Source: Escherichia coli (GTDB lineage Bacteria; Pseudomonadota; Gammaproteobacteria; Enterobacterales; Enterobacteriaceae). Taken from it: DNA of 64,000 nucleotides. Position numbers and translations under genes: made by a program. The stretch lies in the NCBI RefSeq assembly GCF_001677475.2, contig NZ_CP015229.1. One strand, written 5' to 3'. Below, one piece after another: positions 1 through 64,000 of this stretch; positions within the stretch are counted from its first letter, which is position 1; each line of letters opens with the position of its first letter. The notes beneath the pieces were generated by a model, which worked only from the letters and a program-made list of their open reading frames with translations, searched no databases and was not told the DNA's origin.

Positions 1-802
1 CAAAGCGACGGCATTGACTGAAGCAGTTAATCGCCAGCTGCACCCTAAACCGGAAGATGAATCTCGCGTCAGTGCCTCATTACGTTCAGCAATTCAAAAA
101 TCCGGCATGGTATTGCTTGATGATTTTGGCGACATTGTACTGAAGACAGCGGATTTATGTTCTGCCAAAGATGACTGTGTGCGACTGAAAAATGCGCTGG
201 TCAATCTCGGCAACAGTAAAGACTGGGACGCGCTGGTAAAACGCGCCAACGCCGGGAAGCTCGATGGCGTGAATGTGTTATTACGCCCGGTGAGTGCGGA
301 ATCGCTGGATAACCTGGTGGCAACCTCCACCGCGCCGTTTATCACGCATGAAACGGCGCGAGCGGCACAATCACTAAACAGTCCGGCCCCCGGCGGATTC
401 CTGATTGTCAGCGACGAAGGCAGCGATTTTGTTGATCAGCCCTGGCCTTCGGCATCACTTTACGACTACCCGCCGCAAGAACAGTGGAACGCTTTCCAGA
501 AACTGGCACAAATGCTGATGCATACGCCGTTTAACGCCGAGGGTATCGTCACAAAAATCTTCACTGACGCCAATGGTACGCAGCATATAGGCCTTCATCC
601 GATCCCGGATCGTTCCGGCCTGTGGCGCTATCTCAGCACCACTCTGCTGCTACTGACGATGCTGAGTAGCGCCATTTATAATGGCGTACAGGCCTGGCGG
701 CGTTACCAGCGTCATCGCACTCGCATGATGAAGATTCAGGCCTATTATGAAAGCTGCCTGAACCCGCAACTGATCACACCTTCAGAAAGCCTTATCGAAT
801 AA
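1..802 (+). CDS. igaA: IgaA (YrfF) inner-membrane protein, C-terminal part; 5' end lies upstream of the window
   Basis: Open frame runs in from window start to stop at 802 (track ORF 14..802); hydrophobic helix near C-terminus; position upstream of yrfG-hslRO matches K-12 gene order. Confidence 0.75.
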   Translation, partial: KATALTEAVNRQLHPKPEDESRVSASLRSAIQKSGMVLLDDFGDIVLKTADLCSAKDDCVRLKNALVNLGNSKDWDALVKRANAGKLDGVNVLLRPVSAESLDNLVATSTAPFITHETARAAQSLNSPAPGGFLIVSDEGSDFVDQPWPSASLYDYPPQEQWNAFQKLAQMLMHTPFNAEGIVTKIFTDANGTQHIGLHPIPDRSGLWRYLSTTLLLLTMLSSAIYNGVQAWRRYQRHRTRMMKIQAYYESCLNPQLITPSESLIE

Positions 803-866
803 CACGTTTGCGCGGCAGGTTATGCTACCCTGTCGCGCAAATTGCTTCACTCTGGAGATTTCCCTC

Positions 867-1535
867 ATGCATATCAACATTGCCTGGCAGGACGTAGATA
901 CCGTACTGCTGGATATGGACGGCACGTTGCTCGACCTCGCCTTCGATAACTATTTCTGGCAAAAGCTGGTACCTGAAACATGGGGCGCGAAAAACGGGGT
1001 TACGCCACAGGAAGCGATGGAATATATGCGCCAGCAATATCACGACGTACAGCATACGCTAAACTGGTACTGTCTTGATTACTGGAGTGAGCAACTGGGT
1101 CTGGATATCTGTGCGATGACCACCGAGATGGGACCGCGCGCCGTACTGCGTGAAGATACCATTCCGTTTCTTGAGGCACTGAAAGCCAGCGGTAAGCAGC
1201 GAATTTTGCTCACCAATGCGCATCCACACAACCTGGCGGTAAAACTTGAGCATACCGGTCTGGACGCACACCTTGATTTATTACTTTCCACCCACACATT
1301 TGGTTATCCGAAAGAGGATCAGCGGTTATGGCATGCGGTGGCCGAAGCTACGGGTCTGAAAGCTGAAAGAACGCTGTTTATTGATGACAGCGAAGCGATT
1401 CTCGATGCTGCCGCGCAATTTGGTATTCGTTACTGCCTCGGCGTGACTAATCCTGACTCCGGGATTGCCGAGAAACAGTATCAACGCCATCCGTCACTGA
1501 ATGACTACCGCCGCCTGATCCCCTCGCTAATGTGA
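867..1535 (+). CDS. yrfG: HAD-family nucleotidase YrfG
   Basis: Track ORF 822..1535; HAD motif LLDMDGTLLD at the ATG at 867 (MHINIAWQDV); 222 aa from that start. Confidence 0.9.
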   Translation: MHINIAWQDVDTVLLDMDGTLLDLAFDNYFWQKLVPETWGAKNGVTPQEAMEYMRQQYHDVQHTLNWYCLDYWSEQLGLDICAMTTEMGPRAVLREDTIPFLEALKASGKQRILLTNAHPHNLAVKLEHTGLDAHLDLLLSTHTFGYPKEDQRLWHAVAEATGLKAERTLFIDDSEAILDAAAQFGIRYCLGVTNPDSGIAEKQYQRHPSLNDYRRLIPSLM

Positions 1536-1545
1536 AGGAGACGCC

Positions 1546-1947
1546 ATGAAAGAAAAACCTGCTGTTGAGGTTCGACTGGATAAATGGCTATGGGCTGCCC
1601 GTTTTTATAAAACCCGCGCGCTGGCCCGTGAAATGATTGAAGGCGGTAAGGTGCATTACAACGGGCAGCGCAGCAAGCCGAGCAAAATCGTCGAGCTGAA
1701 TGCCACGCTCACTCTGCGCCAGGGAAATGACGAACGCACGGTGATTGTAAAGGCGATTACTGAACAGCGTCGCCCCGCCAGCGAGGCAGCCTTGCTGTAT
1801 GAAGAGACTGTGGAAAGTGTAGAGAAACGCGAAAAAATGGCGCTGGCACGTAAACTTAATGCCTTAACCATGCCGCATCCGGACCGACGCCCGGACAAAA
1901 AAGAGCGCCGCGACCTGTTACGATTTAAACACGGCGACAGTGAATAA
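1546..1947 (+). CDS. hslR: Heat shock protein Hsp15 (ribosome-associated, S4-like RNA-binding)
   Basis: 133-aa ORF, sequence and position immediately upstream of hslO. Confidence 0.93.
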   Translation: MKEKPAVEVRLDKWLWAARFYKTRALAREMIEGGKVHYNGQRSKPSKIVELNATLTLRQGNDERTVIVKAITEQRRPASEAALLYEETVESVEKREKMALARKLNALTMPHPDRRPDKKERRDLLRFKHGDSE

Positions 1948-1965
1948 CTGTCACCTGTAAGAGAG

Positions 1966-2850
1966 ATGATTATGCCGCAACATGACCAATTACATCGCTA
2001 TCTGTTTGAAAACTTTGCCGTTCGCGGCGAACTGGTAACCGTTTCGGAAACCCTGCAACAGATCCTTGAGAATCACGATTATCCGCAGCCCGTTAAAAAC
2101 GTGCTGGCAGAACTGCTGGTTGCGACCAGCCTGTTAACCGCTACGTTGAAGTTTGATGGTGATATCACTGTACAGCTGCAAGGCGACGGTCCGATGAATC
2201 TGGCGGTTATTAACGGTAACAACAACCAGCAGATGCGCGGTGTGGCGCGCGTGCAGGGCGAAATTCCAGAAAATGCCGACCTGAAAACGCTGGTCGGCAA
2301 TGGTTACGTGGTGATCACCATTACCCCGAGCGAAGGCGAACGCTATCAGGGCGTGGTTGGTCTGGAAGGTGATACCCTGGCGGCCTGCCTGGAAGATTAC
2401 TTTATGCGTTCTGAACAGCTGCCGACGCGCCTGTTTATTCGCACCGGCGACGTAGACGGCAAACCGGCTGCAGGCGGTATGTTGTTGCAGGTAATGCCTG
2501 CGCAAAATGCCCAGCAGGACGACTTTGACCACCTGGCAACGCTAACCGAAACCATCAAAACCGAAGAACTGCTGACCTTACCGGCAAACGAAGTGTTGTG
2601 GCGTTTGTATCACGAAGAAGAGGTGACGGTTTACGATCCGCAGGATGTGGAGTTCAAATGCACCTGCTCGCGTGAACGTTGCGCCGATGCGCTGAAAACG
2701 CTGCCTGATGAAGAAGTCGATAGCATCCTGGCGGAAGATGGCGAAATTGACATGCATTGTGATTACTGCGGTAACCACTATCTGTTCAATGCGATGGATA
2801 TTGCTGAAATCCGCAACAACGCGTCTCCGGCAGATCCGCAAGTTCATTAA
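1966..2850 (+). CDS. hslO: Redox-regulated chaperone Hsp33
   Basis: 294-aa ORF; C-terminal zinc centre CTCSRERC ... CDYCGNHY places Cys at 232/234/265/268 when counted from MIMPQ. Confidence 0.95.
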
Positions 2851-2978
2851 TGAGTATGTCCGGCAGAGAGGGCTCTGCCGGATTTTACGACGTAATGGCC
2901 TGATGCGCTTACCAGGCCTATGAAATAAATCGCAAGTTATTTTGGTCAGATACAGCGTCGTATCCGATAAAAGCATTG

Positions 2979-4703
2979 TCACTTGCTTAAGTTTATTTCC
3001 AGCGTTTCACCATCTACCGCCAGATCGCGCCACGCTTTCGGCCTCGTCCCCAGCTTTCCATCCTTCGCAGCTGTGAGTAATTTTTCTTTCGTTATTTTGC
3101 GCGGAAGTAAACTCATATCAAGCGCGTCCCATTCTTTTCTGGCTGAGTCAAAGCCATAGACAATGACTCTGTCATCATTAAAAGCAAACAGGATCCGCTC
3201 CGCCTGACCATCACTATTCAGATCTTGCTCGACCAGTACGCAGGCGTCTTTTTCAATACAGGTCATCACGTTATAGCGATCCTGGATTAAGGCCGACCAG
3301 AATGTCGCATCCGGTTTACCAGAGCCTGGGGCAATTAACACATTTTCGGCTAATACTTTTTCCGATACCTGTTCCTGAAGATGTTGCTCTCCATCTAACG
3401 CCATCAGCAGATCCCGCGCGCGTTTCGGGTCTTTCATATACTCGGCATCGCTTTTCAGCGACTCAAGCGCCGCACGTCCATAGCGACCGCTCTGTTCGAG
3501 CATATAGAGACTTACCTGGTCTGGCGTGTTTTTGCCGCTCTGATAACGTGCCATATGACTGTTCACGCTAATACGCATACTGTCCAGCACCGGCGAATTA
3601 AGAAGCACCAGTATCACCAACACCAATAACGAAACCGCAAGGTTCACTTTGCCCTGAAGAACAAGGGGGTTTTGCCCTTTACGCCAGACGATACTGACAA
3701 AATACCCCAGCGACCATACCAGTAACACCAGCACCGCCAACGCGCCCTGCAAGCGGTCGACAGTCCAGCCGTACTGAGCGACCCGCAGCCATAACGCCCA
3801 GGCGGCGACGAACACATACAGCGGAGCAGCCAGCAGAGCGGTTTTAATCAGGCAACGCAACGGCCCTGTCCAGGGAAGTGACGCTTTTTGCGGATCGCGG
3901 ACAATAGCCATTAAGATCAATTGCAAAAATGCCAGCGTCAACAGCAACCCAGCGGCGGAGATGTGGCGAGAAATCGCGCTCAGGCCCGTAAACGGCAGGG
4001 TGATAATAAACATCAGGGTTAGCAATGATACTAACGGCAGCAACCCCGTGGCGATTAGCGTGAACAACTTTTGAATAGAGTCGATTAAACGTGACTGTGT
4101 ACGCGCGAGGATCACCGCCAGTGCGGTAACCAGACCTAATGTAAGATACATAAACCAGTCGGTTGCAAAAAAGAGCGTATTGAAAAACGTGATGCCAACA
4201 AGTTTAAACAACTCGCCCCACAGTAAAAGTACCAGCCATGTCAGGCCATTGGCGAGAAAAATCACCAGTAATATAAGTACGTTATGCCATACTGACTGGT
4301 AAAAATAGCGATAGCGGCTACTGTCATTGCGGATGCGAAGGCTTTGTTGTATCCACGGTAGCAACAACATTGCCATCAGCAGCAGATAGCAACCAAAATC
4401 CCAAAGCGCCTTTTCTGCTCTCCAGGGGTTCATGCCATCAGTTTGCCACTTCAGCCAACCGCTCATCCCTGTCGTGGCAATAAACACCAGCACCAGCCAT
4501 CCCCAAAGGCGCTTCTGTTTAAAGGAGATCACGGAGAAGAGTAAAACGGATGAAAACGCGACGGTCGCAGGCACGCCATAAACAATCCAACTGAGATTTT
4601 TTCCGGCAAGCCAGGCGATCAGCAAGTAGCAAACCAGCCCCTGAAGTAATCCGGTAGCAATCATCCCCCAGCGTGTTGCTGGTGAAAGTTCAACGTTATC
4701 CAT
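2979..4703 (-). CDS. yhgE: YhgE, polytopic inner-membrane protein of unknown function
   Basis: 574-aa ORF, many hydrophobic helices, position between hslO and pck. Confidence 0.85.
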
Positions 4704-5081
4704 GTTGGTTATCCAGAATCAAAAGGTGGGTTAATTATCGCATCCGGGCAGTAGTATTTTGCTTTTTTCAGAAAATAATCAAAAAAAGTTAGCGTGGTGA
4801 ATCGATACTTTACCGATTGAATTTGCATCAATTTCATTCAGGAATGCGATTCCACTCACAATATTCCCGCCATATAAACCAAGATTTAACCTTTTGAGAA
4901 CATTTTCCACACCTAAAATGCTATTTCTGCGATAATAGCAACCGTTTCGTGACAGGAATCACGGAGTTTTTTGTCAAATATGAATTTCTCCAGATACGTA
5001 AATCTATGAGCCTTGTCGCGGTTAACACCCCCAAAAAGACTTTACTATTCAGGCAATACATATTGGCTAAGGAGCAGTGAA

Positions 5082-6704
5082 ATGCGCGTTAACAATGGTT
5101 TGACCCCGCAAGAACTCGAGGCTTATGGTATCAGTGACGTACATGATATCGTTTACAACCCAAGCTACGGCCTGCTGTATCAGGAAGAGCTCGATCCGAG
5201 CCTGACAGGTTATGAGCGCGGGGTGTTAACTAATCTGGGTGCCGTTGCCGTCGATACCGGGATCTTCACTGGTCGTTCACCAAAAGATAAGTATATCGTC
5301 CGTGACGATACCACTCGCGATACTTTCTGGTGGGCAGACAAAGGCAAAGGTAAGAACGATAACAAACCTCTCTCTCCGGAAACCTGGCAGCATCTGAAAG
5401 GCCTGGTGACCAAGCAGCTTTCCGGCAAACGTCTGTTCGTTGTCGACGCCTTCTGTGGTGCGAACCCGGATACTCGTCTTTCCGTCCGTTTCATCACCGA
5501 AGTGGCCTGGCAGGCGCATTTTGTCAAAAACATGTTTATTCGCCCGAGCGATGAAGAGCTGGCAGGTTTCAAACCAGACTTTATCGTTATGAACGGCGCG
5601 AAGTGCACTAACCCGCAGTGGAAAGAACAGGGTCTGAACTCCGAAAACTTCGTGGCGTTTAACCTGACCGAGCGCATGCAGCTGATTGGCGGCACCTGGT
5701 ACGGCGGCGAAATGAAAAAAGGGATGTTCTCGATGATGAACTACCTGCTGCCGCTGAAAGGTATCGCTTCTATGCACTGCTCCGCCAACGTTGGTGAGAA
5801 AGGCGATGTTGCGGTATTCTTCGGCCTTTCCGGCACCGGTAAAACCACCCTTTCCACCGACCCGAAACGCCGCCTGATTGGCGATGACGAGCACGGCTGG
5901 GACGATGACGGCGTGTTTAACTTCGAAGGCGGCTGCTACGCAAAAACTATCAAGCTGTCGAAAGAAGCGGAACCTGAAATCTACAACGCTATCCGTCGTG
6001 ATGCGCTGCTGGAAAACGTCACCGTGCGTGAAGATGGTTCTATCGACTTTGATGATGGTTCAAAAACCGAGAACACCCGCGTTTCTTATCCGATCTATCA
6101 CATCGAAAACATCGTTAAGCCGGTGTCCAAAGCGGGCCACGCAACTAAAGTTATCTTCCTGACCGCAGACGCCTTTGGTGTGCTGCCGCCGGTTTCTCGT
6201 CTGACTGCCGATCAAACCCAGTACCACTTCCTCTCTGGCTTCACCGCCAAACTGGCTGGTACAGAGCGCGGCATCACCGAACCGACGCCAACTTTCTCCG
6301 CCTGCTTCGGCGCGGCATTCCTGTCGCTGCACCCGACTCAGTACGCAGAAGTGCTGGTGAAACGTATGCAGGCGGCGGGCGCGCAGGCTTATCTGGTTAA
6401 CACTGGCTGGAATGGCACTGGCAAACGTATCTCGATTAAAGATACCCGCGCTATTATCGACGCCATCCTCAACGGTTCACTGGATAATGCAGAAACCTTC
6501 ACTTTGCCGATGTTTAACCTGGCGATCCCAACAGAACTGCCGGGCGTAGACACTAAGATCCTTGATCCGCGTAACACCTACGCTTCTCCGGAACAGTGGC
6601 AGGAAAAAGCCGAAACCCTGGCGAAACTGTTTATCGACAACTTCGATAAATACACCGACACCCCAGCGGGTGCCGCGCTGGTAGCGGCTGGTCCGAAACT
6701 GTAA
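5082..6704 (+). CDS. pck: Phosphoenolpyruvate carboxykinase (ATP)
   Basis: Track ORF 5013..6704; start moved to ATG at 5082 ([10 protein letters not shown]) preceded by AGGAG at 5071-5075; kinase-1a motif GLSGTGKTT; 540 aa. Confidence 0.97.
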
Positions 6705-6748
6705 TGATTTGAAGCTGGAGAATATCTATCCAGTATCTTATAGAAAGC

Positions 6749-6780
6749 AAAACGGGAGACACCTTCGCCTCCCGTTTTAT
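6749..6780. terminator. Bidirectional rho-independent terminator between convergent pck and envZ
   Basis: Inverted repeat AAAACGGGAG ... CTCCCGTTTT flanked by T-runs on both strands. Confidence 0.7.
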
Positions 6781-8849
<2,069 letters not shown>

Positions 8850-9076
8850 TGTTTGTACTCCCAAAGGTTCGCAACAATTTGTAAGCGTGTATTCTTAAAA
8901 AAGCTCACGTTCGTCACCAGCTAAATCTGGTATGAATTTCAGCCTAAATTGTTACAAAGCATATTAAACAGCAGCTTAAGTATACAATTTATTCGGCGAA
9001 ACATTATTGATTCTGTTGATATGATCACGTTATACCCAATGTGCGCATTATCAAACAGACAAAGGGAATCAACGAG

Positions 9077-9553
9077 ATGAAAACGCCCCTGGTTACCCGG
9101 GAAGGGTATGAAAAACTCAAACAAGAGCTTAATTATCTCTGGCGTGAAGAACGCCCGGAGGTCACAAAGAAAGTGACCTGGGCCGCAAGTCTGGGCGACC
9201 GCAGCGAAAATGCTGACTATCAGTATAATAAAAAGCGCCTGCGTGAAATCGACCGTCGCGTGCGCTATCTCACTAAATGCATGGAAAATCTCAAAATCGT
9301 CGATTACTCCCCGCAGCAGGAAGGCAAAGTCTTTTTTGGCGCGTGGGTGGAGATTGAAAACGACGATGGCGTGACTCACCGTTTCCGTATTGTCGGCTAC
9401 GATGAAATTTTTGGCCGTAAAGATTACATCTCTATCGATTCCCCGATGGCCCGCGCATTGTTGAAAAAAGAGGTGGGCGATTTGGCGGTGGTGAATACCC
9501 CTGCCGGGGAAGCGAGCTGGTATGTTAATGCTATCGAGTACGTGAAACCGTAA
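9077..9553 (+). CDS. greB: Transcription elongation factor GreB
   Basis: Track ORF 9041..9553; start at ATG 9077 (MKTPLVTREGYEKL), 158 aa. Confidence 0.95.
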   Translation: MKTPLVTREGYEKLKQELNYLWREERPEVTKKVTWAASLGDRSENADYQYNKKRLREIDRRVRYLTKCMENLKIVDYSPQQEGKVFFGAWVEIENDDGVTHRFRIVGYDEIFGRKDYISIDSPMARALLKKEVGDLAVVNTPAGEASWYVNAIEYVKP

Positions 9554-9649
9554 GGAAGAGTCTTAACCTCCTGCCGATGGCTGGCATTTTTGCCAGCCAG
9601 TCCGTATAACTATCCCCTGATTTTTGATCCGAAAAGATGAACTCAAACC

Positions 9650-11971
9650 ATGATGAATGATTCGTTCTGCCGCATTATTGCGGGTGAAATTCAGGCGCGC
9701 CCGGAACAGGTTGAAGCCGCCGTTCGCCTGCTTGACGAAGGGAATACCGTGCCGTTTATCGCACGTTATCGTAAGGAAATCACCGGCGGTCTGGATGACA
9801 CGCAGTTGCGTAATCTGGAAACGCGTCTGAGCTACCTGCGCGAGCTGGAAGAGAGACGTCAGGCGATCCTCAAGTCCATTTCTGAGCAAGGTAAACTCAC
9901 CGATGAGCTGGCGAATGCCATCAACGCCACCTTAAGCAAAACCGAACTCGAAGACCTCTATCTGCCCTACAAACCTAAACGCCGCACCCGTGGGCAAATC
10001 GCCATTGAAGCAGGTCTTGAGCCGTTGGCTGACCTGCTGTGGAGCGATCCGTCACACACGCCAGAAGTCGCCGCTGCACAATATGTTGATGCCGATAAAG
10101 GCGTGGCAGATACCAAAGCTGCGCTGGACGGCGCGCGCTATATCCTGATGGAACGGTTTGCCGAAGATGCCGCGCTGCTGGCAAAAGTGCGTGATTATCT
10201 GTGGAAGAACGCGCATTTGGTTTCTACGGTGGTGAGCGGTAAAGAAGAGGAAGGGGCGAAATTCCGCGACTATTTCGATCATCACGAACCGCTGTCAACG
10301 GTGCCTTCTCACCGCGCGCTGGCGATGTTCCGTGGGCGTAACGAAGGCATACTCCAGCTTTCGCTGAATGCCGATCCACAGTTCGATGAGCCGCCGAAAG
10401 AGAGCTATTGCGAGCAAATCATCATGGATCATCTCGGCCTGCGCCTGAACAATGCCCCGGCGGATAGCTGGCGCAAAGGCGTGGTGAGCTGGACGTGGCG
10501 CATCAAGGTGCTGATGCATCTGGAAACCGAACTGATGGGCACCGTGCGCGAACGTGCGGAAGATGAAGCAATCAACGTCTTTGCCCGTAACCTGCACGAT
10601 CTGCTGATGGCGGCCCCAGCCGGACTGCGTGCCACGATGGGCCTCGATCCGGGTCTGCGTACTGGGGTAAAAGTGGCGGTAGTCGATGCAACCGGCAAAC
10701 TGGTGGCGACCGACACCATTTACCCGCACACCGGACAAGCCGCAAAAGCAGCGATGACCGTTGCTGCCCTGTGTGAAAAGCATAATGTTGAACTGGTGGC
10801 GATCGGCAACGGTACAGCTTCCCGCGAAACTGAGCGTTTCTATCTCGATGTCCAGAAACAGTTCCCAAAAGTGACCGCGCAGAAAGTGATCGTCAGCGAA
10901 GCAGGCGCGTCGGTTTACTCGGCTTCAGAGCTGGCTGCACAGGAGTTCCCGGATCTCGACGTTTCGCTGCGTGGCGCGGTGTCTATCGCCCGCCGTTTGC
11001 AAGATCCGCTGGCGGAGCTGGTGAAAATCGATCCGAAATCTATCGGCGTAGGTCAGTATCAGCATGACGTCAGCCAGACGCAGCTGGCACGCAAACTGGA
11101 TGCAGTAGTAGAAGACTGCGTAAACGCTGTTGGCGTCGATCTCAACACCGCTTCTGTTCCGCTGTTAACCCGCGTGGCGGGCCTGACGCGCATGATGGCG
11201 CAAAACATCGTGGCCTGGCGCGATGAGAACGGTCAGTTCCAGAACCGTCAGCAACTGCTGAAAGTGAGCCGTCTGGGGCCGAAAGCCTTCGAGCAGTGCG
11301 CGGGCTTCCTGCGGATTAACCACGGCGATAACCCGCTTGACGCCTCTACCGTTCACCCGGAAGCCTATCCGGTGGTGGAACGCATTCTGGCAGCAACACA
11401 GCAGGCACTGAAAGATCTGATGGGTAACAGCAGCGAGCTGCGTAACCTGAAAGCGTCTGACTTTACTGATGAAAAATTCGGTGTACCGACGGTAACTGAC
11501 ATCATCAAAGAGCTGGAAAAACCGGGTCGCGATCCGCGTCCGGAATTTAAAACCGCTCAGTTTGCCGATGGCGTCGAGACAATGAACGACCTGCAACCGG
11601 GTATGATCCTCGAAGGCGCAGTGACCAACGTCACCAACTTTGGCGCGTTTGTCGATATCGGCGTGCATCAGGACGGCCTGGTTCACATCTCTTCATTGTC
11701 GAATAAGTTTGTGGAAGATCCGCATACCGTGGTGAAAGCGGGCGATATTGTGAAGGTGAAAGTGCTGGAAGTGGATCTTCAGCGTAAACGTATCGCCCTG
11801 ACCATGCGTCTGGACGAGCAGCCTGGCGAAACCAACGCGCGTCGCGGCGGCGGGAATGAACGTCCGCAAAACAACCGCCCGGCAGCCAAACCGCGTGGGC
11901 GTGAAGCGCAGCCTGCCGGTAACAGCGCGATGATGGATGCGCTGGCGGCGGCAATGGGCAAAAAACGTTAA
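9650..11971 (+). CDS. tex: Tex/YhgF transcription accessory protein (S1 domain, YqgF/RNase H-like and HhH domains)
   Basis: 773-aa ORF; C-terminal S1 domain ([21 protein letters not shown]). Confidence 0.95.
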
Positions 11972-11995
11972 ACGCCCTGATAGACAAACGTAAAC

Positions 11996-12027
11996 CTGCC
12001 AGATAAGGCGTTCACGCCGCATCTGGC
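11996..12027. repeat. REP-like palindromic element downstream of tex
   Basis: CTGCCAGATAAGGCGTTCACGCCGCATCTGGCA, REP-type imperfect palindrome. Confidence 0.55.
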
Positions 12028-12054
12028 AACGAACGCCTTGCCTGACATAAAAGT

Positions 12055-12080
12055 GCCGGAGAATATCTCCGGCCTTTTTA
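12055..12080 (+). terminator. Rho-independent terminator after tex
   Basis: GCCGGAGAATATCTCCGGC hairpin followed by CTTTTTA. Confidence 0.75.
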
Positions 12081-12207
12081 TTCCACAACCAAACTCTCAA
12101 TATATCCCGTTAATATTTATCACTTCATTAACAACTGAAACCTTAATTAAACATTAACCAGTCCTGGTAATTCGCTATTCGAATTATATTTTCGCTGCGA
12201 TATAACC

Positions 12208-12221
12208 TTGAGCCACATCAA
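12208..12221 (+). promoter_or_regulatory. Candidate FNR site in the feoABC promoter region
   Basis: TTGAGccacATCAA resembles the FNR consensus TTGAT-N4-ATCAA. Confidence 0.5.
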
Positions 12222-12275
12222 TATTGAGTCAGATTATTATTCAAACCAACATTCGCACACATTTTAAGTATTGCT

Positions 12276-12303
12276 GATAGAAACCATTCTCATTATCATT
12301 GTG
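12276..12303 (+). promoter_or_regulatory. Candidate Fur box in the feoABC promoter region
   Basis: GATAGAAACCATTCTCATTATCATTGTG resembles the Fur consensus GATAATGATAATCATTATC. Confidence 0.5.
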
Positions 12304-12410
12304 TTGTTGATTATTTAATCTCTCCTTCGTTGGCAAATCATCTGGTCTCATGTCGCTGTCAAACGCCCCATGAGGTAGTTATCCAGTTAATGAGAAACAA
12401 GTAGGCACCT

Positions 12411-12638
12411 ATGCAATACACTCCAGATACTGCGTGGAAAATCACTGGCTTTTCCCGTGAAATCAGCCCGGCATATCGCCAAAAACTGCTTTCTCTAGGC
12501 ATGTTACCTGGCTCCTCTTTTAATGTGGTGCGCGTCGCTCCACTCGGCGACCCCATTCATATCGAAACCCGTCGTGTGAGCCTGGTATTACGCAAAAAAG
12601 ATCTGGCCTTATTAGAAGTGGAAGCGGTTTCCTGTTAA
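12411..12638 (+). CDS. feoA: Ferrous iron transport protein A
   Basis: 75-aa ORF immediately upstream of feoB. Confidence 0.95.
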
Positions 12639-12654
12639 TACGGTGATAACAACA

Positions 12655-14976
12655 ATGAAAAAATTAACCATTGGCTTAATTGGTAATCCAAATTCTGGCA
12701 AGACAACCTTATTTAACCAGCTCACTGGTGCACGTCAGCGTGTAGGTAACTGGGCTGGTGTTACCGTCGAACGTAAAGAAGGGCAATTCTCCACCACCGA
12801 TCATCAGGTCACGCTGGTGGACCTGCCCGGCACCTATTCTCTGACCACCATCTCATCGCAGACCTCGCTCGATGAGCAAATCGCCTGTCACTATATTCTG
12901 AGTGGCGACGCCGACCTGCTGATTAACGTGGTGGATGCGTCTAACCTTGAGCGTAACCTGTACCTGACGCTGCAACTGCTGGAACTCGGCATTCCCTGCA
13001 TCGTGGCACTGAACATGCTCGACATTGCCGAGAAGCAAAATATTCGTATTGAAATTGATGCTCTGTCGGCGCGTCTTGGCTGCCCGGTGATCCCGCTGGT
13101 TTCAACCCGTGGTCGCGGTATTGAAGCGCTCAAGCTGGCGATTGATCGCTATAAAGCTAACGAGAATGTGGAACTGGTGCATTACGCACAGCCGCTACTC
13201 AACGAAGCAGATTCACTGGCAAAAGTGATGCCTTCCGACATCCCGCTGAAACAACGTCGCTGGCTGGGCCTGCAAATGCTGGAAGGCGATATCTACAGCC
13301 GCGCCTACGCCGGTGAAGCGTCGCAGCATCTGGATGCCGCCCTCGCCCGTCTGCGTAATGAGATGGACGATCCGGCGCTGCACATTGCCGATGCGCGTTA
13401 CCAGTGCATTGCTGCCATCTGTGATGTGGTAAGCAACACCCTGACGGCAGAACCCAGCCGTTTCACCACTGCGGTAGATAAAATCGTGCTCAACCGTTTC
13501 CTCGGTCTGCCGATTTTCCTCTTTGTGATGTACCTGATGTTCCTGCTGGCTATCAACATCGGCGGGGCGTTACAGCCGCTGTTTGATGTCGGTTCCGTGG
13601 CGCTGTTTGTGCATGGTATTCAGTGGATTGGCTACACGCTCCACTTCCCGGACTGGCTGACTATCTTCCTCGCCCAGGGCCTGGGCGGCGGTATTAACAC
13701 CGTGCTGCCACTGGTGCCGCAGATCGGCATGATGTACCTGTTCCTCTCCTTCCTTGAGGACTCCGGCTATATGGCGCGTGCGGCGTTTGTGATGGACCGT
13801 CTGATGCAGGCGCTGGGCTTGCCGGGGAAATCCTTTGTACCGCTGATCGTTGGTTTCGGTTGTAACGTACCGTCGGTAATGGGCGCACGTACGCTTGATG
13901 CACCGCGTGAACGTCTGATGACCATCATGATGGCACCGTTTATGTCCTGCGGCGCGCGTCTGGCTATCTTCGCAGTATTTGCGGCTGCCTTCTTCGGGCA
14001 GAACGGTGCGCTGGCGGTCTTCTCGCTGTATATGCTCGGTATTGTGATGGCGGTGCTGACTGGCCTGATGCTCAAGTACACCATCATGCGCGGTGAAGCG
14101 ACGCCGTTTGTCATGGAGCTGCCGGTCTACCATGTACCACACGTTAAAAGCCTGATTATCCAGACCTGGCAGCGTCTGAAAGGCTTCGTTCTGCGTGCTG
14201 GTAAAGTGATTATCATCGTCAGCATTTTCCTGAGTGCTTTCAACAGCTTCTCTCTGAGCGGGAAAATCGTCGATAACATCAACGACTCGGCGCTGGCTTC
14301 CGTCAGCCGGGTGATCACCCCAGTCTTCAAGCCGATTGGCGTGCATGAAGATAACTGGCAGGCAACGGTTGGCCTGTTTACAGGCGCAATGGCGAAAGAA
14401 GTGGTGGTGGGTACGCTCAACACCCTCTACACCGCAGAAAATATTCAGGACGAAGAGTTCAATCCGGCGGAATTTAACCTCGGTGAAGAGCTGTTCAGTG
14501 CGGTAGATGAAACCTGGCAGAGCCTGAAAGACACCTTCAGCCTTAGCGTACTGATGAACCCGATTGAAGCGAGCAAAGGCGACGGCGAAATGGGTACCGG
14601 GGCGATGGGCGTGATGGATCAGAAATTCGGTAGCGCAGCTGCCGCATACAGCTACCTGATTTTCGTCCTGCTGTATGTACCGTGCATCTCGGTGATGGGT
14701 GCTATCGCCCGTGAATCAAGCCGTGGCTGGATGGGCTTCTCCATCCTGTGGGGGCTGAATATCGCTTACTCGCTGGCAACATTGTTCTATCAGGTCGCCA
14801 GCTACAGCCAGCATCCAACTTACAGCCTGGTGTGCATTCTGGCGGTTATCCTGTTTAACATCGTGGTTATCGGTTTGCTGCGTCGCGCGCGTAGCCGGGT
14901 GGATATCGAACTGCTGGCAACGCGCAAATCGGTAAGCAGTTGCTGCGCAGCCAGCACCACCGGTGATTGCCATTAA
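12655..14976 (+). CDS. feoB: Ferrous iron transporter FeoB (N-terminal G-protein domain plus polytopic permease)
   Basis: Track ORF 12643..14976; start at [21 protein letters not shown] (P-loop), 773 aa. Confidence 0.96.
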
Positions 14977-15212
14977 TGGCTTCACTTATTCAGGTGCGCG
15001 ATTTGCTGGCGTTACGGGGCCGTATGGAAGCGGCCCAGATAAGCCAGACATTGAACACTCCGCAGCCAATGATTAACGCCATGCTGCAACAGCTGGAAAG
15101 CATGGGCAAAGCCGTGCGGATTCAGGAAGAACCTGACGGCTGCCTCTCTGGCAGTTGTAAAAGCTGTCCGGAAGGCAAAGTCTGTCTGCGCGAGTGGTGG
15201 GCGCTGCGTTAA
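14976..15212 (+). CDS. feoC: FeoC (YhgG), small winged-helix protein with Cys cluster
   Basis: Track ORF 14967..15212; start [11 protein letters not shown] overlapping the feoB stop; CxxGxCKxCPxGxxC motif. Confidence 0.9.
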
Positions 15213-15234
15213 CCATACTCCATCGCCTGTTTTG

Positions 15235-15269
15235 AAAAGCCCGGTATGCGTTTGCATCCGGGCTTTTTT
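15235..15269 (+). terminator. Rho-independent terminator after feoC
   Basis: AAAAGCCCGG ... CCGGGCTTTT inverted repeat followed by T-run. Confidence 0.7.
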
Positions 15270-15414
15270 GCGTGCAGATTTCCATAAAAATGCAACTCTT
15301 GCAGCACGGCGTAAGTTCCTCTGAAAGCGTCTCGCAGGGATGAAAACTGGCTAATGCACAGGTGTGGAGTGGCGCGTAGAGTCGCGGCATTCAAATAACA
15401 GGTGAAGGAACGCC

Positions 15415-16308
15415 ATGAGCAAAAAGCAGAGTTCCACCCCACACGATGCGCTGTTCAAACTCTTTTTACGCCAACCGGAGACGGCACGCGATTTTCTTGC
15501 GTTTCATTTACCGGCACCCATTCACGCGCTCTGTGATATGAAAACCCTCAAGCTGGAGTCGAGCAGCTTTATTGATGACGATCTGCGTGAAAGCTATTCC
15601 GACGTGCTGTGGTCGGTGAAAACGGAACAAGGACCAGGATATATCTATTGTCTGATTGAACATCAAAGCACCTCAAACAAACTGATCGCATTTCGCATGA
15701 TGCGTTACGCCATTGCCGCAATGCAAAATCACCTTGATGCCGGATACAAAACGTTGCCGATGGTGGTGCCATTGTTGTTTTACCACGGTATTGAAAGCCC
15801 CTATCCCTATTCGCTGTGTTGGCTGGATTGTTTTGCCGATCCCAACCTGGCAAGGCAGCTTTATGCCTCTGCATTTCCGCTGATTGATGTCACCGTCATG
15901 CCTGATGATGAAATCATGCAGCACCGACGCATGGCGCTGCTGGAGTTAATTCAAAAACATATCCGTCAACGCGATCTGATGGGGCTGGTAGAGCAAATGG
16001 CCTGCTTATTAAGTAGTGGATACGCTAATGACAGACAAATCAAAGGGCTGTTTAATTACATCTTGCAAACCGGCGATGCGGTACGTTTTAACGATTTTAT
16101 CGACGGCGTTGCCGAACGTTCACCGAAACACAAGGAGAGTTTAATGACTATTGCGGAAAGATTGCGGCAGGAAGGGTTTCAGAAAGGTATACGTACCAAC
16201 GCCCTAAATATTGCCAAAACCATGCTGGATGCCGGAGTCTCTCTTGAGGACGTTCTGCGATTTACCAGCCTGACGGTTGAAGACCTTGCTGAAATAAATC
16301 ATCAATAA
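15415..16308 (+). CDS. rpnA: RpnA (YhgA), Rpn-family PD-(D/E)XK recombination-promoting nuclease
   Basis: 297-aa ORF; family recognised from sequence and position between feoC and bioH. Confidence 0.88.
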
Positions 16309-16325
16309 CGTAAAGGATGGTTTTA

Positions 16326-16499
16326 ATGACAGATGCAGAAAGAGAATATCTTATTAGTTACCTGATTGGTTATTTATTGGGTCGACGCCTGGAAGCCCTG
16401 GATATCGCCAAAAGAATGCTGTAATCCTGAGTCCCTCTTGCGGACATCATGCGTTTTACCGGGGTGTCAGAAGAAGAGTTGGCTGCGGCGAGTCAGTAA
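16326..16499 (+). pseudogene. Degenerate duplicate of the Rpn C-terminal tail: intact 32-codon ORF with its own Shine-Dalgarno, then stop and frame change
   Basis: ATG 16326 preceded by AAGGA (16313-16317) encodes MTDAEREYLISYLIGYLLGRRLEALDIAKRML-stop; the next frame encodes VPLADIMRFTGVSEEELAAASQ-stop; together these parallel the last ~54 aa of RpnA ([12 protein letters not shown]...[34 protein letters not shown]). Confidence 0.5.
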
Positions 16500-16527
16500 A
16501 GTTCTGTCTCGCCATTTCAAAAGCTGT

Positions 16528-17316
<789 letters not shown>

Positions 17317-17317
17317 C

Positions 17318-18019
<702 letters not shown>

Positions 18020-18077
18020 AGCCTCGATGATGGGCGTATTATAACCAACTAAAATAGTCAACTATTAGGCCATTACT

Positions 18078-18653
18078 ATGATCCGTATTTCCGATGCTGC
18101 ACAAGCGCACTTTGCCAAACTGCTGGCAAATCAGGAAGAAGGGACACAAATCCGCGTATTTGTGATTAACCCTGGCACGCCTAACGCTGAATGTGGCGTT
18201 TCTTATTGTCCGCCGGACGCTGTAGAAGCCACCGACACTGCCCTGAAATTTGACCTGCTGACCGCGTATGTTGATGAGTTAAGCGCTCCTTACCTGGAAG
18301 ATGCAGAGATCGACTTTGTTACAGACCAGTTGGGTTCCCAGTTAACGCTGAAAGCGCCTAACGCCAAAATGCGTAAAGTTGCAGACGATGCACCGCTGAT
18401 GGAGCGCGTGGAGTATATGCTGCAATCGCAGATCAACCCACAGCTTGCTGGTCACGGTGGTCGCGTGTCGCTGATGGAAATCACCGAAGACGGTTACGCC
18501 ATTCTGCAATTTGGCGGCGGCTGTAACGGTTGTTCCATGGTCGATGTGACGCTGAAAGAAGGGATCGAGAAGCAGCTGCTGAACGAATTCCCGGAGCTGA
18601 AAGGTGTGCGCGATCTCACCGAACACCAGCGCGGCGAACACTCCTACTACTAA
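18078..18653 (+). CDS. nfuA: Fe-S cluster carrier NfuA
   Basis: 191-aa ORF; C-terminal Nfu domain with CNGC motif. Confidence 0.95.
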
Positions 18654-18712
<59 letters not shown>

Positions 18713-18836
18713 TTGAACATGTGCCAGACGTTGGCGCAGCATTGCTTGGCAAATCCCTCCCTTCGTTTCCCCGCGATAATATGACCAACCTCTCATAATT
18801 TAAATTTACCCCGCTCTGGTGATTCTCAAACGCCAG

Positions 18837-18852
18837 ATGTTACCCGTATCAT
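18837..18852 (+). promoter_or_regulatory. GntR operator-like site 1 upstream of gntT
   Basis: ATGTTACCCGTATCAT (ATGTTA-N4-TAtCAT). Confidence 0.6.
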
Positions 18853-18977
18853 TCACATGGGTACCAAACATACTCCTGACATCTGACTACAATAATTAGT
18901 TTTAGTGGGTATCAGTCGTGGTGCCGCAATATCTCTGTTCCCGATTGGGATAATTAGAGTTTGTCGTCAGAAAATTG

Positions 18978-18995
18978 ACGTTACCCATAACAAAT
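18978..18995 (+). promoter_or_regulatory. GntR operator-like site 2 upstream of gntT
   Basis: ACGTTACCCATAACAAAT, same half-site pattern as site 1. Confidence 0.55.
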
Positions 18996-19012
18996 GAAAG
19001 GCCAGGTAAATC

Positions 19013-20329
19013 ATGCCATTAGTCATTGTTGCTATCGGTGTAATCTTGTTGTTGCTCCTGATGATCCGTTTCAAAATGAACGGCTTCATCGCTCTCGTCC
19101 TCGTGGCGCTTGCTGTTGGATTAATGCAAGGAATGCCGCTGGATAAAGTTATTGGCTCCATCAAAGCCGGTGTCGGCGGGACGCTCGGTAGCCTTGCCCT
19201 GATCATGGGTTTTGGCGCGATGCTGGGCAAAATGCTGGCAGACTGCGGTGGCGCACAACGTATCGCCACCACGCTGATTGCCAAATTTGGTAAAAAACAC
19301 ATCCAGTGGGCGGTGGTACTGACCGGTTTTACCGTTGGTTTTGCCCTGTTCTATGAAGTGGGTTTCGTGCTGATGCTGCCGCTGGTGTTTACCATCGCGG
19401 CTTCCGCGAATATTCCACTGCTGTATGTTGGTGTACCAATGGCGGCTGCACTGTCTGTGACCCACGGCTTCCTGCCACCGCATCCGGGTCCGACTGCGAT
19501 TGCCACCATTTTCAATGCCGATATGGGTAAAACTCTGCTGTACGGTACTATTCTGGCAATCCCGACCGTGATTCTCGCCGGTCCGGTTTACGCTCGCGTG
19601 TTGAAAGGTATCGATAAGCCGATCCCGGAAGGTCTGTACAGCGCGAAAACCTTCAGCGAAGAAGAGATGCCGAGCTTTGGCGTCAGCGTCTGGACCTCTC
19701 TGGTGCCGGTAGTGCTGATGGCGATGCGTGCGATTGCCGAAATGATCCTGCCGAAAGGTCACGCTTTCCTGCCGGTGGCAGAGTTCCTCGGTGACCCGGT
19801 AATGGCTACGCTGATTGCCGTACTGATTGCGATGTTCACCTTTGGTCTGAACCGTGGTCGTTCAATGGACCAGATTAACGACACGCTGGTTTCTTCGATC
19901 AAAATTATTGCGATGATGCTGTTGATTATCGGTGGTGGCGGTGCGTTCAAGCAGGTGCTGGTAGACAGCGGCGTGGACAAATACATTGCTTCCATGATGC
20001 ACGAAACCAACATTTCTCCGCTGCTGATGGCCTGGTCGATTGCTGCCGTACTGCGTATCGCGCTGGGTTCCGCAACCGTTGCGGCAATCACTGCGGGTGG
20101 TATCGCGGCACCGCTGATTGCAACGACGGGTGTTAGCCCGGAGCTGATGGTTATTGCGGTTGGTTCCGGTAGTGTGATTTTCTCTCACGTGAACGATCCG
20201 GGCTTCTGGCTGTTCAAAGAGTACTTTAACCTGACTATCGGCGAGACCATCAAATCCTGGTCGATGCTGGAAACCATTATCTCGGTGTGCGGTCTGGTAG
20301 GCTGTCTGCTGCTGAATATGGTGATTTGA
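19013..20329 (+). CDS. gntT: High-affinity gluconate transporter GntT (GntP family)
   Basis: 438-aa polytopic ORF downstream of two GntR operator-like sites. Confidence 0.95.
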   Translation: MPLVIVAIGVILLLLLMIRFKMNGFIALVLVALAVGLMQGMPLDKVIGSIKAGVGGTLGSLALIMGFGAMLGKMLADCGGAQRIATTLIAKFGKKHIQWAVVLTGFTVGFALFYEVGFVLMLPLVFTIAASANIPLLYVGVPMAAALSVTHGFLPPHPGPTAIATIFNADMGKTLLYGTILAIPTVILAGPVYARVLKGIDKPIPEGLYSAKTFSEEEMPSFGVSVWTSLVPVVLMAMRAIAEMILPKGHAFLPVAEFLGDPVMATLIAVLIAMFTFGLNRGRSMDQINDTLVSSIKIIAMMLLIIGGGGAFKQVLVDSGVDKYIASMMHETNISPLLMAWSIAAVLRIALGSATVAAITAGGIAAPLIATTGVSPELMVIAVGSGSVIFSHVNDPGFWLFKEYFNLTIGETIKSWSMLETIISVCGLVGCLLLNMVI

Positions 20330-20340
20330 TAACACTGACT

Positions 20341-20361
20341 GCCGGATGCATCGCATCCGGC
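20341..20361. terminator. Hairpin between convergent gntT and malQ (terminator or REP-like)
   Basis: GCCGGATGCATCGCATCCGGC perfect inverted repeat; no clear U-tract. Confidence 0.45.
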
Positions 20362-20376
20362 ATCAACCGCACCCTA

Positions 20377-22458
20377 CTACTTCTTCGCTGCCGCTCTGCG
20401 CCGTCTGTCCAAATCCTTCAGCAACTTGTTCACGCCATCATCGGCAAACATCGCCTCAAGCGTTGCGGAGAGCTTGCGCCGCCAGTTTTTATACTGGTAA
20501 CTGGTGCCGGGAATATTTACCGGTTCGGCCATATCCAGCCAGTCTTCCGGCTGTAGTCCTAACAGAGCACTGTTACTGTCGGCAATGTAGCGCTGCAAAC
20601 CACGGTTCAGCGTCGGCGTCATCGACATCAACGATGCCTTATGCCCGGCACGTTTTGGCAGACAACCATATTTATGCAGTGCATCCAGCAGCCCTTGCTT
20701 CGCCAGTTCGCGATCCTGATACAGACCGCGCAGTACCACTTCATCCGGATACAGGCCCAGAGTTTTGCCCAGCGTTAGATCCCCGCTCTCCCAGTAACCG
20801 CGTAGCGTAGGCAGGTCATGTGTCGCCGCAACCGCCATCGACTGCTCCGGATACGCTTTCGGTGCACGGAACGTCTTCTCGTGGTCGTTTTCGAAATAGA
20901 GCACTTTGTAGGAGTACACACCGCTGCTGCGCAGCTTACCGACAATCTCTACCGGTACGGTACCGAGATCTTCACCAATCACCATGCAGCGATGACGTTT
21001 ACTTTCGAGTGCCAGAATCGAGAGCAGATCATCCACCGGATAGTGTACATACGCGCCCTGATCTGCCGTCTCGCCATACGGTATCCACCACAAACGCAGC
21101 ATCGACATCACATGGTCAATTCGTAATGCGCCGCAGTTTTGCATATTGGCACGCAACAGCTCGATAAACGGTTCATAGGCACGCGCGGTGATGATATGCG
21201 GGTCCATTGGCGGCAATCCCCAGTTCTGCCCCAACGGGCCGAGGATATCCGGCGGTGCGCCAACCGACGCTTTCAGGCAATACAACTCCCGGTCGCACCA
21301 GGTTTCTGCTCCACCCTCTGCTACACCAACGGCCAGGTCACGATACAAGCCAATCGGCATTTCATAGCCCTGGCTTATCTCCCAGCAGTCGGCAAACTGG
21401 CTGTAAGCCAGCCACTGCAACCAGAGATAAAAATCGACGTCATCACGATGTTCTTCGCAGAACTGGCGCACTTCTGGTGAATCCACGTTCTGATACATCT
21501 CTGGCCATGCAGGCCAGCCCCAGCGCATTTCGTCCTCTTTCACTTGCTGGGCATGTAGTGCGTCAAACGCCGCCTGCCAGAACAGGCTGTCGCCTTGCTC
21601 TGCAACAAACTGGCGAAACGCGGCCATCTGTTCATCATCACGTTGCGCGAAACCTTTCCACGCCATTCGTAATGCTGTCATTTTTAGGGCGGTAACCGTG
21701 GAGTAATCGACCCAGTCGGCATCCCGCGCCTGTTGCAGCGTCTGTTGCGTGGTCGGCAACTTCCACCAGGCCTGAGCCTCTTCGCTAAGATGGAAATCTT
21801 CGACGGCGTTAACGTCGATATAAATCACATTCAGCCAACGGCGAGAAGACGGGCTGTATGGGCTGGCACTCTCCGGATTTGCCGGATAGAGCGCATGAAT
21901 CGGGTTCAGGCCGATGAACGACCCGCCACGTTTTGCCACATCCACCAGCATCGCTTTGAGATCGCCAAAATCCCCAATACCCCAGTTTTTTTCCGATCGC
22001 AGCGTATAAAGCTGAACGCAGGCACCCCACAGCTTTTGTTTATTCAGCAACGCCTGCGGTTCGTAACAGCGTTTCGGGGCGACAATCACCCGGCAATGCG
22101 CGCGCTGGTCGTCCTGGGTGAGTGTCAGCGTGTGATAACCTTCCGGCAGCTTCGTCGGTAGATTGAACGCTTTGCCCCCCGTTACATGGCCTTTGTACTG
22201 TGTTCCTTCTTCGGTGGTCAGCAGCCAGCTATATTCGCCGCTGCCCTCCACCACCATCGGCATTTTTTTGCCGCTGGTATAAACCATGACATTCGGGACT
22301 GGCGTTACCGCCACTTTCGTGGCGGTACGTTGATGCATCGCGTCAAGCAAACGCCGTTTGGTTTCGGCGCTAATCGACTGCGGTTTACCGTGGGCATTGA
22401 TGTAATTGGGGCTGATCCCCGCCGCCAGCGCGGCATTATCCAGACGTTTGCTTTCCAT
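20377..22458 (-). CDS. malQ: 4-alpha-glucanotransferase (amylomaltase)
   Basis: 693-aa ORF directly downstream of malP on the same strand. Confidence 0.96.
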   Translation of the reverse strand: MESKRLDNAALAAGISPNYINAHGKPQSISAETKRRLLDAMHQRTATKVAVTPVPNVMVYTSGKKMPMVVEGSGEYSWLLTTEEGTQYKGHVTGGKAFNLPTKLPEGYHTLTLTQDDQRAHCRVIVAPKRCYEPQALLNKQKLWGACVQLYTLRSEKNWGIGDFGDLKAMLVDVAKRGGSFIGLNPIHALYPANPESASPYSPSSRRWLNVIYIDVNAVEDFHLSEEAQAWWKLPTTQQTLQQARDADWVDYSTVTALKMTALRMAWKGFAQRDDEQMAAFRQFVAEQGDSLFWQAAFDALHAQQVKEDEMRWGWPAWPEMYQNVDSPEVRQFCEEHRDDVDFYLWLQWLAYSQFADCWEISQGYEMPIGLYRDLAVGVAEGGAETWCDRELYCLKASVGAPPDILGPLGQNWGLPPMDPHIITARAYEPFIELLRANMQNCGALRIDHVMSMLRLWWIPYGETADQGAYVHYPVDDLLSILALESKRHRCMVIGEDLGTVPVEIVGKLRSSGVYSYKVLYFENDHEKTFRAPKAYPEQSMAVAATHDLPTLRGYWESGDLTLGKTLGLYPDEVVLRGLYQDRELAKQGLLDALHKYGCLPKRAGHKASLMSMTPTLNRGLQRYIADSNSALLGLQPEDWLDMAEPVNIPGTSYQYKNWRRKLSATLEAMFADDGVNKLLKDLDRRRRAAAKK

Positions 22459-22467
22459 CGAGCTTCC

Positions 22468-24885
<2,418 letters not shown>

Positions 24886-24930
24886 TCAACACAACGTTAT
24901 CGCTAGTTTGCCAGGCTCGATGTTGACCTT

Positions 24931-24975
24931 CCTCATCCTGCGGGGGATTAGGCAGGGAGGAGTTGCGGGGATGAG
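24931..24975 (-). promoter_or_regulatory. MalT boxes of the malPQ promoter
   Basis: GGATGA hexamers: minus-strand GGATGAGG at 24931-24938 and plus-strand GGGGATGAG at 24967-24975, 70-115 bp upstream of the malP start. Confidence 0.5.
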
Positions 24976-25344
24976 CAAGGAAATGTGATCTCGACCACTT
25001 AAAGCTAGTGCAAACCACAGGATTAGCAGCAAATCAATGCCATACAGCGCAGAAAATCTGTATCTAAGTGCAAAAAATGGCCGTTGCGTATTTTCAAAAA
25101 GCGGAAGGTAACTCTATAAATTAAGTAAAGGAGTGAAACAGTTTCACAAGTAAAATATCCAGTGTGCTCCATCTTATTCTTAATAGATTTATTAAGATCA
25201 TCTTTTTAGATAGCACTTTCATCAGGAATGAAGAAGAAACCCTTGCTTAAATGAATCTGATGAACATAAGGGAAATACCGCACAACCCAGTATTCACGCT
25301 GTATTAGCGTCGTTTTAGGTGAGTTGTTAATAAAGATTTGGAAT

Positions 25345-25360
25345 TGTGACACAGTGCAAA
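25345..25360 (+). promoter_or_regulatory. Candidate CRP site upstream of malT
   Basis: TGTGAcacagtGCAAA (one good CRP half-site, degenerate second), about 130 bp upstream of malT ATG. Confidence 0.4.
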
Positions 25361-25477
25361 TTCAGACACATAAAAAAACGTCATCGCTTGCATTAGAAAG
25401 GTTTCTGGCCGACCTTATAACCATTAATTACGAAGCGCAAAAAAAATAATATTTCCTCATTTTCCACAGTGAAGTGA

Positions 25478-28189
<2,712 letters not shown>

Positions 28190-28193
28190 GTTT

Positions 28194-28219
28194 AGCCGGA
28201 TGATGCGTCGGATCCGGCT
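28194..28219. terminator. Hairpin between convergent malT and rtcA
   Basis: AGCCGGAT gatgcgtcgg ATCCGGCT inverted repeat. Confidence 0.5.
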
Positions 28220-28231
28220 TACATCTTTACA

Positions 28232-29251
<1,020 letters not shown>

Positions 29252-30478
29252 TTATCCTTTTACGCACACCACCTGACGCAGGGTGTAGATAACTTCCACC
29301 AGATCGCTTTGTGCCGCCATCACCGCATCAATATCTTTATACGCCATCGGGATTTCGTCGATCACTTCGGCATCTTTACGGCATTCCACATGCGCGGTGG
29401 CACGAATTTGATCTTCCACGCTGAACAGTTTTTTCGCTTTAGTACGGCTCATAACCCGCCCGGCACCGTGGCTGCACGAACAGAACGACTCTTCATTTCC
29501 CAGCCCACGGACGATAAAGCTTTTCGCTCCCATCGACCCTGGAATAATTCCATATTGACCAGCACGCGCAGACACCGCGCCTTTACGCGTCACGTAGATC
29601 TCTTCACCAAAGTGCTGTTCTTTTTGCACATAGTTGTGGTGACAGCTGATCTCTTCCATCGCCAGCGTTTGTGGCTGTCTGACCGTTTTCTGCGTAATGC
29701 TCTGCAACGCCGTAACCACGTTTTCCATCATCGCATCACGGTTAAGGCTGGCAAAAAGCTGCGCCCAGGCCACAGCTTTCAGGTAATCATCAAAGTATTC
29801 CGTGCCTTCCATAAAGTACGCCAGATCACGCGACGGCAACGTCTCAAGCGTTTCCTGCATCTCTTTTTGCGCCAGATCGATAAAGTAAGTCCCGATGGCG
29901 TTACCAATTCCGCGTGAACCGGAGTGCAACATAATCCACACCTGGTCCGACTCATCAAGGCAGATTTCAATAAAGTGGTTACCCGTTCCCAGCGTTCCCA
30001 GGTGTTTATAGTTGTTAGTGTTAAGGAAACGCGGATATTTTTGCGTTAACCACTGATAACCGGCTTCAAGCTCAGCCCATTTCGCATCGACGTTAACAGG
30101 CGGGTTTTCCCATGCGCCTTTATCACGTTTACAACGCCCGGTAGTACGCCCGTGCGGCACGGCAGTTTCAATGGCCTGACGCAGTTCCGCCAGGTTTTCC
30201 GGCAGATCTGCCGCCGTTAACGCGGTACGCAGTGCGTTCATTCCACAACCGATATCCACGCCCACCGCTGCAGGAATAATCGCCCCTTTGGTCGGGATCA
30301 CGCTACCAATGGTGGAACCTTTACCCAGGTGCACGTCAGGCATTACCGCAATATGTTTGAAAATAAACGGCATCTTCGCCGTATTAATAAGTTGCTGACG
30401 CGCATCGGCTTCTACCGGCACGCCTTTGGTCCACATTTTTACCGGGGCATTTTCAGTGGTCAGTAATTCGTAATTCAT
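29252..30478 (-). CDS. rtcB: RNA-splicing ligase RtcB
   Basis: 408-aa ORF; RtcB motifs (GTGNHFIEI, HNYV); sigma54 promoter upstream. Confidence 0.95.
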   Translation of the reverse strand: MNYELLTTENAPVKMWTKGVPVEADARQQLINTAKMPFIFKHIAVMPDVHLGKGSTIGSVIPTKGAIIPAAVGVDIGCGMNALRTALTAADLPENLAELRQAIETAVPHGRTTGRCKRDKGAWENPPVNVDAKWAELEAGYQWLTQKYPRFLNTNNYKHLGTLGTGNHFIEICLDESDQVWIMLHSGSRGIGNAIGTYFIDLAQKEMQETLETLPSRDLAYFMEGTEYFDDYLKAVAWAQLFASLNRDAMMENVVTALQSITQKTVRQPQTLAMEEISCHHNYVQKEQHFGEEIYVTRKGAVSARAGQYGIIPGSMGAKSFIVRGLGNEESFCSCSHGAGRVMSRTKAKKLFSVEDQIRATAHVECRKDAEVIDEIPMAYKDIDAVMAAQSDLVEVIYTLRQVVCVKG

Positions 30479-30515
30479 TTTGTTTTTCTCTTTTCATTGT
30501 TTGCTGTCCTGATAA

Positions 30516-30533
30516 TTGCAACCGTCGTGCCAG
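30516..30533 (-). promoter_or_regulatory. Sigma54 (-24/-12) promoter of rtcBA
   Basis: Minus strand reads CTGGCACgacggTTGCA, matching TGGCAC-N5-TTGCA, about 38 bp upstream of rtcB ATG and divergent from rtcR. Confidence 0.85.
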
Positions 30534-30666
30534 AAAATTAAATAAGCAGATTAATTTTTTTATTCATTGTTTTAAAAAAGATTATATCTTTACGTCCGTA
30601 ACCGGAGATTTCCCGCAAAGCCGATTTACCGATAATGAAATATCGTCTTTTATAAGGATATCTAAG

Positions 30667-32265
30667 ATGCGTAAAACAGTGGCTTTTGGCTTTGTCGGTA
30701 CCGTACTGGATTATGCCGGACGCGGCAGTCAGCGCTGGTCAAAATGGCGTCCGACACTCTGTTTATGCCAGCAAGAATCGTTGGTCATCGATCGACTGGA
30801 ATTATTGCACGACGCCCGCTCGCGCTCGCTATTTGAAACGCTTAAACGCGATATCGCCAGCGTTTCGCCAGAAACAGAAGTGCTGAGCGTTGAGATTGAA
30901 CTGCATAACCCGTGGGATTTCGAAGAGGTTTACGCCTGCCTGCATGATTTCGCCCGTGGTTACGAGTTTCAGCCAGAAAAAGAAGACTATTTAATTCACA
31001 TCACCACCGGCACCCACGTCGCGCAGATTTGCTGGTTTCTGCTGGCGGAAGCGCGTTACCTGCCCGCCCGGTTGATACAATCTTCACCTCCGCGCAAAAA
31101 AGAACAGCCGCGCGGCGCAGGTGAAGTGACGATTATCGATCTCGATTTAAGCCGTTATAACGCCATCGCCAGCCGCTTTGCCGAGGAACGCCAGCAAACG
31201 CTTGATTTTCTTAAGTCCGGCATTGCCACGCGTAACCCCCTCTTCAACCGCATGATTGAGCAGATTGAAAAAGTGGCGATTAAATCCCGCGCACCGATCC
31301 TGCTTAACGGCCCGACCGGCGCGGGTAAGTCGTTTCTGGCACGACGAATTTTCGAATTAAAACAGGCGCGGCATCAGTTTAGCGGCGCGTTTGTGGAAGT
31401 GAACTGCGCCACCTTGCGTGGCGATACCGCCATGTCGACGCTGTTTGGTCATGTAAAAGGCGCGTTTACCGGGGCGCGGGAATCTCGTGAAGGTTTATTA
31501 CGTAGCGCCAACGGCGGAATGTTGTTTCTTGATGAGATTGGCGAACTGGGCGCAGACGAACAGGCAATGCTGCTAAAAGCCATTGAAGAGAAAACCTTTT
31601 ACCCATTTGGCAGCGATCGCCAGGTGAACAGTGATTTTCAGCTTATCGCCGGAACGGTGCGCGATTTGCGCCAGCTGGTTGCCGAAGGCAAATTTCGCGA
31701 AGATCTGTACGCGCGGATCAATCTCTGGACCTTCACCCTGCCGGGTCTACGCCAGCGCCAGGAAGATATTGAACCGAACCTGGATTATGAAGTGGAGCGC
31801 CACGCCACACTCACTGGTGACAGCGTGCGTTTTAACACCGAAGCGCGGCGTGCCTGGTTGGCTTTTGCGACCTCTCCCCAGGCGACATGGCGCGGTAACT
31901 TTCGCGAACTTTCCGCCAGCGTCACGCGGATGGCCACCTTTGCCACTAGCGGACGCATCACTCTGGCCGTGGTTGAAGATGAGATAAACCGTCTGCGCTA
32001 TAACTGGCAGGAGAGCCGCCCCTCCGCGCTTACGACTTTGCTGGGCGCAGAGGCAGAAAACATCGATCTCTTCGACCGTATGCAACTGGAATACGTTATC
32101 GCTATCTGCCGCCAGGCAAAGTCGCTTTCCGCAGCCGGACGCCAGCTTTTTGACGTTTCGCGCCAGGGCAAAGCCAGCGTCAATGACGCGGATCGGCTAC
32201 GCAAATACCTGGCGCGTTTTGGTCTGACGTGGGAAGCCGTGCAGGATCAGCACAGCTCCAGTTGA
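30667..32265 (+). CDS. rtcR: RtcR, sigma54-dependent activator of rtcBA
   Basis: 532-aa ORF; AAA+ sigma54-activator motifs GPTGAGKS and GAFTGA; divergent from rtcB. Confidence 0.95.
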
Positions 32266-33005
32266 ATATGGTGGTCCGTCAGCACCTGCATCACGCTTAC
32301 TGGCGGCGGGGCGTCGGTGTAGACGGCATCTACCATGCTGATGCTACCCATATTGACCATCGCGTTACGGCTAAATTTCGAGTGATCGACAACCAGCATA
32401 ACGTGGCGCGAGTTCTCAATAATGGCGCGTTTGGTGCGAACTTCGTGGTAATCGAACTCCAGCAGCGAGCCGTCGCTATCGATGCCGCTGATCCCCAGAA
32501 TACCGAAATCAAGGCGGAACTGGGAGATAAAATCGAGCGTCGCTTCGCCTATGATCCCACCATCGCGGCTACGTAATTCGCCACCGGCGAGAATAATACG
32601 AAAATCTTCTTTTACCATCAACGTGTTAGCGACGTTGAGATTGTTGGTGACAATGCGCAAATTGCTGTGATTAAGCAGCGCGTGCGCCACCGCTTCCGGG
32701 GTGGTGCCGATATCGATAAACAGCGTCGAGCCGTTGGGGATTTGCTCCGCCACTTTGCGGGCAATACGCTCTTTTTCTTCGGTCTGGGTGGCTTTGCGAT
32801 CGTGCCACGGCGTGTTAACCGAACTGGAAGGTAGCGCCGCGCCGCCATGATGGCGCAGGATCAGGTTTTGCTCCGCCAGCTCGTTGAGGTCGCGACGAAT
32901 AGTCTGCGGGCTGACGGAGAAGTGCTCCACCAGTTCCTCGGTACTGACATAACCCTGCTGTTTAACCAGTTCGATAATACCGTTGTGACGTTGTGTTTGT
33001 TTCAT
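32247..33005 (-). CDS. glpR: GlpR, DeoR-family repressor of the glp regulon
   Basis: 252-aa ORF; N-terminal DeoR HTH; 3' end overlaps the rtcR 3' end by 19 nt. Confidence 0.95.
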   Translation of the reverse strand: MKQTQRHNGIIELVKQQGYVSTEELVEHFSVSPQTIRRDLNELAEQNLILRHHGGAALPSSSVNTPWHDRKATQTEEKERIARKVAEQIPNGSTLFIDIGTTPEAVAHALLNHSNLRIVTNNLNVANTLMVKEDFRIILAGGELRSRDGGIIGEATLDFISQFRLDFGILGISGIDSDGSLLEFDYHEVRTKRAIIENSRHVMLVVDHSKFSRNAMVNMGSISMVDAVYTDAPPPVSVMQVLTDHHIQLELC

Positions 33006-33021
33006 TTATAAATCCCTGGAA

Positions 33022-33864
<843 letters not shown>

Positions 33865-33896
33865 TTATTCCACACAAAAGGGGACAGTATAAAGCG

Positions 33897-34301
<405 letters not shown>

Positions 34302-34361
34302 TTATACATATCACTCTAAAATGTTTTTTCAATGTTACCCAAAGCGCGATTCTTTGCTAAT

Positions 34362-34379
34362 ATGTTCGATAACGAACAT
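34362..34379. promoter_or_regulatory. GlpR operator palindrome in the glpE/glpD divergent control region
   Basis: ATGTTCGATAACGAACAT, perfect inverted repeat, 34 bp upstream of glpD ATG. Confidence 0.7.
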
Positions 34380-34412
34380 TTATGAGCTTTAACGAAAGTG
34401 AATGAGGGCAGC

Positions 34413-35918
34413 ATGGAAACCAAAGATCTGATTGTGATAGGTGGCGGCATCAATGGTGCTGGTATCGCGGCAGACGCCGCTGGACGCGGTTTATCCGTGC
34501 TGATGCTGGAGGCGCAGGATCTCGCTTGTGCGACCTCTTCCGCCAGTTCAAAACTCATTCACGGTGGCCTGCGCTACCTTGAGCACTATGAATTCCGCCT
34601 GGTCAGCGAGGCGCTGGCTGAACGTGAAGTGCTACTGAAAATGGCCCCGCATATCGCCTTCCCGATGCGTTTTCGCCTGCCGCATCGTCCGCATCTGCGC
34701 CCGGCGTGGATGATTCGGATTGGTCTGTTTATGTACGATCATCTGGGTAAACGCACCAGCCTGCCGGGATCAACCGGTTTGCGTTTTGGCGCAAATTCAG
34801 TGTTAAAACCGGAAATTAAGCGCGGATTCGAATATTCCGACTGTTGGGTAGACGACGCCCGTCTGGTACTCGCCAACGCCCAGATGGTGGTGCGTAAAGG
34901 CGGTGAAGTGCTTACCCGGACTCGTGCCACTTCTGCTCGCCGCGAAAACGGCCTGTGGATTGTGGAAGCGGAAGATATCGATACCGGCAAAAAATTCACC
35001 TGGCAGGCGCGCGGCCTGGTTAATGCTACCGGCCCGTGGGTGAAACAGTTCTTCGACGACGGGATGCATCTGCCTTCGCCTTATGGCATTCGCCTGATCA
35101 AAGGCAGCCATATTGTGGTGCCGCGTGTGCATACCCAGAAGCAAGCCTACATTCTGCAAAACGAAGATAAACGTATTGTGTTCGTGATCCCGTGGATGGA
35201 CGAGTTTTCCATCATCGGCACCACCGATGTGGAATACAAAGGCGATCCAAAAGCAGTGAAGATTGAAGAGAGTGAAATCAATTACCTGCTGAAAGTGTAT
35301 AACGCGCACTTTAAAAAACAGTTAAGCCGGGACGATATCGTCTGGACCTACTCCGGCGTGCGCCCGCTGTGTGATGATGAGTCCGATTCGCCGCAGGCTA
35401 TCACTCGTGATTACACCCTTGATATCCATGATGAAAACGGCAAAGCCCCGCTGCTGTCGGTATTCGGCGGTAAGCTGACCACCTACCGCAAACTGGCGGA
35501 ACACGCGCTGGAAAAACTGACGCCATATTATCAGGGCATTGGTCCGGCGTGGACGAAAGAGAGCGTGCTGCCGGGCGGTGCCATTGAAGGCGACCGTGAC
35601 GATTACGCCGCGCGTCTGCGCCGCCGTTACCCATTCCTGACCGAATCGCTGGCACGTCATTACGCACGCACTTACGGCAGCAACAGCGAGCTGTTGCTCG
35701 GCAATGCAGGGGCGATAAGCGACCTCGGGGAGGATTTCGGTCATGAGTTCTACGAAGCGGAGCTGAAATACCTGGTGGATCACGAATGGGTCCGCCGCGC
35801 CGACGATGCCCTGTGGCGTCGCACAAAACAAGGAATGTGGCTGAATGCGGAACAACAATCTCATGTGAGTCAGTGGCTGGTGGAGTATACGCAGCAGAAG
35901 TTGTCGCTGGCGTCGTAA
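34413..35918 (+). CDS. glpD: Aerobic glycerol-3-phosphate dehydrogenase
   Basis: Track ORF 34398..35918; start at ATG 34413 (METKDLIVIGGGINGAGIA, FAD fold); 501 aa. Confidence 0.96.
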   Translation: METKDLIVIGGGINGAGIAADAAGRGLSVLMLEAQDLACATSSASSKLIHGGLRYLEHYEFRLVSEALAEREVLLKMAPHIAFPMRFRLPHRPHLRPAWMIRIGLFMYDHLGKRTSLPGSTGLRFGANSVLKPEIKRGFEYSDCWVDDARLVLANAQMVVRKGGEVLTRTRATSARRENGLWIVEAEDIDTGKKFTWQARGLVNATGPWVKQFFDDGMHLPSPYGIRLIKGSHIVVPRVHTQKQAYILQNEDKRIVFVIPWMDEFSIIGTTDVEYKGDPKAVKIEESEINYLLKVYNAHFKKQLSRDDIVWTYSGVRPLCDDESDSPQAITRDYTLDIHDENGKAPLLSVFGGKLTTYRKLAEHALEKLTPYYQGIGPAWTKESVLPGGAIEGDRDDYAARLRRRYPFLTESLARHYARTYGSNSELLLGNAGAISDLGEDFGHEFYEAELKYLVDHEWVRRADDALWRRTKQGMWLNAEQQSHVSQWLVEYTQQKLSLAS

Positions 35919-35925
35919 GGATGAT

Positions 35926-35948
35926 GCCCGGTTGAAGTGCAACCGGGC
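35926..35948 (+). terminator. Hairpin terminator after glpD (shared with convergent island operon)
   Basis: GCCCGGTTGaagtgCAACCGGGC followed by TATTTGG. Confidence 0.6.
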
Positions 35949-35969
35949 TATTTGGATTCCTTAGACTAT

Positions 35970-36575
35970 TTATTGTAAATAATTGAATAACGGCCCCTGA
36001 GCTAAAATCGCCAAACTTAAGCACGTTACCCACTCACCCCATTTCTGCCTCTGGCTTCTATTTTTGCTACACCAATGGCAATAATATCCCAATGCAAAAC
36101 CAACCTGTGCACTAATCGGGCCGACAAAATCAGTCCACGACTGCGGCCAAAAAGGGGAAAAATTCAGGGGAAGCCAGACAAACGTCAGAAAGAAATTTCG
36201 GATATTTTCCAGCAACGCTGATTTCTCTGGAGAAATATAAAGAATGAAATTCGAGAGAATTAACCAGAAATAGACCGGAGAAAAGACCAGCCAGCAATGC
36301 AGTCTGTTTTTTAATTCAGGAGGCGTTCTGCGGGAGAATTGCCAACCGATGCCCCACATTACACTGAAAAAAAATGCATATTCAACCATTAACTCAAGTT
36401 GTAATTCCTGAAGAGAAATACGCACAACCAGGAGCGGAAAGGAGAATGTTATTTCTGCCAGAAAAGTTAACGTGAATATAAGTACGGCTAAGACAATAAC
36501 CGTCGGCCATACCAATACTGGCACGATAACAAAACCGAGAATTACAGGGGGAATATAAAGCCGGAATTTAATCAT
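35970..36575 (-). CDS. Hypothetical small polytopic membrane protein (last gene of uncharacterised four-gene operon)
   Basis: 201-aa ORF with several hydrophobic helices; AGGAAA 7 nt upstream of ATG; 2-nt gap from the upstream gene's stop. Confidence 0.6.
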   Translation of the reverse strand: MIKFRLYIPPVILGFVIVPVLVWPTVIVLAVLIFTLTFLAEITFSFPLLVVRISLQELQLELMVEYAFFFSVMWGIGWQFSRRTPPELKNRLHCWLVFSPVYFWLILSNFILYISPEKSALLENIRNFFLTFVWLPLNFSPFWPQSWTDFVGPISAQVGFALGYYCHWCSKNRSQRQKWGEWVTCLSLAILAQGPLFNYLQ

Positions 36576-36577
36576 TT

Positions 36578-37345
36578 TTATTTTCCTGGTGATTCGGATG
36601 ATGCGTCATACATCGCGCATAAACACTCATCAATCATCCAGTCGTCTACCCAGACCTGATGCTGTGTACCCTGTTCTGGCTGCTTTGGTGGGTTCTCAAT
36701 CGCCTGCCGCGCGCGTTCTTTCAGGATGGATTGATTGTTGAAGGCCCAGGCATTGATTTGGGCGGTAATGGCATTATCGATATCGTCATGGTTATCTCTG
36801 ATATAACCTTCACGATACTGGTTCAATAAACAGGCAAGTGAAGCTGCCGACCAAAAGCCGGGAATTGAATTAACGGCATCAAGCAACGGCGCAATGGCGA
36901 TATCGGCACGGAAAAACATTTCCAGCATATACTGTAATTCGACAGCTTCATCGCCGGATACCCAATCAGCCATATACTGGCAGGCAAATCGCTGCAATAT
37001 TGCCCGTTCATCCGCACGCCAGTTTTCTTTGTTGGCAAGGTTGATACGGCGCAGAGAAAAAACTTCGTGAATATTGTCAAAATACCCCTGTGCAACAAAT
37101 TCCAGTAAACGCGGAAGAAAATAGCGGACCTCATCGCTATTTTGCGGATCGGGTCCTGGGCTACTATTCCAGGCATTGATTAAGGAATACGAGATCGCTC
37201 GTAACGATGTACTCCGTAATACCTTTTGTTCCTGCTGACTCAGGCAATATTCACAACAAACCACAAATTTCTGCGGCACCGGATAGCGACGAAAAATATG
37301 ATAAATCTGCTCAATTAATGCCTGCATGGCGGGGCTGGGTTGCAT
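36578..37345 (-). CDS. Hypothetical soluble protein (third gene of uncharacterised operon); start ambiguous
   Basis: Track ORF 36578..37372 (264 aa); preferred start is the ATG at 37343-37345 (MQPSPAMQALIEQ, 255 aa) preceded by GAGGGGG and 2 nt after the upstream stop. Confidence 0.55.
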   Translation of the reverse strand: MQPSPAMQALIEQIYHIFRRYPVPQKFVVCCEYCLSQQEQKVLRSTSLRAISYSLINAWNSSPGPDPQNSDEVRYFLPRLLEFVAQGYFDNIHEVFSLRRINLANKENWRADERAILQRFACQYMADWVSGDEAVELQYMLEMFFRADIAIAPLLDAVNSIPGFWSAASLACLLNQYREGYIRDNHDDIDNAITAQINAWAFNNQSILKERARQAIENPPKQPEQGTQHQVWVDDWMIDECLCAMYDASSESPGK

Positions 37346-37347
37346 AA

Positions 37348-38055
37348 TTACCCCCTCGCCCGCTGGTCGCATGTAAATGGTTGATAAACCAAACGAGCAT
37401 TCGCCGCATTCAGGCGAATAATGGCACTACGAGAGAGGGAAAAGCTGGGGCGAATGCAATAATTACAGTCCCGACAGCTATCCTCTGTGCAATTTTCCAC
37501 TGAGTAATGACGCGCGTAGAGTTTCAGTTCAGCCTGCTTATCGCGAAATCCGCGTAAACTGTTATCGCTATGAAATTTCCAGGCTTCTTTAAACACCTGA
37601 AAGATATAGACATCCTCAATCCAGGAGTCACATTTTTTAAGCGGGCGCTTTGCTATGATCACCCGCTCCGGGTTTAGCATCGCCGTAAAATGAACGGTGA
37701 AGTCATTTGTCGTATTCAGGTCACATTGAACATCTGGTACATCACTGATATAGGGGTCAAATCCAAAATCAGCACCACAGGCACAAAGACGACCGATCGT
37801 GGTGGTATCGAGGGAAAATCCCGGCCATACATTGCTGGACGTTAAGCCAATATTTAATGTGACATTATATCGAAGCAATCCCTCAAGACCGTCAGCACCG
37901 ACGAACTTTTCCCCTTCATCCAGGACCTGATTAATGAGTTGTTGAACAATACCTTCATCCCAGTATGCCGATTTGCAGTTGGCAATCGTAATATCCACGC
38001 CTGTGAAAGGATCAGTACCAGCGAGGCTTGCAAATAATGTATTAACTAATTCCAT
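37348..38055 (-). CDS. Hypothetical Cys-rich protein (second gene of uncharacterised operon)
   Basis: 235-aa ORF with 10 Cys including cluster C-x4-C-x2-C-x2-C (CTEDSCRDCNYC); 14 nt downstream of the first gene. Confidence 0.6.
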   Translation of the reverse strand: MELVNTLFASLAGTDPFTGVDITIANCKSAYWDEGIVQQLINQVLDEGEKFVGADGLEGLLRYNVTLNIGLTSSNVWPGFSLDTTTIGRLCACGADFGFDPYISDVPDVQCDLNTTNDFTVHFTAMLNPERVIIAKRPLKKCDSWIEDVYIFQVFKEAWKFHSDNSLRGFRDKQAELKLYARHYSVENCTEDSCRDCNYCIRPSFSLSRSAIIRLNAANARLVYQPFTCDQRARG

Positions 38056-38069
38056 TTTTATTACCCGCC

Positions 38070-39587
38070 TTAATGCAACGTTTTATACATCGGCACATAA
38101 CCCACGTCTTCTACCAAACTCTGCCCCTGCGGCGTTAAAAACCATTCAACCAGTTTTTGTGTTTCTGACGTCATATTTTCCCGCGTTACCATAAAGGCAT
38201 CGACGATATAGGGATATTTGCCATTGCGAATGTTTTCCGCAGTCGGTGCAATACCGTTAATCGCTAACAATTTGATATTCTTATCGGCATTCATTTGTGT
38301 TGCGTAATAGCGGAAGGTATAACCTATTGCGTTGTTTGTATTACGGTATTCGGCAACGACTTTAATCATTCCCTCCATCACACTTGCCACTTCGGTTTCC
38401 TGCGGCGAGATCATACGGACATTTTTCATGACCTGTAATTGCATCACCGTCTGACTGCCAGAGTCTTCCGGGCGTTGCCAGGTCTGGATCTCCTGATCGT
38501 TACCGCCAACAGTACGCCAGTTGGTAATTGCGCCACTAAAAATGTCTCGCACTTGTTGTTCAGTCAGGGAATTGACTGGATTATCAGCATTGACGATAAA
38601 AACAAATGCTTCACGGGCAAAGGGGGTGTACAGCAAAGTGACACCAGATTCCTTTGCACGTTTTTTCTGCCCACCGGAAGGTTGCGCCACGAAAATAATA
38701 TCAGCATCACCCTTAACGATTTTGTTATATGCTTCTGGCGTACGAGAGTTATCCAGATAATCCCAAACGTGAAAATCCTCTGGTATTATGCTTAACGCAT
38801 AAAAGGCAGAAGCATAAATTGGGTACGCCGCCGTGGCACCATCGATTCGCGGCCAGTTTTGCGTAAACTGAATTTGCGGTTTGCCACGCAGCGGCGTCAG
38901 TCGATTATTGAGTTTATCGGGTCGCCAGGCCCAGATATCAATATTTTCGCGTACACCAACACCAGGGTTTTGCTGCTTATATAAATGGGCCTGATACCCA
39001 GCGACAATACCAAGTAAGAGAAGTAGAAACAGGAGTAAGTTACGGCAACGTAGCCCGGACGTGCCGGTTAAAGGATGCCTTGTCGGCCAGCCGTATCCCA
39101 GCGAAAAACTGATATGCGTTCCAACGGGAATAATGACTATCCACCAGTACTCACCACCGACTAATGAGACTAACAAAACACCCAGCCAGGGAAGCATAAG
39201 ATCTGCCAACCAACCTGAAACCATCTGGCGAAATTGATAATCTGCCAGATGTAGCGTGATTATCCAGCCAACCAGGATTAATAAAGCAGGAACTAAAAAA
39301 AGACATTGTCGCCAGGCGGCTATTTCTCTGTTTTCTGGTGCGCTATCGCCCGCCCACACTCGCCCAGAGAAAAATAGCAGTAATGCGCCCAGCGTCAGCA
39401 TAAAGACGTTAAGTAGAAGATAAATTGTTGGCGTAAAGAGTAAATTGCAAAACTCAAGAATAGCGGCAAGCCCGGCCCCCAGCATGGCAATAACCGCCGC
39501 CAAAAACTGCGCCAGAATGGGGATGCCGAAAAAAGTCATTACCAGCGAGGTCAAAATCCATTTTCTGTTTTGCATTATTCTTTCCAT
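38070..39587 (-). CDS. Membrane-anchored PstS-like (PBP-like) substrate-binding-domain protein (first gene of uncharacterised operon); probably the intact form of K-12 pseudogene yzgL
   Basis: 505-aa ORF; N-terminal ~190 aa with multiple hydrophobic helices; C-terminal part with phosphate-binding-protein-like motifs (LTEQQVRDIFSGAITNWRTVGG); alternative start at Met5 (39575). Confidence 0.7.
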   Translation of the reverse strand: MERIMQNRKWILTSLVMTFFGIPILAQFLAAVIAMLGAGLAAILEFCNLLFTPTIYLLLNVFMLTLGALLLFFSGRVWAGDSAPENREIAAWRQCLFLVPALLILVGWIITLHLADYQFRQMVSGWLADLMLPWLGVLLVSLVGGEYWWIVIIPVGTHISFSLGYGWPTRHPLTGTSGLRCRNLLLFLLLLLGIVAGYQAHLYKQQNPGVGVRENIDIWAWRPDKLNNRLTPLRGKPQIQFTQNWPRIDGATAAYPIYASAFYALSIIPEDFHVWDYLDNSRTPEAYNKIVKGDADIIFVAQPSGGQKKRAKESGVTLLYTPFAREAFVFIVNADNPVNSLTEQQVRDIFSGAITNWRTVGGNDQEIQTWQRPEDSGSQTVMQLQVMKNVRMISPQETEVASVMEGMIKVVAEYRNTNNAIGYTFRYYATQMNADKNIKLLAINGIAPTAENIRNGKYPYIVDAFMVTRENMTSETQKLVEWFLTPQGQSLVEDVGYVPMYKTLH

Positions 39588-39604
39588 TCTTTCTGAATGG
39601 CGAA

Positions 39605-39610
39605 ATTATA
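39605..39610 (-). promoter_or_regulatory. Candidate -10 hexamer for the uncharacterised four-gene operon
   Basis: Minus strand TATAAT about 18-23 nt upstream of the first ATG and downstream of the glgP terminator; no good -35. Confidence 0.35.
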
Positions 39611-39659
39611 CTCCCCGAGTCCCCTTGCCCCTTCTGGACACTTTTCCGAAATGATGGCG

Positions 39660-39684
39660 AAAAAAACGGGACCCTTTGGCCCCG
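39660..39684 (-). terminator. Rho-independent terminator after glgP
   Basis: Minus strand CGGGGCCaaagGGTCCCG (one G-U pair) followed by seven T. Confidence 0.75.
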
Positions 39685-39702
39685 CTCTATTTATTAGTGA
39701 AA

Positions 39703-42168
<2,466 letters not shown>

Positions 42169-43602
42169 CTATTTCAAGCGATAGTAAAGCTCACGGTACG
42201 ACTTCGCCGCGACCTGCCAGCTAAAATCCATTGCCATAGCCTGACGTTGCACAAACCGCCACAGTGAAGGACGGGACCACAGTACAAAAGCACGTCGAAT
42301 AGCCCGTAACAGCGACCAGGCATTACTATCTTCAAAGACAAACCCACTGGCGACGCCATCTGCAAGGTTCTCAAGAGAACAGTCAGAAACCGTATCAGCA
42401 AGCCCACCGGTGCGCCGCACTAACGGCAGCGTACCGTACTTCAATCCATAAAGTTGCGTTAAGCCGCACGGTTCAAAACGGCTGGGCACCAGAATGACGT
42501 CCGCGCCGCCCATAATGCGATGCGAAAATGCTTCGTGATAGCCAATCTGAACGCCCACCTGGCCGGGGTATTCCGCTGCCGCCGCAAGGAAACCTTCCTG
42601 CAGCACCGGATCGCCCGCGCCGAGTAGCGCCAACTGCCCGCCCTGCTCCAGAAGACCCGGTAAGGCTTCCAGCACCAGGTCGAGACCTTTCTGGCTGGTC
42701 AGACGGCTCACCACTGCAAAAAGCGGCACTTTATCGTCAACCTTAAGCCCCATTGCGATTTGTAACTGGCGCTTATTTTCCGCTTTATCTTCCAACGTAT
42801 CGCGGGTGTAGCGCGAGGCCAACAGTAAGTCCGTCTCTGGACTCCAGATTTTCTCGTCCACGCCGTTCAGTACGCCTGAAAGACGCCCTTCACGGTGACG
42901 CTGTTGCAACAGACCTTCCATACCGTAGGCAAACTGCGGTTCGGTGATCTCGCGAGCGTAGGTTGGACTGACCGCCGTAATGTGATCGGCATAGTACAGA
43001 CCGGCCTTCAGGAAAGAGATTTGTCCGTTGAATTCCAGCCCATGAATATTAAAGAATGACCATGGCAATTGGATGTCATTCATATGATGTGCATAAAACA
43101 TGCCTTGATAGGCCAGGTTGTGCACAGTAAACACCGACTTCGCCGGACGCCCGCGCGCCGCCAGATACGCAGGCGCAAGGCCTGCATGCCAGTCGTGCGC
43201 ATGCACCACATCAGGACGCCAGAATGGGTCAAGACCGCTGGCCATTTCTGCCCCAACCCACCCCAGCAGCGCAAAACGCAATACGTTGTCGGTATAGGCA
43301 AATAAGTTGGTATCGTGATACGGGCTTCCCGGACGATCATAGAGATGCGGCGCGTCAATCAGGTAAATGCCAACCCCGTTGTAATGACCGAACAACAGCG
43401 TGATATGTCCGGCGAAGGTATCACGACGGGATACTACCTGCGCATCGGTCACGCCACGGCGAATATCGGGAAATGCAGGCAACAGTACGCGAGCGTCAAC
43501 GCCGTCTGCGATTTGTGCTGCGGGTAATGCCCCAATAACATCAGCCAGACCGCCGGTTTTAAGCAGCGGGAACATCTCTGAACATACATGTAAAACCTGC
43601 AT
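42169..43602 (-). CDS. glgA: Glycogen synthase
   Basis: 477-aa ORF; N-terminal KTGGLADV motif. Confidence 0.97.
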
Positions 43603-44897
43603 TATCGCTCCTGTTTATGCCCTAACTTCCGTAGCATTTCGCGCGTTACCAGCACGATGCCTTCTTCTGAACGATAGAAACGACGTGCATCTTCCTCTGC
43701 GTTTTCACCAATCACCATGCCTTCCGGAATAACACAAGCACGATCGATGACGCAGCGGCGCAGACGGCACGAGCGACCTACCCATACTTCCGGTAACAAT
43801 ACGGCGGAATCAATGTTGCAGAATGAATTCACGCGAACGCGCGAGAACAGAACGGACTGCACCACCACCGAGCCGGAGATTACACAACCGCCGGAAACCA
43901 GTGAGTTAAGGGTCATCCCGTGGCTACCGGAGCGATCCTGCACGAATTTCGCTGGCGGTAATGATTCATTGTAGGTGCGAATTGGCCAATTGCGATCGTA
44001 CATATCCAGTTCCGGCACCACAGAGGCCAGATCGAGGTTCGCTTTCCAGTAAGCTTCCAGCGTACCCACATCGCGCCAGTACGGCTCGGCATCCGGGTCG
44101 GATTGTACGCAAGAGAGCGGGAACGGGTGCGCATAGGCCAGACCGGCTTCGGTGATCTTGGGAATCAAATCTTTGCCAAAGTCGTGGCTGGAGTTCTCAT
44201 CGCGATCGTCTTCTTCCAGCAGTTCATACAGATAGTCGGCGTCAAAGACGTAGATACCCATACTCGCCAGAGATTTGCTCGGATCGTTCGGCATTGACGG
44301 TGGGTTAGCAGGTTTTTCAACGAATTCGATAATTTTATCGTTCTCATCAACCGCCATAACACCAAATGCGGAGGCTTCTTCAATCGGTACTGGCATACAA
44401 GCAACGGTGCAACGTGCGCCTTTTTCGACGTGATCGATAAGCATACGCGAGTAGTCTTGCTTGTAGATATGGTCGCCCGCCAGGATTACCACGTATTCCG
44501 CTTTATAACGGCGGATAATATCGAGGTTTTGGGTGACCGCATCTGCGGTGCCGCGATACCAGTTTTCCCCTTTCATTCTCTGCTGTGCTGGCAGCAGATC
44601 GACAAACTCGTTCATTTCTTCATTGAAGAATGACCAGCCGCGCTGAATGTGCTGCACCAGAGTGTGGGACTGGTACTGGGTGATCACGCCCATACGACGG
44701 ATCCCGGAGTTGATGCAGTTAGACAGCGCAAAGTCAATAATGCGGAACTTACCGCCGAAGTGTACGGCCGGTTTTGCTCGCTTATTGGTTAAATCCTTCA
44801 GGCGGGTACCACGTCCTCCCGCCAGTATCAGGGCAACAGATTTCAATGGCAGCTGGCGCGCCAACATTAAGTGATCGTTCTTCTCTAAACTAACCAT
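43602..44897 (-). CDS. glgC: Glucose-1-phosphate adenylyltransferase
   Basis: Track ORF 43602..44933; start at ATG 44895-44897 ([17 protein letters not shown]) with AAGGAG upstream; 431 aa. Confidence 0.96.
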
Positions 44898-44975
44898 GAC
44901 TAACTCCTTTTTTATCATCTCTGGAACACACACAATCCGTGTGCAGGTCCCTGCCAGACAGCCGTAATCACTGGG
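44898..44975 (-). promoter_or_regulatory. glgC 5' leader, overlapping the 3' end of glgX; known target of CsrA
   Basis: Leader reads ...CACACGGAUUGUGUGUGUUCCAGAGAUGAUAAAAAAGGAGUUAGUC-AUG with GGA motifs in a hairpin loop and at the Shine-Dalgarno. Confidence 0.55.
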
Positions 44976-46888
44976 TTATCCTCTCCAGCGAATGGGGGAA
45001 TGGCGTGCCACTCCCCAGCAGGTAAAACAATCTCTGTTACCTCAAGCGTGGCGTTAATTGCGATCAAAAAGCGATCCGAGAGCAGAATTTGCAGCTGTTT
45101 CGGCCCGTTTTGCCACTCATCCGTGCTTAAAGGTTGAGCATATCGATTTAGCCAACGGACATTGCCGTCGCCTTCTTCCCACCAGCGATTCTCCACCAAA
45201 GCGGGAATGCGCTTGCGCAGATGGATTAACGCGGCGGTAAATGCGGTTAAACCACTGCTTGCCTGCGACCAGTCCAACCAGGTTAATTGGTTATCCTGAC
45301 AGTAGGCATTGTTATTGCCATGCTGGCTGTGACCATGTTCGTCACCGGCCAGTAACATCGGCGTACCCTGGGAGAGCAACAACGTTGTTAACAGGGCGTG
45401 AATGCTGTCGCGCCGCCGTTCAACCAGGTCAAGAGTACCGCCTAACCCTTCTTTACCATGATTGTTACTGTAATTGTTGTTGGTCCCGTCGCGATTTTCT
45501 TCTCCGTTTGCTTCATTGTGTTTATGGTTGAAACAAACGCAGTCGCGAAGCGTAAAACCGTCATGCGCGGTGACGAGATTAATCGCGGCACTCGGCAGAC
45601 GACCATTACGTTTAAAAACATCGCTGGAGGCAGCAAAACGCCCGGCAAACGCCCCCAGAGGCAAATCATAATGTAGCCAGAAACGACGGGCAGCATCGCG
45701 GAAATGATCGTTCCACTCGGCAAACAGCGGCGGGAAATTTCCCACCTGATAACCACCAGGAGCGATATCCCACGGTTCAGCAATTAACTTCACCTGCGAG
45801 AGCACCGGGCAGTTCTGGATAGCGGTAAACAACGGCGCATCCTGACGGAACTCTGGCGTACGGCCCATGACTGCCGCCAGATCAAAGCGGAAACCATCGA
45901 CGTGGCAGGTTTCTACCCAATAACGCAGGCAGGCGCTGGCATAATCCACCACCGCCGGATGACTCAAATTGAGCGTGTTGCCACAACCGGTCCAGTTGTG
46001 ATAATCGCCGTCTTCTCTTATCCAATAATAGCTACGGTTGTCGATCCCACGCAGCGAGAATAACGGGCCGTCGAGGTCCAGTTCCGCACTATGGTTGAGC
46101 ACGATATCAAGAATGACTTCGATACCCGCTTTATGCAGTGCTTTGATTGCATCGCGAAACTCATCCAGCGCCGTTTCTGGCGAGCAGGCATACGCCGGAT
46201 GCAGCGCAAACATCGCCACCGGGTTATAACCCCAGTAGTTACTTAGACCCATACGTTGCAGGCGTGGTTCGCTGGCAAACTGCGCCACCGGCAGCAGTTC
46301 CAGCGCGGTAATGCCCAACTGTTTCAAATAGTTGATCATCACCGGATGCCCCAGGGCTTTATAAGTGCCACGGATCTCGACTGGGATCTCCGGGTGCAGG
46401 TACGTTAATCCTTTGACATGGGCTTCATAAATGATGGTGCTGCCCCACGGCGTGCGCGGCGGGGCATCATCTTCCCAGTCATAGTGATCAACCACCACTA
46501 CGCATTTCGGCGCAATGGCGGCGTTGTCGCGATAGTCAGGTTCATTATGACCGGCGTGCAGCAGCGGGTTATCTTTAAACTCCCCGTCAATTTGCCGCGC
46601 GCAAGGATCAATCAACAACTTCGCCGGGTTAAAGCGATGCCCCTCGGCGGGTTGCCAGGGGCCATGAACGCGATAACCATAACGCAAACCCGGGCGCGCA
46701 TCCGGCAGATAACCGTGCCAAATGTCGCCACTGTGCCCTGGCAAGTCATAGCGATGTTCCTGGCCATTGGCGTCAAAGACACACAGTTCTACCCGCTCGG
46801 CATGAGCGGAGAAAAGTGTGAAGTTGACGCCCTGACCGTCGTAATGCGCGCCGAGGGGAGCGGGTTTGCCAATGGCGAGTTGTGTCAT
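44915..46888 (-). CDS. glgX: Glycogen debranching enzyme
   Basis: 657-aa ORF; GH13 family; overlaps glgB stop by 4 nt. Confidence 0.96.
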
Positions 46889-49071
46889 TCTGCCTCCCGA
46901 ACCAGCCAGATAGTGGCCAGCGGTGGTAGCGTCAGGCTTAGTGAATGCTGACGACCGTGGCTGGCAATCTCATCGCTGTGTACCGTGCCGCCATTGCCTG
47001 CATTACTGCCGTGATAGTGCATGGAATCGGTATTGAGGATCTCACGCCATTTGCCCGGCTGATTGATGCCGAAGCGATAATCATGACGCGGCACCGGCGT
47101 AAAGTTACTGGCAACGATGATTTCGTTACCCTCTTTATCGCGACGCACAAAGATCAGCACCGAGCGTTCTTTGTCATCCACCACCAGCCATTCAAAGCCG
47201 TACGGGTCAAAATCCAGTTCATGCATTGCTTTATGGTGGCGGTAGGTGAGGTTCAGATCGCGCACCAGACGCTGGACACCGTGGTGCCAGTTATCGCCGC
47301 CTTCCAACAGATGCCAGTCGAGGCTGGCGTCATGGTTCCACTCGCGGCCCTGGGCAAATTCGTTCCCCATGAACAGCAGTTTCTTGCCCGGGAATGCCCA
47401 CATCCAGCCGTAGTAGGCGCGCAGGTTAGCGAATTTCTGCCATGCGTCGCCCGGCATCCGGTCGAGAATCGATTTTTTACCGTGGACCACTTCATCATGC
47501 GACAACGGCAGGACGAAGTTTTCAGTGTAGTTGTAGAGCATCCCGAAGGTCAGTTTATCGTGATGATACTGACGATAAACCGGGTCGAGCTTCATGTAGT
47601 CCAGGGTGTCATGCATCCAGCCTAGGTTCCACTTGTACCAGAAGCCCAGACCGCCCATATCCTGCGGACGAGAAACGCCTGGGAAATCGGTAGACTCCTC
47701 AGCCATTGTCACCGCACCGGAAACCTGCTCACCAAGAATACGGTTGGTATTACGCAAGAATTCAATCGCTTCAAGATTCTCGCGCCCGCCAAATTCGTTC
47801 GGGATCCACTCCCCCTCTTTACGGCTGTAGTCGCGATAAATCATTGACGCCACCGCATCGACGCGCAGCGCATCAATACCAAAACGTTCAATCCAGTAAA
47901 GCGCGTTACCGACAAGGAAGTTACTGACTTCACGGCGACCATAGTTGTAGATCAGCGTGTTCCAGTCCTGATGATAGCCTTCGCGCGGATCGCTGTGTTC
48001 ATACAAGTTCGTGCCATCAAATTCGGCAAGCGCAAAGTCATCGGTCGGGAAGTGGCCTGGCACCCAGTCGAGAATCACGTTCAGACCAGCTGCGTGTGCA
48101 GCATCAATGAAATAACGGAAGTCGTCGCGAGTACCAAAACGGCGGGTCGGTGCATACAGGCCGGTTGGCTGATAACCCCAACTGCCATCGAAGGGATGCT
48201 CGTTAATGGGCAGTAGCTCGAGATGGGTAAAGCCCATCCATTTAGCATAAGGCACCAGTTGATCGGCCAGCTCGCGGTAGCTCAACCAGAAATTGTTGTC
48301 GGTGTGACGACGCCAGGAGCCCAGGTGAACTTCATAAATAGAGATTGGCGCATCAAACTGATTCGCTTTTTTGCGCTCTTCAGTCTGTACAACCTTTTCC
48401 GGCAGCCCACAAATAAGAGACGCGGTTTCCGGGCGCATTTGCGCTTCGAAGGCATAAGGGTCGGACTTCAGACGCAAGTTGCCATTGGCATCAATCATCT
48501 CGTATTTATAGAGCTGACCGTTATGCGCCCCAGGGATAAACAGTTCCCAGATGCCGCTCTCTTTACGCAGACGCATCGGGTGACGGCGACCGTCCCAGTA
48601 GTTGAATTGCCCAACCACCGAGACCCGACGGGCGTTTGGAGCCCAGACAGAGAAACGCGTACCTGTGACGCCATCCATAGTATCTGCATGCGCGCCTAAG
48701 GTTTCATACGGGCGCAGGTGAGTACCTTCAGATAATAGCCAGGCATCCATTTCCTGGATTAGCGGACCAAAACGGTAAGGATCATCAATCAGGTTTTGCT
48801 GACCATGCCAGACAACAGCCAACTGATAGCGGAAAAAATTCTTACGTCGCGGAATGACACCGCTAAAGAATCCCCGTGAGTCGAGACACTCCAGTTTTGC
48901 GAGTTTGCGCCCGGTTTTCGGTTCAATCACCCACACATCGGTAGCGTCGGGTAAAAGGGCACGGACTTCCAGTCCCGCGGTGGTTTTATGCATCCCCAGT
49001 ACGGAAAAAGGATCCGCAAAATGGCCTGCAATTAGCGCGTTAATCACGTCTCTATCGATACGATCGGACAT
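46885..49071 (-). CDS. glgB: 1,4-alpha-glucan branching enzyme
   Basis: 728-aa ORF; GH13 family. Confidence 0.96.
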
Positions 49072-49343
49072 GCTTGTCTTCCTGTTTTATTGTGTCACCC
49101 CATCCAACTGGATTTTTGACTTCTGGTTGTGACATTTTTTTGACCTGAACGGCGCAGCACTCTGTGCATCCTCTCTGCGTCGTCCTCACTTCAGGTAAGG
49201 CTGTGAATACTCATGTATTCAGCCACCCTTAAAGAATAGCCAATGCTCTATTTAACTCCCGGTAAATCATGAAACATCTGCGCTTACTCCTGTATTACGC
49301 ACTAACAGGGGCGGCATCGCGCCCCAGATTTAATGAATAAAGA

Positions 49344-50447
49344 TTACGCCAGTTGACGAAGCATCCGACGCAGCGGCTCCGCGGCCCCCCACAGCAGCTG
49401 GTCGCCCACGGTAAAGGCTGACAGGAACTCTGGTCCCATATTCAGCTTACGCAGGCGGCCTACCGGCGTGGTCAGCGTGCCGGTAACGGCAGCTGGGGTT
49501 AGCTCACGCATAGTGATTTCCCGATCGTTCGGAACGACTTTCGCCCACGGATTGTGCGCAGCCAGCAGTTCTTCCACGGTCGGAATAGACACATCTTTTT
49601 TCAATTTAATAGTGAATGCCTGGCTGTGGCAGCGCAATGCCCCGACACGCACACATAAACCATCTACCGGAATTACGGAAGATGTGTTGAGGATCTTGTT
49701 GGTTTCCGCCTGCCCTTTCCACTCTTCGCGGCTCTGACCGTTATCAAGCTGTTTGTCGATCCACGGAATCAGGCTACCCGCCAGCGGCACGCCAAAGTTA
49801 TCCACCGGCAGCTCACCGCTACGGGTTAAGGTTGTGACTTTGCGTTCGATATCGAGAATAGCAGAGGACGGGGTCGCGAGTTCATCTGCCACATGGCTAT
49901 ACAGATGGCCCATCTGGGTTAATAACTCACGCATATGTCGCGCACCACCGCCGGAAGCGGCCTGGTAGGTTGCAACGGACACCCAATCAACAAGATCATT
50001 GGCGAATAAACCACCCAACGACATCAACATCAGGCTTACGGTACAGTTACCGCCAACAAAAGTCCTGATGCCATTATTTAATCCGTCGGTAATGACGTCC
50101 TGATTGACGGGGTCAAGAATGATGATGGCGTCATCTTTCATGCGCAGAGATGATGCTGCGTCAATCCAGTAACCTTGCCATCCGCTTTCACGAAGCTTTG
50201 GATAGATTTCGTTGGTATAATCGCCGCCCTGACAGGTCACAATGATATCGAGGGCCTTTAGCGCCTCCAGATCAAAGGCATCCTGAAGTGTGCCAGTGGT
50301 TCCGCCAAAAGACGGCGCAGCCTGACCAAGCTGAGAAGTAGAAAAGAAGACAGGGCGAATGGCGTCGAAGTCGCGCTCTTCAACCATGCGTTGCATGAGA
50401 ACGGAGCCGACCATACCGCGCCAGCCGATAAAACCAACATTTTTCAT
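49344..50447 (-). CDS. asd: Aspartate-semialdehyde dehydrogenase
   Basis: Track ORF 49344..50507; start at [14 protein letters not shown] (NAD-binding fold); 367 aa. Confidence 0.96.
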
Positions 50448-50638
50448 AAGCGTTTTTTCCTGCAAAGATGTGTGCTGTATAAATGTGCCGGTCTCCTCTT
50501 GGCACATCTTTCACCATACAAAAAGCAGCCAAAGTCGCAAGTGAAATTAATCAATGATAGCGAAGCCATCAGTAATGCGACTTATCCTGCTTTGTTAGCA
50601 CGCAGAAAGTCCGCGGCAATTATCAGGGAATTTGAGTT

Positions 50639-51232
50639 ATGAATGAAATCATTTCTGCAGCAGTTTTATTGATCCTGATTATGGATCCGCTCGGAAACCT
50701 ACCTATTTTCATGTCCGTACTGAAACATACTGAACCGAAAAGACGGCGGGCAATCATGGTGCGAGAGTTGCTTATTGCTCTCCTGGTGATGCTGGTGTTC
50801 CTGTTTGCGGGTGAGAAAATTCTGGCATTTCTCAGCCTGCGAGCAGAAACCGTTTCCATTTCTGGCGGCATCATTCTGTTTCTGATCGCCATTAAGATGA
50901 TTTTCCCCAGCGCTTCAGGAAATAGCAGCGGGCTTCCGGCAGGTGAAGAGCCGTTTATCGTGCCGTTGGCAATTCCGTTAGTCGCCGGGCCGACTATTCT
51001 CGCCACGCTGATGTTGTTGTCTCATCAGTACCCGAATCAGATGGGACATCTGGTGATTGCTCTGCTGCTGGCCTGGGGCGGCACCTTTGTTATCCTTCTA
51101 CAGTCTTCGCTATTTTTACGTCTGCTGGGCGAGAAAGGGGTGAATGCACTTGAACGCCTGATGGGATTGATTCTGGTGATGATGGCAACCCAGATGTTCC
51201 TCGACGGCATTCGAATGTGGATGAAGGGGTAA
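50639..51232 (+). CDS. yhgN: YhgN, MarC-family (UPF0056) inner-membrane protein
   Basis: 197-aa polytopic ORF between asd and gntU. Confidence 0.9.
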   Translation: MNEIISAAVLLILIMDPLGNLPIFMSVLKHTEPKRRRAIMVRELLIALLVMLVFLFAGEKILAFLSLRAETVSISGGIILFLIAIKMIFPSASGNSSGLPAGEEPFIVPLAIPLVAGPTILATLMLLSHQYPNQMGHLVIALLLAWGGTFVILLQSSLFLRLLGEKGVNALERLMGLILVMMATQMFLDGIRMWMKG

Positions 51233-51254
51233 CGAGGAGCGTTTTTCGAAAAGA

Positions 51255-51280
51255 GCCCGGTAGCGTCACAACTACCGGGC
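51255..51280. terminator. Hairpin between convergent yhgN and gntU
   Basis: GCCCGGTAGcgtcacaaCTACCGGGC inverted repeat. Confidence 0.6.
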
Positions 51281-51288
51281 GAACAAAC

Positions 51289-52629
51289 TTAACTCAACAG
51301 CTGGAAAGCAATCATCCCAACGATGGCACCGACAGTGCCGAGGATGGTTTCCATCATGGTCCAGGTTTTCAGTGTTTCGGCTTCAGTCGCGCCGGTAAAT
51401 TTACCGAACAACCAGAAACCGGCGTCGTTAACGTGGCTGACAACAATCGAACCACCGGCGATACAAATCGACAGCGCCGCCATTTGCGCACCGGAGTAGT
51501 TCAGTTGTTCAATAACCGGCATCACCAGTCCCACCGCCGTTAAACAGGCAACGGTGGCAGAACCCTGAATGATGCGCACTGCAGCTGCCAGCACGAAGCA
51601 GGTGATGGCAATCGGCAGGCCCATGCCGGTTAACGCTTCGCCCAGTGCCGGACCTACGCCAGAGTCAACCAGCACCTGTTTGAACACGCCGCCTGCACCA
51701 ATCACCAGCAGAATGATCCCCGCCGGTTGCAGCGCGTGACCACAAATTTCCATCACTTTGTCTTTTGGCATGCCCTGACGCATTGCCAGGCCATAAATTG
51801 CTACCAGACAAGCAACCAGAATCGCAGTAAACGGATGACCGATAAACTCAAACCATTCGTAAGCAGTTGATCCTTCTGGTACAAAACGCGCGGCAATGGT
51901 TTTAAGCCCTACCAGTACCAGCGGCAGCAGGATCAGCGACAGGCTAAATCCGAAAGATGGCATTTTGCCTTCACCGAGATGCGGTTCGCTGATGTCGTCA
52001 GGAATATGCAGCTCAACGTAACGGCTGATGAAGTTACCCCACAGCGGCCCGGCAATAATCATTCCCGGAATTGCCGCACACAGGCCAATCAGGATCATCC
52101 AGCCAAAATCGGCGTTCATCTGCGATGCCAGCAGCATTGGCGCAGGTCCAGGCACCAGGAATGCCGCCGCTGCCGCCACGCCTGCGAATAATGGGATTAC
52201 AAGCTTCACCAGGTTCGTACCGGTGTGGCGCGCCATTGAGAAAGCAACGCTAATCAGCAGAACAATCGCCACTTCAAAGAACAGCGGTAGTGCACAGACC
52301 AGCCCCGCAAGGCCGATGGCATAATGCGCGCGGCTGTGACCGAAGGATTTGAGCATTTTGACGGCAATCTGATCGACTGCGCCGGTTTCATGTAAGATCT
52401 TGCCAAACATAGCTCCCAGGGCGACAACCACCGCCAGGAAGCCGAGGGTGCCTCCCATCCCTTTTTCCATCGTCGCTGCGATTTTATCGAGCGGCATACC
52501 GGAAAAAAGGCCAGCCCCCATGGACACCACCATTAAAGCCAGGAAAGCGTGCATACGCGCCTTCATGACTAAAAACAGCAGCAGTAAAACAGACCCTACT
52601 GCTGTTAAAACAAGCGTTAATGTAGTCAC
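51289..52629 (-). CDS. gntU: Low-affinity gluconate transporter GntU (GntP family)
   Basis: 446-aa ORF, paralogous to gntT in this window, downstream of gntK. Confidence 0.93.
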   Translation of the reverse strand: MTTLTLVLTAVGSVLLLLFLVMKARMHAFLALMVVSMGAGLFSGMPLDKIAATMEKGMGGTLGFLAVVVALGAMFGKILHETGAVDQIAVKMLKSFGHSRAHYAIGLAGLVCALPLFFEVAIVLLISVAFSMARHTGTNLVKLVIPLFAGVAAAAAFLVPGPAPMLLASQMNADFGWMILIGLCAAIPGMIIAGPLWGNFISRYVELHIPDDISEPHLGEGKMPSFGFSLSLILLPLVLVGLKTIAARFVPEGSTAYEWFEFIGHPFTAILVACLVAIYGLAMRQGMPKDKVMEICGHALQPAGIILLVIGAGGVFKQVLVDSGVGPALGEALTGMGLPIAITCFVLAAAVRIIQGSATVACLTAVGLVMPVIEQLNYSGAQMAALSICIAGGSIVVSHVNDAGFWLFGKFTGATEAETLKTWTMMETILGTVGAIVGMIAFQLLS

Positions 52630-52632
52630 TAC

Positions 52633-53160
52633 TTATTTGCCTTTTTTAATAACCTCGATGGTGCTTGCCACAACACCTTCCAGCGGTTGATCGATATCCA
52701 CCACCAGTACATCGGTTTCGTCCGCACCCGGCTCCTGCAGCGTTTCAAACTGCGTCACCAACATTTGGGTTTTAAAGAAATGGCCTTTGCGCGCTTTCAG
52801 GCGGCTTTCAATCACATCAAAATCGCCTTTCAGGTAGATGAACGAGAGATTCGGATTACCTTCACGCAGCAAGTCGCGATAGTGTTTTTTCAGTGCAGAA
52901 CAGACGATCAGCGACACTTTATTGGTGCGCTGCATAGCAAACGCGGCGTCGTTCAGCGCCTGCAACCACGGTTTGCGATCGTCGTCATTCAGCGGTTCAC
53001 CAGACGCCATTTTTTCGATATTGCGCCGTGGATGGAGGAAATCGCCATCAAGAAACGCGGCATGAAGTTGATGCGCCACTTCACTGGCGACCGCAGATTT
53101 GCCGCTGCCCGATACGCCCATCAGAACGTAAATGTGGTGATCATGGTTAGTCGTGCTCAA
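52633..53160 (-). CDS. gntK: Gluconokinase GntK
   Basis: Track ORF 52633..53181; start is a TTG at 53158-53160 giving 175 aa (xSTTNHDHHIYVLMGVSGSGKS, P-loop). Confidence 0.92.
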   Translation of the reverse strand: MSTTNHDHHIYVLMGVSGSGKSAVASEVAHQLHAAFLDGDFLHPRRNIEKMASGEPLNDDDRKPWLQALNDAAFAMQRTNKVSLIVCSALKKHYRDLLREGNPNLSFIYLKGDFDVIESRLKARKGHFFKTQMLVTQFETLQEPGADETDVLVVDIDQPLEGVVASTIEVIKKGK

Positions 53161-53190
53161 AGTGGTGCCCCCACAATACAAGAATTAAAA

Positions 53191-53220
53191 ATGTTACGGG
53201 TAACTGTTATCGGTAACATT
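53191..53220. promoter_or_regulatory. Tandem GntR operator-like sites in the gntKU promoter
   Basis: ATGTTACGGGTAACTGTTATCGGTAACAT, two overlapping ATGTTA-N4-TAACAT-type sites 30-60 bp upstream of the gntK TTG start. Confidence 0.6.
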
Positions 53221-53298
53221 GTCCAGCCGGACAATATCAGAAGCAATATCCATCCGTGCCTTAAGTGTATAAGTGTGAGCTACTTCAAATTTGTAGGC

Positions 53299-54294
53299 TT
53301 AAATAGATCCGCCCGGTGACAAGGTGAAACCTAAATCTAACATTTTCGGTGTCACAGATTCGCCACGAATACGCGCCAGCAGGCGTTCAGCGCCAATACT
53401 GCCCATCCGCTCACGCGGCGTCAGTACGCTCGCCAACCGTGGTTCCATCACCTGACCAATGTCATGACCATGGAAACCGGCAATCGCCATATCGTCAGGA
53501 ACTTTCAACCCCAGACGCTGGCATTCAAACGCCGCGCCGACTGCCAGGTCATCATTAGTACAGAACACGCCATCCAGCTGCGGATATTCCCGCCTCGCCT
53601 GGCGAATCAGTTCAATACCGGAAGAGTAAGAAGAAGATTGCTCAACCATCACGCTATATGGCACCAGGCCTGCATCCAGCATCGCCTGTTCGTATCCCTT
53701 CTGTTTGATGATAGTACGTTCGTCGAGACGTGCGCCGAGATAGGCAATGTGGCGATGCCCGCGAGCAATAATGGCGGTGGTCATCTGCCGTGCCGCTTCA
53801 AAGTTATCAAAACCGACGGCGATATCGAGGCACGGCGACTGGCTGTCCATCAACTCCACCACCGGGATCCCCGCCACTTCAATCATCTTTAAGGTGCGCG
53901 GCGTGTGGGTACGTTCGGTGAGGATCAGTCCGTCGATATTCCATGAGAGCATTGATTCGAGGCGTTCTTGCTCCATTTCCGGTTTATAACCGTAGTGGGC
54001 CAGCATGGTCTGATAACCGTGCGCGTCGGTGACGCTTTCGATTCCGCGTAATACTTCCGCGAAAACCTGGTTGGTGAGAGAAGGTAACAGGACGCCAATC
54101 GCCCGGCTGGTGGCGTTAGAGAGGATATCGGGCGCACGATTGGGAATATAGCCCAGTTCATCAAGAGCGGCGGCAATCTTGCCGCGTAGAGCGACGGAAA
54201 CCTGCTCCGGGTTGCGTAAAAAACGGCTGACCGTCATTTTGGTCACGCCTACACGGTCAGCCACATCCTGAAGTACGGGTCTTTTCTTTTTCAT
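53299..54294 (-). CDS. gntR: GntR, LacI-family gluconate repressor
   Basis: 331-aa ORF; N-terminal LacI-type HTH (VLQDVADRVGVTKMTVSR). Confidence 0.95.
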   Translation of the reverse strand: MKKKRPVLQDVADRVGVTKMTVSRFLRNPEQVSVALRGKIAAALDELGYIPNRAPDILSNATSRAIGVLLPSLTNQVFAEVLRGIESVTDAHGYQTMLAHYGYKPEMEQERLESMLSWNIDGLILTERTHTPRTLKMIEVAGIPVVELMDSQSPCLDIAVGFDNFEAARQMTTAIIARGHRHIAYLGARLDERTIIKQKGYEQAMLDAGLVPYSVMVEQSSSYSSGIELIRQARREYPQLDGVFCTNDDLAVGAAFECQRLGLKVPDDMAIAGFHGHDIGQVMEPRLASVLTPRERMGSIGAERLLARIRGESVTPKMLDLGFTLSPGGSI

Positions 54295-54517
54295 CGTCCT
54301 GAAGGTACAAAAGAGATAGATTCTCTTAGTTTAACACGGACGCCTCAGAACCTTCCCGGGGAAAACAGTGCTTGTTTACAATTATTAGATATACACTAAA
54401 TCAATTGCATCGCATTGTGCTAACGACGCGGCAAAACCCCGGAAGCGTACATCAGCACGCGACCGGAGCGAGCGAGGAAGCCTGCAAAAAGGCAGGCTTC
54501 AAAGATGCCGTTGAGTT

Positions 54518-55213
54518 TTAAACCGGCGGCAGATCGAACAGTAACACTTCGCTGTCGCTATCCGCATGGATGGAGATTGCCTGCTCATCCCAGATTGCCA
54601 GACCATCGCTGGTCGAGGCTTTCACGCCGTTAATGGTGACATTGCCTTTCACCACCTGGATCCAGACGCGGCGTTCAGCGGCAATCTGATGCACCGACTG
54701 CTCATCTTTCAGCAATGCCCAACGATACAGTTCCATATCCTGATGCACTTTCAGCGAACCATCTCGCGCATCCGGCGAGAGCACCAGCTGTTTGCCCTGT
54801 ACGGCATCGAAGCGACGCTGTTCATAACGCGGCGTAATGCCGTTTTCTTCAGGCATGATCCAGATCTGATACAGATGCAGACGCTCGGTGCTGCTTGGGT
54901 TGTACTCAGAGTGACGGATACCCGTACCCGCACTCATAATCTGGAACTCACCCGCCGGAACCTGCTCTTTATTGCCCATGCTGTCCTGATGTTCAACAGT
55001 ACCTTCCAGCACGTAGGTCAAAATTTCCATATCTTTATGCGGGTGAGTGCCGAAGCCCTGCCCTGCTTCAATCACGTCGTCATTAATCACGCGCAGCGCG
55101 GAGAAACCCATAAAGTTCGGATCGTAATAGTTGGCAAAAGAGAAAGTATGCCAGGAGTCCAGCCAGCCATGATTTGCATGACCACGTTCATTTGCTTTGC
55201 GTAAGTAGATCAT
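54518..55213 (-). CDS. yhhW: YhhW, pirin-like cupin (quercetin 2,3-dioxygenase)
   Basis: 231-aa ORF with pirin metal-binding His residues (HPHKDMEILTYVLEG). Confidence 0.92.
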   Translation of the reverse strand: MIYLRKANERGHANHGWLDSWHTFSFANYYDPNFMGFSALRVINDDVIEAGQGFGTHPHKDMEILTYVLEGTVEHQDSMGNKEQVPAGEFQIMSAGTGIRHSEYNPSSTERLHLYQIWIMPEENGITPRYEQRRFDAVQGKQLVLSPDARDGSLKVHQDMELYRWALLKDEQSVHQIAAERRVWIQVVKGNVTINGVKASTSDGLAIWDEQAISIHADSDSEVLLFDLPPV

Positions 55214-55335
55214 TTGTATTCGCCCCCTGAATGTTTTCGATGGGCTTAGTGTGGACCCGATCTGCCTGGGATGATAGAGGGTGAAAATTGACCCCTCTGT
55301 TCAAAAAAATTGAACTATTCGAGGGGCCATCAAAC

Positions 55336-56373
55336 TTACTTCGCGAGAGTCACTGTGGAGGGAGAAGCTTGCTCAAAACCGCGTTCAAGGATTTCCAGAT
55401 TGGTAAGAACTTCAGATTCCTTGACGTAATTTGGCGCACCGTTGGTGATGGTTTGGTACAACGCATCATAAACGCGCCCATAATCGCCCATTTCTGGCTT
55501 CATCTCTTCTCTGACCGTCACGCCCTCTTCATTGACATACTCCAGCACACCGACCGAATCATCCGCCGCGAATCCCGGTTCGCCCGGCATAATATTAGCC
55601 TTCAGGCTGGTTTCCTGCTGGTCGATACCGTATTTAATAAACGAACCTTTCTTACCGTGAACGATAAATTTCGGATAATCGATTTTCACCAGATGGCTGG
55701 TTTTGACGATGGCTTTCAGGTCGCCATAAAACAGCTGCGCTTCAAAGGTGTCGTCAGGATTGGCTTTATTACGCAGGCTGCGGATGTCATAAGCGACGTG
55801 ATCCGGGCGACCGAACAGAGAAATAATCTGGTCCATCGTATGCACACCAAGGCCATAGAACGCGCCATCCTGCGGCAACCCAGGTTTGGTTTCTGCCACC
55901 GGGCGGTAATAGTCAAAATGGCTTTCCACTTCGACAATCTCTCCCAGCTTGCCGCTTTCAATCGCTTTTTTCGCTGTCAGGAAGCAGGAATCAAAACGAC
56001 GATTCTGATACGGCGTGACGGTCAACCCTTTGCTTTTCGCCAGTGCAAAAAGCTCTTTCGCCTGCGCAAGCGTCGGGGTGAACGGTTTTTCGACCAGCAC
56101 ATTTTTCCCGGCTTCCAGCGCGCGTTTCGCGTACTCGAAGTGGCTGTCCGCGTGGGTGCAGACAACAACCAGCTTAACATCGGGATCGTTTAGCACTTCG
56201 TCGAGATCGCTGGTGAAATGGATATGGGAATAAATGGGAGCCTGTTCTTCCGGCTTCGCATGGCGACGAAAAATATGCGCGACATGCCAGCTATCCTTGC
56301 GGTTAAGTACATACGGCAGATGGTAACGGGTGGTGCTTTTGCCGAAGCCAATAAAGGCGCAGTTGATGACCAT
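55336..56373 (-). CDS. yhhX: YhhX, Gfo/Idh/MocA-family NAD(P)-dependent oxidoreductase
   Basis: 345-aa ORF; N-terminal Rossmann motif. Confidence 0.92.
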   Translation of the reverse strand: MVINCAFIGFGKSTTRYHLPYVLNRKDSWHVAHIFRRHAKPEEQAPIYSHIHFTSDLDEVLNDPDVKLVVVCTHADSHFEYAKRALEAGKNVLVEKPFTPTLAQAKELFALAKSKGLTVTPYQNRRFDSCFLTAKKAIESGKLGEIVEVESHFDYYRPVAETKPGLPQDGAFYGLGVHTMDQIISLFGRPDHVAYDIRSLRNKANPDDTFEAQLFYGDLKAIVKTSHLVKIDYPKFIVHGKKGSFIKYGIDQQETSLKANIMPGEPGFAADDSVGVLEYVNEEGVTVREEMKPEMGDYGRVYDALYQTITNGAPNYVKESEVLTNLEILERGFEQASPSTVTLAK

Positions 56374-56494
56374 GATTTCGTCCTTTTTAAGGTGATTATT
56401 TACACCTTAGCGCAAAGCGGACGTGGTTCCTACTGGAGTGCGCATAACGAACACAAGCACTTCCCGTGGATAAATTGAAAACGAAAGATCAAAA

Positions 56495-56584
56495 AAAAGC
56501 CAGCACCCGGCTGGCTAAGTAATACTGGAAGCAATGTGAGCAATGTCGTGCTTTCAGGTTCTCCGCGAGGGTCTTCCTGATCGC
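56495..56584 (-). ncRNA. ryhB: RyhB small RNA (Fur-repressed iron-sparing sRNA)
   Basis: Minus-strand sequence reads GCGATCAGGAAGACCCTCGCGGAGAACCTGAAAGCACGACATTGCTCACATTGCTTCCAGTATTACTTAGCCAGCCGGGTGCTGGCTTTT, matching RyhB as I recall it, ending in a GC-rich hairpin plus U-tract. Confidence 0.9.
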
Positions 56585-56586
56585 GA

Positions 56587-56607
56587 GACAATAATAATCA
56601 TTCTCAT
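56587..56607 (-). promoter_or_regulatory. Fur box overlapping the ryhB promoter
   Basis: Minus strand AATGAGAATGATTATTATTGTC immediately upstream of the RyhB 5' end. Confidence 0.6.
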
Positions 56608-56705
56608 TCGCACTTGTCCAACACTTTTTGCAAAAAAATGCATTTGACTCGCATTTGAAAGTCAATGATGTTGAAAGGGACATTTACCCCAAAGAGGACA
56701 AAGGA

Positions 56706-57194
56706 ATGAGTGAGATAGTGATACGCCACGCAGAAACACGGGATTACGAGGCCATCAGGCAGATTCACGCCCAGCCGGAGGTGTATTGCAACACACTACA
56801 ACTACCTCATCCTTCGGAAGGCTGGTGGCCAGAAAGATTGAAAGATCGCCAGGGGTTTAAACAACTGGTTGCCAGCATTGATGGCATCGTGGTGGGTCAT
56901 CTTTTCATTGAGGCTTATCAAGGCCCACGCCGTAGTCATGTTGCAACTTTTGGTATCTGTGTTGACTCCCGCTGGCACAACCGCGGCGTCGCCAGCGCCC
57001 TGATCCGCGAATTGATTGAAATGTGCGACAACTGGTTACGGATAGATCGTATTGAGTTGACGGTGTTTGCGGATAACGCCCCGGCAATCGCCGTCTATAA
57101 AAAATTCGGCTTTCACATAGAAGGCACCGGCAAAAATTACGCTTTTCGTAATGGTGAATATGTCGATGCATATTATATGGCGCGGGTGAAATAA
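56706..57194 (+). CDS. yhhY: YhhY, GNAT-family N-acetyltransferase
   Basis: Track ORF 56628..57194; start at ATG 56706 (MSEIVIRHAETRDY); 162 aa; the N-terminal extension in the track overlaps the ryhB promoter. Confidence 0.9.
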   Translation: MSEIVIRHAETRDYEAIRQIHAQPEVYCNTLQLPHPSEGWWPERLKDRQGFKQLVASIDGIVVGHLFIEAYQGPRRSHVATFGICVDSRWHNRGVASALIRELIEMCDNWLRIDRIELTVFADNAPAIAVYKKFGFHIEGTGKNYAFRNGEYVDAYYMARVK

Positions 57195-57220
57195 AGAATT
57201 TGCAATATAAGTTTGTCATT

Positions 57221-57247
57221 TAAGCCCTCACCTACCGGGAGAGGGCT
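57221..57247. terminator. Hairpin between convergent yhhY and ggt
   Basis: AAGCCCTC acctaccggga GAGGGCTT inverted repeat in a 60-bp intergenic region. Confidence 0.6.
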
Positions 57248-57254
57248 TAAGATA

Positions 57255-58988
57255 TTAATAACCCGCCGTTAAATCATCCACCGAGCGCGGGTCAGATGCG
57301 CCGTACAACTCGCCGTCCGGCCCAACCATAATGCTTTGTGTGCTGCCCATCGCCTCTTTCAGCGCTACTTTCTGACCTTTTGCTTCCAGCAGCTTGAGCG
57401 TATCCGGGCTAAATCCTTTCTCGACACGCAGCTCGTCCGGCAACCACTGATGGTGGAAACGCGGTGCATTGGTCGCTTCGGCGACATTCATACCATAATC
57501 GATGCTATTCACCACCATTTGCAGCACGGTAGTGATGATCCGGCTACCGCCAGGGCTACCGGTGACCAGCCAGGTTTTACCGTCTTTCACCACAATGGTT
57601 GGTGACATCGACGACAGCGGACGTTTATTCGGCCCGACGGCGTTGGCATCACCGCCCACCAGCCCGTAAACGTTCGGTACGCCAGGTTTGGCGGAGAAAT
57701 CATCCATTTGGTTATTAAGCAGAATACCGCTATCACCCGCGACAATGCCCGTACCGAAGGTGGTGTTCAGCGTATAGGTCACCGCTACCGCGTTGCCGTC
57801 TTTATCCACCACTGAGTAATGGGTAGTTTGATTACTCTCATAAGGCGCAAGCTTGCCGGGGCGAATTTCGCTGGATGGCTTCGCTTTATTGATATCGATT
57901 TGATCGGCAATGGATTTGGCATAGGCTTTATTGGTCAGCGCCTGCCACGGCACTTTGACAAAATCCGGGTCGCCAAGATATTCCGAGCGGTCGGCGTAGG
58001 CGTATTTCTCAGCTTCAGCCATGATTTGCATCGCGTCGGCACTGCCAAAGCCGTATTTCTTCATATCGAAGTTTTCCAGAATATTGAGGATTTGTACGAT
58101 ATGGATCCCGCCGGAGGATGGCGGTGGCATGGAGTAAACCTGATACCCGCGATAATCGCCGCTTATTGGTGTGCGTTCGACCGCTTTATACGCCGCTAAA
58201 TCTTCTTTGGTGATCAAGCCACCGTTTTTCTGCATCTCCTGGGCAATCTGTTCCGCTATCGTGCCTTTGTAGAATTCGTCCGGGCCGTTTTCGGCAATCA
58301 TCTCCAGGCTCTTTGCCAGGTTCGCCTGCACCAGCTTGTCGCCCTTTTTCAGCGGCTCGCCCTCTTTCCAGAAGATAGCCTTGCTGTTTTCGTGGTTCGG
58401 CAGCACTTCACTGCCGTAGGTTTTGAGATCGTCTGCCAAAGCATCGTTAACGATAAAACCATCGCGTGCCAGTTTAAACGCCGGCTGCACGACTTTATTC
58501 AGCGGCATAGTGCCGTACTTATCCAACGCCAGCGAGAAACCTGCGACCGTACCGGGCGTGCCGGAAGCCAGATGCGAAGTGAGTGATTTTTTGCTGTCCG
58601 GGTTGCCCTGGTCATCAAGGAACATATCGCGGGTCGCTTTGGCGGGTGCCATTTCGCGGAAATCAATCGCCGTGGTGTTGCCATCTTTAGTGCGGATCAG
58701 CATAAAACCACCGCCGCCCAGATTCCCCGCCTGCGGATGCGTTACCGCCAGCGCATACCCCACCGCCACGGCGGCATCAACGGCATTACCACCTTCTTTA
58801 AGGATATTCACCCCCACCTGAGTGGCAGTAGCATCCACAGACGCCACCATCCCCTGTTTCGCGCGTACCGGATGAAAGACATCTTCCTCCACGCCATAAG
58901 AAACAGGAGGCGCGGCGGCGGCGCTAAAACAACTTCCTGAGAGCAGAGCAGCAATGGCCACCCGGCGTAAAAACGTCGGTTTTATCAT
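57255..58988 (-). CDS. ggt: Gamma-glutamyltranspeptidase
   Basis: Track ORF 57255..59015; start at MIKPTFLRRVA (signal peptide); catalytic Thr in QTTHYSVVD; 580 aa. Confidence 0.96.
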   Translation of the reverse strand: MIKPTFLRRVAIAALLSGSCFSAAAAPPVSYGVEEDVFHPVRAKQGMVASVDATATQVGVNILKEGGNAVDAAVAVGYALAVTHPQAGNLGGGGFMLIRTKDGNTTAIDFREMAPAKATRDMFLDDQGNPDSKKSLTSHLASGTPGTVAGFSLALDKYGTMPLNKVVQPAFKLARDGFIVNDALADDLKTYGSEVLPNHENSKAIFWKEGEPLKKGDKLVQANLAKSLEMIAENGPDEFYKGTIAEQIAQEMQKNGGLITKEDLAAYKAVERTPISGDYRGYQVYSMPPPSSGGIHIVQILNILENFDMKKYGFGSADAMQIMAEAEKYAYADRSEYLGDPDFVKVPWQALTNKAYAKSIADQIDINKAKPSSEIRPGKLAPYESNQTTHYSVVDKDGNAVAVTYTLNTTFGTGIVAGDSGILLNNQMDDFSAKPGVPNVYGLVGGDANAVGPNKRPLSSMSPTIVVKDGKTWLVTGSPGGSRIITTVLQMVVNSIDYGMNVAEATNAPRFHHQWLPDELRVEKGFSPDTLKLLEAKGQKVALKEAMGSTQSIMVGPDGELYGASDPRSVDDLTAGY

Positions 58989-59107
58989 CGTTATTCTCCA
59001 GAGATTAAGGGGCAACCCCAGCTAAGCCTGGTATATAACTCTGAATTAATCCTGATGATTGCAGGAAAGGAGTAAACTTAAAGAATATCTTCAGAGGAGG
59101 ATACGCG

Positions 59108-59500
59108 ATGAAACGACTTCTGATTCTTACGGCACTCCTGCCGTTTGTCGGCTTTGCACAGCCCATTAATACTCTGAACAACCCTAACCAGCCGGGGTAT
59201 CAGATCCCCAGTCAGCAGCGGATGCAAACCCAAATGCAAACGCAGCAAATCCAGCAAAAAGGGATGCTGAATCAGCAACTGAAAACGCAAACTCAGTTGC
59301 AACAACAGCATTTAGAAAACCAGATAAACAATAATTCTCAGCGGGTGTTGCAGTCACAGCCGGGGGAGCGAAATCCCGCCCGGCAGCAAATGCTGCCCAA
59401 CACCAACGGCGGGATGTTAAACAGCAACCGTAATCCGGATAGTTCGTTGAATCAGCAGCATATGCTGCCGGAGAGGAGAAACGGCGACATGCTGAATTAG
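59108..59500 (+). CDS. yhhA: YhhA, secreted Gln/Asn-rich protein of unknown function
   Basis: 130-aa ORF with signal peptide ([17 protein letters not shown]) and Q/N-rich low-complexity sequence. Confidence 0.85.
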
Positions 59501-59534
59501 CCCAGCACGCCGCAGCCTGATATTCCGTTGAAAA

Positions 59535-60278
59535 CTATTGGGCCGTAAAGTTCGGACCAATCACGTCAATCGCATCGGTACAGATGCAATCCACGCCCCA
59601 GCGCAGCAACTCTGTCGCGCGCTGGGGTTTATTGACGGTATAAACCAGAATCCGTAATCCGGCGTCTTTCAACTGCATCACTCGCGCTTTATCGAGTAAC
59701 TTATGATTGAGATGAATAGAGACGCAGCCCAGCCGCGCGGTCAGTTCTCGCCAGTCGTCGCGCCACTCATCAAGCAATAAACCGCGCGGCAGTTCTGGTA
59801 CTGCTTGTTGCGCGGCTTCTAAAGCATCAATCTCAAACGATGACAGCAGCGGCGGCGTCATATCGGCCCACAGTTCGCGTGCCGCCAGCGCCACCATTTT
59901 GCCCGTTAATGGTCCAGTGCCAGTGGTGGGTTTGATTTCGATATTCGCCATCATCCCGTGTTCACGACAGCGTTCCGCCACCTGCGAAAGCAACGGTAGC
60001 GGCTCACCTTTAAACATTTTGCTGTACCAACTGCCCGCATCCACGCGCAGTAAATCCTGCCAGTTCAGTTCACCCGCGACGCCCCAGCCGTTGCTGGTAC
60101 GTTCGAGATTGTCGTCATGAAGCAGGAAGATCTCGCCATCTTTCGATAACTTCGCGTCAAATTCGATCATCTTATGACCGTATTTTGCCCCGACGTCGAT
60201 TGCCGCCAGGGTGTTTTCGGGGGCCAGCTTACCGCCGCCACGATGAGCGACGATGCGGGGATAAGGCCAGTTACTCAT
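59535..60278 (-). CDS. ugpQ: Cytoplasmic glycerophosphodiester phosphodiesterase
   Basis: 247-aa ORF; GDPD-family motifs (VAHRGG); last gene of ugp operon. Confidence 0.95.
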
Positions 60279-61345
60279 ACTCGTTGTCCTGTTTCACCAT
60301 CAAAAAGATGCAGCTGATTTTCCGCCAAATGCAGCCACAGCGTGCTGCCTGCCGTCGGGCGCTCCTGATGCGCCAGTCGCACCACCAGCTTCTGCTCGCC
60401 CCAGCGTCCGTGCGCCAGGTTATCTGCGCCGAGGATCTCCAGCGTATCCATCACCAGCGGTACGCCACCTTCTGCTTGCGAGCTTAGCGCAATATGTTCC
60501 GGGCGAATGCCGAGGGTCATTTTACGCCCGGCATACTGACGGTAGCCACCGTTTAGCGGCAGCTCAATACCGCCGTCCAGTTCGAAATGCGTGCCTTCGT
60601 TATTCACGCGGCCTGTCAGCAGGTTCATCGCCGGGCTGCCGATAAAACTCGCCACAAACAGGCTGGCGGGCTTTTCATACACTTCAACCGGAGTGCCAAT
60701 CTGTTCGGCAACGCCGCCGTTCATCACCATCACCCGCTGAGCGAGCGTCATCGCCTCAACCTGATCGTGAGTAACGTAGAGTGAAGTCGTTTTCAGGCGA
60801 CGGTGCAATTGCTGCAACTCAAGGCGCATCTGCACGCGCAGCTTGGCATCAAGGTTCGAGAGCGGCTCATCAAACAAAAATACCGCCGGATCGCGCACAA
60901 TCGCGCGCCCCATTGCCACGCGCTGGCGCTGCCCGCCGGAAAGCTCACGCGGGCGACGTTTGAGCAGACCGTCCAGCTCCAGAATGCGCGCCGCTTCTTT
61001 AACGCGCTCGGCTATTTGCTGCTTGCCCATGCCGCGAATTTTCAGCCCCCACGCCATGTTTTCTTCGACGCTCATATGCGGATAAAGCGCGTAGTTCTGG
61101 AACACCATCGCAATCCCGCGATCTTTCGGCTCCATTTCGGTCACACGCTCATTGTTGATCCAGATATCGCCTTCCGTTACCCGCTCCAGCCCGGCAACCA
61201 TGCGCAGCAGCGTGGATTTCCCGCAGCCAGACGGCCCGACCATCACGATAAATTCGCCATCCGCCACATCAAGGGTCAGCGGTTTAATCACCTGGGTTTT
61301 GCCATCCCAGCTTTTGGTTACTGCCTGTAATTTCAGTCCTGCCAT
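60275..61345 (-). CDS. ugpC: sn-glycerol-3-phosphate ABC transporter ATPase
   Basis: Track ORF 60275..61384; start at MAGLKLQAV; Walker [10 protein letters not shown] and ABC signature LSGGQRQR; 356 aa. Confidence 0.95.
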
Positions 61346-61346
61346 C

Positions 61347-62192
61347 TTATTTCTCACTATCGACCAGGCCGCGCACGAAGGCACGCTGCATCACTAAAAC
61401 AATCACTACTGGTGGGATCAGGGTTAACAACATCGCCGCCATCACCGAGTTCCATTCCGTGGTGCCTTCGCCAGTGGCGATCATCCCTTTAATCCCTGCC
61501 ACGGTGGTGCCGAGATCAACGTCGGTAATAATCAACAACGGCCACAAATACTGGTTCCAGCCGTAAATAAAGGTGATCACAAACAGCGCCGCCAGATTAG
61601 TTTTGGAGAGCGGAAAAACGATGTCGCAAAAGAAGCGCATTGGTGACGCACCGTCGATCCGCGCCGCTTCCACCAGCTCATCCGGCAGCGTCATAAAGAA
61701 CTGGCGGAAAAGAAACGTGGCGGTCGCCGAGGCCATCAGCGGCAGCGTTAAACCGGCGTAGCTGTCGAGCATCTTCAGATTGGCGATGACTTCCACCGTC
61801 GGGAAAATACGCACTTCAACCGGCAGCATCAGGGTGATAAAAATCATCCAGAAGAATAGGTTACGTAGCGGAAAACGAAACCAGACAATGGCAAATGCCG
61901 AGAGCATCGAGACGGTAATTTTGCCGAGCGTAATGCTGAACGCCATCACAAAGCTGTTAAGCAACATCCGCCAGAACGGCGCGCTATTCGTGCCTACCCC
62001 GTTCACCCAGATGTTGTGGATGTTTTCCAGCAGATGCGTGCCGGGGATGAGCGTCATCGGCGCGGCGTAGACGGCCTGTTTATCCAGCGTCGCCGCGACA
62101 AACGCCACGTACAGCGGGAAGAGGATCACCGCGATCCCGAGGATCAGCATGGTATGGCTGAATATCGTCAGCCACGGACGGTTCTCAATCAT
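61347..62192 (-). CDS. ugpE: sn-glycerol-3-phosphate ABC transporter permease
   Basis: 281-aa polytopic ORF between ugpA and ugpC. Confidence 0.95.
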
Positions 62193-63076
62193 TGGTAACG
62201 CACCTTGCTTTCAACATAGCGGAACTGCACCACCGTCAGCACGATGACGAGGAACATCAACACCACCGACTGCGCGGCAGACGAAGCCAGATCCAGTCCG
62301 GTAAAGCCTTCGCGGTAAATCTTATAAATCAGCGTCGTGGTGGCCTGAACCGGCCCGCCGGACGTGGCGGCGTCGATCACCGGGAAGGTGTCGAAGAAGG
62401 CGTACACCAGGTTCACCACCAGCAGGAAGAAACTCACCGGGGCGATAAGCGGCAGAGCAATCTTAAAGAAGCGGCGAATCGGCCCTGCACCGTCGATGGC
62501 TGCGGCTTCGATCAACGAACGGGGAATGGATTGCAGCGCGGCATAGAAGAACAGAAAGTTGTAGCTGATTTGCTTCCACACCGAGGCAAACACCACCAGA
62601 AACATTGCCTGACCGCTGTTTTGCGCGTGGTTCCAGTCGTAGCCGAACTCAGCGAGAAAATGGGTGATCAGCCCACGGCCGGGGTTAAACAGGAAGATCC
62701 ACAATACTGCGGCAACGGCGGGAGCCACGGCATACGGCAGCAGCATCAAGGTTTGATAGAAACGACTGCCGCGCACGATGTACTCCACCAGCGCCGCGAA
62801 GAACAGCGACACCAGCAAACCGCTAACGGTGACAAAGGTGCTGAATTTTATCGTCGTCCAGAAGGAATCGAGATAGTAGCTGTCATGGAACAGCGTGACG
62901 AAGTTATCCAGGCCGACAAACTGGCTGGAGAAACCAAACGGATCGACGCTTTGTAGCGAGTACCACAACGCTTCGCCCGCAGGCCAGATAAAAAAGATAA
63001 CGGTGATGATGAGCTGCGGCGCGACCAGCAGATAAGGCAGCCAGCGCGAGCGGAACACCGGACGGGATGATGACAT
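62189..63076 (-). CDS. ugpA: sn-glycerol-3-phosphate ABC transporter permease
   Basis: 295-aa polytopic ORF; overlaps ugpE start by 4 nt. Confidence 0.95.
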
Positions 63077-63097
63077 TACGGTTAATTCCTGAACTGT

Positions 63098-63164
63098 GCC
63101 GGATGCGCTTCGCTTATCCGGCCTACACGCGATGCCAGGTCAGATAAGCGAAACGCATCCGACA
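63098..63164. repeat. REP elements (BIME-like pair) between ugpA and ugpB
   Basis: TGCCGGATGCGCTTCGCTTATCCGGCCTACA and inverted partial copy GATAAGCGAAACGCATCCGACA. Confidence 0.65.
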
Positions 63165-63173
63165 TTACACTGA

Positions 63174-64000
63174 TTAAGACTTCGTCGATTTCTCAAAGCG
63201 GCGCAGTAACTGATTCCCACGCTCAACGGCGGTATCCAGCGCCTGCTGTGGCGTCTTCTTACCGGTCCACACGCTCTCCAGCTCTTCATCCACAATCACG
63301 CGGATTTGCGGCATGTTGCCCAGACGCAGCCCTTTGGTGAACGGCAACGGCGGCTTGTTCAGCATCTGACGCGTCGCGGTATCCGCCCCTGGGTTTTTCT
63401 CATAAAAGCCCTGCTCACGGGTCAGGTCATACGCTGCTTTGGTGATTGGCAGATAACCGGTTTTCTGATGCCACTCGGCAGCGTTTTCTGGCTTCGCGAG
63501 GAAGTCGAGGAACTTCGCCACGCCGGTATACGTTTCTTTATCTTTGCCCTGCATCACCCACAGGCTGGCTCCGCCGATAATGGCATTTTGTGGCGCATCT
63601 TTCGCGTCAGCGTCGTAAGGCATCATGCCTACGCCATAGTTGAATTTGGCGTACTCGCGAATGTTGGCAAGCGAACCGGAAGAGGCGGTGGTCATCGCGC
63701 AATCACCGTTATAGAACTTCTCGGTGGATTCATCCTTACGACCGACGTAGCTGAAGTCGCCCTTCTTGTTCATCTCCTCGAGCATGGCAATGTGTTTCAC
63801 CTGCTCCGGCTTGTTGAACTCCAGCACCGCGTCCGTGCCGTCAAAACCGTTGTTTTTGCTGGCAAACGGCAGACCGTTCCAGGCGCTAAAGTTTTCCAGT
63901 TGGATCCAGCCCTGCCAGCCGCTGGCGTAGCCGCACTTCATACCGGAGGCTTTCAATTTTGCGGCATAGTCCGCCAGATCCTGCCAGGTTTTCGGCGGCT
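63174..64000 (-). CDS. ugpB: sn-glycerol-3-phosphate periplasmic binding protein, C-terminal part; 5' end lies beyond window end
   Basis: Open minus-strand frame from stop at 63174 running out of the window (track ORF 63174..63956); upstream of ugpAECQ. Confidence 0.9.

Follow-up and report, generated by a model that had tools for sequence, protein, structure and literature searches.

Four minus-strand genes, g1 to g4, lie between glpD and glgP in the 64,000-nt stretch of Escherichia coli DNA analyzed here (the window), and the product of the last of them is annotated "hypothetical protein" in roughly three of every four complete E. coli genomes, BL21(DE3), Nissle, ST131, and O157:H7 among them. 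The locus raises the questions of what kind of protein g4 encodes and which of its neighbors that protein belongs with. The original prediction described g4 as the fourth gene of an island whose products comprise two membrane and two soluble components; it missed that both membrane components are homologous to each other and that g1 carries a PstS-like periplasmic binding domain. The features of the locus are collected in Table 1.

Table 1. Features of the glpD–glgP locus, in window coordinates unless another locus is named
Feature	Position	Strand	Description	Basis
g1	38070-39587	minus	505 aa, membrane-anchored PstS-like binding protein	
g1 N-terminal membrane domain	38973..39587	minus	~205 aa, homologous to g4	hydropathy, alignments, hhalign
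g1 C-terminal domain	38070..38972	minus	PstS-like periplasmic binding domain (PBP_like_2)	PF12849, TIGR02136, PDB matches
g2	37348..38055	minus	235-aa soluble protein, no verified family	
g3	36578..37345	minus	255-aa soluble protein; longest ORF starts 37372 (264 aa)	
g4	35970..36575	minus	201-aa inner-membrane protein, ATG start	ORF, helical model, homology, dN/dS
AGGAAA	36582..36587	minus	ribosome-binding-site-like hexamer, 6 nt before g4 ATG, within g3 end	read from sequence
Hairpin	35926..35948	plus	GC-rich, between convergent glpD and g4 stops	scans as glpD terminator
TATAAT	39605..39610	minus	perfect match, 18 nt upstream of g1 ATG, downstream of glgP hairpin and T-run	
Type-B lipoprotein	L014 5066-6058 (BL21(DE3)); L016 4566-5558 (O157:H7)		PstS-like protein, 330 aa	

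The glpD–glgP locus

The genes of the window are arranged in the order malT, rtcA, rtcB, rtcR, glpR, glpG, glpE, glpD, the four minus-strand genes, and glgP. The four-gene segment has a GC content of 44–46% versus 51–54% in the 2 kb on either side. For glgP of the window, identity to E. coli genomes reaches 99.3%; for the four-gene segment it is at best 94.1% over the full length. K-12 retains only yzgL, which corresponds to the 5′ end of g1. Low GC and absence from K-12 both agree with the description of the segment as an island; against it, the same glgP–glpD site holds a related operon in Superficieibacter and in another Enterobacteriaceae genome (L008), the latter with g1 as the only gene of the operon. 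Occupation of the same site in other genera indicates that the operon is old there and is being lost, rather than recently gained.

Other 1-kb stretches of low GC occur in the window at 4001-5000, 12001-13000, and 25001-26000 (44–45%, against a background of ~52–55%). On the metagenome contig L002, a Ro60/TROVE-vWA gene (15781-16837) adjoins rtcR. In the window, rtcB and rtcA come after rtcR.

The hairpin between glpD and g4 may also end the g4 transcript. At the other end of the operon, the TATAAT, a match to the consensus only, is a possible promoter of the operon's own; a promoter scan gives another weak site instead (39603-39574).

g4 encodes a helical, aromatic-rich membrane protein

The ATG of g4 occupies positions 36575-36573, and the bases 36577-36576 separate it from the g3 stop codon TAA (36580-36578). 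Read on the minus strand, this junction is CCAGGAAAATAAAAATG, comprising the AGGAAA, the g3 TAA, two bases, and the g4 ATG, exactly as the original prediction had noted. With the g3 start placed at the ATG at 37345, as annotated by RefSeq in the orthologous locus L001, the intergenic gaps measure 14 nt (g1-g2), 2 nt (g2-g3), and 2 nt (g3-g4), which bears out g4 as the fourth, last, and tightly coupled gene.

The protein is unusually rich in aromatic residues among the operon products, with F, W, and Y (21 F, 11 W, and 7 Y) accounting for 19.4% of its residues versus 11–12% in g1, g2, and g3. Its hydropathy peaks at residues 8–44 and 94–115, and almost all of its lysines and arginines are confined to three short segments (residues 1–7, 81–93, and 169–181). 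An AlphaFold2 model based on a 25-sequence alignment shows an all-helical bundle (mean pLDDT 73.9, pTM 0.72) with helices at residues 4–44, 55–83, 91–97, 99–117, 120–133, 148–172, and 175–200. Helix 148–172 contains the most conserved motif, GPxSAQxGFALGYY. Hydropathy, composition, and model thus agree in supporting the small polytopic protein with hydrophobic helices that had been proposed.

A first AlphaFold2 run with 13 close homologues yielded a pLDDT of 48 and was unusable. Addition of g1 membrane domains to the alignment raised this value from 48 to 74, a gain consistent with a fold common to g4 and the g1 domain.

g4 is homologous to the membrane domain of g1

Profile alignment by hhalign of 17 g4-family sequences against eight g1-type membrane domains gives a probability of 98.2% and an E-value of 5.2e-14 over 163 columns. 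The homology depends on an intermediate sequence and on profiles, not on a direct pairwise match, as BLASTP of the window g4 against the window g1 is not significant (best E 0.21). The intermediate is the Superficieibacter-type g4 homologue of contig L002, which matches the window g4 with an E-value of 3e-26 (32% identity over 173 aa) and, collinearly, the N-terminus of a PstS-like paralogue on its own contig with an E-value of 1e-10 (31% over 170 aa).

The joint alignment of g4 and g1-type domains is collinear from the first helix through the last, with g4 itself 17–23% identical to the g1-type domains. Across its 25 sequences, eight columns are invariant (P19, G77, P100, W134, W147, F160, G163, and Y164 in g4 numbering), and all eight residues are present in g4. 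The lysines and arginines of g1 are also clustered in loops equivalent to those of g4. Compared with g1-type anchors, g4 shares ~165–200 collinear residues, the same invariant positions, the predicted order of helices, and the distribution of charge, and the two occur in one operon and within one narrow range of taxa; g4 differs in having two deep allele classes and in lacking the periplasmic binding domain. The g4 protein ends at residue 201, a few residues past the last helix, and is a domain-only member with no C-terminal PstS-like domain. Judged from these alignments, g4 is a stand-alone, binding-domain-less paralogue of the g1 N-terminal membrane domain, homologous over its whole length.

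The C-terminal part of g1, in turn, is related to periplasmic binding proteins. Residues 247–485 match PF12849 at 105 bits (cut-off 27), and the binding domain matches PDB PstS chains at an E-value of 1e-18, a resemblance to PstS/PBP_like_2 proteins (PDB 4q8r, 4gd5, 1twy) that concerns g1 and not g4. Unlike those proteins, g1 scores below the cut-off of TIGR02136 (121 bits versus 206.6) and has a multi-helix anchor rather than a signal peptide or lipid.

Searches for relatives of the membrane module return little beyond the family itself. Neither g4 nor 25 family members have a credible match in Pfam, NCBIfam, PADLOC, or PHROGs, and the g4 profile has none among PDB sequences; fold searches with the g4 model return generic helical bundles only, with no full-length match to a solved membrane-protein fold. 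In PADLOC-DB, g4 gives a noise match only (E-value 0.043) and g1-g3 give none. With the g4 profile as query, an exhaustive HMMER search over 1.84 billion representatives yields 42 hits, consisting of Escherichia-type sequences or fragments and one 184-aa Superficieibacter-like protein, and does not reach the g1 membrane domains at a library-wide E-value of ≤0.001. A word-index search with the mixed alignment returns almost only Escherichia fragments. The g4/g1 membrane module is, as far as these comparisons go, an undescribed membrane-domain family. Databases already list the product of this gene as a hypothetical protein; the new element is its identification as a domain-only paralogue of its neighbor's anchor.

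In ABC importers of the OpuA/GlnPQ type, binding-protein domains are fused to membrane domains. The present system resembles them in that g1 joins a binding-protein fold covalently to a polytopic membrane domain and the operon encodes a second membrane subunit (g4), and differs in that the membrane domain of g1 precedes the binding domain and no ABC-permease fold is matched. An ABC permease (PstA/PstC, BPD_transp_1) has no Pfam or NCBIfam match in g4 or the 25 family members, and no ATPase gene is found among the operon genes in any architecture. A transporter of another kind, in which g1 and g4 contribute two homologous halves of ~5 helices to a new type of secondary carrier or channel with a fused binding protein, would accommodate the two homologous modules, the one or two PstS-like binding domains, and the missing ATPase, and the membrane part has conserved Pro, Gly, and Trp residues and an acidic residue at the E41 position. 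We nevertheless consider this reading very unlikely: the membrane part resembles no transporter family or fold, the binding domain of g1 falls below the PstS subfamily cut-off, and there is no experimental hint of transport.

g1 and g4 form the conserved unit of two operon architectures

The locus occurs in E. coli in two architectures. Type A, represented by the window, has the order g1-g2-g3-g4. Type B, found in BL21(DE3), O157:H7, L006, and L013, consists of g1, a PstS-like protein of ~330 aa, and g4, and lacks g2 and g3. The type-B binding protein of BL21 begins with a lipobox-type sequence ending in LLAGC and shares 59% identity with the g1 binding domain. There is also a resemblance between the signal peptide of this protein (VLLLGTALLAGC) and the last membrane helix of g1 (LLLLLGIVAGY), suggesting that the array may come from tandem g1 copies that lost different halves.

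Beyond E. coli, the arrangement varies further. The Superficieibacter locus (L007) has the order g1, a g2 paralogue, an inserted helicase gene, g2, g3, g4, and a small secreted repeat protein. On contig L002, a g1-type gene is split into a 98-aa membrane fragment and a subsequent 314-aa ORF for the binding domain; two full-length paralogues combining a membrane part with a PstS-like part, g3, and g4 are also present. The locus scan, which relied on two narrow peptide patterns from full-length g1, found six loci, a number that is a lower bound.

The inserted L007 gene (11183-13990), an ORF of 935 aa located between the two g2 paralogues, encodes SF1 helicase domains (AAA_11, AAA_12) and, at its C-terminus, DUF2726; it looks like a mobile or defence-type gene. 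Secreted proteins of 142–143 aa composed of TxRDxxGHxKG repeats follow the operon in L007 (16249-16677), L002 (9566-9994), and L008 (11178-11609). They have no Pfam match and are absent from the window.

The products of g2 and g3 contain no hydrophobic segments, and a PDB sequence search with g2 found nothing. RefSeq labels g2 as "YbbD family" in some genomes and as hypothetical in others. The corresponding model, NF007301, scores 25.2 bits against a cut-off of 373 and covers the first 43 residues only; tblastn finds no match of g2 in the K-12 rhsD-ybbD region, where ybbD is a pseudogene. The YbbD assignment, and with it the lead to Rhs-associated immunity, was rejected on these two results. 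For g3, Pfam, NCBIfam, and PDB sequence searches return no match, and homologues occur only in Escherichia/Shigella and in Superficieibacter-type contigs. Two cysteine motifs, VCCxYC near residue 30 (255-aa form) and DECLCAM near the C-terminus, are common to the Escherichia and Superficieibacter proteins and suggest a putative metal-binding site. Scans of Pfam, NCBIfam, PADLOC, and PHROG find no catalytic, toxin, defence, or signaling domain in the operon proteins.

In all loci examined and in both architectures, g4 is the last gene. Its start codon lies either 2 nt past the upstream stop codon or within the upstream gene, with an overlap of 1 to 13 nt, whether that gene is g3 or the lipoprotein binding protein. 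As g4 stays last and coupled where g2 and g3 are absent, its constant companion is a g1-type gene, and the conserved unit of this variable locus is g1 plus g4, not the four-gene set.

This result bears directly on the proposal that g4 joins g2 and g3 in a four-protein, membrane-associated signaling or effector complex, with the cytoplasmic g2 and g3 receiving a signal from the membrane parts. The composition of two membrane and two soluble parts stands for the window, given the membrane domain of g1 and the absence of hydrophobic segments from g2 and g3. The 2-nt gaps joining g2, g3, and g4, the order g1-g2-g3-g4 retained in Superficieibacter, and the adjacency of g3 and g4 in L002, L004, and L007 are in keeping with such a complex, as is a reported phenotype: in a screen, type III secretion by EHEC TUV93-0 was reduced when O-island 133 (OI-133) had been deleted (PMC3378721; restated in PMC10877973). 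A conserved four-protein unit, however, is contradicted by the type-B islands (BL21, O157, L006, L013), which have g1 and g4 yet lack g2 and g3. From its three-gene O157 locus, OI-133 corresponds to the glpD–glgP island in type-B form, so the EHEC phenotype arises from an island lacking g2 and g3 and cannot depend on either. With no recognizable signaling domain in g2 or g3, the four-protein complex appears unlikely.

Alleles, selection, and decay

Intact g4 ORFs of 199–201 aa are present in DNA loci of E. coli, E. whittamii, and further Escherichia species, and the protein clusters that bear the names E. albertii and E. marmotae measure 199 aa. Superficieibacter sp. and a near-identical metagenome contig encode a homologue of 169–184 aa at 31–32% identity, which sets the lower end of the overall range among intact ORFs (31–73%). 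DNA of g4 is detected in 4144 of the 5426 complete E. coli genomes and covers at least 80% of the gene in 3876 of them; g1 is near full length in 3349.

The E. coli sequences fall into two deep allele classes, with ~95–98% nucleotide identity to the window gene in ~3000 genomes and ~78% in 1109, corresponding to 63–73% protein identity between classes. Between the classes, dN/dS is 0.21–0.27 at a dS of ~0.8; within them it is 0.26–0.66, and close alleles lie at 0.46–0.66. The membrane part of g1 has a dN/dS of 0.15–0.25, in the same range as g4. These ratios show that g4 is under purifying selection. Intact ORFs across genera, the low dN/dS between classes, and the presence of g4 in most of the genomes surveyed make it more than a chance ORF: g4 is a real gene, and its product is an inner-membrane protein. 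The dS between g4 classes is several times that of the flanking glpD (0.13–0.32), and g1 also shows a dS of 0.24–0.44 within E. coli, which points to ancient haplotypes or introgression at the locus.

Decay is also widespread. In addition to the loss in K-12, strain 1579 (L011) has stop codons in g1 and within g4, g4 is frameshifted in FXCREC043 (L013) and g3 in an O111 strain, and many g4 protein clusters are truncated. In E. coli JCM 5491 (L012, 4835-7222), fimbrial protein and chaperone genes replace g1, and g2-g4 are intact. The pseudogenes of g1, g3, and g4 and the loss in K-12 imply that any function of the system is dispensable in many lineages; the intact g4 without g1 in L012 and the g1-type gene without g4 in L008 imply that neither strictly needs the other.

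Such decay, together with the higher dN/dS between close alleles and the restriction of the g4 family to a few genera, might indicate that g4 is a leftover of a g1-type tandem duplication, still open in many strains and without present function. This relic interpretation would have to account for ORFs of similar length kept intact between genera at 31–32% identity, for a dN/dS between classes equal to that of the g1 membrane domain, for the retention of all eight invariant positions, and for a start-stop coupling kept in every architecture of a gene found so widely in the species. We regard it as unlikely.

The two coexisting allele classes could alternatively mark g4 as a polymorphic membrane protein that confers immunity to, or protection from, a toxin that targets the membrane. 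An inter-class dS far above that of glpD is compatible with this idea, and the RefSeq label on g2 would connect it to K-12 ybbD, which adjoins rhsD orphan modules. That connection fails with the YbbD score and the empty tblastn search. Toxin, Rhs, CDI, and bacteriocin genes are absent from the island and its immediate surroundings at every locus, no PADLOC match is found, and the inter-class dN/dS shows no sign of diversifying selection; homology to the g1 domain offers a simpler origin. An immunity function is highly improbable.

Proposed topology and mechanism

A topology of g4 can be proposed by alignment with g1. Close paralogy to the lipoprotein requires the g1 binding domain to be periplasmic. 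The helix that leads into this domain therefore runs from inside to outside, with the K/R-rich loop ahead of it on the cytoplasmic side. The topology shared by g4 and g1 is most likely N-terminus in and C-terminus out, which requires an odd number of membrane crossings, probably five. We infer that the N-terminus of g4 and its K/R loops 81–93 and 169–181 face the cytoplasm. With five crossings, either helix 120–133 or helix 148–172 would not span the membrane. Residues 50 and 122 would then be periplasmic, and residues 88 and 176 cytoplasmic.

The proposed history and mechanism are as follows. g4 would have originated when a g1-type gene was duplicated and the copy lost its binding domain, before Escherichia and Superficieibacter split. 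Within the membrane, its product would associate with the homologous g1 domain, a pairing suggested by their paralogy, constant co-location, and coupling. Together, g4 and g1 would make up the membrane portion of a system that takes as its input a small ligand, possibly an oxyanion, bound by the periplasmic PstS-like domain. In type-B islands, the separate lipoprotein would act as the binding partner that g4 itself lacks.

Discussion

The best explanation of the locus is that g4 is a membrane-module-only paralogue that pairs with the membrane domain of g1 in a periplasmic-ligand system, a proposal we hold with about even confidence: homology, co-location, and coupling are its basis, and the pairing, topology, ligand, and output are its conjectural parts. 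A broader claim is more speculative and is put forward tentatively, namely that g1 and g4, with the lipoprotein in type-B islands, constitute an undescribed binding-protein-dependent sensor or carrier, able to influence EHEC type III secretion, that is confined to a few Enterobacteriaceae and present in E. coli as ancient allele lineages.

Literature searches found no paper on g4 or its membrane domain and no functional study of yzgL; those on EDL933 locus tags and OI-133 found only an rpoS array value and the one screen phenotype. Should g4 be no more than a decaying gene, the result would matter only locally. As a paralogue of its neighbor's anchor, g4 acquires a first concrete, testable hypothesis, pairing with g1. 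Considered together with the OI-133 secretion phenotype and the deep alleles, a PstS-like periplasmic input could be linked to virulence regulation.

What the first reader, a model, noticed from the sequence alone, without database searches (positions are those of the whole stretch)
36578..37372. Third island gene: ambiguous start, tight coupling, no recognisable family
The longest frame (264 aa) would overlap the upstream gene by 25 nt. The ATG nine codons in (37343-37345) is preceded by GAGGGGG and lies 2 nt after the upstream stop (TAATTATG), which is the more likely coupled start (255 aa). The protein is soluble, with paired cysteines (VVCCEYC near the N-terminus, ECLC near the C-terminus) and no motif I can assign.
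Basis: seen in the sequence. Interest (0 to 1): 0.45.

Follow-up and report, generated by a model that had tools for sequence, protein, structure and literature searches.

The report
Unnamed RNA-repair-linked protein family in E. coli
This is a real 255-residue E. coli gene with no curated annotation, and its distant relatives in other bacteria sit inside, or are fused to, RNA-repair gene clusters, which gives the first testable clue to its function.

Summary
There is an ORF at 36578-37372 (-). The 255-aa start (ATG 37345-37343) lies 2 nt after the upstream stop, behind GAGGGGG. Both cysteine motifs are present.

The start is now settled. The long-frame ATG is ACG in another E. coli allele and is absent in other genera. 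The short start and its Shine-Dalgarno site are invariant.

"No recognisable family" is only partly right:
- No Pfam, NCBIfam, PADLOC or PHROG model matches, and no solved structure resembles the confident all-alpha model.
- An exhaustive search nevertheless finds a broad unnamed family of about 240-260 aa proteins. It gave 500 cluster representatives across many phyla.
- The family shares Y-x2-F, a Cys cluster, [KR][YH]FLPRxLEL and W...E. I call it FAM.

The only recurrent genomic context of FAM is RNA repair:
- It lies inside RtcB operons and inside Hen1/Pnkp operons.
- It lies next to RlaP nucleotidyltransferases.
- It is once fused to RlaP.

The E. coli copy keeps every core residue but lies in a different operon. 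That operon has four translationally coupled genes, including a membrane-anchored PstS-like protein. The island is variable, and the gene is present in 55% of complete E. coli genomes.

An RNA-repair role for the E. coli protein is therefore an inference, not a demonstration.

The parts
36578..37345 (-). G3: coding sequence of the 255-aa protein (FAM family member), stop codon included
   Evidence: ORF. The start is fixed by PGAP annotation of the orthologue, by conserved N-termini and by the DNA alignment. Family membership.
37351..37357 (-). Shine-Dalgarno-like GAGGGGG, 5 nt upstream of the ATG
   Evidence: Sequence. A purine-rich block is conserved at this position in five loci.
37370..37372 (-). 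Upstream in-frame ATG of the 264-aa reading; not the start
   Evidence: It reads ACG in E. coli L001 and is absent in L012, L099 and L002.
37244..37258 (-). Codons for the Cys cluster C30-C31-x-x-C34
   Evidence: C30 and C34 are conserved in 94% and 96% of 186 non-redundant family members. A third Cys occupies position 33 in 68% of members; the window protein has it at position 31.
37097..37126 (-). Codons for RYFLPRLLEF (residues 74-83), the family signature [KR][YH]FLPRxLE[LF]
   Evidence: P78 is conserved in 100% and R79 in 97% of 186 non-redundant members. This pattern retrieved 162 confirmed loci from genomes.
36617..36625 (-). Codons for C241-L-C243 (the ECLC motif)
   Evidence: C243 is invariant and C241 nearly invariant in the 20 close homologues. 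It is not a conserved Cys column in the wider family.
37348..38055 (-). G2: 235-aa soluble Cys-rich protein, annotated 'YbbD family protein' in RefSeq; its stop lies 2 nt before the G3 start
   Evidence: The Klebsiella homologue has a faint DUF4279 hit.
38070..39587 (-). G1: 505-aa protein with an N-terminal polytopic membrane domain and a C-terminal PstS-like PBP_like_2 domain
   Evidence: Pfam PF12849 E=6e-30 and TIGR02136 E=5e-35. Hydrophobic segments between residues 10 and 203. This gene is the constant element of the island in other enterobacteria.
35970..36575 (-). G4: 201-aa membrane protein; its start lies 2 nt after the G3 stop
   Evidence: Its L097 homologue also matches G1 weakly (E=3.7e-5).
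35926..35948 (+). GC-rich hairpin between the convergent genes G4 and glpD, a likely bidirectional terminator closing the operon

Best explanation
SHOWN:
- G3 is a genuine gene that starts at ATG 37345. It is the third cistron of a four-gene, translationally coupled operon, G1-G2-G3-G4.
- The operon lies in a low-GC, variable island between glgP and glpD.
- The product is a cytoplasmic, acidic, all-alpha protein. It belongs to a widespread family that has no curated model, here called FAM.
- FAM proteins are about 240-260 aa. They share an N-terminal helix Y-x2-F-x2-Y, a Cys cluster (C-x2-C-C or C-C-x2-C), [KR][YH]FLPRxLEL and W-x3-E.
- Other FAM members are components of RNA-repair gene clusters in several phyla:
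  - between RtcB and RtcA;
  - between Band-7 and RtcB;
  - RtcB-FAM-RlaP-RlaP;
  - between Hen1 and Pnkp, flanked by other genes, which in Deinococcus are two RlaP-like nucleotidyltransferases;
  - a FAM::RlaP fusion protein.

INFERRED:
- FAM is a non-enzymatic cofactor or adaptor whose fold is pinned by a metal-binding Cys knuckle.
- It presents a conserved surface (Y15, F18, R79, E82, W109, E113) to a damaged-RNA end or to the repair enzymes, most probably the RlaP-type 3'-end nucleotidyltransferase.
- The E. coli copy retains all these residues, so it probably retains the same binding activity.
- It has been moved into an operon with a membrane-anchored PstS-like phosphate-binding protein and a YbbD-like protein, and it probably forms a complex with them.
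- Whether it still serves RNA repair is not established. The rtcR-rtcBA locus lies 4-6 kb away.
For: Gene and start.

Family: one search gives 500 representatives at E<=1e-3 and 58 at E<=1e-10.

Structure: AF2 pLDDT 85 and pTM 0.85, 12 helices.

RNA-repair linkage:
- L010 and L011: RtcB-FAM-RtcA, with RtcR and Ro60 also present in L010.
- L103: RtcR / Ro60 / RtcB-FAM-FAM'-DUF6847-RtcA. Its RtcB is 67% identical to the E. coli RtcB.
- L044 (Acidovorax): RtcR / Band_7-FAM-RtcB-RlaP-AAA-DUF2201.
- L076 (Verrucomicrobia): RtcR / 285aa-FAM-RtcB.
- Five Flavobacteriaceae loci: RtcB-FAM-RlaP-RlaP, with or without Band_7, a CCA-enzyme-like gene and PrfH.
- L105 (Deinococcus ficus pDFI2): Hen1-RlaP-like-RlaP-like-FAM-Pnkp with overlapping stop and start codons.
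- L064 (Pirellulaceae): Hen1-x-FAM-x-Pnkp.
- L056 and L057: FAM (residues 8-231) fused to RlaP (267-504, 154 bits).

Census:
- RlaP and RtcB are the largest neighbour clusters shared across loci, and the rest look like within-genus synteny.
- 11 of 80 genome loci are repair-linked.
- The eight RtcB-linked members fall in 4 of the 6 major sequence sub-clusters of the family.
Against: - The E. coli gene itself is not in a repair operon. There is no RlaP in the window.
- There is no sigma-54 promoter upstream of the island; the only perfect match is the rtcB promoter.
- None of the enterobacterial loci examined has a repair gene adjacent to FAM.
- About 86% of family loci show no repair genes within 8 kb.
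- L012 has the island with FAM but no rtcR next to glpR.
- dN/dS is 0.31, truncated alleles are frequent, and 45% of E. coli lack the gene. All of this argues for a dispensable function.
- Metal binding, RNA binding and protein partners are untested.
Confidence: 0.4

Rival explanations
1. G3 is a dedicated cytoplasmic subunit of a membrane-associated module built around the PstS-like protein G1. The module would sense or transport a phosphate-containing ligand, and in E. coli it would have nothing to do with RNA repair.
For: - G3 is translationally coupled to G2 and G4.
- In enterobacteria FAM occurs downstream of 1-4 G1-like genes at the same chromosomal site: E. coli, L012, L097 and Klebsiella L099.
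- There is no internal promoter or terminator signal above chance.
Against: - G1, G2 and G4 homologues were absent from all 80 distant FAM loci.
- The Salmonella island has G1-like and G2-like genes without FAM.
- L002 has two tandem FAM genes without G1.
- The pairing is therefore lineage-specific and not obligatory.
Confidence: 0.25
2. G3 is an orphan immunity-type protein that neutralises a toxin, possibly an RNase toxin. It would be kept in a variable island alongside other immunity-like genes.
For: - The upstream neighbour is called 'YbbD family', and its Klebsiella homologue has a faint DUF4279 hit.
- DUF4279 is described as an immunity family (FdL-Imm5, PMC9424270). It is also the putative immunity partner of an Rhs-Ntox33 effector (PMC13304343).
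- One FAM member is fused to DUF4279 (33.8 bits).
- Tandem FAM paralogues exist in L002, L079 and L103.
- The island varies in content and shows deep allelic divergence.
Against: - No polymorphic-toxin domain (Rhs, PAAR, LXG, CdiA, Ntox) appears among the neighbour families recurring across the 80 loci, or among the ten neighbour proteins scanned individually, four of them large.
- Neighbours are otherwise unrelated housekeeping genes.
- Strong conservation of Y, F, Cys, PR, W and E across phyla at about 20% identity is more typical of a ligand-binding protein than of a fast-evolving immunity protein.
- A profile comparison of G2 with the DUF4279 domain is not significant (probability 0.25%).
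Confidence: 0.15
3. G3 is a decaying remnant with little or no present function in E. coli.
For: - It is absent from 45% of complete E. coli genomes. K-12 keeps only a yzgL fragment and O157:H7 keeps only G1.
- Many truncated alleles exist: 206, 235 and 240 aa clusters with hundreds of members.
- dN/dS is 0.31, and it rises along the operon to 0.52 in G4.
Against: - The frame is intact in the window, dN/dS is well below 1, and all family core residues are retained.
- Orthologues are maintained at the same locus in E. albertii (named hits), in Klebsiella and in two unnamed metagenome contigs.
Confidence: 0.1

Closest known systems
Scaffold or cofactor components of bacterial RNA-repair operons (Ro60/TROVE, SPFH/Band-7, Archease), as I recall them from Burroughs & Aravind, NAR 2016. 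That paper is not held here; I cite it from memory and through PMC12776372 and PMC6514570.
   Same: - FAM is a non-enzyme-looking protein embedded between the ligase (RtcB or Pnkp), the end-modifying enzymes (RtcA, Hen1) and the RlaP nucleotidyltransferases.
- It is sporadic in distribution.
- It often occurs under RtcR control, alongside Band-7, Ro60 and tRNA-like RNAs.
   Different: - FAM has a different fold from these components and no sequence or structural similarity to them.
- Most family members, including the E. coli one, are encoded outside repair operons.
RlaP (PF10127), the RNA-ligase-associated Pol-beta nucleotidyltransferase. It adds 1-2 NMPs to the 3'-OH of damaged RNA (PMC12776372).
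   Same: - RlaP is the most frequent conserved neighbour of FAM.
- It is fused to FAM in L056 and L057.
- Both occur with either ligase type.
   Different: - FAM is not an NTase, since no Pol-beta motifs or hits were found.
- E. coli has FAM in the window but no RlaP there.
HEAT / MIF4G / W2-type alpha-helical repeat domains (CWC22, eIF4G, eIF5-CTD, PDCD4)
   Different: - Foldseek gives E>=1.1 and TM<=0.32.
- This is generic helical resemblance, not evidence of homology.
DUF4279 / FdL-Imm5 and other polymorphic-toxin immunity proteins
   Same: - FAM lies in a variable island and has tandem paralogues.
- There is one FAM::DUF4279 fusion.
- It lies next to a YbbD-like, faintly DUF4279-like gene in enterobacteria.
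   Different: - No adjacent toxin gene was found in the loci examined.
- The fold is all-alpha rather than ferredoxin-like.

Membership tests
FAM (unnamed family defined here: RNA-repair-associated Cys-cluster helical proteins) | Single-domain protein of about 240-260 aa, detectable by sequence search from other members | tested here: met
   - phmmer from G3 alone finds 58 cluster representatives at E<=1e-10 in 1.8 billion proteins. Most full-length hits are about 230-290 aa.
- The family HMM scores the window ORF at 8.7e-65, but that HMM was built from an alignment that includes the window protein.
FAM | Motif set: N-terminal Y-x2-F-x2-Y, Cys cluster, [KR][YH]FLPRxLE[LF], W-x3-E | tested here: met
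   G3 has Y15, F18, Y21, C30/C31/C34, RYFLPRLLEF (74-83), W109 and E113. These columns are 87-100% conserved in 186 non-redundant members.
FAM | All-alpha fold with the Cys cluster in the loop after helix 1 | tested here: met
   In the AF2 model, helix 5-18 is followed by coil 19-36 containing C30-C34, then 11 more helices; pLDDT is 85. Only the window protein was modelled.
RNA-repair operon component (RtcB- or Pnkp/Hen1-type systems) | Encoded in the same operon as an RNA ligase, an end-healing enzyme or RlaP | tested here: not met
   G3's operon partners are a PstS-like membrane protein, a YbbD-like protein and a membrane protein. rtcB and rtcR lie 4-6 kb away, beyond glpD, glpE, glpG and glpR. 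There is no RlaP in the window. The feature is met by distant members only.
RNA-repair operon component | RtcR / sigma-54 dependent expression | tested here: not met
   The only good sigma-54 promoter match in the window is at 30517-30532, upstream of rtcB. None lies upstream of G1.
Polymorphic-toxin immunity protein | In at least some genomes, the gene lies immediately downstream of a toxin gene carrying a recognisable toxin or trafficking domain | tested here: not met
   - Pfam scans covered 295 neighbour proteins (positions +/-1 and +/-2) of 80 loci, plus ten neighbours scanned individually.
- No toxin domain was among the recurrent families or the individually scanned proteins.
- Singleton hits below the top 25 families were not visible.
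HEAT / MIF4G-like repeat proteins | Significant structural superposition on a solved member | tested here: not met
   [not shown]
Zinc-binding (Cys-knuckle) proteins | Four Cys/His ligands in tetrahedral geometry, with bound metal | not testable with these tools
   - Three clustered Cys are conserved.
- A fourth ligand was not identified. C241 and C243 are conserved only among the close homologues. His is present at two other columns in 37-49% of members.
Any curated family (Pfam-A 2025, NCBIfam 20.0, PADLOC 2.0, PHROGs v4, PDB sequences) | A hit at or near the curated threshold | tested here: not met
   There were no hits for G3. For 63 diverse members, only isolated chance-level hits at E>0.003.

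The most novel reading that the evidence does not exclude
FAM is a previously unrecognised, widespread cofactor of bacterial RNA repair. It works with the RlaP 3'-end nucleotidyltransferase and with either class of RNA ligase. The E. coli copy, which lies only 4-6 kb from rtcR-rtcBA, would be a trans-acting accessory factor of the Rtc system. Its operon partners, a PstS-like periplasmic binding domain on a membrane anchor plus a YbbD-like protein, might then couple an envelope signal such as ribotoxin entry to RNA repair.
Probability: 0.2. Interest if true: 0.75.

Novelty: new variant of a known kind. Interest (0 to 1): 0.5.

Why it matters
- The Rtc system of E. coli is well studied, yet its physiological substrates and helpers remain unclear. 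RlaP was characterised biochemically only in 2025 (PMC12776372).
- FAM has no Pfam or NCBIfam model and no structural relative. It nevertheless recurs inside RtcB and Pnkp/Hen1 operons in at least six lineages and is fused to RlaP. That makes it a concrete candidate for a missing accessory factor.
- More than half of E. coli strains carry a member, so genetics and biochemistry could be done in a tractable organism.
- The finding also shows that the glgP-glpD island, represented in K-12 by the yzgL remnant, is a conserved but variable module across Enterobacteriaceae. Its function is unknown.

Tried and rejected
- Curated libraries. Pfam, NCBIfam, PADLOC and PHROGs gave nothing for G3 or for 63 diverse relatives. 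PDB sequence profiles gave nothing either.
- Immunity-protein hypothesis. It was suggested by the YbbD-family neighbour and by tandem paralogues. I tested it with a neighbour census and by scanning ten neighbour proteins individually. No toxin domains turned up. G2 versus DUF4279 by hhalign was not significant. I keep it as a minor rival because of one FAM::DUF4279 fusion.
- Co-occurrence of G1, G2 or G4 with distant FAM members: none found.
- Sigma-54 / RtcR control of the island: no promoter match.
- Structured RNAs in the island: no Rfam hit.
- Mobile-element origin. There are no phage homologues. The only plasmid hits are on Deinococcus megaplasmids.
- Literature. There is nothing on WP_001183144, yzgL or YbbD function. 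The 2016 survey of RNA-repair systems (PMC5062991) is not held. I therefore cannot exclude that the family was noted there under another name.
- The first attempt at a genome scan failed because the whole-family alignment was too divergent. A motif-restricted sub-alignment worked.
Full report
**1. The observation**

The window is E. coli chromosome. Its glgP product is 100% identical in protein to that of an E. coli strain. The gene order is rtcB, rtcR, glpR, glpG, glpE, glpD, island, glgP, glgA, glgC.

The ORF at 36578-37372 (-) exists and is 264 aa long. It overlaps the upstream gene (37348-38055) by 25 nt.

Reading the minus strand gives, in order:
- GAGGGGG at 37357-37351;
- the upstream stop TAA at 37350-37348;
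- TT;
- ATG at 37345-37343.

The G3 stop (36580-36578) is followed after 2 nt by the ATG of the next gene (36575). The 255-aa product carries VVCCEYC (C30, C31, C34) and ECLC (C241, C243). It has no hydrophobic segment and a pI of 4.8.

**2. The start codon**

- PGAP annotates the orthologue as a 768-nt gene, WP_001183144.1.
- All 20 aligned close homologues, down to 48% identity, begin at the equivalent Met. One of them has a 14-residue insertion right after it.
- A DNA alignment of five loci is decisive. The long-frame ATG of the window reads ACG in another E. coli allele. It has no equivalent in L012, Klebsiella or L002. ATGCAACCCAGC with a purine-rich Shine-Dalgarno block upstream is invariant.

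The 255-aa coupled start is the real one.

**3. Is it a functional gene?**

- The gene is present in 3011 of 5426 complete E. coli genomes, always chromosomal.
- The whole four-gene island is at least 80% present in 2431 genomes. K-12-like strains keep only the 348-nt yzgL remnant, and O157:H7 keeps only the first gene.
- Alleles are deeply diverged, at 80-95% nucleotide identity.
- Against one E. coli allele, dN/dS is 0.12, 0.18, 0.31 and 0.52 for G1 to G4. The flanking genes glgP and glpD give 0 and 0.04.

G3 is therefore under purifying but relaxed selection, and the island is dispensable. Many truncated alleles circulate.

Operon structure:
- The island has 44-46% GC against about 52-54% in the flanks.
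- There is a GC-rich hairpin between G4 and the convergent glpD.
- There is no internal promoter or terminator excess.
- No Rfam hit falls in the island.

**4. Homology**

Curated libraries give nothing for G3.

The word-indexed search finds only Escherichia and Shigella proteins plus a few relatives at 48-72% identity. The exhaustive phmmer search over 1.84 billion representatives finds much more:
- 500 representatives at E<=1e-3, 58 at E<=1e-10 and 17 at E<=1e-30;
- the full-length hits are mostly about 230-290 aa and 20-40% identical.

A genome scan with the family signature returned 162 confirmed loci. The 80 loci kept come from Bacteroidota, Proteobacteria, Planctomycetota, Verrucomicrobiota, Actinomycetota, Chloroflexota and others.

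In 186 non-redundant members the conserved columns are:

| Window residue | Conservation |
|---|---|
| Y15 | 98% |
| F18 | 98% |
| Y21 | 87% |
| C30 | 94% |
| Cys at position 33 | 68% (the window protein has it at position 31) |
| C34 | 96% |
| P78 | 100% |
| R79 | 97% |
| E82 | 85% |
| W109 | 89% |
| E113 | 96% |

The window protein keeps all of these. The C-terminal C-x-C is conserved among the close homologues only.

None of 63 diverse members matches any Pfam or NCBIfam model or any PDB sequence. I call the family FAM.

**5. Structure**

AlphaFold2 with a 20-sequence alignment gives a confident model (pLDDT 85.3, pTM 0.85). It has twelve helices, and the Cys cluster lies in the loop after helix 1.

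| Search | Best result |
|---|---|
| Foldseek, PDB | E 1.1 |
| Foldseek, BFVD | E 0.45 |

There is no solved relative. The resemblance to helical-repeat adaptors is generic.

**6. What the family does: context evidence**

I extracted the genes flanking FAM in the 80 genome loci and scanned 295 neighbour proteins against Pfam.
- The top recurrent family at positions +/-1 is RtcB, with 4 members.
- The top recurrent family at positions +/-2 is RlaP, with 5 members, followed by sigma-54 activators among others.
- An all-against-all clustering of neighbours gives RlaP (6 loci) and RtcB (5 loci) as the two largest cross-locus clusters. The other clusters look like within-genus synteny.

The architectures are:

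| Locus | Organism or source | Gene order |
|---|---|---|
| L044 | Acidovorax | RtcR / Band_7-FAM-RtcB-RlaP-AAA-DUF2201 |
| L076 | Verrucomicrobia MAG | RtcR / 285aa-FAM-RtcB |
| L065, L071, L075, L089, L093 | Flavobacteriaceae | RtcB-FAM-RlaP-RlaP, with or without Band_7, a CCA-enzyme-like gene and RtcB2-PrfH |
| L010, L011 | metagenome contigs | RtcB-FAM-RtcA, with RtcR and Ro60 also present in L010 |
| L103 | sequencing-run assembly contig | RtcR / Ro60 / RtcB-FAM-FAM'-DUF6847-RtcA; RtcB 67% identical to the E. coli enzyme |
| L105 | Deinococcus ficus pDFI2 | Hen1-RlaP-like-RlaP-like-FAM-Pnkp, overlapping stops and starts |
| L064 | Pirellulaceae MAG | Hen1-x-FAM-x-Pnkp |
| L023 | Ferruginibacter | FAM near Band_7 and two RlaP genes |

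Two fusions add to this:
- L056 and L057 encode a 558-aa protein in which FAM (residues 8-231, E=2.5e-44) is fused to RlaP (residues 267-504, 154 bits).
- L079 encodes FAM fused to DUF4279.

In total, 11 of 80 genome loci are repair-linked, plus four loci from other sources (L010, L011, L103, L105). The eight RtcB-linked members fall in four of the six major sequence sub-clusters of the family.

The link is independent of ligase type, since it holds for both RtcB and Pnkp. It tracks RlaP most closely. RlaP was recently shown to add one or two nucleotides to the 3'-OH of damaged RNA (PMC12776372).

No polymorphic-toxin domains were seen among the recurrent neighbour families or the ten neighbour proteins scanned individually. 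No phage homologues exist.

**7. The E. coli context is different**

No homologue of G1, G2 or G4 accompanies distant FAM members. In Enterobacteriaceae the glgP-glpD site holds a variable module:

| Locus | Content between glgP and glpD |
|---|---|
| E. coli (window, L001) | G1 (membrane domain + PBP_like_2), G2 (YbbD-like), FAM, G4 |
| L012 | 176aa, G1, G2, FAM |
| L097 | three PBP_like_2 genes, FAM, G4-like, 142aa |
| L099 (Klebsiella) | three to four G1-like genes, G2-like, YbbD_head, FAM |
| L102 (Salmonella-type G2 homologue) | G1-like, G2-like, YbbD_head, no FAM |

- L002 has two tandem FAM genes elsewhere in the chromosome.
- The constant element of the island is the PstS-like membrane protein. 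FAM is a frequent but not obligatory passenger.
- The island has no sigma-54 promoter. The single perfect match in the window is the rtcBA promoter.
- No RlaP is present in the window.
- G3 lies 4.3 kb from rtcR and 6.1 kb from rtcB. The same island-glpDEGR-rtcR arrangement is seen in Klebsiella and L097. L012 has FAM without an adjacent rtcR, so the proximity may be coincidence.

**8. Interpretation**

Shown:
- a real gene with the 255-aa start and translational coupling;
- membership of a broad uncurated family;
- family-level embedding in RNA-repair systems, including a fusion to RlaP.

Inferred:
- FAM is a metal-stabilised helical adaptor or cofactor that binds damaged-RNA ends or the repair enzymes.
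- The E. coli copy keeps that binding activity, because all core residues are retained.
- It works in a lineage-specific operon with membrane proteins.

My confidence in the combined statement is 0.4. Taken separately, I put the gene and family part near 0.95, the family-level repair link near 0.8, and a repair role for the E. coli protein near 0.2-0.35.

Rivals:
- a dedicated subunit of the PstS-like membrane module (0.25);
- an orphan immunity-type protein (0.15);
- a decaying gene (0.1).

**9. Novelty**

The gene is an annotated "hypothetical protein", so its existence is not new. As far as I could check, three things are new:
- the definition of the family;
- its RNA-repair and RlaP linkage;
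- the recognition of the glgP-glpD module across enterobacteria.

The key 2016 comparative-genomics survey of RNA-repair systems could not be read. Prior mention of the family there cannot be excluded. No Pfam (2025) or NCBIfam (2026) model exists.

Noticed in passing
L044 6461-6522; L076 10204-10290; L010 10609-10681; L093 12601-12941: Rfam tRNA-model hits lie inside or directly beside the FAM-containing RNA-repair operons. In L044 the hit lies just upstream of the Band_7 gene. From memory, Burroughs & Aravind 2016 described tRNA-like RNAs associated with Band-7 and RtcB systems, and these hits are consistent with that.
   Followed up: no
window 35970-36575 vs 38070-39587; L097 8795-9373; L099 6925-7998: One L097 ORF matches both G4 (E=1.4e-25) and G1 (E=3.7e-5). 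Klebsiella also has a roughly 356-aa G1-related protein next to three full-length G1-like genes. G4 may therefore be related to part of G1, so the island may be built from duplicated membrane modules. Which region of G1 is matched was not checked.
   Followed up: partly
window 30517-30532 (-): There is a perfect sigma-54 promoter consensus, TGGCACGACGGTTGCA, 39 nt upstream of rtcB. It sits where the known RtcR-dependent rtcBA promoter is expected. It is the only zero-mismatch site in 64 kb.
   Followed up: no
L103 8772-9500: A second FAM paralogue lies directly after the first, between RtcB and RtcA. It has lost the whole Cys cluster (..ELAVS----INDDN..) but keeps LLPRILEL. The cysteines are therefore not indispensable for every family member.
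   Followed up: partly
L079 6547-7701: A 384-aa protein in a Chitinophagales MAG is FAM (residues 1-209) fused to DUF4279 (residues 300-377, 33.8 bits, above the Pfam cut-off). A second stand-alone FAM gene lies downstream (8001-8726), after a called 90-aa ORF. In enterobacteria FAM follows a gene with faint DUF4279 similarity. This may be a second functional link.
   Followed up: partly
window 39575-39587: G1 also has an ambiguous start. The longest frame begins MERIMQNRK (505 aa). The PGAP gene for the orthologue in L001 is three codons shorter, but a 3-codon length difference elsewhere between the two alleles means the start used there was not established.
   Followed up: no
window 36000-39600: The island has 44-46% GC against 52-56% in most of the window. 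Its synonymous divergence between E. coli alleles (dS 0.13-0.26 for G1-G3) is higher than that of glgP (0.06). This suggests old allelic lineages or recombination from other species.
   Followed up: partly
L002 5495-5722 (-): Upstream of the tandem FAM pair there is a called 74-aa 'gene'. Its translation looks to me like a REP (repetitive extragenic palindrome) element rather than a protein.
   Followed up: no
P0179 (492 aa), P0173 (381 aa): P0179 is a longer family member with two FAM-matching stretches. P0173 carries an extra roughly 130-aa region with no Pfam hit. These may be tandem-domain or novel fusion forms.
   Followed up: no

Follow-up and report, generated by a model that had tools for sequence, protein, structure and literature searches.

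The locus examined here raises the question of what a PstS-like binding domain does when it is carried by a membrane domain of its own and no transporter genes lie beside it. In the analysed window (a 64,000-nucleotide stretch of Escherichia coli contig NZ_CP015229.1), such a protein is encoded between glgP, located upstream, and a group of three genes without Pfam families, which is followed by glpD. The original prediction, made from the sequence alone, described it as a sensor, receptor or scaffold, a proposal that is compatible with the predicted architecture. To this the present study adds the identity of the gene (yzgL), its failure to show the features that define PstS, a free paralogue of its membrane anchor, and lipoprotein paralogues found in the immunity position behind an Rhs toxin. 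The last of these opens a conflict-related reading, which was absent from the original prediction.

The yzgL gene and its chromosomal islet

The following features were assigned:

38070..39587, minus strand: yzgL coding sequence, intact; 505 aa from Met1 (39587) or 501 aa from Met5 (39575), stop codon at 38070-38072
38970..39587, minus strand: polytopic membrane domain, residues 1-206; six predicted helices, about five crossings, N-terminus cytoplasmic (hydropathy, AlphaFold2, K+R counts, profile search)
38853..38969, minus strand: hydrophilic linker, residues 207-245, joining the last membrane helix to the binding domain (hydropathy, AlphaFold2 model)
38073..38852, minus strand: PstS-like type-II periplasmic binding domain, residues 246-505 (Pfam PF12849, PDB sequence and fold matches, hhalign)
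37348..38055, minus strand: 235-aa gene, starting 14 nt past the yzgL stop codon; cytoplasmic, Cys-rich product; no Pfam family
36578..37372, minus strand: 264-aa gene (255 aa from the RefSeq start), overlapping the end of the 235-aa gene; no family
35970..36575, minus strand: 201-aa membrane protein, paralogous to the yzgL membrane domain but free-standing; no Pfam family
39605..39610, minus strand: TATAAT, a hexamer resembling a -10 element, about 18 nt before Met1; a good -35 is lacking (tentative)
about 39660-39686, 5' of the TATAAT hexamer: GC-rich hairpin and T-run after the glgP stop codon (direct reading, tentative)

The open reading frame was confirmed over its 505 codons, and every peptide quoted in the original prediction was found in its translation. 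The uncertainty between Met1 and Met5 also persisted, with Met5 slightly favoured: relatives of yzgL start with M(Q/K)N.KW and GGAAAG lies 7 nt before Met5, while the Met1 codon is retained in some alleles as well; the other results are unaffected by the choice. The hexamer and the hairpin with its T-run are given as tentative because they were read directly from the sequence, and neither was listed by the consensus scan. A database search identified 1774 homologues, and comparison with another E. coli allele yielded a dN/dS of 0.108 overall and 0.056 in the binding domain, at a dS of 0.42. Judged by these values, yzgL is a real gene under purifying selection and no chance reading frame.

Its orthologues are the genes that RefSeq names "PstS family" between glgP and glpD, and, on the evidence of sequence and position, it is the intact allele of the E. 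coli K-12 pseudogene yzgL (b3427; pseudogene or uncharacterised protein). The K-12 remnant, which represents the same gene at the same locus, corresponds to approximately the first 78 codons (39353-39587 of the window). In K-12 a deletion of about 3.3 kb starts within yzgL and reaches the last 20 codons of the gene for the anchor alone, whereas the window carries the complete yzgL and three downstream genes. As K-12 lacks yzgL, standard laboratory strains are natural knockouts. The promoter region of K-12 yzgL is transcribed; a CpxR-regulon table gives the gene a value of -2.0 (PMC2731931). No paper that studies yzgL emerged from our literature searches, which also covered Sll0540 and PstS proteins that are anchored or orphaned.

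Full-length yzgL was detected in 3347 of 5426 complete E. coli genomes (62%) and was lacking in about 38%; within the species the locus is polymorphic, being intact, replaced, duplicated or deleted. Could yzgL then be a decaying or functionless accessory gene without a current role? It is deleted in K-12-type strains, interrupted by IS1 in H38 and frameshifted in E. albertii NBRC 107761, but the dN/dS values given above indicate strong purifying selection, the pocket is conserved across phyla, and the number of full-length copies in complete E. coli genomes also argues against decay, which we consider highly improbable.

In at least seven enterobacterial genera a yzgL-type gene has kept its place on the chromosome, with only about 50-55% identity between genera at the syntenic locus, which indicates fast evolution. 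The wider clade of anchored binding proteins was recorded in at least 578 species in one scan; it spans several phyla, reaching from Enterobacterales as far as Bacillota and Actinomycetota, and the AlphaFold database (AFDB) contains the same combination of anchor and binding domain in Lactobacillaceae, Clostridia and Propionibacteriales. Within E. coli, the alleles are deeply diverged, tandem paralogues occur and loss is frequent. Together with the fast evolution, these properties are seen more often in conflict genes than in housekeeping sensors.

None of the three genes downstream of yzgL matched a Pfam or NCBIfam family. The 235-aa gene also follows a yzgL-type gene in Pseudocitrobacter and Klebsiella oxytoca. 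Its assignment as an immunity protein of the "YbbD family" was rejected: the likeness to NF007301 is confined to the first 45 residues, and it arises because the Salmonella NF007301 model fuses that head to a separate lipoprotein. The last gene of the operon is, by profile comparison, a stand-alone copy of the YzgL anchor. Two relatives of its product, P0235 (64% identical) and P0208 (33%), were among the matches of the membrane-domain profile in 1.84 billion proteins (E 7e-6 and 6.5e-9, respectively); P0208 aligns with the membrane region of a Salmonella yzgL-type gene, and hhalign gave an E value of 4.7e-4.

The claim that partner transporter genes are missing was upheld in the loci examined: none was found near yzgL in the window or in the enterobacterial loci, and none was conserved across 80 species loci; no ABC permease or ATPase was linked to the yzgL-type genes of the window or of these 80 loci. 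All-against-all clustering of 535 neighbour proteins from the 80 loci likewise yielded no conserved partner gene. The weak recurrences were limited to an XRE regulator, GGDEF proteins and histidine kinases, and a kinase or a cyclase adjoined the yzgL-type gene in just 5-6 of the 80 loci each.

Membrane anchor and binding domain

The long hydrophobic segments foreseen for the N-terminal part are present (residues 10-201, Kyte-Doolittle). The membrane part does not end at residue 190, as had been estimated, but near 206, since the last of the helices modelled by AlphaFold2 (2-46, 53-79, 87-114, 132-144, 149-169 and 177-206; mean pLDDT 84) ends there. The linker (207-245) is modelled with lower pLDDT and little secondary structure. 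In the close family, the numbers of K+R per loop alternate (2.1 / 0.45 / 2.9 / 0.8 / 4.5), and the alternation is clean in 35 three-helix and 17 five-helix relatives. The predicted topology thus comprises six hydrophobic helices with about five crossings, N-in/C-out; a first guess of seven helices, made from hydropathy alone, was dropped, as the family charge counts and the AlphaFold2 model favour six helices and five crossings. Because the family-wide positive-inside counts give N-in/C-out, the binding domain is predicted to be periplasmic. The 58-65% identity between this domain and exported lipoprotein paralogues was counted in support of that location.

The anchor is a family-specific module rather than a generic one, found almost only with the YzgL-type clade of binding proteins. 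The membrane-domain profile gave 170 matches among the 1.84 billion representative proteins, and every match of at least 460 aa has the same binding domain. Fusions of the membrane domain to other domain types were not found in this search, which retrieved only the same architecture, its fragments and free copies. Importer permease families were not matched either (Pfam and NCBIfam on the whole protein; the profile retrieves its own family only). In the 80 species loci, nearly all proteins have three to six helices ahead of the binding domain, with only three in many relatives. Invariant polar residues are nearly absent from the membrane domain, in which only P23, G75, W108 and Q199 stand out, a pattern that would suit a simple anchor no less than a signalling module.

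The presence of a PstS-like domain in the C-terminal part was borne out by Pfam (PBP_like_2, PF12849; residues 247-485, E 8.4e-30, model positions 13-265 of 267). The domain also models as a type-II binding fold, with pLDDT above 90 across most of residues 246-505. In a Foldseek search of the PDB, the top 42 matches of the YzgL model were phosphate-binding proteins, and the best solved structures were all of the PstS type (9l8j, 4gd5, 1twy and 4exl, probability 1.00), at only about 16-22% sequence identity. The putative pocket residues of YzgL are T252, A253, T283, R372, S376, G377 and S378. By hhalign they correspond to T10, F11, S38, R135 and S139/G140/T141 of PstS, while D56 maps to Ala301. 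The mapped residues are invariant or almost so in alignments of 22 and 23 sequences across several phyla, and the pocket is strongly conserved at 40-47% identity.

According to this mapping, seven of the eight phosphate-binding positions of PstS are retained in YzgL, and the eighth, Asp56, is replaced family-wide. In PstS, Asp56 is the acceptor that confers specificity for protonated inorganic phosphate. The alignment of YzgL with E. coli PstS reached only 31% hhalign probability, so the Asp56-to-Ala assignment could be wrong by one or two residues; the family alignments contain no conserved acidic residue in the strand equivalent to that of Asp56. Against TIGR02136 the protein scored 121.2 bits, below the NCBI cut-off of 206.6 (the lipoprotein paralogues scored 125-130 bits), and TIGR00975 gave no report for it. 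YzgL thus fails membership of PstS by HMM score, by Asp56 and by linkage to pstC, pstA and pstB, and agrees with it in fold. A PHROGs search with YzgL returned nothing beyond a generic phage PstS family.

The PstS-like fold and the retention of most phosphate ligands are also what would be expected of an auxiliary uptake protein, which would capture phosphate or a phosphate ester and hand it to an unlinked importer (PstCAB, UgpAEC), or form a secondary carrier of its own with the free paralogue. Binding domains are fused or tethered to membrane components in other importer classes, and the free anchor paralogue implies that the membrane module can work as a separate subunit. Moreover, new types of binding-protein-dependent carriers are still being described (for example, PMC12344293). 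Nevertheless, the lack of a linked permease or ATPase, the sub-threshold PstS score and the absence of Asp56 speak against uptake. The membrane domain is also unlike a carrier, being poorly conserved, free of conserved charged or polar residues and reduced to three helices in many relatives, and yzgL is dispensable in K-12 as well as in the E. coli genomes that lack it. On these grounds a role in uptake seems improbable.

We tentatively favour, with somewhat less than even confidence, the view that YzgL acts in the periplasm as a membrane-tethered receptor for a phosphate-type oxyanion, independently of any transporter. Its N-in/C-out anchor is predicted to hold a PstS-type Venus-flytrap domain at the periplasmic face of the inner membrane. 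This domain would close on a tetrahedral phosphate-type oxyanion; free Pi would be a less likely ligand than a phosphate ester or a phosphoryl group carried by the membrane or envelope. Closure would be sensed in the membrane, whether by the anchor of the protein itself, by the free paralogue of that anchor or by an unlinked partner, which would make YzgL an envelope receptor or sensor and not an uptake component. In Enterobacteriaceae, the clade may in addition have been drawn into interbacterial conflict.

Lipoprotein paralogues and an Rhs toxin

In E. albertii and Salmonella, an Rhs C-terminal toxin immediately precedes the lipoprotein paralogues mentioned above, whose pocket is intact. In a T6SS cluster of E. 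albertii (VipAB-Hcp-VgrG), the PAAR-Rhs gene ends in a C-terminal toxin of about 130 aa, and the lipoprotein paralogue P0079 begins 84-105 nt after it, with no room for another reading frame between them. Toxins of the same family (62-68% identical) precede binding-protein lipoproteins in two further arrays, one of them the islet at the Salmonella yegQ locus, and the pairing was present in all toxin homologues whose context was examined. Islets of this Salmonella type have been discussed as T6SS-related (PMC7400221). E. coli EC42405 has an insertion of another Rhs C-terminal toxin together with its own small gene, and the binding-protein lipoprotein downstream has been left as an orphan.

The model of the toxin resembles the T6SS cysteine hydrolase TseH and papain-like enzymes of the PPPDE/LRAT type, with conserved His (THTF) and Asn-Cys (RNCK) motifs, and weakly suggests a papain-like hydrolase. 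Neither Pfam nor NCBIfam assigned the toxin to a family, and no solved structure akin to it by sequence was found.

These findings raise the alternative that YzgL-type proteins, like the lipoprotein paralogues, are immunity or protective factors that neutralise a periplasm-acting Rhs/T6SS toxin, either by binding it directly or by occupying a phosphoryl-bearing target in the envelope; on this view, the islet between glgP and glpD would store orphan (or ancestral) immunity genes. Such a role is suggested by the recurrent pairing with the toxin, by the persistence of the EC42405 lipoprotein after the insertion of another toxin, and by the toxin model, which would fit a periplasmic target. The locus itself shows further signs of this kind: between glgP and glpD, E. 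coli TA054, O157 Sakai and Escherichia sp. E1V33 have tandem arrays of yzgL-type genes and lipoprotein paralogues; the alleles are deeply diverged; and the islet has a lower G+C content (0.42-0.48) than its flanks (0.50-0.57). The Klebsiella and Salmonella islet also has a YbbD lipoprotein, and the K-12 YbbD follows ylbH, an orphan Rhs C-terminal fragment.

The immunity position, immediately 3' of the toxin, is occupied by P0079, by P0075-like genes and by the gene after the Salmonella toxin P0260, but not by the yzgL of the window, which follows glgP. The gap between these two genes (only about 115 nt) is too short for a toxin remnant to fit, and tblastn of the fetched related loci matched the toxin only in the E. 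albertii and Salmonella arrays. No Rhs/T6SS-sized reading frame was apparent among the long ORFs of the window (judged by the ORF list and gene order), a PADLOC search for defence systems gave no match, and the E. albertii rhs gene is frameshifted. The anchored form is of ancient origin and wide distribution, occurring even in Gram-positive phyla that have no T6SS, and its pocket is strongly conserved, unlike in fast-evolving, toxin-specific immunity proteins; the stable chromosomal slot of yzgL in enterobacterial genera points the same way. An immunity function of YzgL-type proteins, the main rival to the receptor view, is somewhat unlikely, although it is a more serious candidate than uptake or decay.

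A broader proposal combines both lines. The clade would be a two-part envelope module, in which the family-specific membrane domain and the Asp56-less PstS-like domain serve to recognise an envelope molecule that bears a phosphoryl group. The lipoproteins derived from the clade would form an undescribed class of binding-protein-fold immunity proteins against a new papain-like Rhs toxin, the target of the toxin would be linked to the ligand of YzgL, and the yzgL islet of E. coli would protect, as an ancestral or orphan locus, against toxins that act in the periplasm. In its entirety this scheme is rather unlikely to hold. Literature searches combining Rhs, PstS and immunity found no description of a binding-protein fold serving as immunity.

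Significance and comparison with known systems

The label "phosphate ABC transporter substrate-binding protein", present in thousands of genomes, is probably wrong for YzgL, and metabolic reconstructions inherit the error. The proteins concerned form a large, apparently unstudied family of Gram-positive and Gram-negative bacteria, in which a binding-protein fold would operate without any transporter, and their ligand could reveal a new envelope-sensing input. The lipoprotein paralogue and the uncharacterised Rhs toxin constitute a concrete candidate toxin-antidote pair and a possible route to the function of the family.

E. coli PstS (1IXH/2ABH; TIGR00975/TIGR02136) and YzgL share the type-II binding fold, an extracytoplasmic location (predicted for YzgL) and three motifs: GAT followed by a helix, an (S/T) helix-cap, and the phosphate-binding R-x-x-x-S-G-(T/S). 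PstS has a cleaved signal peptide or a lipid and serves the PstSCAB importer, whereas YzgL has a polytopic anchor and no pstCAB neighbours.

Fused substrate-binding domains are known from ABC importers such as GlnPQ and OpuA. These combine a recognised permease family with an ATPase; in contrast, the membrane domain of YzgL matches no importer family and has no ATPase partner. Such importers, co-sensor binding proteins and YzgL are alike in that a binding fold is held at the membrane surface. Binding proteins acting as co-sensors for kinases, chemoreceptors or GGDEF proteins have been reviewed (PMC8050422). That binding proteins can signal without transporting is generally established. YzgL differs from these systems in that a cognate kinase or cyclase is not consistently adjacent in the 80 loci.

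Finally, the lipoprotein paralogues resemble the immunity proteins of T6SS effectors and the products of rhsI genes in their position after a toxin, their export and their persistence as displaced orphans. YzgL itself departs from the T6SS/Rhs immunity proteins on two points: the window gene does not stand beside a toxin, and its clade keeps a small-molecule pocket.

The intact yzgL gene and its chromosomal slot

The open reading frame proposed at 38070-39587 proved to be real: it comprises 505 codons on the minus strand, and every peptide quoted in the original prediction was found in its translation. The uncertainty over its start (Met1 or Met5) stands and affects no other result; Met5 (39575) is slightly favoured, since relatives open with M(Q/K)N.KW and a GGAAAG motif lies 7 nt ahead. 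The gene order in the window is glpR-glpG-glpE, glpD, four minus-strand genes and glgP-glgA-glgC-glgX, with glgP, glgA and glpG 98.4–99.4% identical to those of E. coli, which places the window in that species. The four genes, whose G+C content is below that of the flanks, are closely spaced (gaps of 14 and 2 nt, one overlap).

The first of them is yzgL, a pseudogene in K-12 but intact here. In K-12-type strains approximately its first 78 codons survive, together with the final 20 codons of the fourth gene, a pattern implying that some 3.3 kb has been deleted. At least 80% of yzgL was present at this locus in 3347 of the 5426 complete E. coli genomes, including O157:H7 Sakai (ECs_4272, labelled 'membrane protein') and ST131. 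The window allele is uncommon (at least 99% identity in 39 genomes); most others are 89–92% identical, and that of strain TA054 shows a DNA identity of just 66%. Between yzgL alleles dS reached 0.42, versus 0.05 in glgP. The dN/dS value against another E. coli allele was 0.108 (0.20 for the membrane part, 0.056 for the binding domain). Thus, yzgL is a genuine gene under purifying selection, and its functional decay, for all that the gene is frequently lost, is very improbable.

The neighbouring glpD (34398-35918) shows 95.8–96.5% identity with other E. coli alleles, at a dS of 0.165. Since this is less than for glgP, glgA and glpG, the divergent tract centred on yzgL seems to reach into glpD, suggesting that the islet region has undergone old recombination or carries linked polymorphism. 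Two further features, both absent from the consensus-scan output, were observed upstream of yzgL:

39660-39686 (-): GC-rich hairpin with a T7 run, 3' of the glgP stop codon
39605-39610 (-): perfect TATAAT some 18 nt upstream of yzgL Met1, with no recognisable -35

yzgL is annotated everywhere, but the literature search returned no published study of the protein; the gene is listed at -2.0 in the CpxR-regulon section of a K-12 transcriptome table (PMC2731931).

Fold, membrane domain and family of the anchored protein

Kyte-Doolittle analysis bore out the predicted hydrophobic N-terminal part (strongly hydrophobic stretches within residues 10-201). The first search returned 1774 homologues. In the AlphaFold2 model (built with 22 homologues; mean pLDDT 84) helices occupy residues 2-46, 53-79, 87-114, 132-144, 149-169 and 177-206; the short helix 132-144 is probably unable to cross the membrane by itself. 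A poorly structured linker follows, and then, from about residue 246, an alpha/beta domain resembling phosphate-binding proteins, as had been anticipated. Pfam PBP_like_2 covers residues 247-485 (E 8e-30). Whether the comparison is by sequence or by fold, the best-matching solved structures all belong to phosphate-binding proteins (4q8r/4gd5, 1twy, 4exl, 9l8j).

Scanning a single genome from each species for two binding-domain motifs revealed at least 578 family loci (32–47% identity) in Enterobacterales, Pasteurellaceae, Betaproteobacteria, Campylobacterota, Bacillota, Actinomycetota, Bacteroidota, Planctomycetota and spirochaetes; AFDB adds more taxa with the identical architecture. Among the 80 loci kept, a polytopic region precedes the binding domain in almost every member, either in a long form (220–260 residues, five or six helices) or in a short form (125–160 residues, three or four helices). 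The membrane-domain profile matched only 170 proteins among 1.84 billion representatives. All matches of at least 460 residues bear a yzgL-type binding domain, the remainder being fragments or free copies, which indicates that the two domains are an obligate pair rather than a chance fusion. The numbers of K+R per loop were 2.2/0.29/3.83 in three-helix forms (n=35), 4.4/1.0/3.0/0.6/4.6 in five-helix forms (n=17) and 2.1/0.45/2.9/0.8/4.5 in the close family. This clean alternation predicts an N-in, C-out topology and hence an extracytoplasmic binding domain.

No conserved partner gene was detected among 535 clustered neighbour proteins of the 80 loci; the sole recurrences, all weak, were XRE-type regulators directly upstream (six loci, Bacillales), GGDEF proteins (six) and histidine kinases (five). 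The XRE-type HTH protein (about 150 aa, same strand, immediately upstream of a short-form gene in six Bacillota loci) may form a regulator-sensor pair with the anchored protein.

L065, L066, L072, L083, L087, L095, just upstream of position 10001: XRE-type genes (Psychrobacillus, Jeotgalibacillus, Sporosarcina, Oscillospiraceae MAG)

Tandem arrays of two to four anchored or lipoprotein paralogues occur in unrelated taxa; the glgP|glpD slot of TA054 holds one anchored copy, two shorter copies and small unknown genes.

L019/L020 6988-13064: E. coli TA054
L027 208-3382: Intestinirhabdus
L042 1675-8598: Helicobacteraceae MAG

Companion genes, lipoprotein paralogues and Rhs toxins

No family match was found for the 235-aa and 264-aa proteins encoded downstream of yzgL. 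Synteny with a yzgL-type gene holds for both in Pseudocitrobacter and for the 235-aa gene in Klebsiella oxytoca as well. The last gene of the operon encodes a stand-alone protein paralogous to the YzgL membrane domain, as judged from a co-linear alignment (hhalign E 4.7e-4). Its relatives P0235 and P0208 match the membrane-domain profile (E 7e-6 and 6.5e-9), and the membrane part of the Salmonella yzgL-type gene product aligns with P0208.

35970-36575 (-): 201-aa membrane protein, last operon gene
37348-38055 (-): 235-aa gene, labelled 'YbbD family protein' in RefSeq

The YbbD label looks like an artefact. The source of NF007301 and Pfam 'YbbD_head' is a fused Salmonella ORF, in which an otherwise separate 139-aa lipoprotein (LTAC lipobox) is preceded by the first 44 codons of the 235-aa family; in K. 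oxytoca the two genes lie apart. K-12 ybbD, which directly follows the orphan Rhs fragment ylbH, is similar to the lipoprotein part only. The 'YbbD' lipoprotein lies 3' of the yzgL-type gene in Klebsiella and Salmonella.

L006 9564-10109; L003 9838-10958; L102 7641-8131: loci compared for YbbD

O157 Sakai and Escherichia sp. E1V33 encode in succession the anchored protein, a lipoprotein paralogue of its binding domain and the anchor-only protein (Sakai ECs_4270), which looks like adjacent fused and split copies of one two-part module. The Sakai lipoprotein ECs_4271 (L103 2468-3460) is annotated 'ABC transporter ATP-binding protein', and several UniProt entries of the family are named 'ATP binding protein of ABC transporter'; these names are evidently wrong.

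Such Enterobacteriaceae paralogues (about 330 aa, 58–65% identical to YzgL, pocket intact) carry a lipoprotein signal in place of the anchor. In E. albertii one such lipoprotein gene is located in a T6SS cluster (VipAB, Hcp, VgrG), 84–105 nt 3' of a PAAR-Rhs gene (frameshifted in that strain) whose last ~130 residues form an unclassified toxin domain; a second Rhs gene follows. An orphan copy of this toxin domain (62% identical) directly precedes a PBP lipoprotein gene in the Salmonella yegQ islet, which also has a PAAR fragment, Ntox34 and HEAT-repeat genes and apparently corresponds to the 'Paratyphi C islet' in PMC7400221. The pairing recurs in a third array, and a PBP_like_2 lipoprotein gene was 3' of the toxin domain in all cases examined. 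E. coli EC42405 carries an insertion of another type of Rhs C-terminal toxin, along with the small gene belonging to it, so that the PBP lipoprotein has become a displaced orphan.

L021 9498-9896: Rhs C-terminal toxin domain, ~130 aa (E. albertii)
L017 4439-4993; L105 1106-1510; L106 9001-9396: other copies

The toxin domain (conserved THTF, YSWGN, ENEH and RNCK motifs, three conserved cysteines) had no sequence match in Pfam, NCBIfam or PDB; the model built for it bears a weak resemblance to TseH and to papain-like hydrolases of the PPPDE/LRAT type.

The main rival to a receptor role is a protective one, in which YzgL would itself defend the cell against periplasmic toxins, as the lipoprotein paralogues appear to do. 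In its favour are the deep divergence of the alleles, the tandem paralogues, the frequent loss of the gene and the genes associated with it. Against it are the antiquity of the anchored form, a chromosomal slot that has stayed the same in seven genera and the fact that no toxin adjoins yzgL, and we regard this reading as rather unlikely.

Binding pocket and proposed role

YzgL shares the PstS fold yet fails the defining features of that family. Its TIGR02136 score is 121 bits versus a curated cut-off of 206.6. In a profile alignment with E. coli PstS, whose residue register is provisional given the low alignment probability (31%), T10, F11, S38, R135, S139, G140 and T141 correspond to T252, A253, T283, R372, S376, G377 and S378, positions that vary little or not at all across phyla. 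In place of PstS Asp56, the acceptor selecting protonated phosphate, YzgL has Ala301, and a nearby conserved acidic residue was not found. As originally predicted, no pstCAB or other transporter gene lies near yzgL in the window, nor near its counterparts in the Klebsiella, Salmonella, Budviciaceae and Rahnella loci. The RefSeq name, 'PstS family phosphate ABC transporter substrate-binding protein', is therefore probably misleading; uptake via an unlinked importer seems improbable, less likely than either a receptor or a protective role.

The best-supported reading, which we hold tentatively, is that YzgL acts as a periplasmic receptor, tethered to the membrane, for a phosphate-type oxyanion. 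What the results show directly is the fold, the conserved pocket, the predicted topology, the lack of a transporter and purifying selection. The anchored form is ancient, widespread and pocket-conserving, which argues for a conserved ligand-binding role without transport. Given the missing Asp56, the ligand would probably be an ester or an envelope-borne phosphoryl group, and the family-specific membrane module may serve as read-out or partner interface, a signalling step that, like the ligand class, we infer. The function of yzgL is as yet predicted only; the gene nevertheless offers a solid, testable lead into a large and little-known family, with new leads in the separately encoded anchor paralogue, the occurrence of both fused and split arrangements, and the lipoproteins paired with an Rhs toxin. 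Compared with PstS, YzgL is a variant of the same kind that lacks a transporter and has a polytopic partner domain dedicated to it.

Follow-up and report, generated by a model that had tools for sequence, protein, structure and literature searches.

A probable separate promoter, likely dependent on an activator, for the operon downstream of glgP in Escherichia coli

The described promoters closest to the one considered here are those that depend on an activator and have no recognisable -35 element, such as the PhoB-dependent pstS promoter, the MalT-dependent malP promoter and the class II CRP/FNR promoters, all of which combine a good -10 hexamer with a conserved upstream element at a fixed distance. 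Extended -10 promoters, of the galP1 type, also function without a -35. A further class, represented by rrnB P1, carries UP elements, which normally accompany a usable -35.

The chromosomal locus has also been described before. It is the site of the K-12 pseudogene yzgL (b3427), its O157 version is known as O-island 133 (PMC3378721, PMC10877973), and the glp-glg interval is presented as a structural hotspot (“hotspot A”) with seven arrangements (PMC13185298). All three descriptions concern the chromosomal locus studied here, with its intergenic sequence, the O-island 133 of EDL933 differing in having a second PstS-like gene instead of the four-gene set of our window, i.e., the whole stretch of 64,000 nt of E. 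coli DNA that was analysed. In the portions of these descriptions that were accessible we found no treatment of the promoter.

In its glgP region the window shares 98% identity with genomes of E. coli. On the minus strand of the window the order is glgX, glgC, glgA, glgP, a gap of 127 nt, and four tightly packed genes, followed by the convergent glpD (34398–35918, plus strand, from the list of open reading frames). The gene glgP (39703–42150, minus strand) codes for glycogen phosphorylase (815 aa), as indicated by the open reading frame list, the RefSeq annotation of matching E. coli regions and the Pfam Phosphorylase profile on its orthologues, and ends with a TAA stop codon at 39705–39703. 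The first gene after the gap (gene 1, 38070–39575, minus strand) codes for an integral membrane protein with about five to seven hydrophobic segments within residues 1–200 (hydropathy) and a C-terminal PstS-like substrate-binding domain, with profile matches to PF12849 (6e-30) and TIGR02136 (5e-35, under TIGR02136's own cut-off) and a match to the PstS proteins in the PDB (1e-18). Gene 2 (37348–38055, minus strand) codes for a soluble protein of 235 aa, assigned to the “YbbD family” by RefSeq, and its orthologues (53–57% identity) come after gene 1 in Klebsiella and Salmonella as well. Gene 3 (36578–37345, minus strand, although the open reading frame reaches 37372) codes for a hypothetical protein of about 255 aa for which profile searches gave no family match, and gene 4 (35970–36575, minus strand), the last before glpD, for a hypothetical membrane protein of 201 aa. 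None of the four proteins matched the PADLOC defence-system models. The hairpin located between gene 4 and glpD (35926–35948) has a T-rich tail solely on the plus (glpD) strand, so that the four-gene operon is left without an obvious intrinsic terminator of its own.

The gap begins with a hairpin, CGGGGCC-AAAG-GGTCCCG (39667–39684, minus strand), located 18 nt past the glgP stop codon, with an A-rich stretch 5' of the stem and a run of seven T (39660–39666) abutting it on the other side. An earlier note on this DNA had described a stem-loop and seven T behind glgP, and both are present where it placed them. The stem consists of seven pairs, six G-C and one G-U, and could be extended by an AGAG:UUUU pairing; folded as RNA, the hairpin reaches -17.1 kcal/mol (z = -4.8), a stability that 200 shuffles never equalled. 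The T run is invariant across all the aligned Escherichia sequences and the stem is retained among the species of the genus, with changes in the loop and a one-sided change from G-U to G-C. Equivalent hairpins with a T run were found behind glgP in K. oxytoca, Klebsiella sp., Phytobacter, Salmonella and the lineage that we have designated L022. A GC-rich hairpin, a U-tract, a location just after the stop codon and conservation at orthologous sites are the marks of an intrinsic terminator, and the comparison with canonical E. coli Rho-independent terminators (GC-rich 7-bp stem, tetraloop, uninterrupted U7 directly 3', stop codon 18 nt before) revealed no structural difference. A consensus promoter/terminator scan of the window did not include this terminator among its calls, probably because A:U and G:U pairs can lengthen the stem at the expense of the T run, so that the remaining tail is too poor in T, and we attribute the miss to the scan and not to the sequence. 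Such a terminator would end most of the glgBXCAP/glgCAP transcription.

Between the terminator and gene 1 there is, as had been claimed, a perfect TATAAT (39605–39610, minus strand). This hexamer occurs nine times in the 64 kb, counting both strands, versus 19.6 in shuffles, and the chance of finding one in the correct strand within 115 nt is about 0.01–0.02. Over some 60 intergenic gaps a single TATAAT is not compelling alone, and it is its conservation, shown below, that gives it meaning. The earlier note was also right in that there is no good -35. By hand count, no TTGACA-like hexamer was found at spacings of 15–19 nt: the would-be -35 reads AAGGGG with a 17-nt spacer and AGGGGC with a 16-nt spacer, each a 1/6 match, and the best match is 3/6, at 15 nt. 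An extended -10 is absent too, since the TATAAT is preceded by GAG (G and A at positions -15/-14 in Escherichia) and TG was found at these positions in no lineage of the alignment; unlike the galP1-type promoters, this one lacks the TGn motif. In the recognition by sigma-70 the positions -12, -11 and -7 matter most, and positions 4 and 5 of the hexamer least. What the gap offers to sigma-70 is thus a -10 with T at -12, A at -11 and T at -7, with neither a -35 nor an extended -10. The usual spacing from the -10 would place the start of transcription at 39598 (minus strand), an A located seven nt past the hexamer and preceded by a C, and a conserved A after a pyrimidine is what start sites typically show. 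The column of this predicted start is A in six out of seven lineages, and the one before it is a pyrimidine in all seven. The consensus scan called no promoter at this TATAAT. Its sole promoter in the gap, TCGCCA-18-AATAAT (39603–39574), was rejected, its -10 overlapping the start codon and not being conserved in other genera.

Evidence for a promoter comes from the comparison with other genera. The gap sequences within Escherichia are too similar to be informative, which leaves about seven independent lineages as the basis of the footprint. Ahead of the orthologous membrane/PstS-like gene these lineages have a common module formed by the block ATTTCRGAWAA (block A), 30 or 31 nt, the hexamer TATAMT, 29–33 nt and the ATG. 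In the window block A reads ATTTCGGAAAA (39642–39652, minus strand, delimited by conservation among lineages), and what separates it from the hexamer is a G-rich, variable spacer (39611–39641, minus strand) that spans the would-be -35. The module is carried by Escherichia, Klebsiella, Salmonella, Phytobacter and L022, including six of the compared non-Escherichia loci. The hexamer is TATACT in K. oxytoca, Klebsiella sp., L022 and one Salmonella locus (L010), TATCAT in another Salmonella locus (L013), and TATAAT in Phytobacter, i.e., the substitutions are confined to positions 4 and 5 and spare -12, -11 and -7. The pattern T-A-T-n-n-T is invariant over the 12 aligned upstream regions, even though the gene 1 proteins of the compared genera share only about 50–55% identity. 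Over seven lineages the mean pairwise identity was 0.86 in the hexamer and 0.80 in block A. The spacer had 0.40, the leader 0.61 and the first 15 coding nucleotides 0.64. When the 81 six-column windows of the non-coding alignment were ranked by conservation the hexamer came first and block A second, and the distance between the two is kept at 40–41 nt in six genera or lineages. Purifying selection clearly acts on the hexamer, together with block A at its fixed distance.

The module is also independent of what precedes it. At L010 it is intact behind a gene for an iron-type alcohol dehydrogenase (Fe-ADH) and not behind glgP, at L013 an extra gene of 174 codons intervenes after glgP, and in L022 repeats totalling about 560 nt stand between block A and the terminator of glgP. 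At all three loci the module is intact and starts at block A. That the module travels with gene 1 even where glgP is not adjacent argues for a promoter of its own, and the comparative data back this reading more strongly than a single sequence could. The region that intervenes in L022 (L022:2890–3415, GCA_902363335.1) is made of six tandem GC-rich repeats of ~95 nt each. In Intestinirhabdus both elements are kept, with block A 12 nt closer to the hexamer (29 nt), a shift not easily reconciled with an activator that depends strictly on position. The more distant orthologues (37–42% identity) of Budviciaceae, Leclercia and Rahnella have AT-rich, unrelated upstream regions in which the module was not found, and contribute nothing to the footprint.

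The same alignments bear on the start of gene 1. The earlier note had taken the ATG at 39587 as the first codon, but the ATG that is conserved across genera aligns with 39575, and the latter is probably the true start. Reading from the K. oxytoca counterpart of ATG 39587, one meets an in-frame TAA three codons later, and L022 has a TAA directly ahead of the conserved ATG. Annotations of this start disagree, the longest open reading frame beginning at ATG 39587, PGAP/RefSeq using an ATA at 39578 and conservation pointing to ATG 39575. Similarly, the representative of the Salmonella protein cluster (P0038, 517 aa; L010:5001) begins at an ATG that lies within block A. With the start of transcription predicted at 39598, the putative 5' leader (39576–39597, minus strand, from the alignments) would be short, the ATG being 23 nt downstream of the predicted start, and contains a weak Shine-Dalgarno-like GGA (39585–39583) located 8–10 nt ahead of the ATG and a conserved CAG-purine stretch. 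In K-12 the corresponding predicted start falls on position 3507329 of NZ_LM995446.1, likewise 23 nt ahead of the ATG, here that of yzgL.

A different origin can be imagined for the transcripts of these genes. The operon might have no working promoter, being expressed mainly by glg transcripts that read through the glgP terminator, with the hexamer serving some other purpose. SMRT-Cappable-seq extends the RegulonDB unit b3427 to b3428|b3427 (PMC6131387, Supplementary Data 3), which means that at least one primary K-12 transcript covers both glgP and yzgL and that the terminator is not absolute. In that work 75% of the E. coli termination sites showed a read-through of at least 5% (PMC6131387). 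In addition, among the listed entries of the Cappable-seq, SMRT-Cappable-seq and Kim 2012 tables, as far as these were accessible, there is no mapped 5' end for gene 1 or yzgL, which is weak evidence, and the listed SMRT-Cappable-seq entries (PMC6131387) contain neither a TSS nor a TTS at the locus in either coordinate system. The Term-seq tables searched (Adams 2021, PMC7815308) have no 3' end at the glgP terminator, and the genes of the locus are not listed in the supplements of an 11-condition RNA-seq study of EDL933. Against this, an “extended” call in the SMRT-Cappable-seq work requires one read only, the glgP terminator lacks none of the marks of efficient termination, and the module is kept where glgP is not upstream or is about 600 nt away.

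The expression data also weigh against passive read-through. The glg genes are normally induced in stationary phase. In a stationary-phase array of EDL933 the O-island 133 gene Z4789, which from the gene numbering would be the orthologue of gene 1, gave a log2 value of 3.1 in the wild type and one of 4.4 when rpoS was mutated (PMC2907692), i.e., the gene is near the array floor and rises rather than falls in the absence of RpoS. This behaviour would fit a weak sigma-70 promoter under sigma competition, and not passive read-through from glg. Considering both sides, we regard expression mainly by read-through as unlikely. What the earlier note had proposed, limited read-through and independent expression, has thus to be qualified: the terminator is canonical and strong-looking, and the -10 and block A are conserved and travel without glgP, but at least one K-12 transcript does run from glgP into yzgL.

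It could also be argued that something other than initiation has kept the TATAAT and block A conserved, or that they are so by an accident of the few lineages available, the operon being essentially silent DNA. As mentioned above, a lone TATAAT in one of ~60 gaps is not unexpected by chance, the single array value available for the island gene is very low, and no consequence is known of the loss of the genes from K-12. However, the hexamer is the top-ranked window right beside a spacer with 40% identity, it varies in the way that -10 elements typically do, a purine is conserved at +1, and the reading frame of gene 1 is intact across genera. Furthermore, the deletion of O-island 133 lowered type III secretion in a deletion screen of EHEC (PMC3378721), an effect for which we found no follow-up in the accessible parts of the O-island 133 literature (PMC3378721, PMC10877973). 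On balance we consider that silent DNA is a quite improbable explanation.

Another way to account for the conserved stretch, which lies directly ahead of the start codon and has a G-rich spacer, is that transcription starts upstream of block A and that block, spacer and hexamer together act in cis as an RNA leader, either an attenuator or riboswitch-like. RNAalifold found no conserved pairs in the 12-sequence alignment, and Rfam gave no match above chance (the sole one was to a CRISPR repeat, with an E value of 0.8), both of which make a structured leader unlikely. The fold of the whole gap as a single sequence was no better than that of shuffles (z -1.46), and L022 and L010 show nothing conserved upstream of block A that could act as a promoter. 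A leader of this type appears very improbable indeed.

We come back therefore to a promoter immediately ahead of gene 1, in which block A is a candidate activator site or UP-like element. It spans about -54 to -44 relative to the predicted start, contains a 9-bp dyad (TTTC-n-GAAA) and is the sole A/T-rich patch within an otherwise G-rich region between -40 and -60. The absence of a -35 together with a conserved block A fits the description “weak or activator-dependent” given in the earlier note, as does the low expression of Z4789, although none of the regulator consensus sequences compared fits block A. Since the first gene is PstS-like, control by PhoB as in pstS is an obvious guess, but we found no consistent Pho box: the best matches to the two CTGTCAT repeats were 11–12 out of 18, at a site that differs by genome, and shuffles equalled them in 12–68% of the trials. 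Consensus scans for PhoB, CRP, FNR, MalT, CpxR, sigma-E and sigma-54 over eight orthologous upstream regions gave none that was consistently above shuffles. An antisense sigma-E-like match in K. oxytoca (10/11) was discarded, as it was not conserved. The geometry is also different from that of class II CRP/FNR and similar promoters, block A being centred near -49, and not at -41.5 nor over the -35.

The resemblance to UP elements is loose. The TTT and AAAA runs of block A fall roughly at the distal and proximal subsites of rrnB P1-type promoters (hand comparison), with matches to ~5/11 distal and 1/4 proximal positions of the consensus, which is reportedly that of Estrem et al. 1998. The conserved C-R-G at the centre of block A suggests base-specific recognition instead. 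We searched the window for TTTCRGAWAA and found four sites versus 0.67 expected. As members of a regulon the others were rejected. Two are within genes, the third lies a long way ahead of pckA and has no -10 to go with it, and we judged them due to chance. This second intergenic copy, TTTCAGAAAA (4766–4775, plus strand), stands ~317 nt ahead of ATG 5083, where pckA starts, and ~63 nt upstream of a divergent gene of 574 aa, has no -10 at 41 nt and is probably a chance occurrence.

Putting these elements together, we think it fairly probable that the gap holds a terminator followed by an activator-dependent or UP-assisted promoter of the sigma-70 type for the four genes, with a small read-through added. 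A start at the A in 39598 would drive the four tightly packed genes from 39575 to 35970. The promoter would be weak when unaided and might depend on block A, either through the binding of an activator or through an UP-like contact with the alpha subunit of RNA polymerase. Some read-through from glgP may add to the expression of the operon. In K-12 yzgL was detectable by array and fell 2-fold on Cpx induction by NlpE overproduction (PMC2731931).

The operon had been considered part of an island, and here the data separate the genes from their promoter. The composition does deviate, GC being 0.42–0.48 over 35970–39600 versus 0.50–0.57 in glpD and the glg genes. On the other hand, a strain-restricted segment with boundaries that include the promoter is not what was found. 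We searched 5,426 complete genomes of E. coli with a query spanning the island, the gap and the ends of the flanking genes. Some part of it was matched in 5365 of them, K-12 included, and in these 5365 genomes the match takes in the gap together with gene 1's 5' end. Only the genes behind gene 1 vary. The four-gene version, at a coverage of at least 80%, was found in 2428 of the 5426 genomes (about 45%). The pseudogene yzgL of K-12 is what is left there of gene 1, its first ~74 codons, preceded by the gap, while in O157:H7 (EDL933) gene 1 is accompanied by the second PstS-like gene and a single hypothetical one. The four-gene, O157:H7 and K-12 versions have almost the same gap sequence. A contig of 477 nt in a Terrisporobacter mayombei assembly (NZ_JAHZMP010000174.1) also consists of K-12-like E. 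coli glgP-yzgL DNA and is almost certainly a contamination.

Beyond Escherichia, homologues of gene 1 (50–55% identity) are found between glgP and glpD in K. oxytoca, Klebsiella sp., Phytobacter, L022 and some Salmonella, a synteny across genera indicating that gene 1 and its upstream region are ancestral. In the compared loci L011, L013, L019, L015 and L021 the glgP-glpD interval contains from one to three tandem membrane/PstS-like paralogues together with variable small genes. The small genes include some with YbbD_head (PF26610) and, faintly, DUF4279 matches. In Intestinirhabdus alba the first PstS-like copy comes after a type VI secretion gene, tssM/IcmF. The interval looks like a conserved locus with variable cargo, in which, judging from these comparisons, the promoter and gene 1 belong to the ancestral part and the cargo downstream is what varies.

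In most respects the glgP boundary is ordinary, a terminator followed by the promoter of the next operon, and only block A, conserved upstream of the hexamer, is mildly novel. The analysis has corrected two points, i.e., the start codon of gene 1 and the assignment of the promoter to a recently acquired island, of which it is not a part. The locus between glgP and glpD, whether as yzgL, as O-island 133 or in its four-gene version, very probably has an autonomous and conserved promoter. Such a promoter should be silent without its co-factor, which would explain the near-zero array signal, and standard laboratory conditions would then not be expected to reveal the function of the operon. We suggest, tentatively, that block A might be the operator of a new transcription factor that activates this conserved, cargo-variable locus. 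If this is the case, the promoter would be the entry point to a new signal-response circuit, and the 11 bp of block A would provide a concrete handle for finding the inducing signal.

Follow-up and report, generated by a model that had tools for sequence, protein, structure and literature searches.

The stretch of DNA analysed here (hereafter the window, 64,000 nt) derives from an Escherichia coli chromosome, and the glgX/glgC junction found on its minus strand almost certainly corresponds to the well-studied mRNA leader of E. coli glgC (glgCAP), the founding CsrA target, in which dual-site binding occludes the Shine-Dalgarno sequence and the tethering site is located within the glgX coding sequence. 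The arrangement is already known, and a preliminary description made from the DNA letters interpreted it correctly apart from the placement of the Shine-Dalgarno sequence. CsrA binding, ribosome exclusion and dual-site bridging are taken from the literature (footprints, mutagenesis and Salmonella CLIP-seq), while the anatomy of the junction, its identity with the published leader, the unpaired presentation of its GGA motifs and a codon preference for GGA at the hairpin loop in Enterobacteriaceae come from the present analysis.

The junction belongs to the glgBXCAP cluster. When a 501-nt stretch spanning it was compared to complete E. coli genomes, at least 99% identity was found in 5425 of 5426, annotated as glgX followed by glgC, and the wider annotation gives the gene order asd-glgB-glgX-glgC-glgA-glgP. 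The RefSeq annotation of the identical stretch is in agreement with the gene identities previously proposed for the two reading frames. The elements of the junction are as follows:

44915–46888, minus strand: glgX coding sequence, encoding the glycogen debranching enzyme (657 aa; open reading frame list, translation and RefSeq annotation of the identical stretch).
44915–44917, minus strand: glgX stop codon TGA, followed by an in-frame TAA at 44914–44912.
44898–44914, minus strand: glgX-glgC intercistronic spacer, 17 nt.
44904–44909, minus strand: glgC Shine-Dalgarno sequence AAGGAG, with its GGA at 44907–44905, 6 nt before the ATG; the lower-affinity CsrA site according to the literature.
43602–44897, minus strand: glgC coding sequence, encoding ADP-glucose pyrophosphorylase (431 aa), with the ATG at 44897–44895 (open reading frame list and RefSeq annotation).

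The glgC start lies 18 nt after the last base of the glgX stop, as had been described. The Shine-Dalgarno sequence does contain a GGA, again as described, but its suggested position within the final codons of glgX could not be upheld, as AAGGAG begins 5 nt past the glgX stop, within the spacer. The tandem in-frame stops TGA and TAA (44912–44917) together terminate glgX. Elsewhere in the cluster, glgB and glgX overlap by 4 nt (46885–46888) and glgC and glgA share a single nucleotide (43602), both typical of tightly packed operon junctions.

A four-gene island is situated between glgP and glpD (window positions 36000–39650; minus-strand open reading frames at 38070–39587 and 37348–38055, among others), encoding a 505-aa PstS-like (PBP_like_2) protein and three hypothetical proteins. 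The island is present at full length in only 2430 of the 5426 complete E. coli genomes, with K-12 retaining just a yzgL remnant. Most copies share only 90–95% identity with the window, at least 99% being reached in just 38 genomes, and the island is far more divergent than the adjoining glg genes with their identity of at least 99%.

The extent of the leader was deduced from a published construct, described as covering +46 to +179 relative to the glgC transcription start and made with primers of given sequence (PMC2896534). The genomic parts of these primers have unique matches in the window, at 44986–44974 and 44867–44853. As the primers thus map to 44986 and 44853, we infer that transcription of glgC starts at 45031, which gives the following leader:

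44898–45031, minus strand: glgC leader, 134 nt (+1 to +134), its start derived from the published construct numbering.

A sigma-70 promoter scan near the leader, including the deduced start, returned no consensus promoter, and the start is therefore based on construct numbering and not on sequence. Scanning the same surroundings for intrinsic terminators gave no hit, and an Rfam scan of 44600–45400 at a permissive threshold identified no leader family, only two snoRNA matches at chance level (E = 4–5).

The first 117 nt of the leader (45031–44915) consist of glgX codons and the stop, and the last 17 nt are the spacer. The preliminary description, which covered only +57 to +134 of a leader beginning at about 45031, placed the leader inside glgX; this is accurate for the hairpin (44951–44923) and for the leader upstream of it, both of which are coding, but not for the spacer with its Shine-Dalgarno sequence. 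Since the hairpin and the upstream leader lie in the glgX frame, CsrA-mediated control is superimposed on coding sequence, as had been pointed out, and the loop GGA is itself an in-frame Gly codon of GlgX. That glgC transcripts begin within or upstream of glgX has long been established, which is why the final 38 glgX codons contain both the hairpin site and the GGA motifs upstream of it.

The 134-nt leader contains six GGA motifs, compared to a mean of 1.8 for equal-sized segments of the same strand, of which only 0.5% contain six or more. Apart from the Shine-Dalgarno GGA, the motifs and structures of most relevance are the following:

44979–44986, minus strand: upstream GGA pair GGAGAGGA, with GGA at +46 and +51; candidate upstream CsrA site or sites, the GGA at +51 being predicted to be unpaired.
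44923–44951, minus strand: full predicted stem-loop, comprising an outer 5-bp stem, a 2-nt bulge and an inner 6-bp stem (−11.9 kcal/mol in isolation).
44928–44944, minus strand: inner hairpin GCACAC-GGAUU-GUGUGU, the published high-affinity CsrA site, encoding Ala-His-Gly-Leu-Cys-Val.
44936–44938, minus strand: loop GGA, the in-frame Gly codon of GlgX (translation and alignment).

Folding of the minus strand gave a hairpin with a GGAUU loop in both the minimum free energy (MFE) and the centroid structure, bearing out the GGA-containing hairpin that had been read from the sequence. The outer stem, GGGAC/GUUCC, pairs 44951–44947 with 44927–44923, and the inner stem pairs GCACAC (44944–44939) with GUGUGU (44933–44928), leaving 44938–44934 in the loop. 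The same hairpin was obtained in both contexts used, one of 78 nt (44975–44898) and one of 161 nt (45040–44880). In the whole-leader ensemble the pair probability of the inner stem was approximately 0.76. Within the loop GGA, the last two bases were unpaired with a probability of 1.0 and the first G with 0.53, and the GGA motifs of the Shine-Dalgarno sequence and at +51 were both approximately 0.9 unpaired. The fold energy was not better than that of dinucleotide shuffles (z = +0.48 for 78 nt and −0.85 for 161 nt), and thermodynamics alone cannot validate the hairpin. The GU-repeat stem permits two registers, and GCG...TGC alleles found in many Enterobacteriaceae (e.g. L012, L043 and L064) shift the pairing by 2 nt, their MFE structure having a GGA triloop closed by a stem of 7 bp.

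The window contains about 0.7 hairpins per kb that have a stem of 6 bp or more and a loop GGA, so that 0.04 would be expected within the 54 nt upstream of the Shine-Dalgarno sequence over which CsrA could bridge. Across the whole window, 63 such hairpins were found on the minus strand and 28 on the plus strand, a difference that probably reflects strand composition; they were evenly spread on both strands, and no CsrB-like cluster was seen.

The junction was compared to the published CsrA target, and the two coincide. The CsrA site footprinted outside the Shine-Dalgarno sequence is ACGGA, and point mutations in it alter repression (PMC6028588). ACGGA occurs once in the leader, at 44940–44936 (+92 to +96), across the stem-loop junction of the hairpin, and the construct primers map uniquely to this junction. 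Four CsrA sites have been described in the glgC leader, one overlapping the Shine-Dalgarno sequence and one in the loop of a hairpin just upstream, where high-affinity binding tethers the CsrA dimer before it bridges to the Shine-Dalgarno sequence and blocks the ribosome (PMC7652899); the same hairpin-tethering mechanism is given in PMC2896534. The GGA pair in GGAGAGGA may represent another of the four. The loop GGA at +94 and the Shine-Dalgarno GGA at +125 are 31 nt apart, which falls within the 10–63 nt over which a CsrA dimer can bridge (PMC7652899). The SELEX consensus for CsrA is RUACARGGAUGU, with ACA and GGA invariant (PMC7652899), and GCACACGGAUUG matches it at 8 of 12 positions, including both ACA and GGA. 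The junction accordingly carries the features of a dual-site CsrA leader, namely a loop GGA in a short hairpin, a GGA in the Shine-Dalgarno sequence, bridgeable spacing between the two and resemblance to the SELEX consensus. In Salmonella, CsrA CLIP-seq reads "almost perfectly overlapped" the GGA hairpin of the glgC leader in vivo (PMC5207318).

In the textbook mechanism, which best explains the element, one RNA-binding face of the CsrA dimer takes the loop GGA of the hairpin at 44944–44928, and the other bridges to the GGA of the Shine-Dalgarno sequence at 44909–44904. CsrA bound in this manner excludes the 30S subunit, repressing translation of glgC and lowering glycogen synthesis, and the untranslated glgC mRNA is also less stable, an influence of CsrA on glgC mRNA stability having been reported (PMC7652899). 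Titration of CsrA by the small RNAs CsrB and CsrC relieves the repression.

The influence on stability has also to be weighed under a different reading, in which the stem-loop acts independently of CsrA as a stability or processing element of the glgCAP mRNA, or ends transcription of glgBX by termination or attenuation. Internal starts and stops have been reported for glgBXCAP in Dickeya, which together with the effect of CsrA on glgC mRNA stability speaks for such a role. On the other hand, the stem is not followed by a U-tract, the scan contained no terminator-like site, the hairpin lies about 87 nt from the deduced 5' end and is hence not a 5'-terminal protective stem, and no Rfam family matches. 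We regard a CsrA-independent role of this type as very improbable.

Relatives were collected by scanning one genome per species for a pattern back-translated from a GlgC motif that is independent of the leader, which yielded 120 loci. In 55 of these, glgX is directly upstream of glgC. The glgX-glgC spacers are mostly 9–18 nt, extending to 54–79 nt in Kluyvera and Pseudocitrobacter and shrinking to 2 nt in Pluralibacter gergoviae (L061), with overlaps in Tatumella morbirosei (L069, −4) and Kosakonia cowanii (L120, −7). In P. gergoviae and K. cowanii the Shine-Dalgarno sequence is located inside glgX codons, the arrangement that had been claimed for E. coli, and the 4-nt overlap implies that this is probably also the case in Tatumella.

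Insertions widen the glgX-glgC spacer to 22–79 nt in Kluyvera (L033), Pseudocitrobacter (L043 and L064) and a Pluralibacter metagenome-assembled genome (MAG; L111). The hairpin GGA is thereby placed 71–96 nt from the Shine-Dalgarno GGA in Kluyvera and Pseudocitrobacter, past the 63-nt bridging range, and 51 nt from it in the Pluralibacter MAG. The three long spacers of Kluyvera and Pseudocitrobacter contain new GGA motifs approximately 15–28 nt from the Shine-Dalgarno GGA. In the Pluralibacter MAG, a GGA lies 22 nt upstream of the Shine-Dalgarno GGA, in an extended GlgX tail; some of the new motifs of these lengthened junctions fall in predicted small hairpins. Copies of glgC without glgX upstream were found in Providencia (L003), Cedecea (L087), a Klebsiella MAG (L062), Edwardsiella (L050) and as pairs in Aeromonas (e.g. 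L044/L045). Several such genomes carry two glgC loci, and the regions upstream of the copies lacking glgX are AT-rich and have no hairpin.

The embedding of the hairpin in a coding sequence raises the possibility that it is a mere by-product of the C-terminal GlgX peptide AHG[V/L]CVF, with no role as RNA, and that only the Shine-Dalgarno sequence matters. Conservation of the peptide W[HQ]GPAHG[VL]CVF spans the Enterobacteriaceae and Erwiniaceae, and a looser A[HQ]x[VI]CV[LF] reaches Yersinia, Serratia and Pectobacterium. In these three genera the loop position is occupied by Thr, Ala or Ser and the GGA is missing, so that the motif A[HQ]x[VI]CV persists there in the absence of the GGA. Four of the six inner-stem pairs are set by the conserved A-H-G-V/L-C-V; with these pairs fixed by the Ala-His...Cys-Val codons, conservation of the stem is confounded with conservation of the protein. 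The absence of a significant z-score for the fold points in the same direction, as does the weak covariation. RNAalifold applied to 31 species recovered the inner hairpin, to which covariation contributed only −0.25 kcal/mol; the outer stem, poorly conserved among species, was not recovered. In 49 sequences, 81% of the inner-stem cells can pair, and a register slid by 2 nt was also 75% paired. The synonymous pair formed by the third positions of the Ala and Cys codons (Ala3-Cys3) was GC in 20, AU in 8, GU in 8 and other in 7 of this 49-sequence set; the corresponding Fisher odds ratio of 3.7 (p = 0.055) was calculated with no correction for phylogeny and is confounded by amino-acid constraint and by the slipped GU register, and compensatory change at Ala3-Cys3 is suggestive only.

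A clearer distinction between RNA and protein was provided by codon choice. Of 36 relatives, 26 (72%) use GGA for the loop Gly, compared to a mean of 14% over 12 control Gly columns upstream of the leader, and GGA is a rare codon. The final 200 glgX codons include 16 conserved Gly columns, of which the loop column has the highest share of GGA, and the second highest is the Gly codon holding the GGA at +46 (56% of relatives). The binomial p-values for the loop GGA codon are uncorrected for kinship among species. Synonymous sites of the Val, Cys and Ala codons next to the loop Gly vary freely, and the leader codons as a whole showed no general reduction in synonymous diversity (0.675 vs 0.728, p = 0.14). 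By family, the loop GGA is present in about 28 of 34 Enterobacteriaceae vs 1 of 10 Erwiniaceae, and it is absent in Yersiniaceae. The site thus appears, from these alignments, to be conserved beyond coding constraint in Enterobacteriaceae through the choice of GGA at the loop Gly, and the RNA signal that is separable from protein constraint amounts to this one synonymous choice, which is restricted by lineage.

The by-product reading is further opposed by the footprints at ACGGA and the point mutants that change repression (PMC6028588), by the description of the hairpin as a high-affinity tether (PMC7652899 and PMC2896534) and by the centring of the CLIP-seq reads on the hairpin (PMC5207318). 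Being contradicted by mutagenesis, CLIP data and the GGA codon bias alike, it was rejected as extremely improbable. It is conceivable, if rather doubtful, that an ancestral GlgX peptide (A-H-x-V-C-V) encoded the hairpin anyway and that fixation of Gly(GGA) at the loop allowed the Enterobacteriaceae to co-opt it for CsrA binding.

A reading that leaves the CsrA site intact concerns the ribosomes that translate glgX. Part of the literature describes glgBXCAP as a single transcription unit transcribed from upstream of glgB. In one model, attributed to Montero 2011, glgC is reportedly transcribed mainly from upstream of glgB; if so, the "leader" is translated as glgX in vivo. On a full-length glgBXCAP mRNA, ribosomes finishing glgX might then unfold the hairpin, strip CsrA from it and allow coupled initiation at glgC, which we consider possible though on the unlikely side. 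The sensitivity of glgC to CsrA would in that case depend on the promoter used and on the level of glgX translation, which modifies dual-site repression by CsrA and does not replace it. Such coupling is compatible with the position of the hairpin, in frame within glgX, with the 5 nt between the glgX stop and the Shine-Dalgarno sequence, with spacers or overlaps of −7 to 18 nt in most relatives and with the single glgBXCAP unit of the literature. Among the papers searched, none dealt with translational coupling between glgX and glgC. Reporter constructs containing only the leader are strongly repressed by CsrA (published, including PMC6028588), CLIP-seq places CsrA on the hairpin in vivo, meaning that translation of glgX does not prevent binding (PMC5207318), and the tolerance of several genera for spacers of 54–79 nt argues against obligatory coupling. 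It is also conceivable, if rather doubtful, that CsrA control of glgC is promoter-dependent, acting fully on transcripts that start inside glgX and being displaced by ribosomes, with coupled initiation, on the full-length glgBXCAP mRNA.

Dual-site repression by CsrA, the preferred explanation, is in line with the known systems to which the junction was compared. The E. coli K-12 glgC (glgCAP) leader (Baker et al. 2002; Mercante et al. 2009, via PMC7652899) has the same locus, hairpin ACGGA, AAGGAG and 134-nt leader; there is no material difference, although the strain of the window is not K-12. The Salmonella enterica glgC leader (PMC5207318) shares the GGA hairpin with E. coli and most of the Enterobacteriaceae sampled but differs in its stem alleles, where GCG...TGC gives a G-C pair in place of the A-U pair of E. 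coli and a 2-nt shift to a GGA triloop is possible. The leaders of cstA, pgaA and the ColE7 cel gene also combine a GGA in a hairpin loop with a GGA in the Shine-Dalgarno sequence and act by ribosome exclusion; their sites are found in truly untranslated leaders, whereas the tethering site of glgC is found in the coding sequence of the upstream gene. In Erwinia and Pantoea, the gene order, the C-terminal GlgX peptide and the stem are as in E. coli, but 9 of 10 use GGY for the loop Gly, leaving a hairpin without GGA. The missing loop GGA in Erwiniaceae agrees with a published finding that glycogen accumulation in E. amylovora is not repressed by CsrA (PMC5109040).

Among CsrA targets the glgC leader was the first and is the most used, and it provides the standard reporter for CsrA activity. 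The present finding serves as a positive control, in which a real regulatory element was recognised from sequence alone. To what was known of this element the comparison with relatives adds one modest point, the lineage-restricted GGA at the loop glycine.

Follow-up and report, generated by a model that had tools for sequence, protein, structure and literature searches.

Where does translation of gntK begin? This gene, which specifies thermoresistant gluconokinase in the gntR-gntK-gntU locus, lies on the minus strand of the window, the 64,000-nt stretch of E. coli DNA that was analyzed, and the first ATG in its frame (53121-53119) directly precedes the P-loop peptide GVSGSGKS. Upstream of the P-loop, the frame reads TAA, TTC, TTG (53181-53179), TAT TGT GGG GGC ACC ACT, and TTG (53160-53158). 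The last of these codons appears as CAA on the plus strand at 53158-53160 and is followed by AGC ACG ACT AAC CAT GAT CAC CAC, which encodes S T T N H D H H. A codon walk found neither ATG nor GTG between the upstream TAA and codon 14 of this frame. The original prediction had named the TTG at 53158-53160 as the only in-frame start giving the 175-aa kinase, with an N terminus of xSTTNHDHH followed soon after by GVSGSGKS and with an upstream in-frame extension (MYCGGTT) that also lacks an ATG. Each of these readings of the sequence was correct: both peptides lie where they were placed, and the TTG at 53181 yields M-YCGGTT. The features of the frame are as follows.

53185..53187, minus strand: in-frame TAA that closes the gntK frame upstream (codon walk).
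53179..53181, minus strand: upstream in-frame TTG, the 182-aa alternative, unsupported as a start (no Shine-Dalgarno sequence; extension not conserved).
53168..53172, minus strand: Shine-Dalgarno-like G-run GGGGG at -12 to -8 (anti-Shine-Dalgarno duplex, -8.4 kcal/mol).
53158..53160, minus strand: TTG, very probable initiation codon of gntK (codon 1), predicted to be decoded as fMet; annotated in K-12 and by PGAP, with TTG or ATG at the homologous codon in relatives.
52633..53160, minus strand: gntK coding sequence (CDS), 528 nt, comprising 175 codons plus TAA (52635-52633); identity to 1KNQ and 372 bits against NF008583.
53119..53121, minus strand: first in-frame ATG (codon 14), from which the historical 162-aa ORF_f162 was called; very probably not the real start (no Shine-Dalgarno sequence).
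53095..53118, minus strand: Walker A P-loop GVSGSGKS, codons 15 to 22 (codon walk; anchor of the cross-species scan).

Seven candidate codons were scored against the 3′ end of 16S rRNA, and anti-Shine-Dalgarno complementarity was found only at the 53160 TTG. The duplex there has an energy of -8.4 kcal/mol, which places it among the top 1.5% of minus-strand windows of 20 nt, and its spacing of ~6 to 7 nt lies inside the 5- to 9-nt range used as the criterion. The upstream TTG at 53181 and the first ATG at 53121 each scored +0.6 kcal/mol, which amounts to no pairing. The G-rich block is conserved in orthologs, and the G at -10 is invariant among 34 TTG-bearing orthologs. Also invariant in 34/34 of these orthologs are AGCAC at +4 to +8, which includes the synonymous third base of Ser2, and a C at -2 (window positions 53153-53162, minus strand). 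Synonymous sites nearby do vary among the same orthologs. The invariant AGCAC and C at -2 may reflect a constraint on start context. When folded, the gntK leader plus start region showed no significant structure (z = -0.15). A 4-bp GUGG/CCAC hairpin (53161-53173, minus strand) that could sequester part of the Shine-Dalgarno sequence in the E. coli leader was considered as a regulatory element and rejected; it is probably incidental, since most relatives lack the CCAC arm.

The protein read from the 53160 TTG was then compared with known gluconokinases. The 175-aa product is 100% identical to residues 1 to 175 of crystallized E. coli gluconate kinase (PDB entry 1KNQ) and scores 372.3 bits against NF008583, the NCBIfam gluconokinase equivalog model (cut-off, 265), so the open reading frame is not a chance occurrence. 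The 1KNQ sequence derives from a recombinant construct, so it does not independently prove the native GntK N terminus. Scores were 241.5 bits for TIGR01313, the GntK/IdnK subfamily model (cut-off, 113.75), and 183.9 bits for the IdnK model NF007336, which is below its cut-off of 304. The profile score, a Walker A motif (GxxxxGK[ST]), identity to a characterized member of the family, and the gntR-gntK-gntU context all indicate a GntK-type gluconokinase. The NF008583 alignment starts at residue 8 of the 182-aa open reading frame, which corresponds to the 53160 TTG. The TIGR01313 alignment starts 3 residues before Met14, so a protein started at the ATG would be cut inside the conserved domain. 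The alignment to PDB entry 3T61 likewise starts before Met14.

To compare the start region across species, one genome per species was searched for DNA that could encode the P-loop peptide MGVSGSGKSAVA, by means of a degenerate pattern. The scan was blind to the start codon and returned at least 120 loci, with Salmonella among those left out. Among the matches listed, TTG stood 13 codons upstream of the P-loop Met in 34/34 distinct core Enterobacteriaceae sequences, from Escherichia, Citrobacter, Enterobacter, Klebsiella, Kluyvera, Kosakonia, Leclercia, Lelliottia, Pluralibacter, Phytobacter, Pseudocitrobacter, Pseudescherichia, Silvania, and Superficieibacter. The homologous codon was ATG in seven other Enterobacteriaceae among these matches (Cedecea, Shimwellia, Mangrovibacter, Tenebrionibacter, Entomohabitans, Trabulsiella, and one "Enterobacter sp."), as it was in all sampled Erwiniaceae, Hafniaceae, and Morganellaceae orthologs listed that keep the 13-codon N terminus. 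In-frame pairwise identity ranged from 0.07 to 0.37 across codons -10 to -1, rose to 1.00 at codons +1 and +2, and remained mostly high beyond that point (0.54 to 1.00 through codon +15). In several relatives, an in-frame stop lies only 5 to 7 codons upstream of the start. These stops, together with identity of no more than 0.37 upstream, rule out a conserved N-terminal extension. The in-frame 53160 TTG marks the 5′ edge of the conserved coding region, and the frame offers no ATG or GTG from which the domain would be kept whole.

The reference annotations place the start at this codon as well. The 528-nt CDSs of K-12 MG1655 b3437 (NP_417894.2) and of the PGAP protein WP_000108330.1 both open with the same TTG. 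Anti-Shine-Dalgarno pairing, curated annotation, the position of ATG in orthologs, the conservation boundary, and the family profile are five independent lines of evidence that agree on the 53160 TTG as the start, and they bear out the original prediction on this point. We therefore conclude with high confidence that the TTG at 53160-53158 (minus strand) is where translation of gntK starts. In the mechanism that we propose, the G-rich Shine-Dalgarno element 7 to 8 nt upstream of this codon would position the 30S subunit, and initiator tRNA would read UUG as fMet to give the 175-aa protein MSTTNHDHHIYVLMGVSGSGKS....

In published reporter measurements, UUG was placed with AUG and GUG in the class of codons giving 10 to 100% of AUG activity, and UUG accounts for about 3% of E. 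coli starts (10.1101/063800). A 2024 paper, which does not treat gntK, quotes an 8- to 12-fold decrease and describes adaptive non-ATG starts in regulators of sugar utilization (PMC11445065). The expectation in the original prediction that non-ATG starts are less efficient fits the published reporter data as a general rule. For gntK itself, UUG probably lowers the initiation rate relative to AUG, and the strong Shine-Dalgarno sequence may partly offset this effect.

How the TTG arose was examined with a neighbor-joining protein tree. The tree was built from 170 aa, which limits its resolution, and it placed all ATG-bearing sequences outside a single TTG clade, except for Trabulsiella, which was nested inside. 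Since the ATG sequences otherwise lie outside this clade, we take ATG as the ancestral state, replaced once by TTG and apparently restored in one case. On this history, ATG changed to TTG once, at the base of the Escherichia-Citrobacter-Enterobacter-Klebsiella-Kluyvera clade, and TTG has been kept since, save for the apparent reversion in Trabulsiella. Trabulsiella odontotermitis is the only sequence inside the TTG clade with an ATG gntK start.

An alternative is that TTG is actively maintained, holding GntK synthesis at a tuned lower level with the strength of the Shine-Dalgarno sequence co-adjusted. Several observations point in this direction. TTG is invariant in 34/34 diverged orthologs, and across these sequences only 1/52 four-fold degenerate sites is invariant (mean pairwise identity, 0.55). 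TTG is also fixed in E. coli: of 5423 complete E. coli genomes, 5387 carry the exact 55-nt stretch from -22 to +33, and versions of it with ATG or GTG in place of TTG had no exact match in any genome. In addition, the adaptive non-ATG starts in sugar utilization regulators provide a published precedent (PMC11445065). However, a change from TTG to ATG or GTG requires a transversion, and 10/52 four-fold sites (0.19) lack a transversion across the same genomes. The invariance of TTG alone is therefore not significant, and as proof of selection for TTG it fails on this transversion-aware null. The apparent reversion to ATG in the Trabulsiella lineage also argues against active maintenance.

The leaders were compared in the same way. 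Median anti-Shine-Dalgarno pairing was -8.4 kcal/mol for TTG leaders versus -6.1 kcal/mol for ATG leaders, a comparison that ignores phylogeny. In Mann-Whitney tests, which likewise ignore phylogeny, the difference gave P = 0.008 against the Enterobacteriaceae ATG leaders and P = 0.0016 against all ATG leaders. The stronger Shine-Dalgarno sequences of TTG leaders look like compensation, but the leader sequences are only suggestive on this point. Considering both sides, we regard active maintenance of TTG as possible but unlikely. A related proposal is that the replacement of ATG by TTG in the ancestor of the core Enterobacteriaceae was itself adaptive, such that a weak start and a strengthened Shine-Dalgarno sequence set the dosage of GntK or the GntK:GntU ratio and an ATG would be costly on gluconate or in the gut. 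This proposal is doubtful. If it were true, the role of non-ATG starts would extend from sugar regulators to a catabolic enzyme operon.

Public databases hold three forms of the protein. Exact-sequence lookup found the 175-aa form (GNTK_ECOLI) on at least 1,000 contigs; a 162-aa form that begins with the first ATG, "ORF_f162 [Escherichia coli str. K-12 substr. MG1655]," on about 998; and a 182-aa form, from some O157:H7 annotations, on 25. The contig counts of the 162- and 182-aa forms indicate that miscalled gntK starts are still widespread in automatic annotation. The original 162-aa reading, a protein beginning MGVSGSGKS at 53121-53119, has in its favor that this codon is the sole ATG near the 5′ end of gntK and that its exact sequence is so widely deposited. 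Nevertheless, the ATG has no anti-Shine-Dalgarno complementarity. Across genera, the peptide encoded by the 13 codons upstream of it is conserved despite variation at their synonymous positions, and orthologs that start with ATG have it 13 codons upstream. The K-12 protein record, now at version 2, has 175 aa. The 162-aa form would also lose the hydrophobic stretch before the P-loop, given that the TIGR01313 and 3T61 alignments begin before Met14. Initiation of gntK at the first ATG is thus very improbable, although, judging from the sequence, minor internal initiation may occur there. Initiation at the upstream TTG (53181-53179), which would give a 182-aa protein (MYCGGTTLSTTN...), can be dismissed almost entirely: the frame is open from 53184, this TTG is the first NTG after the stop, and the form is present in a few O157:H7 annotations, but the codon has no Shine-Dalgarno sequence, the seven additional residues lack conservation even among Enterobacteriaceae (identity, 0.10 to 0.37), several relatives have an in-frame stop between the equivalent position and the real start, and NF008583 aligns only from residue 8.

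The TTG start of gntK is already known: our assignment agrees with a correction made earlier by curators and, being present in the curated reference annotation, is not new. Its practical value is annotation hygiene, in that the comparative evidence settles which of the 162-, 175-, and 182-aa forms is correct. With this start, gntK joins the UUG-initiated genes of E. coli, which make up roughly 3% of the total. In the TRAINSPOTTER and INRI-seq supplements (N-terminomics and initiation profiling), neither gntK nor b3437 is listed, as expected because the operon is repressed without gluconate. A full-text literature search for the start codon, N terminus, or transcription start of gntK found nothing that bears on the E. 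coli gene. GntK was reportedly purified by Izu et al. in 1996 (FEBS Lett), and that work may report an N-terminal sequence.

The surroundings of gntK contain further candidate control elements, as follows.

53299..54294, minus strand: gntR, the upstream neighbor, with an ATG start (open reading frames and RefSeq annotation).
53274..53289, minus strand: CRP-site-like TTTGA-N6-TCACA just after the gntR stop (by eye against the TGTGA-N6-TCACA consensus).
53191..53219, minus strand: two overlapping GntR-operator-like palindromes, ATGTTACCGATAACAG and CAGTTACCCGTAACAT, in the gntK leader/promoter region (sequence read).
51289..52629, minus strand: gntU, the downstream neighbor, with a GTG start (open reading frames and RefSeq annotation).

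The two palindromes sit 31 to 59 nt upstream of the TTG. From knowledge of the gnt regulon, we take ATGTTACCGATAACAG and CAGTTACCCGTAACAT to be predicted GntR operators. The core GTTACCCGTAACA recurs upstream of gntK in nearly all sampled Enterobacteriaceae leaders, at varying distances from the start codon. The TTTGA-N6-TCACA sequence (53289-53274) is a candidate CRP site. A simple scan found no sigma-70 consensus promoter on the gntK strand, and the promoter, CRP, and operator assignments accordingly rest on inspection and prior knowledge.

Downstream, the GTG of gntU (52629-52627) follows 3 nt after the gntK TAA (52635-52633) and has weak anti-Shine-Dalgarno pairing (-3.2 kcal/mol). With a TTG for gntK and a GTG for gntU, both genes of the operon start at near-cognate codons. 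Two aspects are mildly notable: neither gene of the gntKU operon starts with ATG, and the TTG has been retained since it arose in one ancestral switch. Translation of gntU may depend on coupling to that of gntK. Within the first ~20 codons of gntU (52579-52604, minus strand) lies a terminator-like hairpin with an 11-bp stem (-16.4 kcal/mol) followed by a U-run. The hairpin is a candidate intraoperon attenuator that could lower gntU expression relative to that of gntK. An attenuator at the gntK-gntU junction has reportedly been described.

Three known systems bear comparison with the gntK start. The sugar utilization regulators of PMC11445065 resemble gntK in having a near-cognate start codon in a sugar utilization gene that is kept across genera. 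They differ in being regulators, for which a fitness effect was shown experimentally; gntK is an enzyme gene. The ATG-initiated gntK genes of other Enterobacterales (for example, Cedecea davisae, Shimwellia, Erwinia, Pantoea, Photorhabdus, and Proteus) encode the same domain and begin at the equivalent codon, 13 upstream of the P-loop Met. These ATG-initiated orthologs carry a Shine-Dalgarno-like element 4 to 8 nt upstream, but their anti-Shine-Dalgarno pairing is weaker on average (median, -6.1 kcal/mol). The remaining system is gntK of E. coli K-12 (b3437; NP_417894.2; GNTK_ECOLI; 1KNQ), which likewise opens with this TTG and has the same gntR-gntK-gntU order. The window does not come from K-12; for positions 52600-53330, the best identity among 5426 complete E. 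coli genomes was 99.0% over 731 nt. K-12 MG1655 differs from the window by 12 nucleotides in 688 nt (2 upstream and 10 in the CDS), and the leader is the same over its last 95 nt. The 175-aa GntK proteins are identical, and the differences in the CDS are therefore all silent.

Follow-up and report, generated by a model that had tools for sequence, protein, structure and literature searches.

The iron-stress small RNA gene ryhB very probably occupies positions 56491..56584 on the minus strand of the 64 kb stretch of Escherichia coli chromosome analysed here (hereafter the window), with its Fur operator at 56587..56605. We place the probability of this reading at about 97%. Judged by its sequence, the feature is already known, being the ordinary and well-known ryhB of E. 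coli; since 2001-2002, RyhB has been one of the most intensively studied small RNAs of bacteria.

A sequence-only reading of the region had placed RyhB on the minus strand between yhhX and yhhY, with a left edge at 56495, and this placement is borne out by both a covariance-model search and an alignment to the K-12 gene. More specifically, scanning positions 54000..59000 with 4227 Rfam families returned one match, RF00057 (RyhB), at 56491..56555 on the minus strand. This match spans model positions 1-67 of 67 and scores 83.1 bits (E = 2.8e-15), well over the gathering score of 55. Across the whole 64 kb window, the Rfam scan gave no RNA match besides RF00057 and no second RyhB copy. Because the RF00057 model leaves out the 5' third of RyhB, the 5' end of the gene was set by alignment to E. 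coli K-12 MG1655, in which ryhB (b4451; alias sraI; RF00057) is annotated at NC_000913.3 3580922..3581016, minus strand. There the gene likewise lies between yhhX and yhhY on the yhhX strand, the same arrangement as in the ORF list of the window. The two sequences are identical at 94 of 95 positions, the sole difference being a terminal run of 8 T in the window and 9 T in K-12; since the alignment differs inside ryhB by this one T only, the gene can be placed with the ends given in the table below. The entire yhhX-yhhY spacer (56374..56705) aligns to K-12 over 333 columns with four differences, all of them at or after the terminator T-run, and promoter, Fur operator and terminator are also alike in the two strains.

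Around ryhB, the minus strand of 56200..57000 reads ...TGGACAAGTGCGAATGAGAATGATTATTATTGTCTC / GCGATCAGGAAGACCCTCGCGGAGAACCTGAAAGCACGACATTGCTCACATTGCTTCCAGTATTACTTAGCCAGCCGGGTGCTGGCTTTTTTTT / GATC.... The left edge originally proposed, 56495, corresponds to the end of the 90-nt form of the RNA. Folded as a whole, the RNA is no more stable by minimum free energy (MFE) than its shuffled versions (z = -0.59); an unremarkable MFE is usual for a small RNA with a long single-stranded seed and has no bearing on its identity.

Table. Coordinates of ryhB, its predicted control elements, its neighbours and the overlapping or adjoining ORF calls, in window positions
Feature	Position	Strand	Basis or remark
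ryhB gene	56491..56584	-	RF00057 at 83.1 bits and identity to K-12 b4451; start is the G at 56584
ryhB 3' end	within T-run 56491..56498	-	90-nt form ends at 56495
28-nt RyhB core GCACGACATTGCTCACATTGCTTCCAGT	56524..56551	-	RyhB nt 34-61; exact matches in other species
Rho-independent terminator (with the T-run, putative 3' Hfq-binding module)	56491..56516	-	terminator scan and MFE fold
ryhB sigma-70-type promoter (predicted)	56591..56620	-	consensus scan, 10/12 matches; sequence identical to K-12
Fur box (predicted Fe2+-Fur repressor site)	56587..56605	.	3 mismatches to consensus; identical to K-12
yhhX, GFO/IDH/MocA-family oxidoreductase	55336..56373	-	ORF list; Pfam PF01408 and PF02894; downstream of ryhB, same strand
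yhhY, GNAT N-acetyltransferase, 162 aa	56706..57194	+	divergent upstream neighbour of ryhB
yhhY N-terminal extension, 26 codons, TTG start (probably spurious)	56628..56705	+	upstream of the ryhB -35 hexamer
64-aa ORF (probably spurious)	56489..56683	-	runs through ryhB promoter, Fur box and whole RNA; mechanical ORF list
53-aa ORF (probably spurious)	56430..56591	-	TTG start in the -10 hexamer, upstream of the transcription start
34-aa ORF (probably spurious)	56543..56647	+	antisense to the 5' part of ryhB and its promoter

The signals expected at both ends of such a gene had also been pointed out from the letters alone, namely a terminator hairpin with a U-tract and a Fur-box-like sequence at the promoter, and both are present. 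At the 3' end, the stem-loop AGCCAGC-CGGGT-GCTGGCT (56516..56498) forms 7 pairs, 5 of them G-C, around a 5-nt loop and runs into the 8 T at 56498..56491; the MFE fold of RyhB includes this hairpin. Across species the stem is kept by two-sided changes, with the arms reading GCCAGC/GCTGGC, GCCCGC/GCGGGC, GCCGGC/GCCGGC, GCCCAC/GTGGGC or GGGCCAG/CTGGCCC. Hfq binding requires the terminator hairpin to end in a 3'-terminal poly-U, which in K-12 RyhB comprises 9 U; in normal growth about 20% of polymerases read through the ryhB terminator, giving products that do not bind Hfq (PMC4509938).

A T-run one T shorter than that of K-12 could be taken as the mark of a decayed or weakened ryhB copy whose shorter U-tract makes termination or Hfq binding less efficient, all the more as the length of the poly-U matters for Hfq in other small RNAs: a shortened SgrS derivative with 4 U was expected to lose binding altogether (PMC4509938). 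We consider such decay very improbable. In RyhB copies of other species the T-run ranges from 7 to 10, and because 8 is the commonest length (50/104), the run in the window can be regarded as normal. E. coli strain 755, E. coli L046 and E. albertii have 8 T as well, SgrS is functional with 8 U (PMC4509938), and all remaining bases of the RNA, promoter and operator are those of K-12. Apart from the ryhB terminator, the scan picked up a second, weak terminator-like hairpin at 56452..56468 on the minus strand, on the stretch from the ryhB terminator to the start of yhhX; it has 6 pairs (3 G-C) and a poor T-tail. It is probably a chance match; in the scanned region, 2 terminator-like sites were found vs 0.5 expected.

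At the 5' end, the predicted promoter combines a -35 hexamer TGGACA (56620..56615) and a -10 hexamer TATTAT (56596..56591) separated by an 18-nt spacer, the latter lying at -12..-7 relative to the start at 56584. It is the only promoter-like site that the consensus scan detected in 56350..56750, and none was found on the plus strand of that interval. The Fur box GACAATAATAATCATTCTC departs from the 19-bp consensus GATAATGATAATCATTATC at three positions. This match is unique in the 64 kb window and had no counterpart in 100 dinucleotide-preserving shuffles (0 expected). The box occupies -3 to -21, counted from the ryhB start, and shares bases with the -10 hexamer, an arrangement expected where a repressor acts by occlusion. 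For K-12, Chen et al. 2007 predicted a Fur cluster (25.2 bits) with its centre at -15 of ryhB, and their gel shifts confirmed that Fur binds there; according to the same authors, the site earlier ascribed to yhhX is really the ryhB operator (PMC2189734). Because the site sequence is identical to that of K-12, these published data should apply to the window. The association between operator and RNA extends beyond E. coli: of 119 RyhB-core copies, 82% have a Fur box with at most 4 mismatches in the 80 nt upstream of the core, compared with a rate of 0.09% in 2230 control stretches taken from those loci. Fur control shared with the divergent yhhY was also considered but finds no support, since the scan gave no promoter-like site on the plus strand of 56350..56750 and about 100 bp separate the Fur box from the yhhY ATG downstream of it.

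The region of RyhB that pairs with target mRNAs lies inside the 28-nt core. When one genome per species was searched for exact matches, this core was found in at least 120 DNA stretches from Enterobacterales, Vibrionales and Aeromonadales. Within E. coli, a 341-bp query (window:56380-56720), which corresponds to the yhhX-yhhY spacer minus the last few bases adjoining yhhX, is present in 5424 of 5426 complete genomes. The position of ryhB between yhhX and yhhY is conserved in Enterobacteriaceae: in about 50 fetched loci a yhhY homologue lies at most 1.5 kb from the RyhB core, and in about half of those yhhX is found as well.

Other gammaproteobacterial RyhB RNAs, including the second copies in Yersinia, Serratia and Photorhabdus and the longer forms of Vibrionales, share with the window the exact core, an upstream Fur box and a Rho-independent terminator, but differ from it in 5' domain, length and genomic neighbours. 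Furthermore, whereas many of these species have two copies, the window holds a single RyhB of the E. coli type. Two exact copies of the core were observed in many species, from Yersinia, Photorhabdus, Serratia, Pantoea, Pectobacterium, Brenneria and Mixta, and Salinivibrio carries two in tandem, about 300 bp apart. Examples of such pairs are found at 10919-10946 and 11226-11253 of locus L061 and at 11696-11723 and 12002-12029 of locus L081. Most RyhB-core copies have a Fur box of their own, and the paired copies agree with known RyhB paralogues.

In K-12, RyhB has been described as repressed by Fur, dependent on Hfq and able to recruit RNase E; it pairs with about 20 mRNAs for iron-using proteins, as a result of which free intracellular iron rises ('iron sparing') (PMC4150767). 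From the identity with K-12 RyhB and from this literature, we infer the same mechanism for the window. When iron is plentiful, Fe2+-Fur would sit on the operator overlapping the -10 hexamer and block transcription. When iron is scarce, Fur would leave the operator, allowing synthesis of an RNA of about 90 nt that starts from the G at 56584 and is terminated by the hairpin and U-tract. Hfq would then bind this hairpin together with its 3' poly-U, and the conserved single-stranded core would pair near the ribosome-binding sites of about 20 mRNAs encoding non-essential iron-using proteins (sodB, sdhCDAB, acnB and others). Pairing would block translation and recruit the RNase E degradosome, so that iron is spared for essential uses. 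When iron is limiting, the RNA would be expected to repress sodB, sdhCDAB, acnB and other mRNAs in an Hfq-dependent manner.

Mechanical ORF calling covers this same region with open reading frames. The sequence-only reading had dismissed two of them as artefacts lying over RyhB, the 64-aa ORF and the N-terminal extension of the yhhY ORF. Both the 64-aa ORF and the TTG-started yhhY ORF are indeed in the ORF list, and their status as artefacts is supported by annotation, by Pfam and by the lack of conservation of the 64-aa frame. The yhhY extension itself, on the other hand, overlaps neither 56495..56607 nor RyhB nor the Fur box. Two further ORFs that do overlap ryhB, of 53 and 34 aa, were absent from that reading.

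Several observations indicate that the ORFs across the spacer are mechanical artefacts that encode no proteins. No CDS is annotated in the yhhX-yhhY spacer in the K-12 record or in one PGAP record, and no significant Pfam match was obtained for the 64-, 53- and 34-aa ORFs, the sole match listed among the three being a RING-finger at E = 0.054 and 13.7 bits vs a cut-off of 27. We compared the 64-aa frame over about 45 syntenic loci. It runs to 64 aa in the window, to 95 in K-12 and to 91 in E. coli L046, because the length of the homopolymer decides which stop codon is reached; the 1-nt difference in the T-run alone turns the 64-aa ORF into one of 95 aa in K-12. In E. albertii its start is lost. 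In other genera (about 40 syntenic loci), the bounds of the open stretch differ in each genus while the RNA core is invariant.

It could still be proposed that the 64-aa ORF or another ORF of the spacer is a real small-protein gene, which would give the locus two functions, given that the 64-aa ORF is present with an ATG start and is open in several E. coli genomes. This proposal is hardly credible in view of the dependence of its C-terminus on homopolymer length (64, 95 or 91 aa), the loss of its start in E. albertii, frame bounds that shift from genus to genus despite the conserved RNA, and the want of a significant Pfam match or of a CDS in the K-12 or PGAP annotation. In addition, translation would begin at an ATG about 100 nt ahead of the point where ryhB transcription starts, and the frame crosses the promoter and the Fur operator; for that reason the ORF would need a separate transcript, yet the minus strand of 56350..56750 contains no promoter-like site other than that of ryhB. 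The RyhB transcript, as read from the sequence, contains no AUG. A dual-function RNA was likewise considered and rejected, as the transcript is without AUG and its sole UUG and GUG codons are without a Shine-Dalgarno sequence.

The product of yhhX shares 99.4% amino acid identity with K-12 YhhX. For yhhY, the mechanical ORF is TTG-started and comprises 188 aa (56628..57194, plus strand). The GNAT profiles of Pfam start at residue 30-32 of this ORF, equivalent to residue 4-6 of the annotated 162-aa YhhY; the gene is annotated as 489 bp in K-12 and in one PGAP record, and tblastn alignments of YhhY across genera extend over 162-163 aa. In the sequence itself, GAGGA and a 7-nt spacer lie directly ahead of the ATG at 56706. 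Because the GNAT domain begins only at residue 30-32, the annotated YhhY has 162 aa and GAGGA precedes the ATG at 56706, the extension is spurious, and on these grounds we take this ATG, and not the TTG at 56628, as the true start of yhhY.

These results are of value for annotation only and add nothing scientifically new. Automatic annotation and six-frame ORF tracks leave ryhB unmarked. In the RefSeq PGAP record of E. coli strain 755 (L001, NZ_CP183129.1), the spacer at 2516..2847 is 100% identical to that of the window and has no ryhB feature, whereas the K-12 record has one. Because the gene goes unmarked in the ORF tracks and in the PGAP record, ORF callers can put hypothetical proteins into the spacer or start yhhY too far upstream. 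The labels to use are ryhB with its Fur operator, and yhhY starting at 56706.

Beyond the spacer, the window differs from K-12 in its yhhY, a divergent allele with 84% amino acid and 83% nucleotide identity to the K-12 gene, and in the absence of the yhhZ-yrhA-yrhB island that K-12 carries beyond yhhY; neither difference touches ryhB or its control region. The first 95 nt of yhhY contain 1 difference from K-12, and beyond them identity varies between 65 and 90% per 60 nt. Nucleotide identity, which is 99-100% in the ryhB spacer and 97% in yhhX, falls sharply at about 56801. This boundary looks like a recombination breakpoint, located 217 bp upstream of the ryhB start, with the block formed by ryhB and the Fur operator on its conserved side. 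An altered expression of ryhB or yhhY, or an altered read-through into yhhX, relative to K-12 as a consequence of this boundary or of the 8-U tract seems improbable, and nothing in this sequence analysis supports a functional effect of either. At a threshold of at least 95%, the yhhY allele occurs in about 155 of 5426 complete E. coli genomes (best match 97.6%).

A variable island site adjoins ryhB, with yhhZ or Hcp-yrhA present or absent. After yhhY, K-12 has yhhZ, and strain 755 has an Hcp-family tssD and yrhA. In the window, yhhY abuts ggt (57255..59015, minus strand) directly, the two genes being separated by a spacer at 57195..57254, and the same direct yhhY-ggt junction is present in 1218 of the 5426 genomes.

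Follow-up and report, generated by a model that had tools for sequence, protein, structure and literature searches.

An Escherichia coli yhhY–ggt junction without the yhhZ–yrhA–IS1–yrhB segment of K-12, probably an ancestral empty site

Fusions of Hcp with an HNH domain (Hcp-ET1) are T6SS-delivered DNases that kill neighbouring bacteria, and the T6SS is absent in K-12 (PMC6730261). The YhhZ protein has been described as an 'evolved Hcp' with a 'degenerate HNH' toxin domain (PMC2907695), and it has been placed in group 32 of the His-Me finger proteins as a polymorphic-toxin effector (PMC5714182). The yrhA gene of K-12 is interrupted by IS1E (PMC12428005). The K-12-like occupants of the interval between yhhY and ggt resemble the published Hcp-ET modules (PMC6730261, PMC2907695) in having an Hcp N-terminus, a putative HNH-type C-terminus, and small putative immunity genes downstream, the likeness of YhhZ to Hcp-ET1 being one of domain layout. 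The K-12 module differs from these modules in being an orphan and in being disrupted by IS1. The E. coli DNA analysed here, a stretch of 64 kb referred to as the window, has no such module at all. The features of the locus in the window are as follows.

56706–57194, plus strand: yhhY, an intact open reading frame of 162 codons (ATG at 56706, TAA at 57192–57194) encoding a GNAT N-acetyltransferase; left flank
56801–57146, plus strand: mosaic patch in yhhY, 346 bp, differing by about 24% from every other Escherichia allele
57195–57254, no strand: unoccupied spacer, exactly 60 bp between the convergent yhhY and ggt stops, where the cassettes of other strains sit
57220–57250, no strand: conserved stem-loop, 25 nt from the yhhY stop and 4 nt from the ggt stop
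57255–58988, minus strand: ggt, gamma-glutamyltransferase of 577 aa, its stop codon read as TTA on the plus strand at 57255–57257; right flank

The sequence and the open reading frame listing bear out the description in an earlier note on this DNA, namely that yhhY and ggt are adjacent and convergent with a 60-bp spacer containing one hairpin. YhhY matches Pfam Acetyltransf_1 at 6e-17 and the NCBIfam equivalog NF007527 with 320 bits (cut-off 236) over residues 1–162 of 162, despite 26 amino-acid differences from the K-12 protein. Ggt is 98.5% identical to that of K-12 at the amino-acid level, with one APP unit fewer near its N-terminus. The start of ggt was taken as the conserved ATG at 58988 (MIKPTFLRR...), although the open reading frame in the list runs on to a TTG at 59015. 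The gap between yhhX and yhhY contains the small RNA RyhB in its expected place (56491–56555, minus strand; Rfam RF00057, 83 bits, full length).

The same genes stand in the same orientation on both sides of the site in K-12 MG1655 (gntR-yhhW-yhhX-ryhB-yhhY ... ggt-yhhA-ugpQ), with 95–97.5% identity to the window. The two sequences differ in that the window lacks a segment of 3,454 bp, has another hairpin allele, and has a diverged patch in yhhY. In the BLAST alignment of the two loci, positions 1–8795 of the K-12 locus match 48401–57194 of the window and positions 12250–16795 match 57255–61791. Homology thus ends at 57194 and restarts at 57255, precisely at the two stop codons. In K-12, the interval of 3,454 bp from yhhY to ggt is filled by yhhZ/tssD, yrhA::IS1, yrhD, and yrhB. 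The earlier note placed yhhZ, an IS1-interrupted yrhA, and yrhB in this interval; all three were found there, together with yrhD, and the alignment confirmed that yhhY and ggt are not adjacent in K-12 and that the segment is absent from the window. When the whole 64-kb window was searched by tblastn with YhhZ, YrhA, YrhD, YrhB, and a DUF4225 protein encoded at this site in other strains, nothing was returned below E = 0.29, and IS1 was not found across the window by blastn.

The segment that the window lacks is AT-rich, with 34% GC without IS1 and 38% with it, compared with 50–55% in the flanks. The N-terminus of K-12 YhhZ matches Pfam T6SS_HCP at 1.6e-11 and TIGR03344 with 118 bits (cut-off 58.9), and its C-terminus matches Pfam HNH with 17.4 bits, below the threshold of 21.4. 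The yrhA gene overlaps the stop codon of yhhZ and encodes a member of the YrhA/YPO0640 family, and YrhB matches Pfam Imm35 at 4e-23. Judging from these domains, the K-12 segment may be regarded as an orphan Hcp-HNH effector islet with putative immunity genes, where both the immunity function and the activity of the effector are predictions. In two other strains, WEM25 and ST12468, independent IS1 insertions split tssD/yhhZ, and the pieces are annotated as TssD and HNH endonuclease.

We surveyed the site in 5,426 complete E. coli genomes. A junction-spanning query of 211 bp was fully covered in about 975 of them (18%), which were counted as empty, and a second query gave 974. The yhhZ gene is borne by 3,806 genomes (70%), and 343 (6%), belonging to the O157:H7 group, carry a cassette with a DUF4225 gene. 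The two flanks lay together at one position in 1,242 genomes; taking away the 975 empty sites gives an estimate of about 270 genomes (5%) for the class with yrhB only, in agreement with the 276 genomes bearing the yhhY allele of that class. Together, these four classes add up to about 5,390 genomes out of 5,426. The states of the site and their representatives are listed below.

Empty: VE-T9, ECONIH1, strain 104, LHM10-1, EC958, 042
tssD-yrhA-yrhD-yrhB island with IS1 in yrhA: K-12
tssD-yrhA-hypothetical-yrhB without IS1, collinear with K-12 except for IS1: ETEC4067
yrhB only: MS10495, APEC O78, SCEC020026
Unrelated 1.86-kb cassette with a DUF4225 gene: O157:H7/O55:H7 group

The interval between yhhY and ggt is a strain-variable chromosomal islet site with at least five occupancy states. 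The conserved flanks, yhhX-yhhY on one side and ggt-yhhA-ugpQ on the other, have the same order and orientation in every locus examined, and the inserts have an atypical composition of 32–38% GC against 50–55% in the flanks. No integrase is annotated at the occupied loci examined, and no direct repeats were found at the ends of the K-12 island, where the repeats are limited to the inverted repeats of IS1 and its target duplication in yrhA. Presence/absence polymorphism at this locus is ordinary and of an already known kind of variable site. The counts also bear on a trivial explanation, that an island was lost from the window through collapse or omission in the assembly. IS1-containing regions are sometimes misassembled, but nothing specific points to such an error here; the identical junction is shared by about 975 independent complete genomes as well as by other Escherichia species, and the spacer is a clean ortholog without truncated genes. 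We regard the chance of an artefact as negligible.

The spacer contains a GC-rich stem-loop with the sequence TTAAGCCCTC-A-CCT-ACC-GGG-A-GAGGGCTTAA, in which TTAAGCCCTC and GAGGGCTTAA form a perfect stem of 10 bp that is extended by three inner pairs. Its predicted folding energy is –20.7 kcal/mol (z = –2.7), and 4 of 200 shuffled sequences were equally stable. The stem-loop is retained across Escherichia, and 4 of the 12 predicted pairs keep pairing despite changes on both sides. With bidirectional intrinsic terminators it shares a GC-rich stem-loop between convergent stops and conservation with covariation throughout the genus. It differs from them in having no U-tract beside the stem on either strand, the tails being AAGATATTAAT on the plus strand and AAATGACAAAC on the minus strand, and in being missed by a consensus scan: a terminator scan of 56300–57600 did not list it. 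Because the U-tract is missing, a canonical intrinsic terminator is unsupported. We also rejected a REP or other repeat, the element being present as a single copy in the window even when three mismatches were allowed. The Rfam search gave no match in the spacer, and the sole genuine match nearby is RyhB upstream. The hairpin is probably an element shared by the two convergent transcripts, at which their 3' ends are formed or protected.

The polarity of the difference between the window and K-12 could be read from related species. One genome per GTDB species was scanned with the YhhY protein, and yhhX, yhhY, and ggt were located in each of the resulting 41 loci. With few exceptions, yhhY and ggt converge directly and are separated by about 35–120 bp; the exceptional loci, which include those of Franconibacter and Leclercia, have a larger gap. 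The adjacency was found in each of the five non-coli representatives of Escherichia (E. albertii, E. whittamii, E1V33, E69, and SCPM-O-B-8794), among which E69 is counted even though it is labelled 'E. coli', and also in about 30 other Enterobacteriaceae such as Citrobacter, Enterobacter, Klebsiella, Lelliottia, and Pluralibacter. The empty-site E. coli strains VE-T9, LHM10-1, ECONIH1, EC958, and 042, as well as E. albertii and E. whittamii, share with the window the same convergence, spacer, and hairpin. The window spacer is identical at 57 of 60 positions to that of E69, at 54 of 60 to that of E1V33, and at 52 of 63 to that of E. albertii, and within E. coli at 58 of 60 to those of both VE-T9 and ECONIH1. 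The empty-site E. coli strains differ from the window in minor base changes, and most of them, for example ECONIH1, have the standard yhhY instead of the patch of the window. About 30 bp of the spacer gave way to the K-12-type island, and the window retains those bases. On these sequence comparisons, the window very probably has the ancestral, never-occupied form of the yhhY–ggt junction, and the K-12 arrangement would be the derived one. Our observations comprise the absence of the segment from the window, the polarity given by the outgroups, the composition and domains of the inserts, and the population frequencies.

Alternatively, the lineage of the window might once have possessed the yhhZ–yrhA–yrhB island and lost it by precise deletion. 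Such a history could be imagined because 70% of the complete E. coli genomes have yhhZ and because reduced forms of the island exist in the yrhB-only class, and we consider it very unlikely for the window. The roughly 30 bp replaced by the island are still present in the window and match the other Escherichia sequences at 57/60 and 54/60 positions, and a deletion, which cannot restore replaced bases, therefore fails to account for the window. No remnant of the island was found in the window either, and none of the 60 bp of the spacer derive from it. The hairpin alleles tell a similar story with one complication. A single ggt-proximal hairpin allele (GGCCCTCTTCCCACGAAGAGGGCC) is common to all occupied states, and the window has a different allele, which is of the outgroup type. 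Strain 104 carries the hairpin allele otherwise seen only at occupied sites inside an otherwise ancestral empty spacer, a configuration that would fit loss of an island in that strain. Because the occupied-type hairpin occurs at this empty site, the two hairpins can be understood as alleles of one element, with the cargo lying on its yhhY side. Some empty sites, such as that of strain 104, could be secondary losses or recombinants; for the window itself, the ancestral empty site is the reading that we retain.

The window belongs to E. coli, with 97.3–98.9% identity to K-12 compared with 92–94% to other Escherichia species. The nearest of the 5,426 complete E. coli genomes reach at best about 97.3% identity over 14 kb around the site and 97.8–97.9% over 24 kb elsewhere. 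The best matches over these stretches include PCN033 and ST70, which we take to be phylogroup-D-type strains. Judged by these identities, the lineage of the window is poorly covered among finished E. coli genomes. Since the window appears to represent a deep-branching lineage, an empty ancestral site in it would be no surprise.

The yhhY gene itself departs from the ordinary pattern. There are 84 differences between the yhhY sequences of the window and K-12, and 82 of the 84 fall inside 56801–57146, leaving the first 95 bp and the last 48 bp of the gene as ordinary E. coli sequence. The identity of the patch to any other Escherichia allele, that of E. albertii included, is only about 76%, and to those of other genera about 71%, compared with 88–96% identity of the other Escherichia alleles among themselves. 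The dS of the patch against all Escherichia alleles is about 1.0, compared with 0.34 between K-12 and E. albertii, and its dN/dS is 0.15; this combination indicates deep divergence under purifying selection instead of decay. Copies at least 95% identical to the patch occur in about 160 of the 5,426 complete E. coli genomes (3%). The patch is found beside empty sites (VE-T9, LHM10-1, and strain 104) as well as beside an occupied one (ETEC4067), its linkage to the empty site being known from only five sampled loci.

A donor of the patch was sought at two scales. The GTDB species representatives gave nothing above 84% amino-acid identity, and among 5.8 billion proteins only E. coli clusters, 96–98% identical, exceeded 85%. 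Between these clusters and the standard allele (83–85%), there were only two truncated proteins from short contigs (P0003 and P0058). Salmonella, Citrobacter, and Enterobacter were rejected as donors, being further off than the standard E. coli allele, and the search of 5.8 billion proteins excluded a paralogue as the donor in a gene conversion. One Logan contig (SRR1710770, positions 1–2076; L052), which is E. coli-like in its background and itself about 95% identical to the window, carries a version of the patch that is 95% identical and has an empty yhhY–ggt site with a shortened spacer. In this contig, one difference in the length of an A-run truncates the called YhhY protein, which may be an assembly error. 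The internal diversity of the patch across carriers is about 5%, and the 95%-identical version in L052 suggests that the patch allele class is old. Tentatively, and with considerable doubt, the window-type yhhY might represent an ancient GNAT allele class, which balancing selection has maintained in E. coli sensu lato or which entered long ago by introgression from a sister lineage not yet sampled.

The patch brings in a further explanation of the empty site, in which homologous recombination brought in the empty allele together with part of yhhY from a different Escherichia lineage. The foreign-looking patch of 346 bp ends 48 bp before the yhhY stop, so recombination has acted here, and its occurrence with empty and occupied sites alike indicates that flank and cargo recombine freely. 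Moreover, the 14 kb around the site are only 96–97% identical to every complete genome. The whole window, however, is similarly distant from all 5,426 genomes, so the local divergence is not specific to the site, and the closest relatives elsewhere in the window include the strains ST70 and AST20, carriers of the window-type yhhY, which is consistent with vertical descent. We consider such a replacement improbable and continue to favour an ancestral site that was never occupied in this lineage.

The most plausible course of events would start from an ancestral arrangement in which yhhY and ggt were convergent with a short spacer, whose hairpin probably formed or protected both 3' ends. In the ancestry of K-12 and most strains of the phylogroup A/B1 type, a foreign, AT-rich cassette would have entered just on the yhhY side of the hairpin and replaced about 30 bp of the spacer, and IS1 would have landed later in yrhA of K-12. 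Other lineages have the DUF4225 cassette (O157:H7/O55:H7) or the yrhB end of the island alone. Because neither an integrase nor flanking repeats were found, we infer the insertion route indirectly: it might have been illegitimate insertion, probably followed by homologous recombination through the flanks.

For the strain itself, the finding matters little, placing it among the approximately 18% of E. coli that keep the cargo-free ancestral yhhY–ggt junction. The strain would lack both the Hcp-HNH toxin YhhZ and the immunity-type genes for YrhA and YrhB, and it is predicted to be sensitive to kin delivering the YhhZ effector. The site could be used as a small lineage marker, with the empty, yhhZ-island, yrhB-only, and DUF4225 states as its alleles, and might serve as a natural neutral integration locus. 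The sole lead of wider interest is the diverged yhhY allele beside a hotspot of toxin/immunity cassettes.

The surrounding DNA contains other variable sites. As the earlier note had stated, the window has two strain-variable sites that differ from K-12 in opposite directions: the insert at yhhY–ggt is in K-12, and extra DNA between glpD and glgP is in the window. The latter occupies 35919–39352, compared with about 265 bp (a yzgL remnant) in K-12. It consists of a run of minus-strand open reading frames, of which three (201, 264, and 235 aa) are without a Pfam match and one of 505 aa has a PBP_like_2 periplasmic-binding domain. At a third variable site, between yhgN and gntU (about 51.0–51.3 kb of the window), many strains have an insert of about 3.4 kb with genes for a DprA-like protein and a RecQ-family helicase. 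Its carriers include O157 28RC1 (positions 424–3750 of its locus), VE-T9, and LHM10-1, among others, and the insert is absent in both the window and K-12.

On the other side of the junction, the N-terminal length of Ggt was found to depend on the strain, owing to a short Ala-Pro repeat after the signal-peptide region (58890–58988 of the window, minus strand). The repeat reads AAAAPPVSYG in the window, where Ggt has 577 aa; K-12 Ggt (580 aa) has AAAAPPAPPVSYG, and that of ECONIH1 (581 aa) has AAPPAPSPVSYG. A piece of ggt also occurs outside the chromosome: the 184-kb E. coli plasmid NZ_AP022088.1 contains, at 4189–4365, a 178-bp piece that matches the 3' end of ggt at 90% and is annotated as 'hypothetical protein'.
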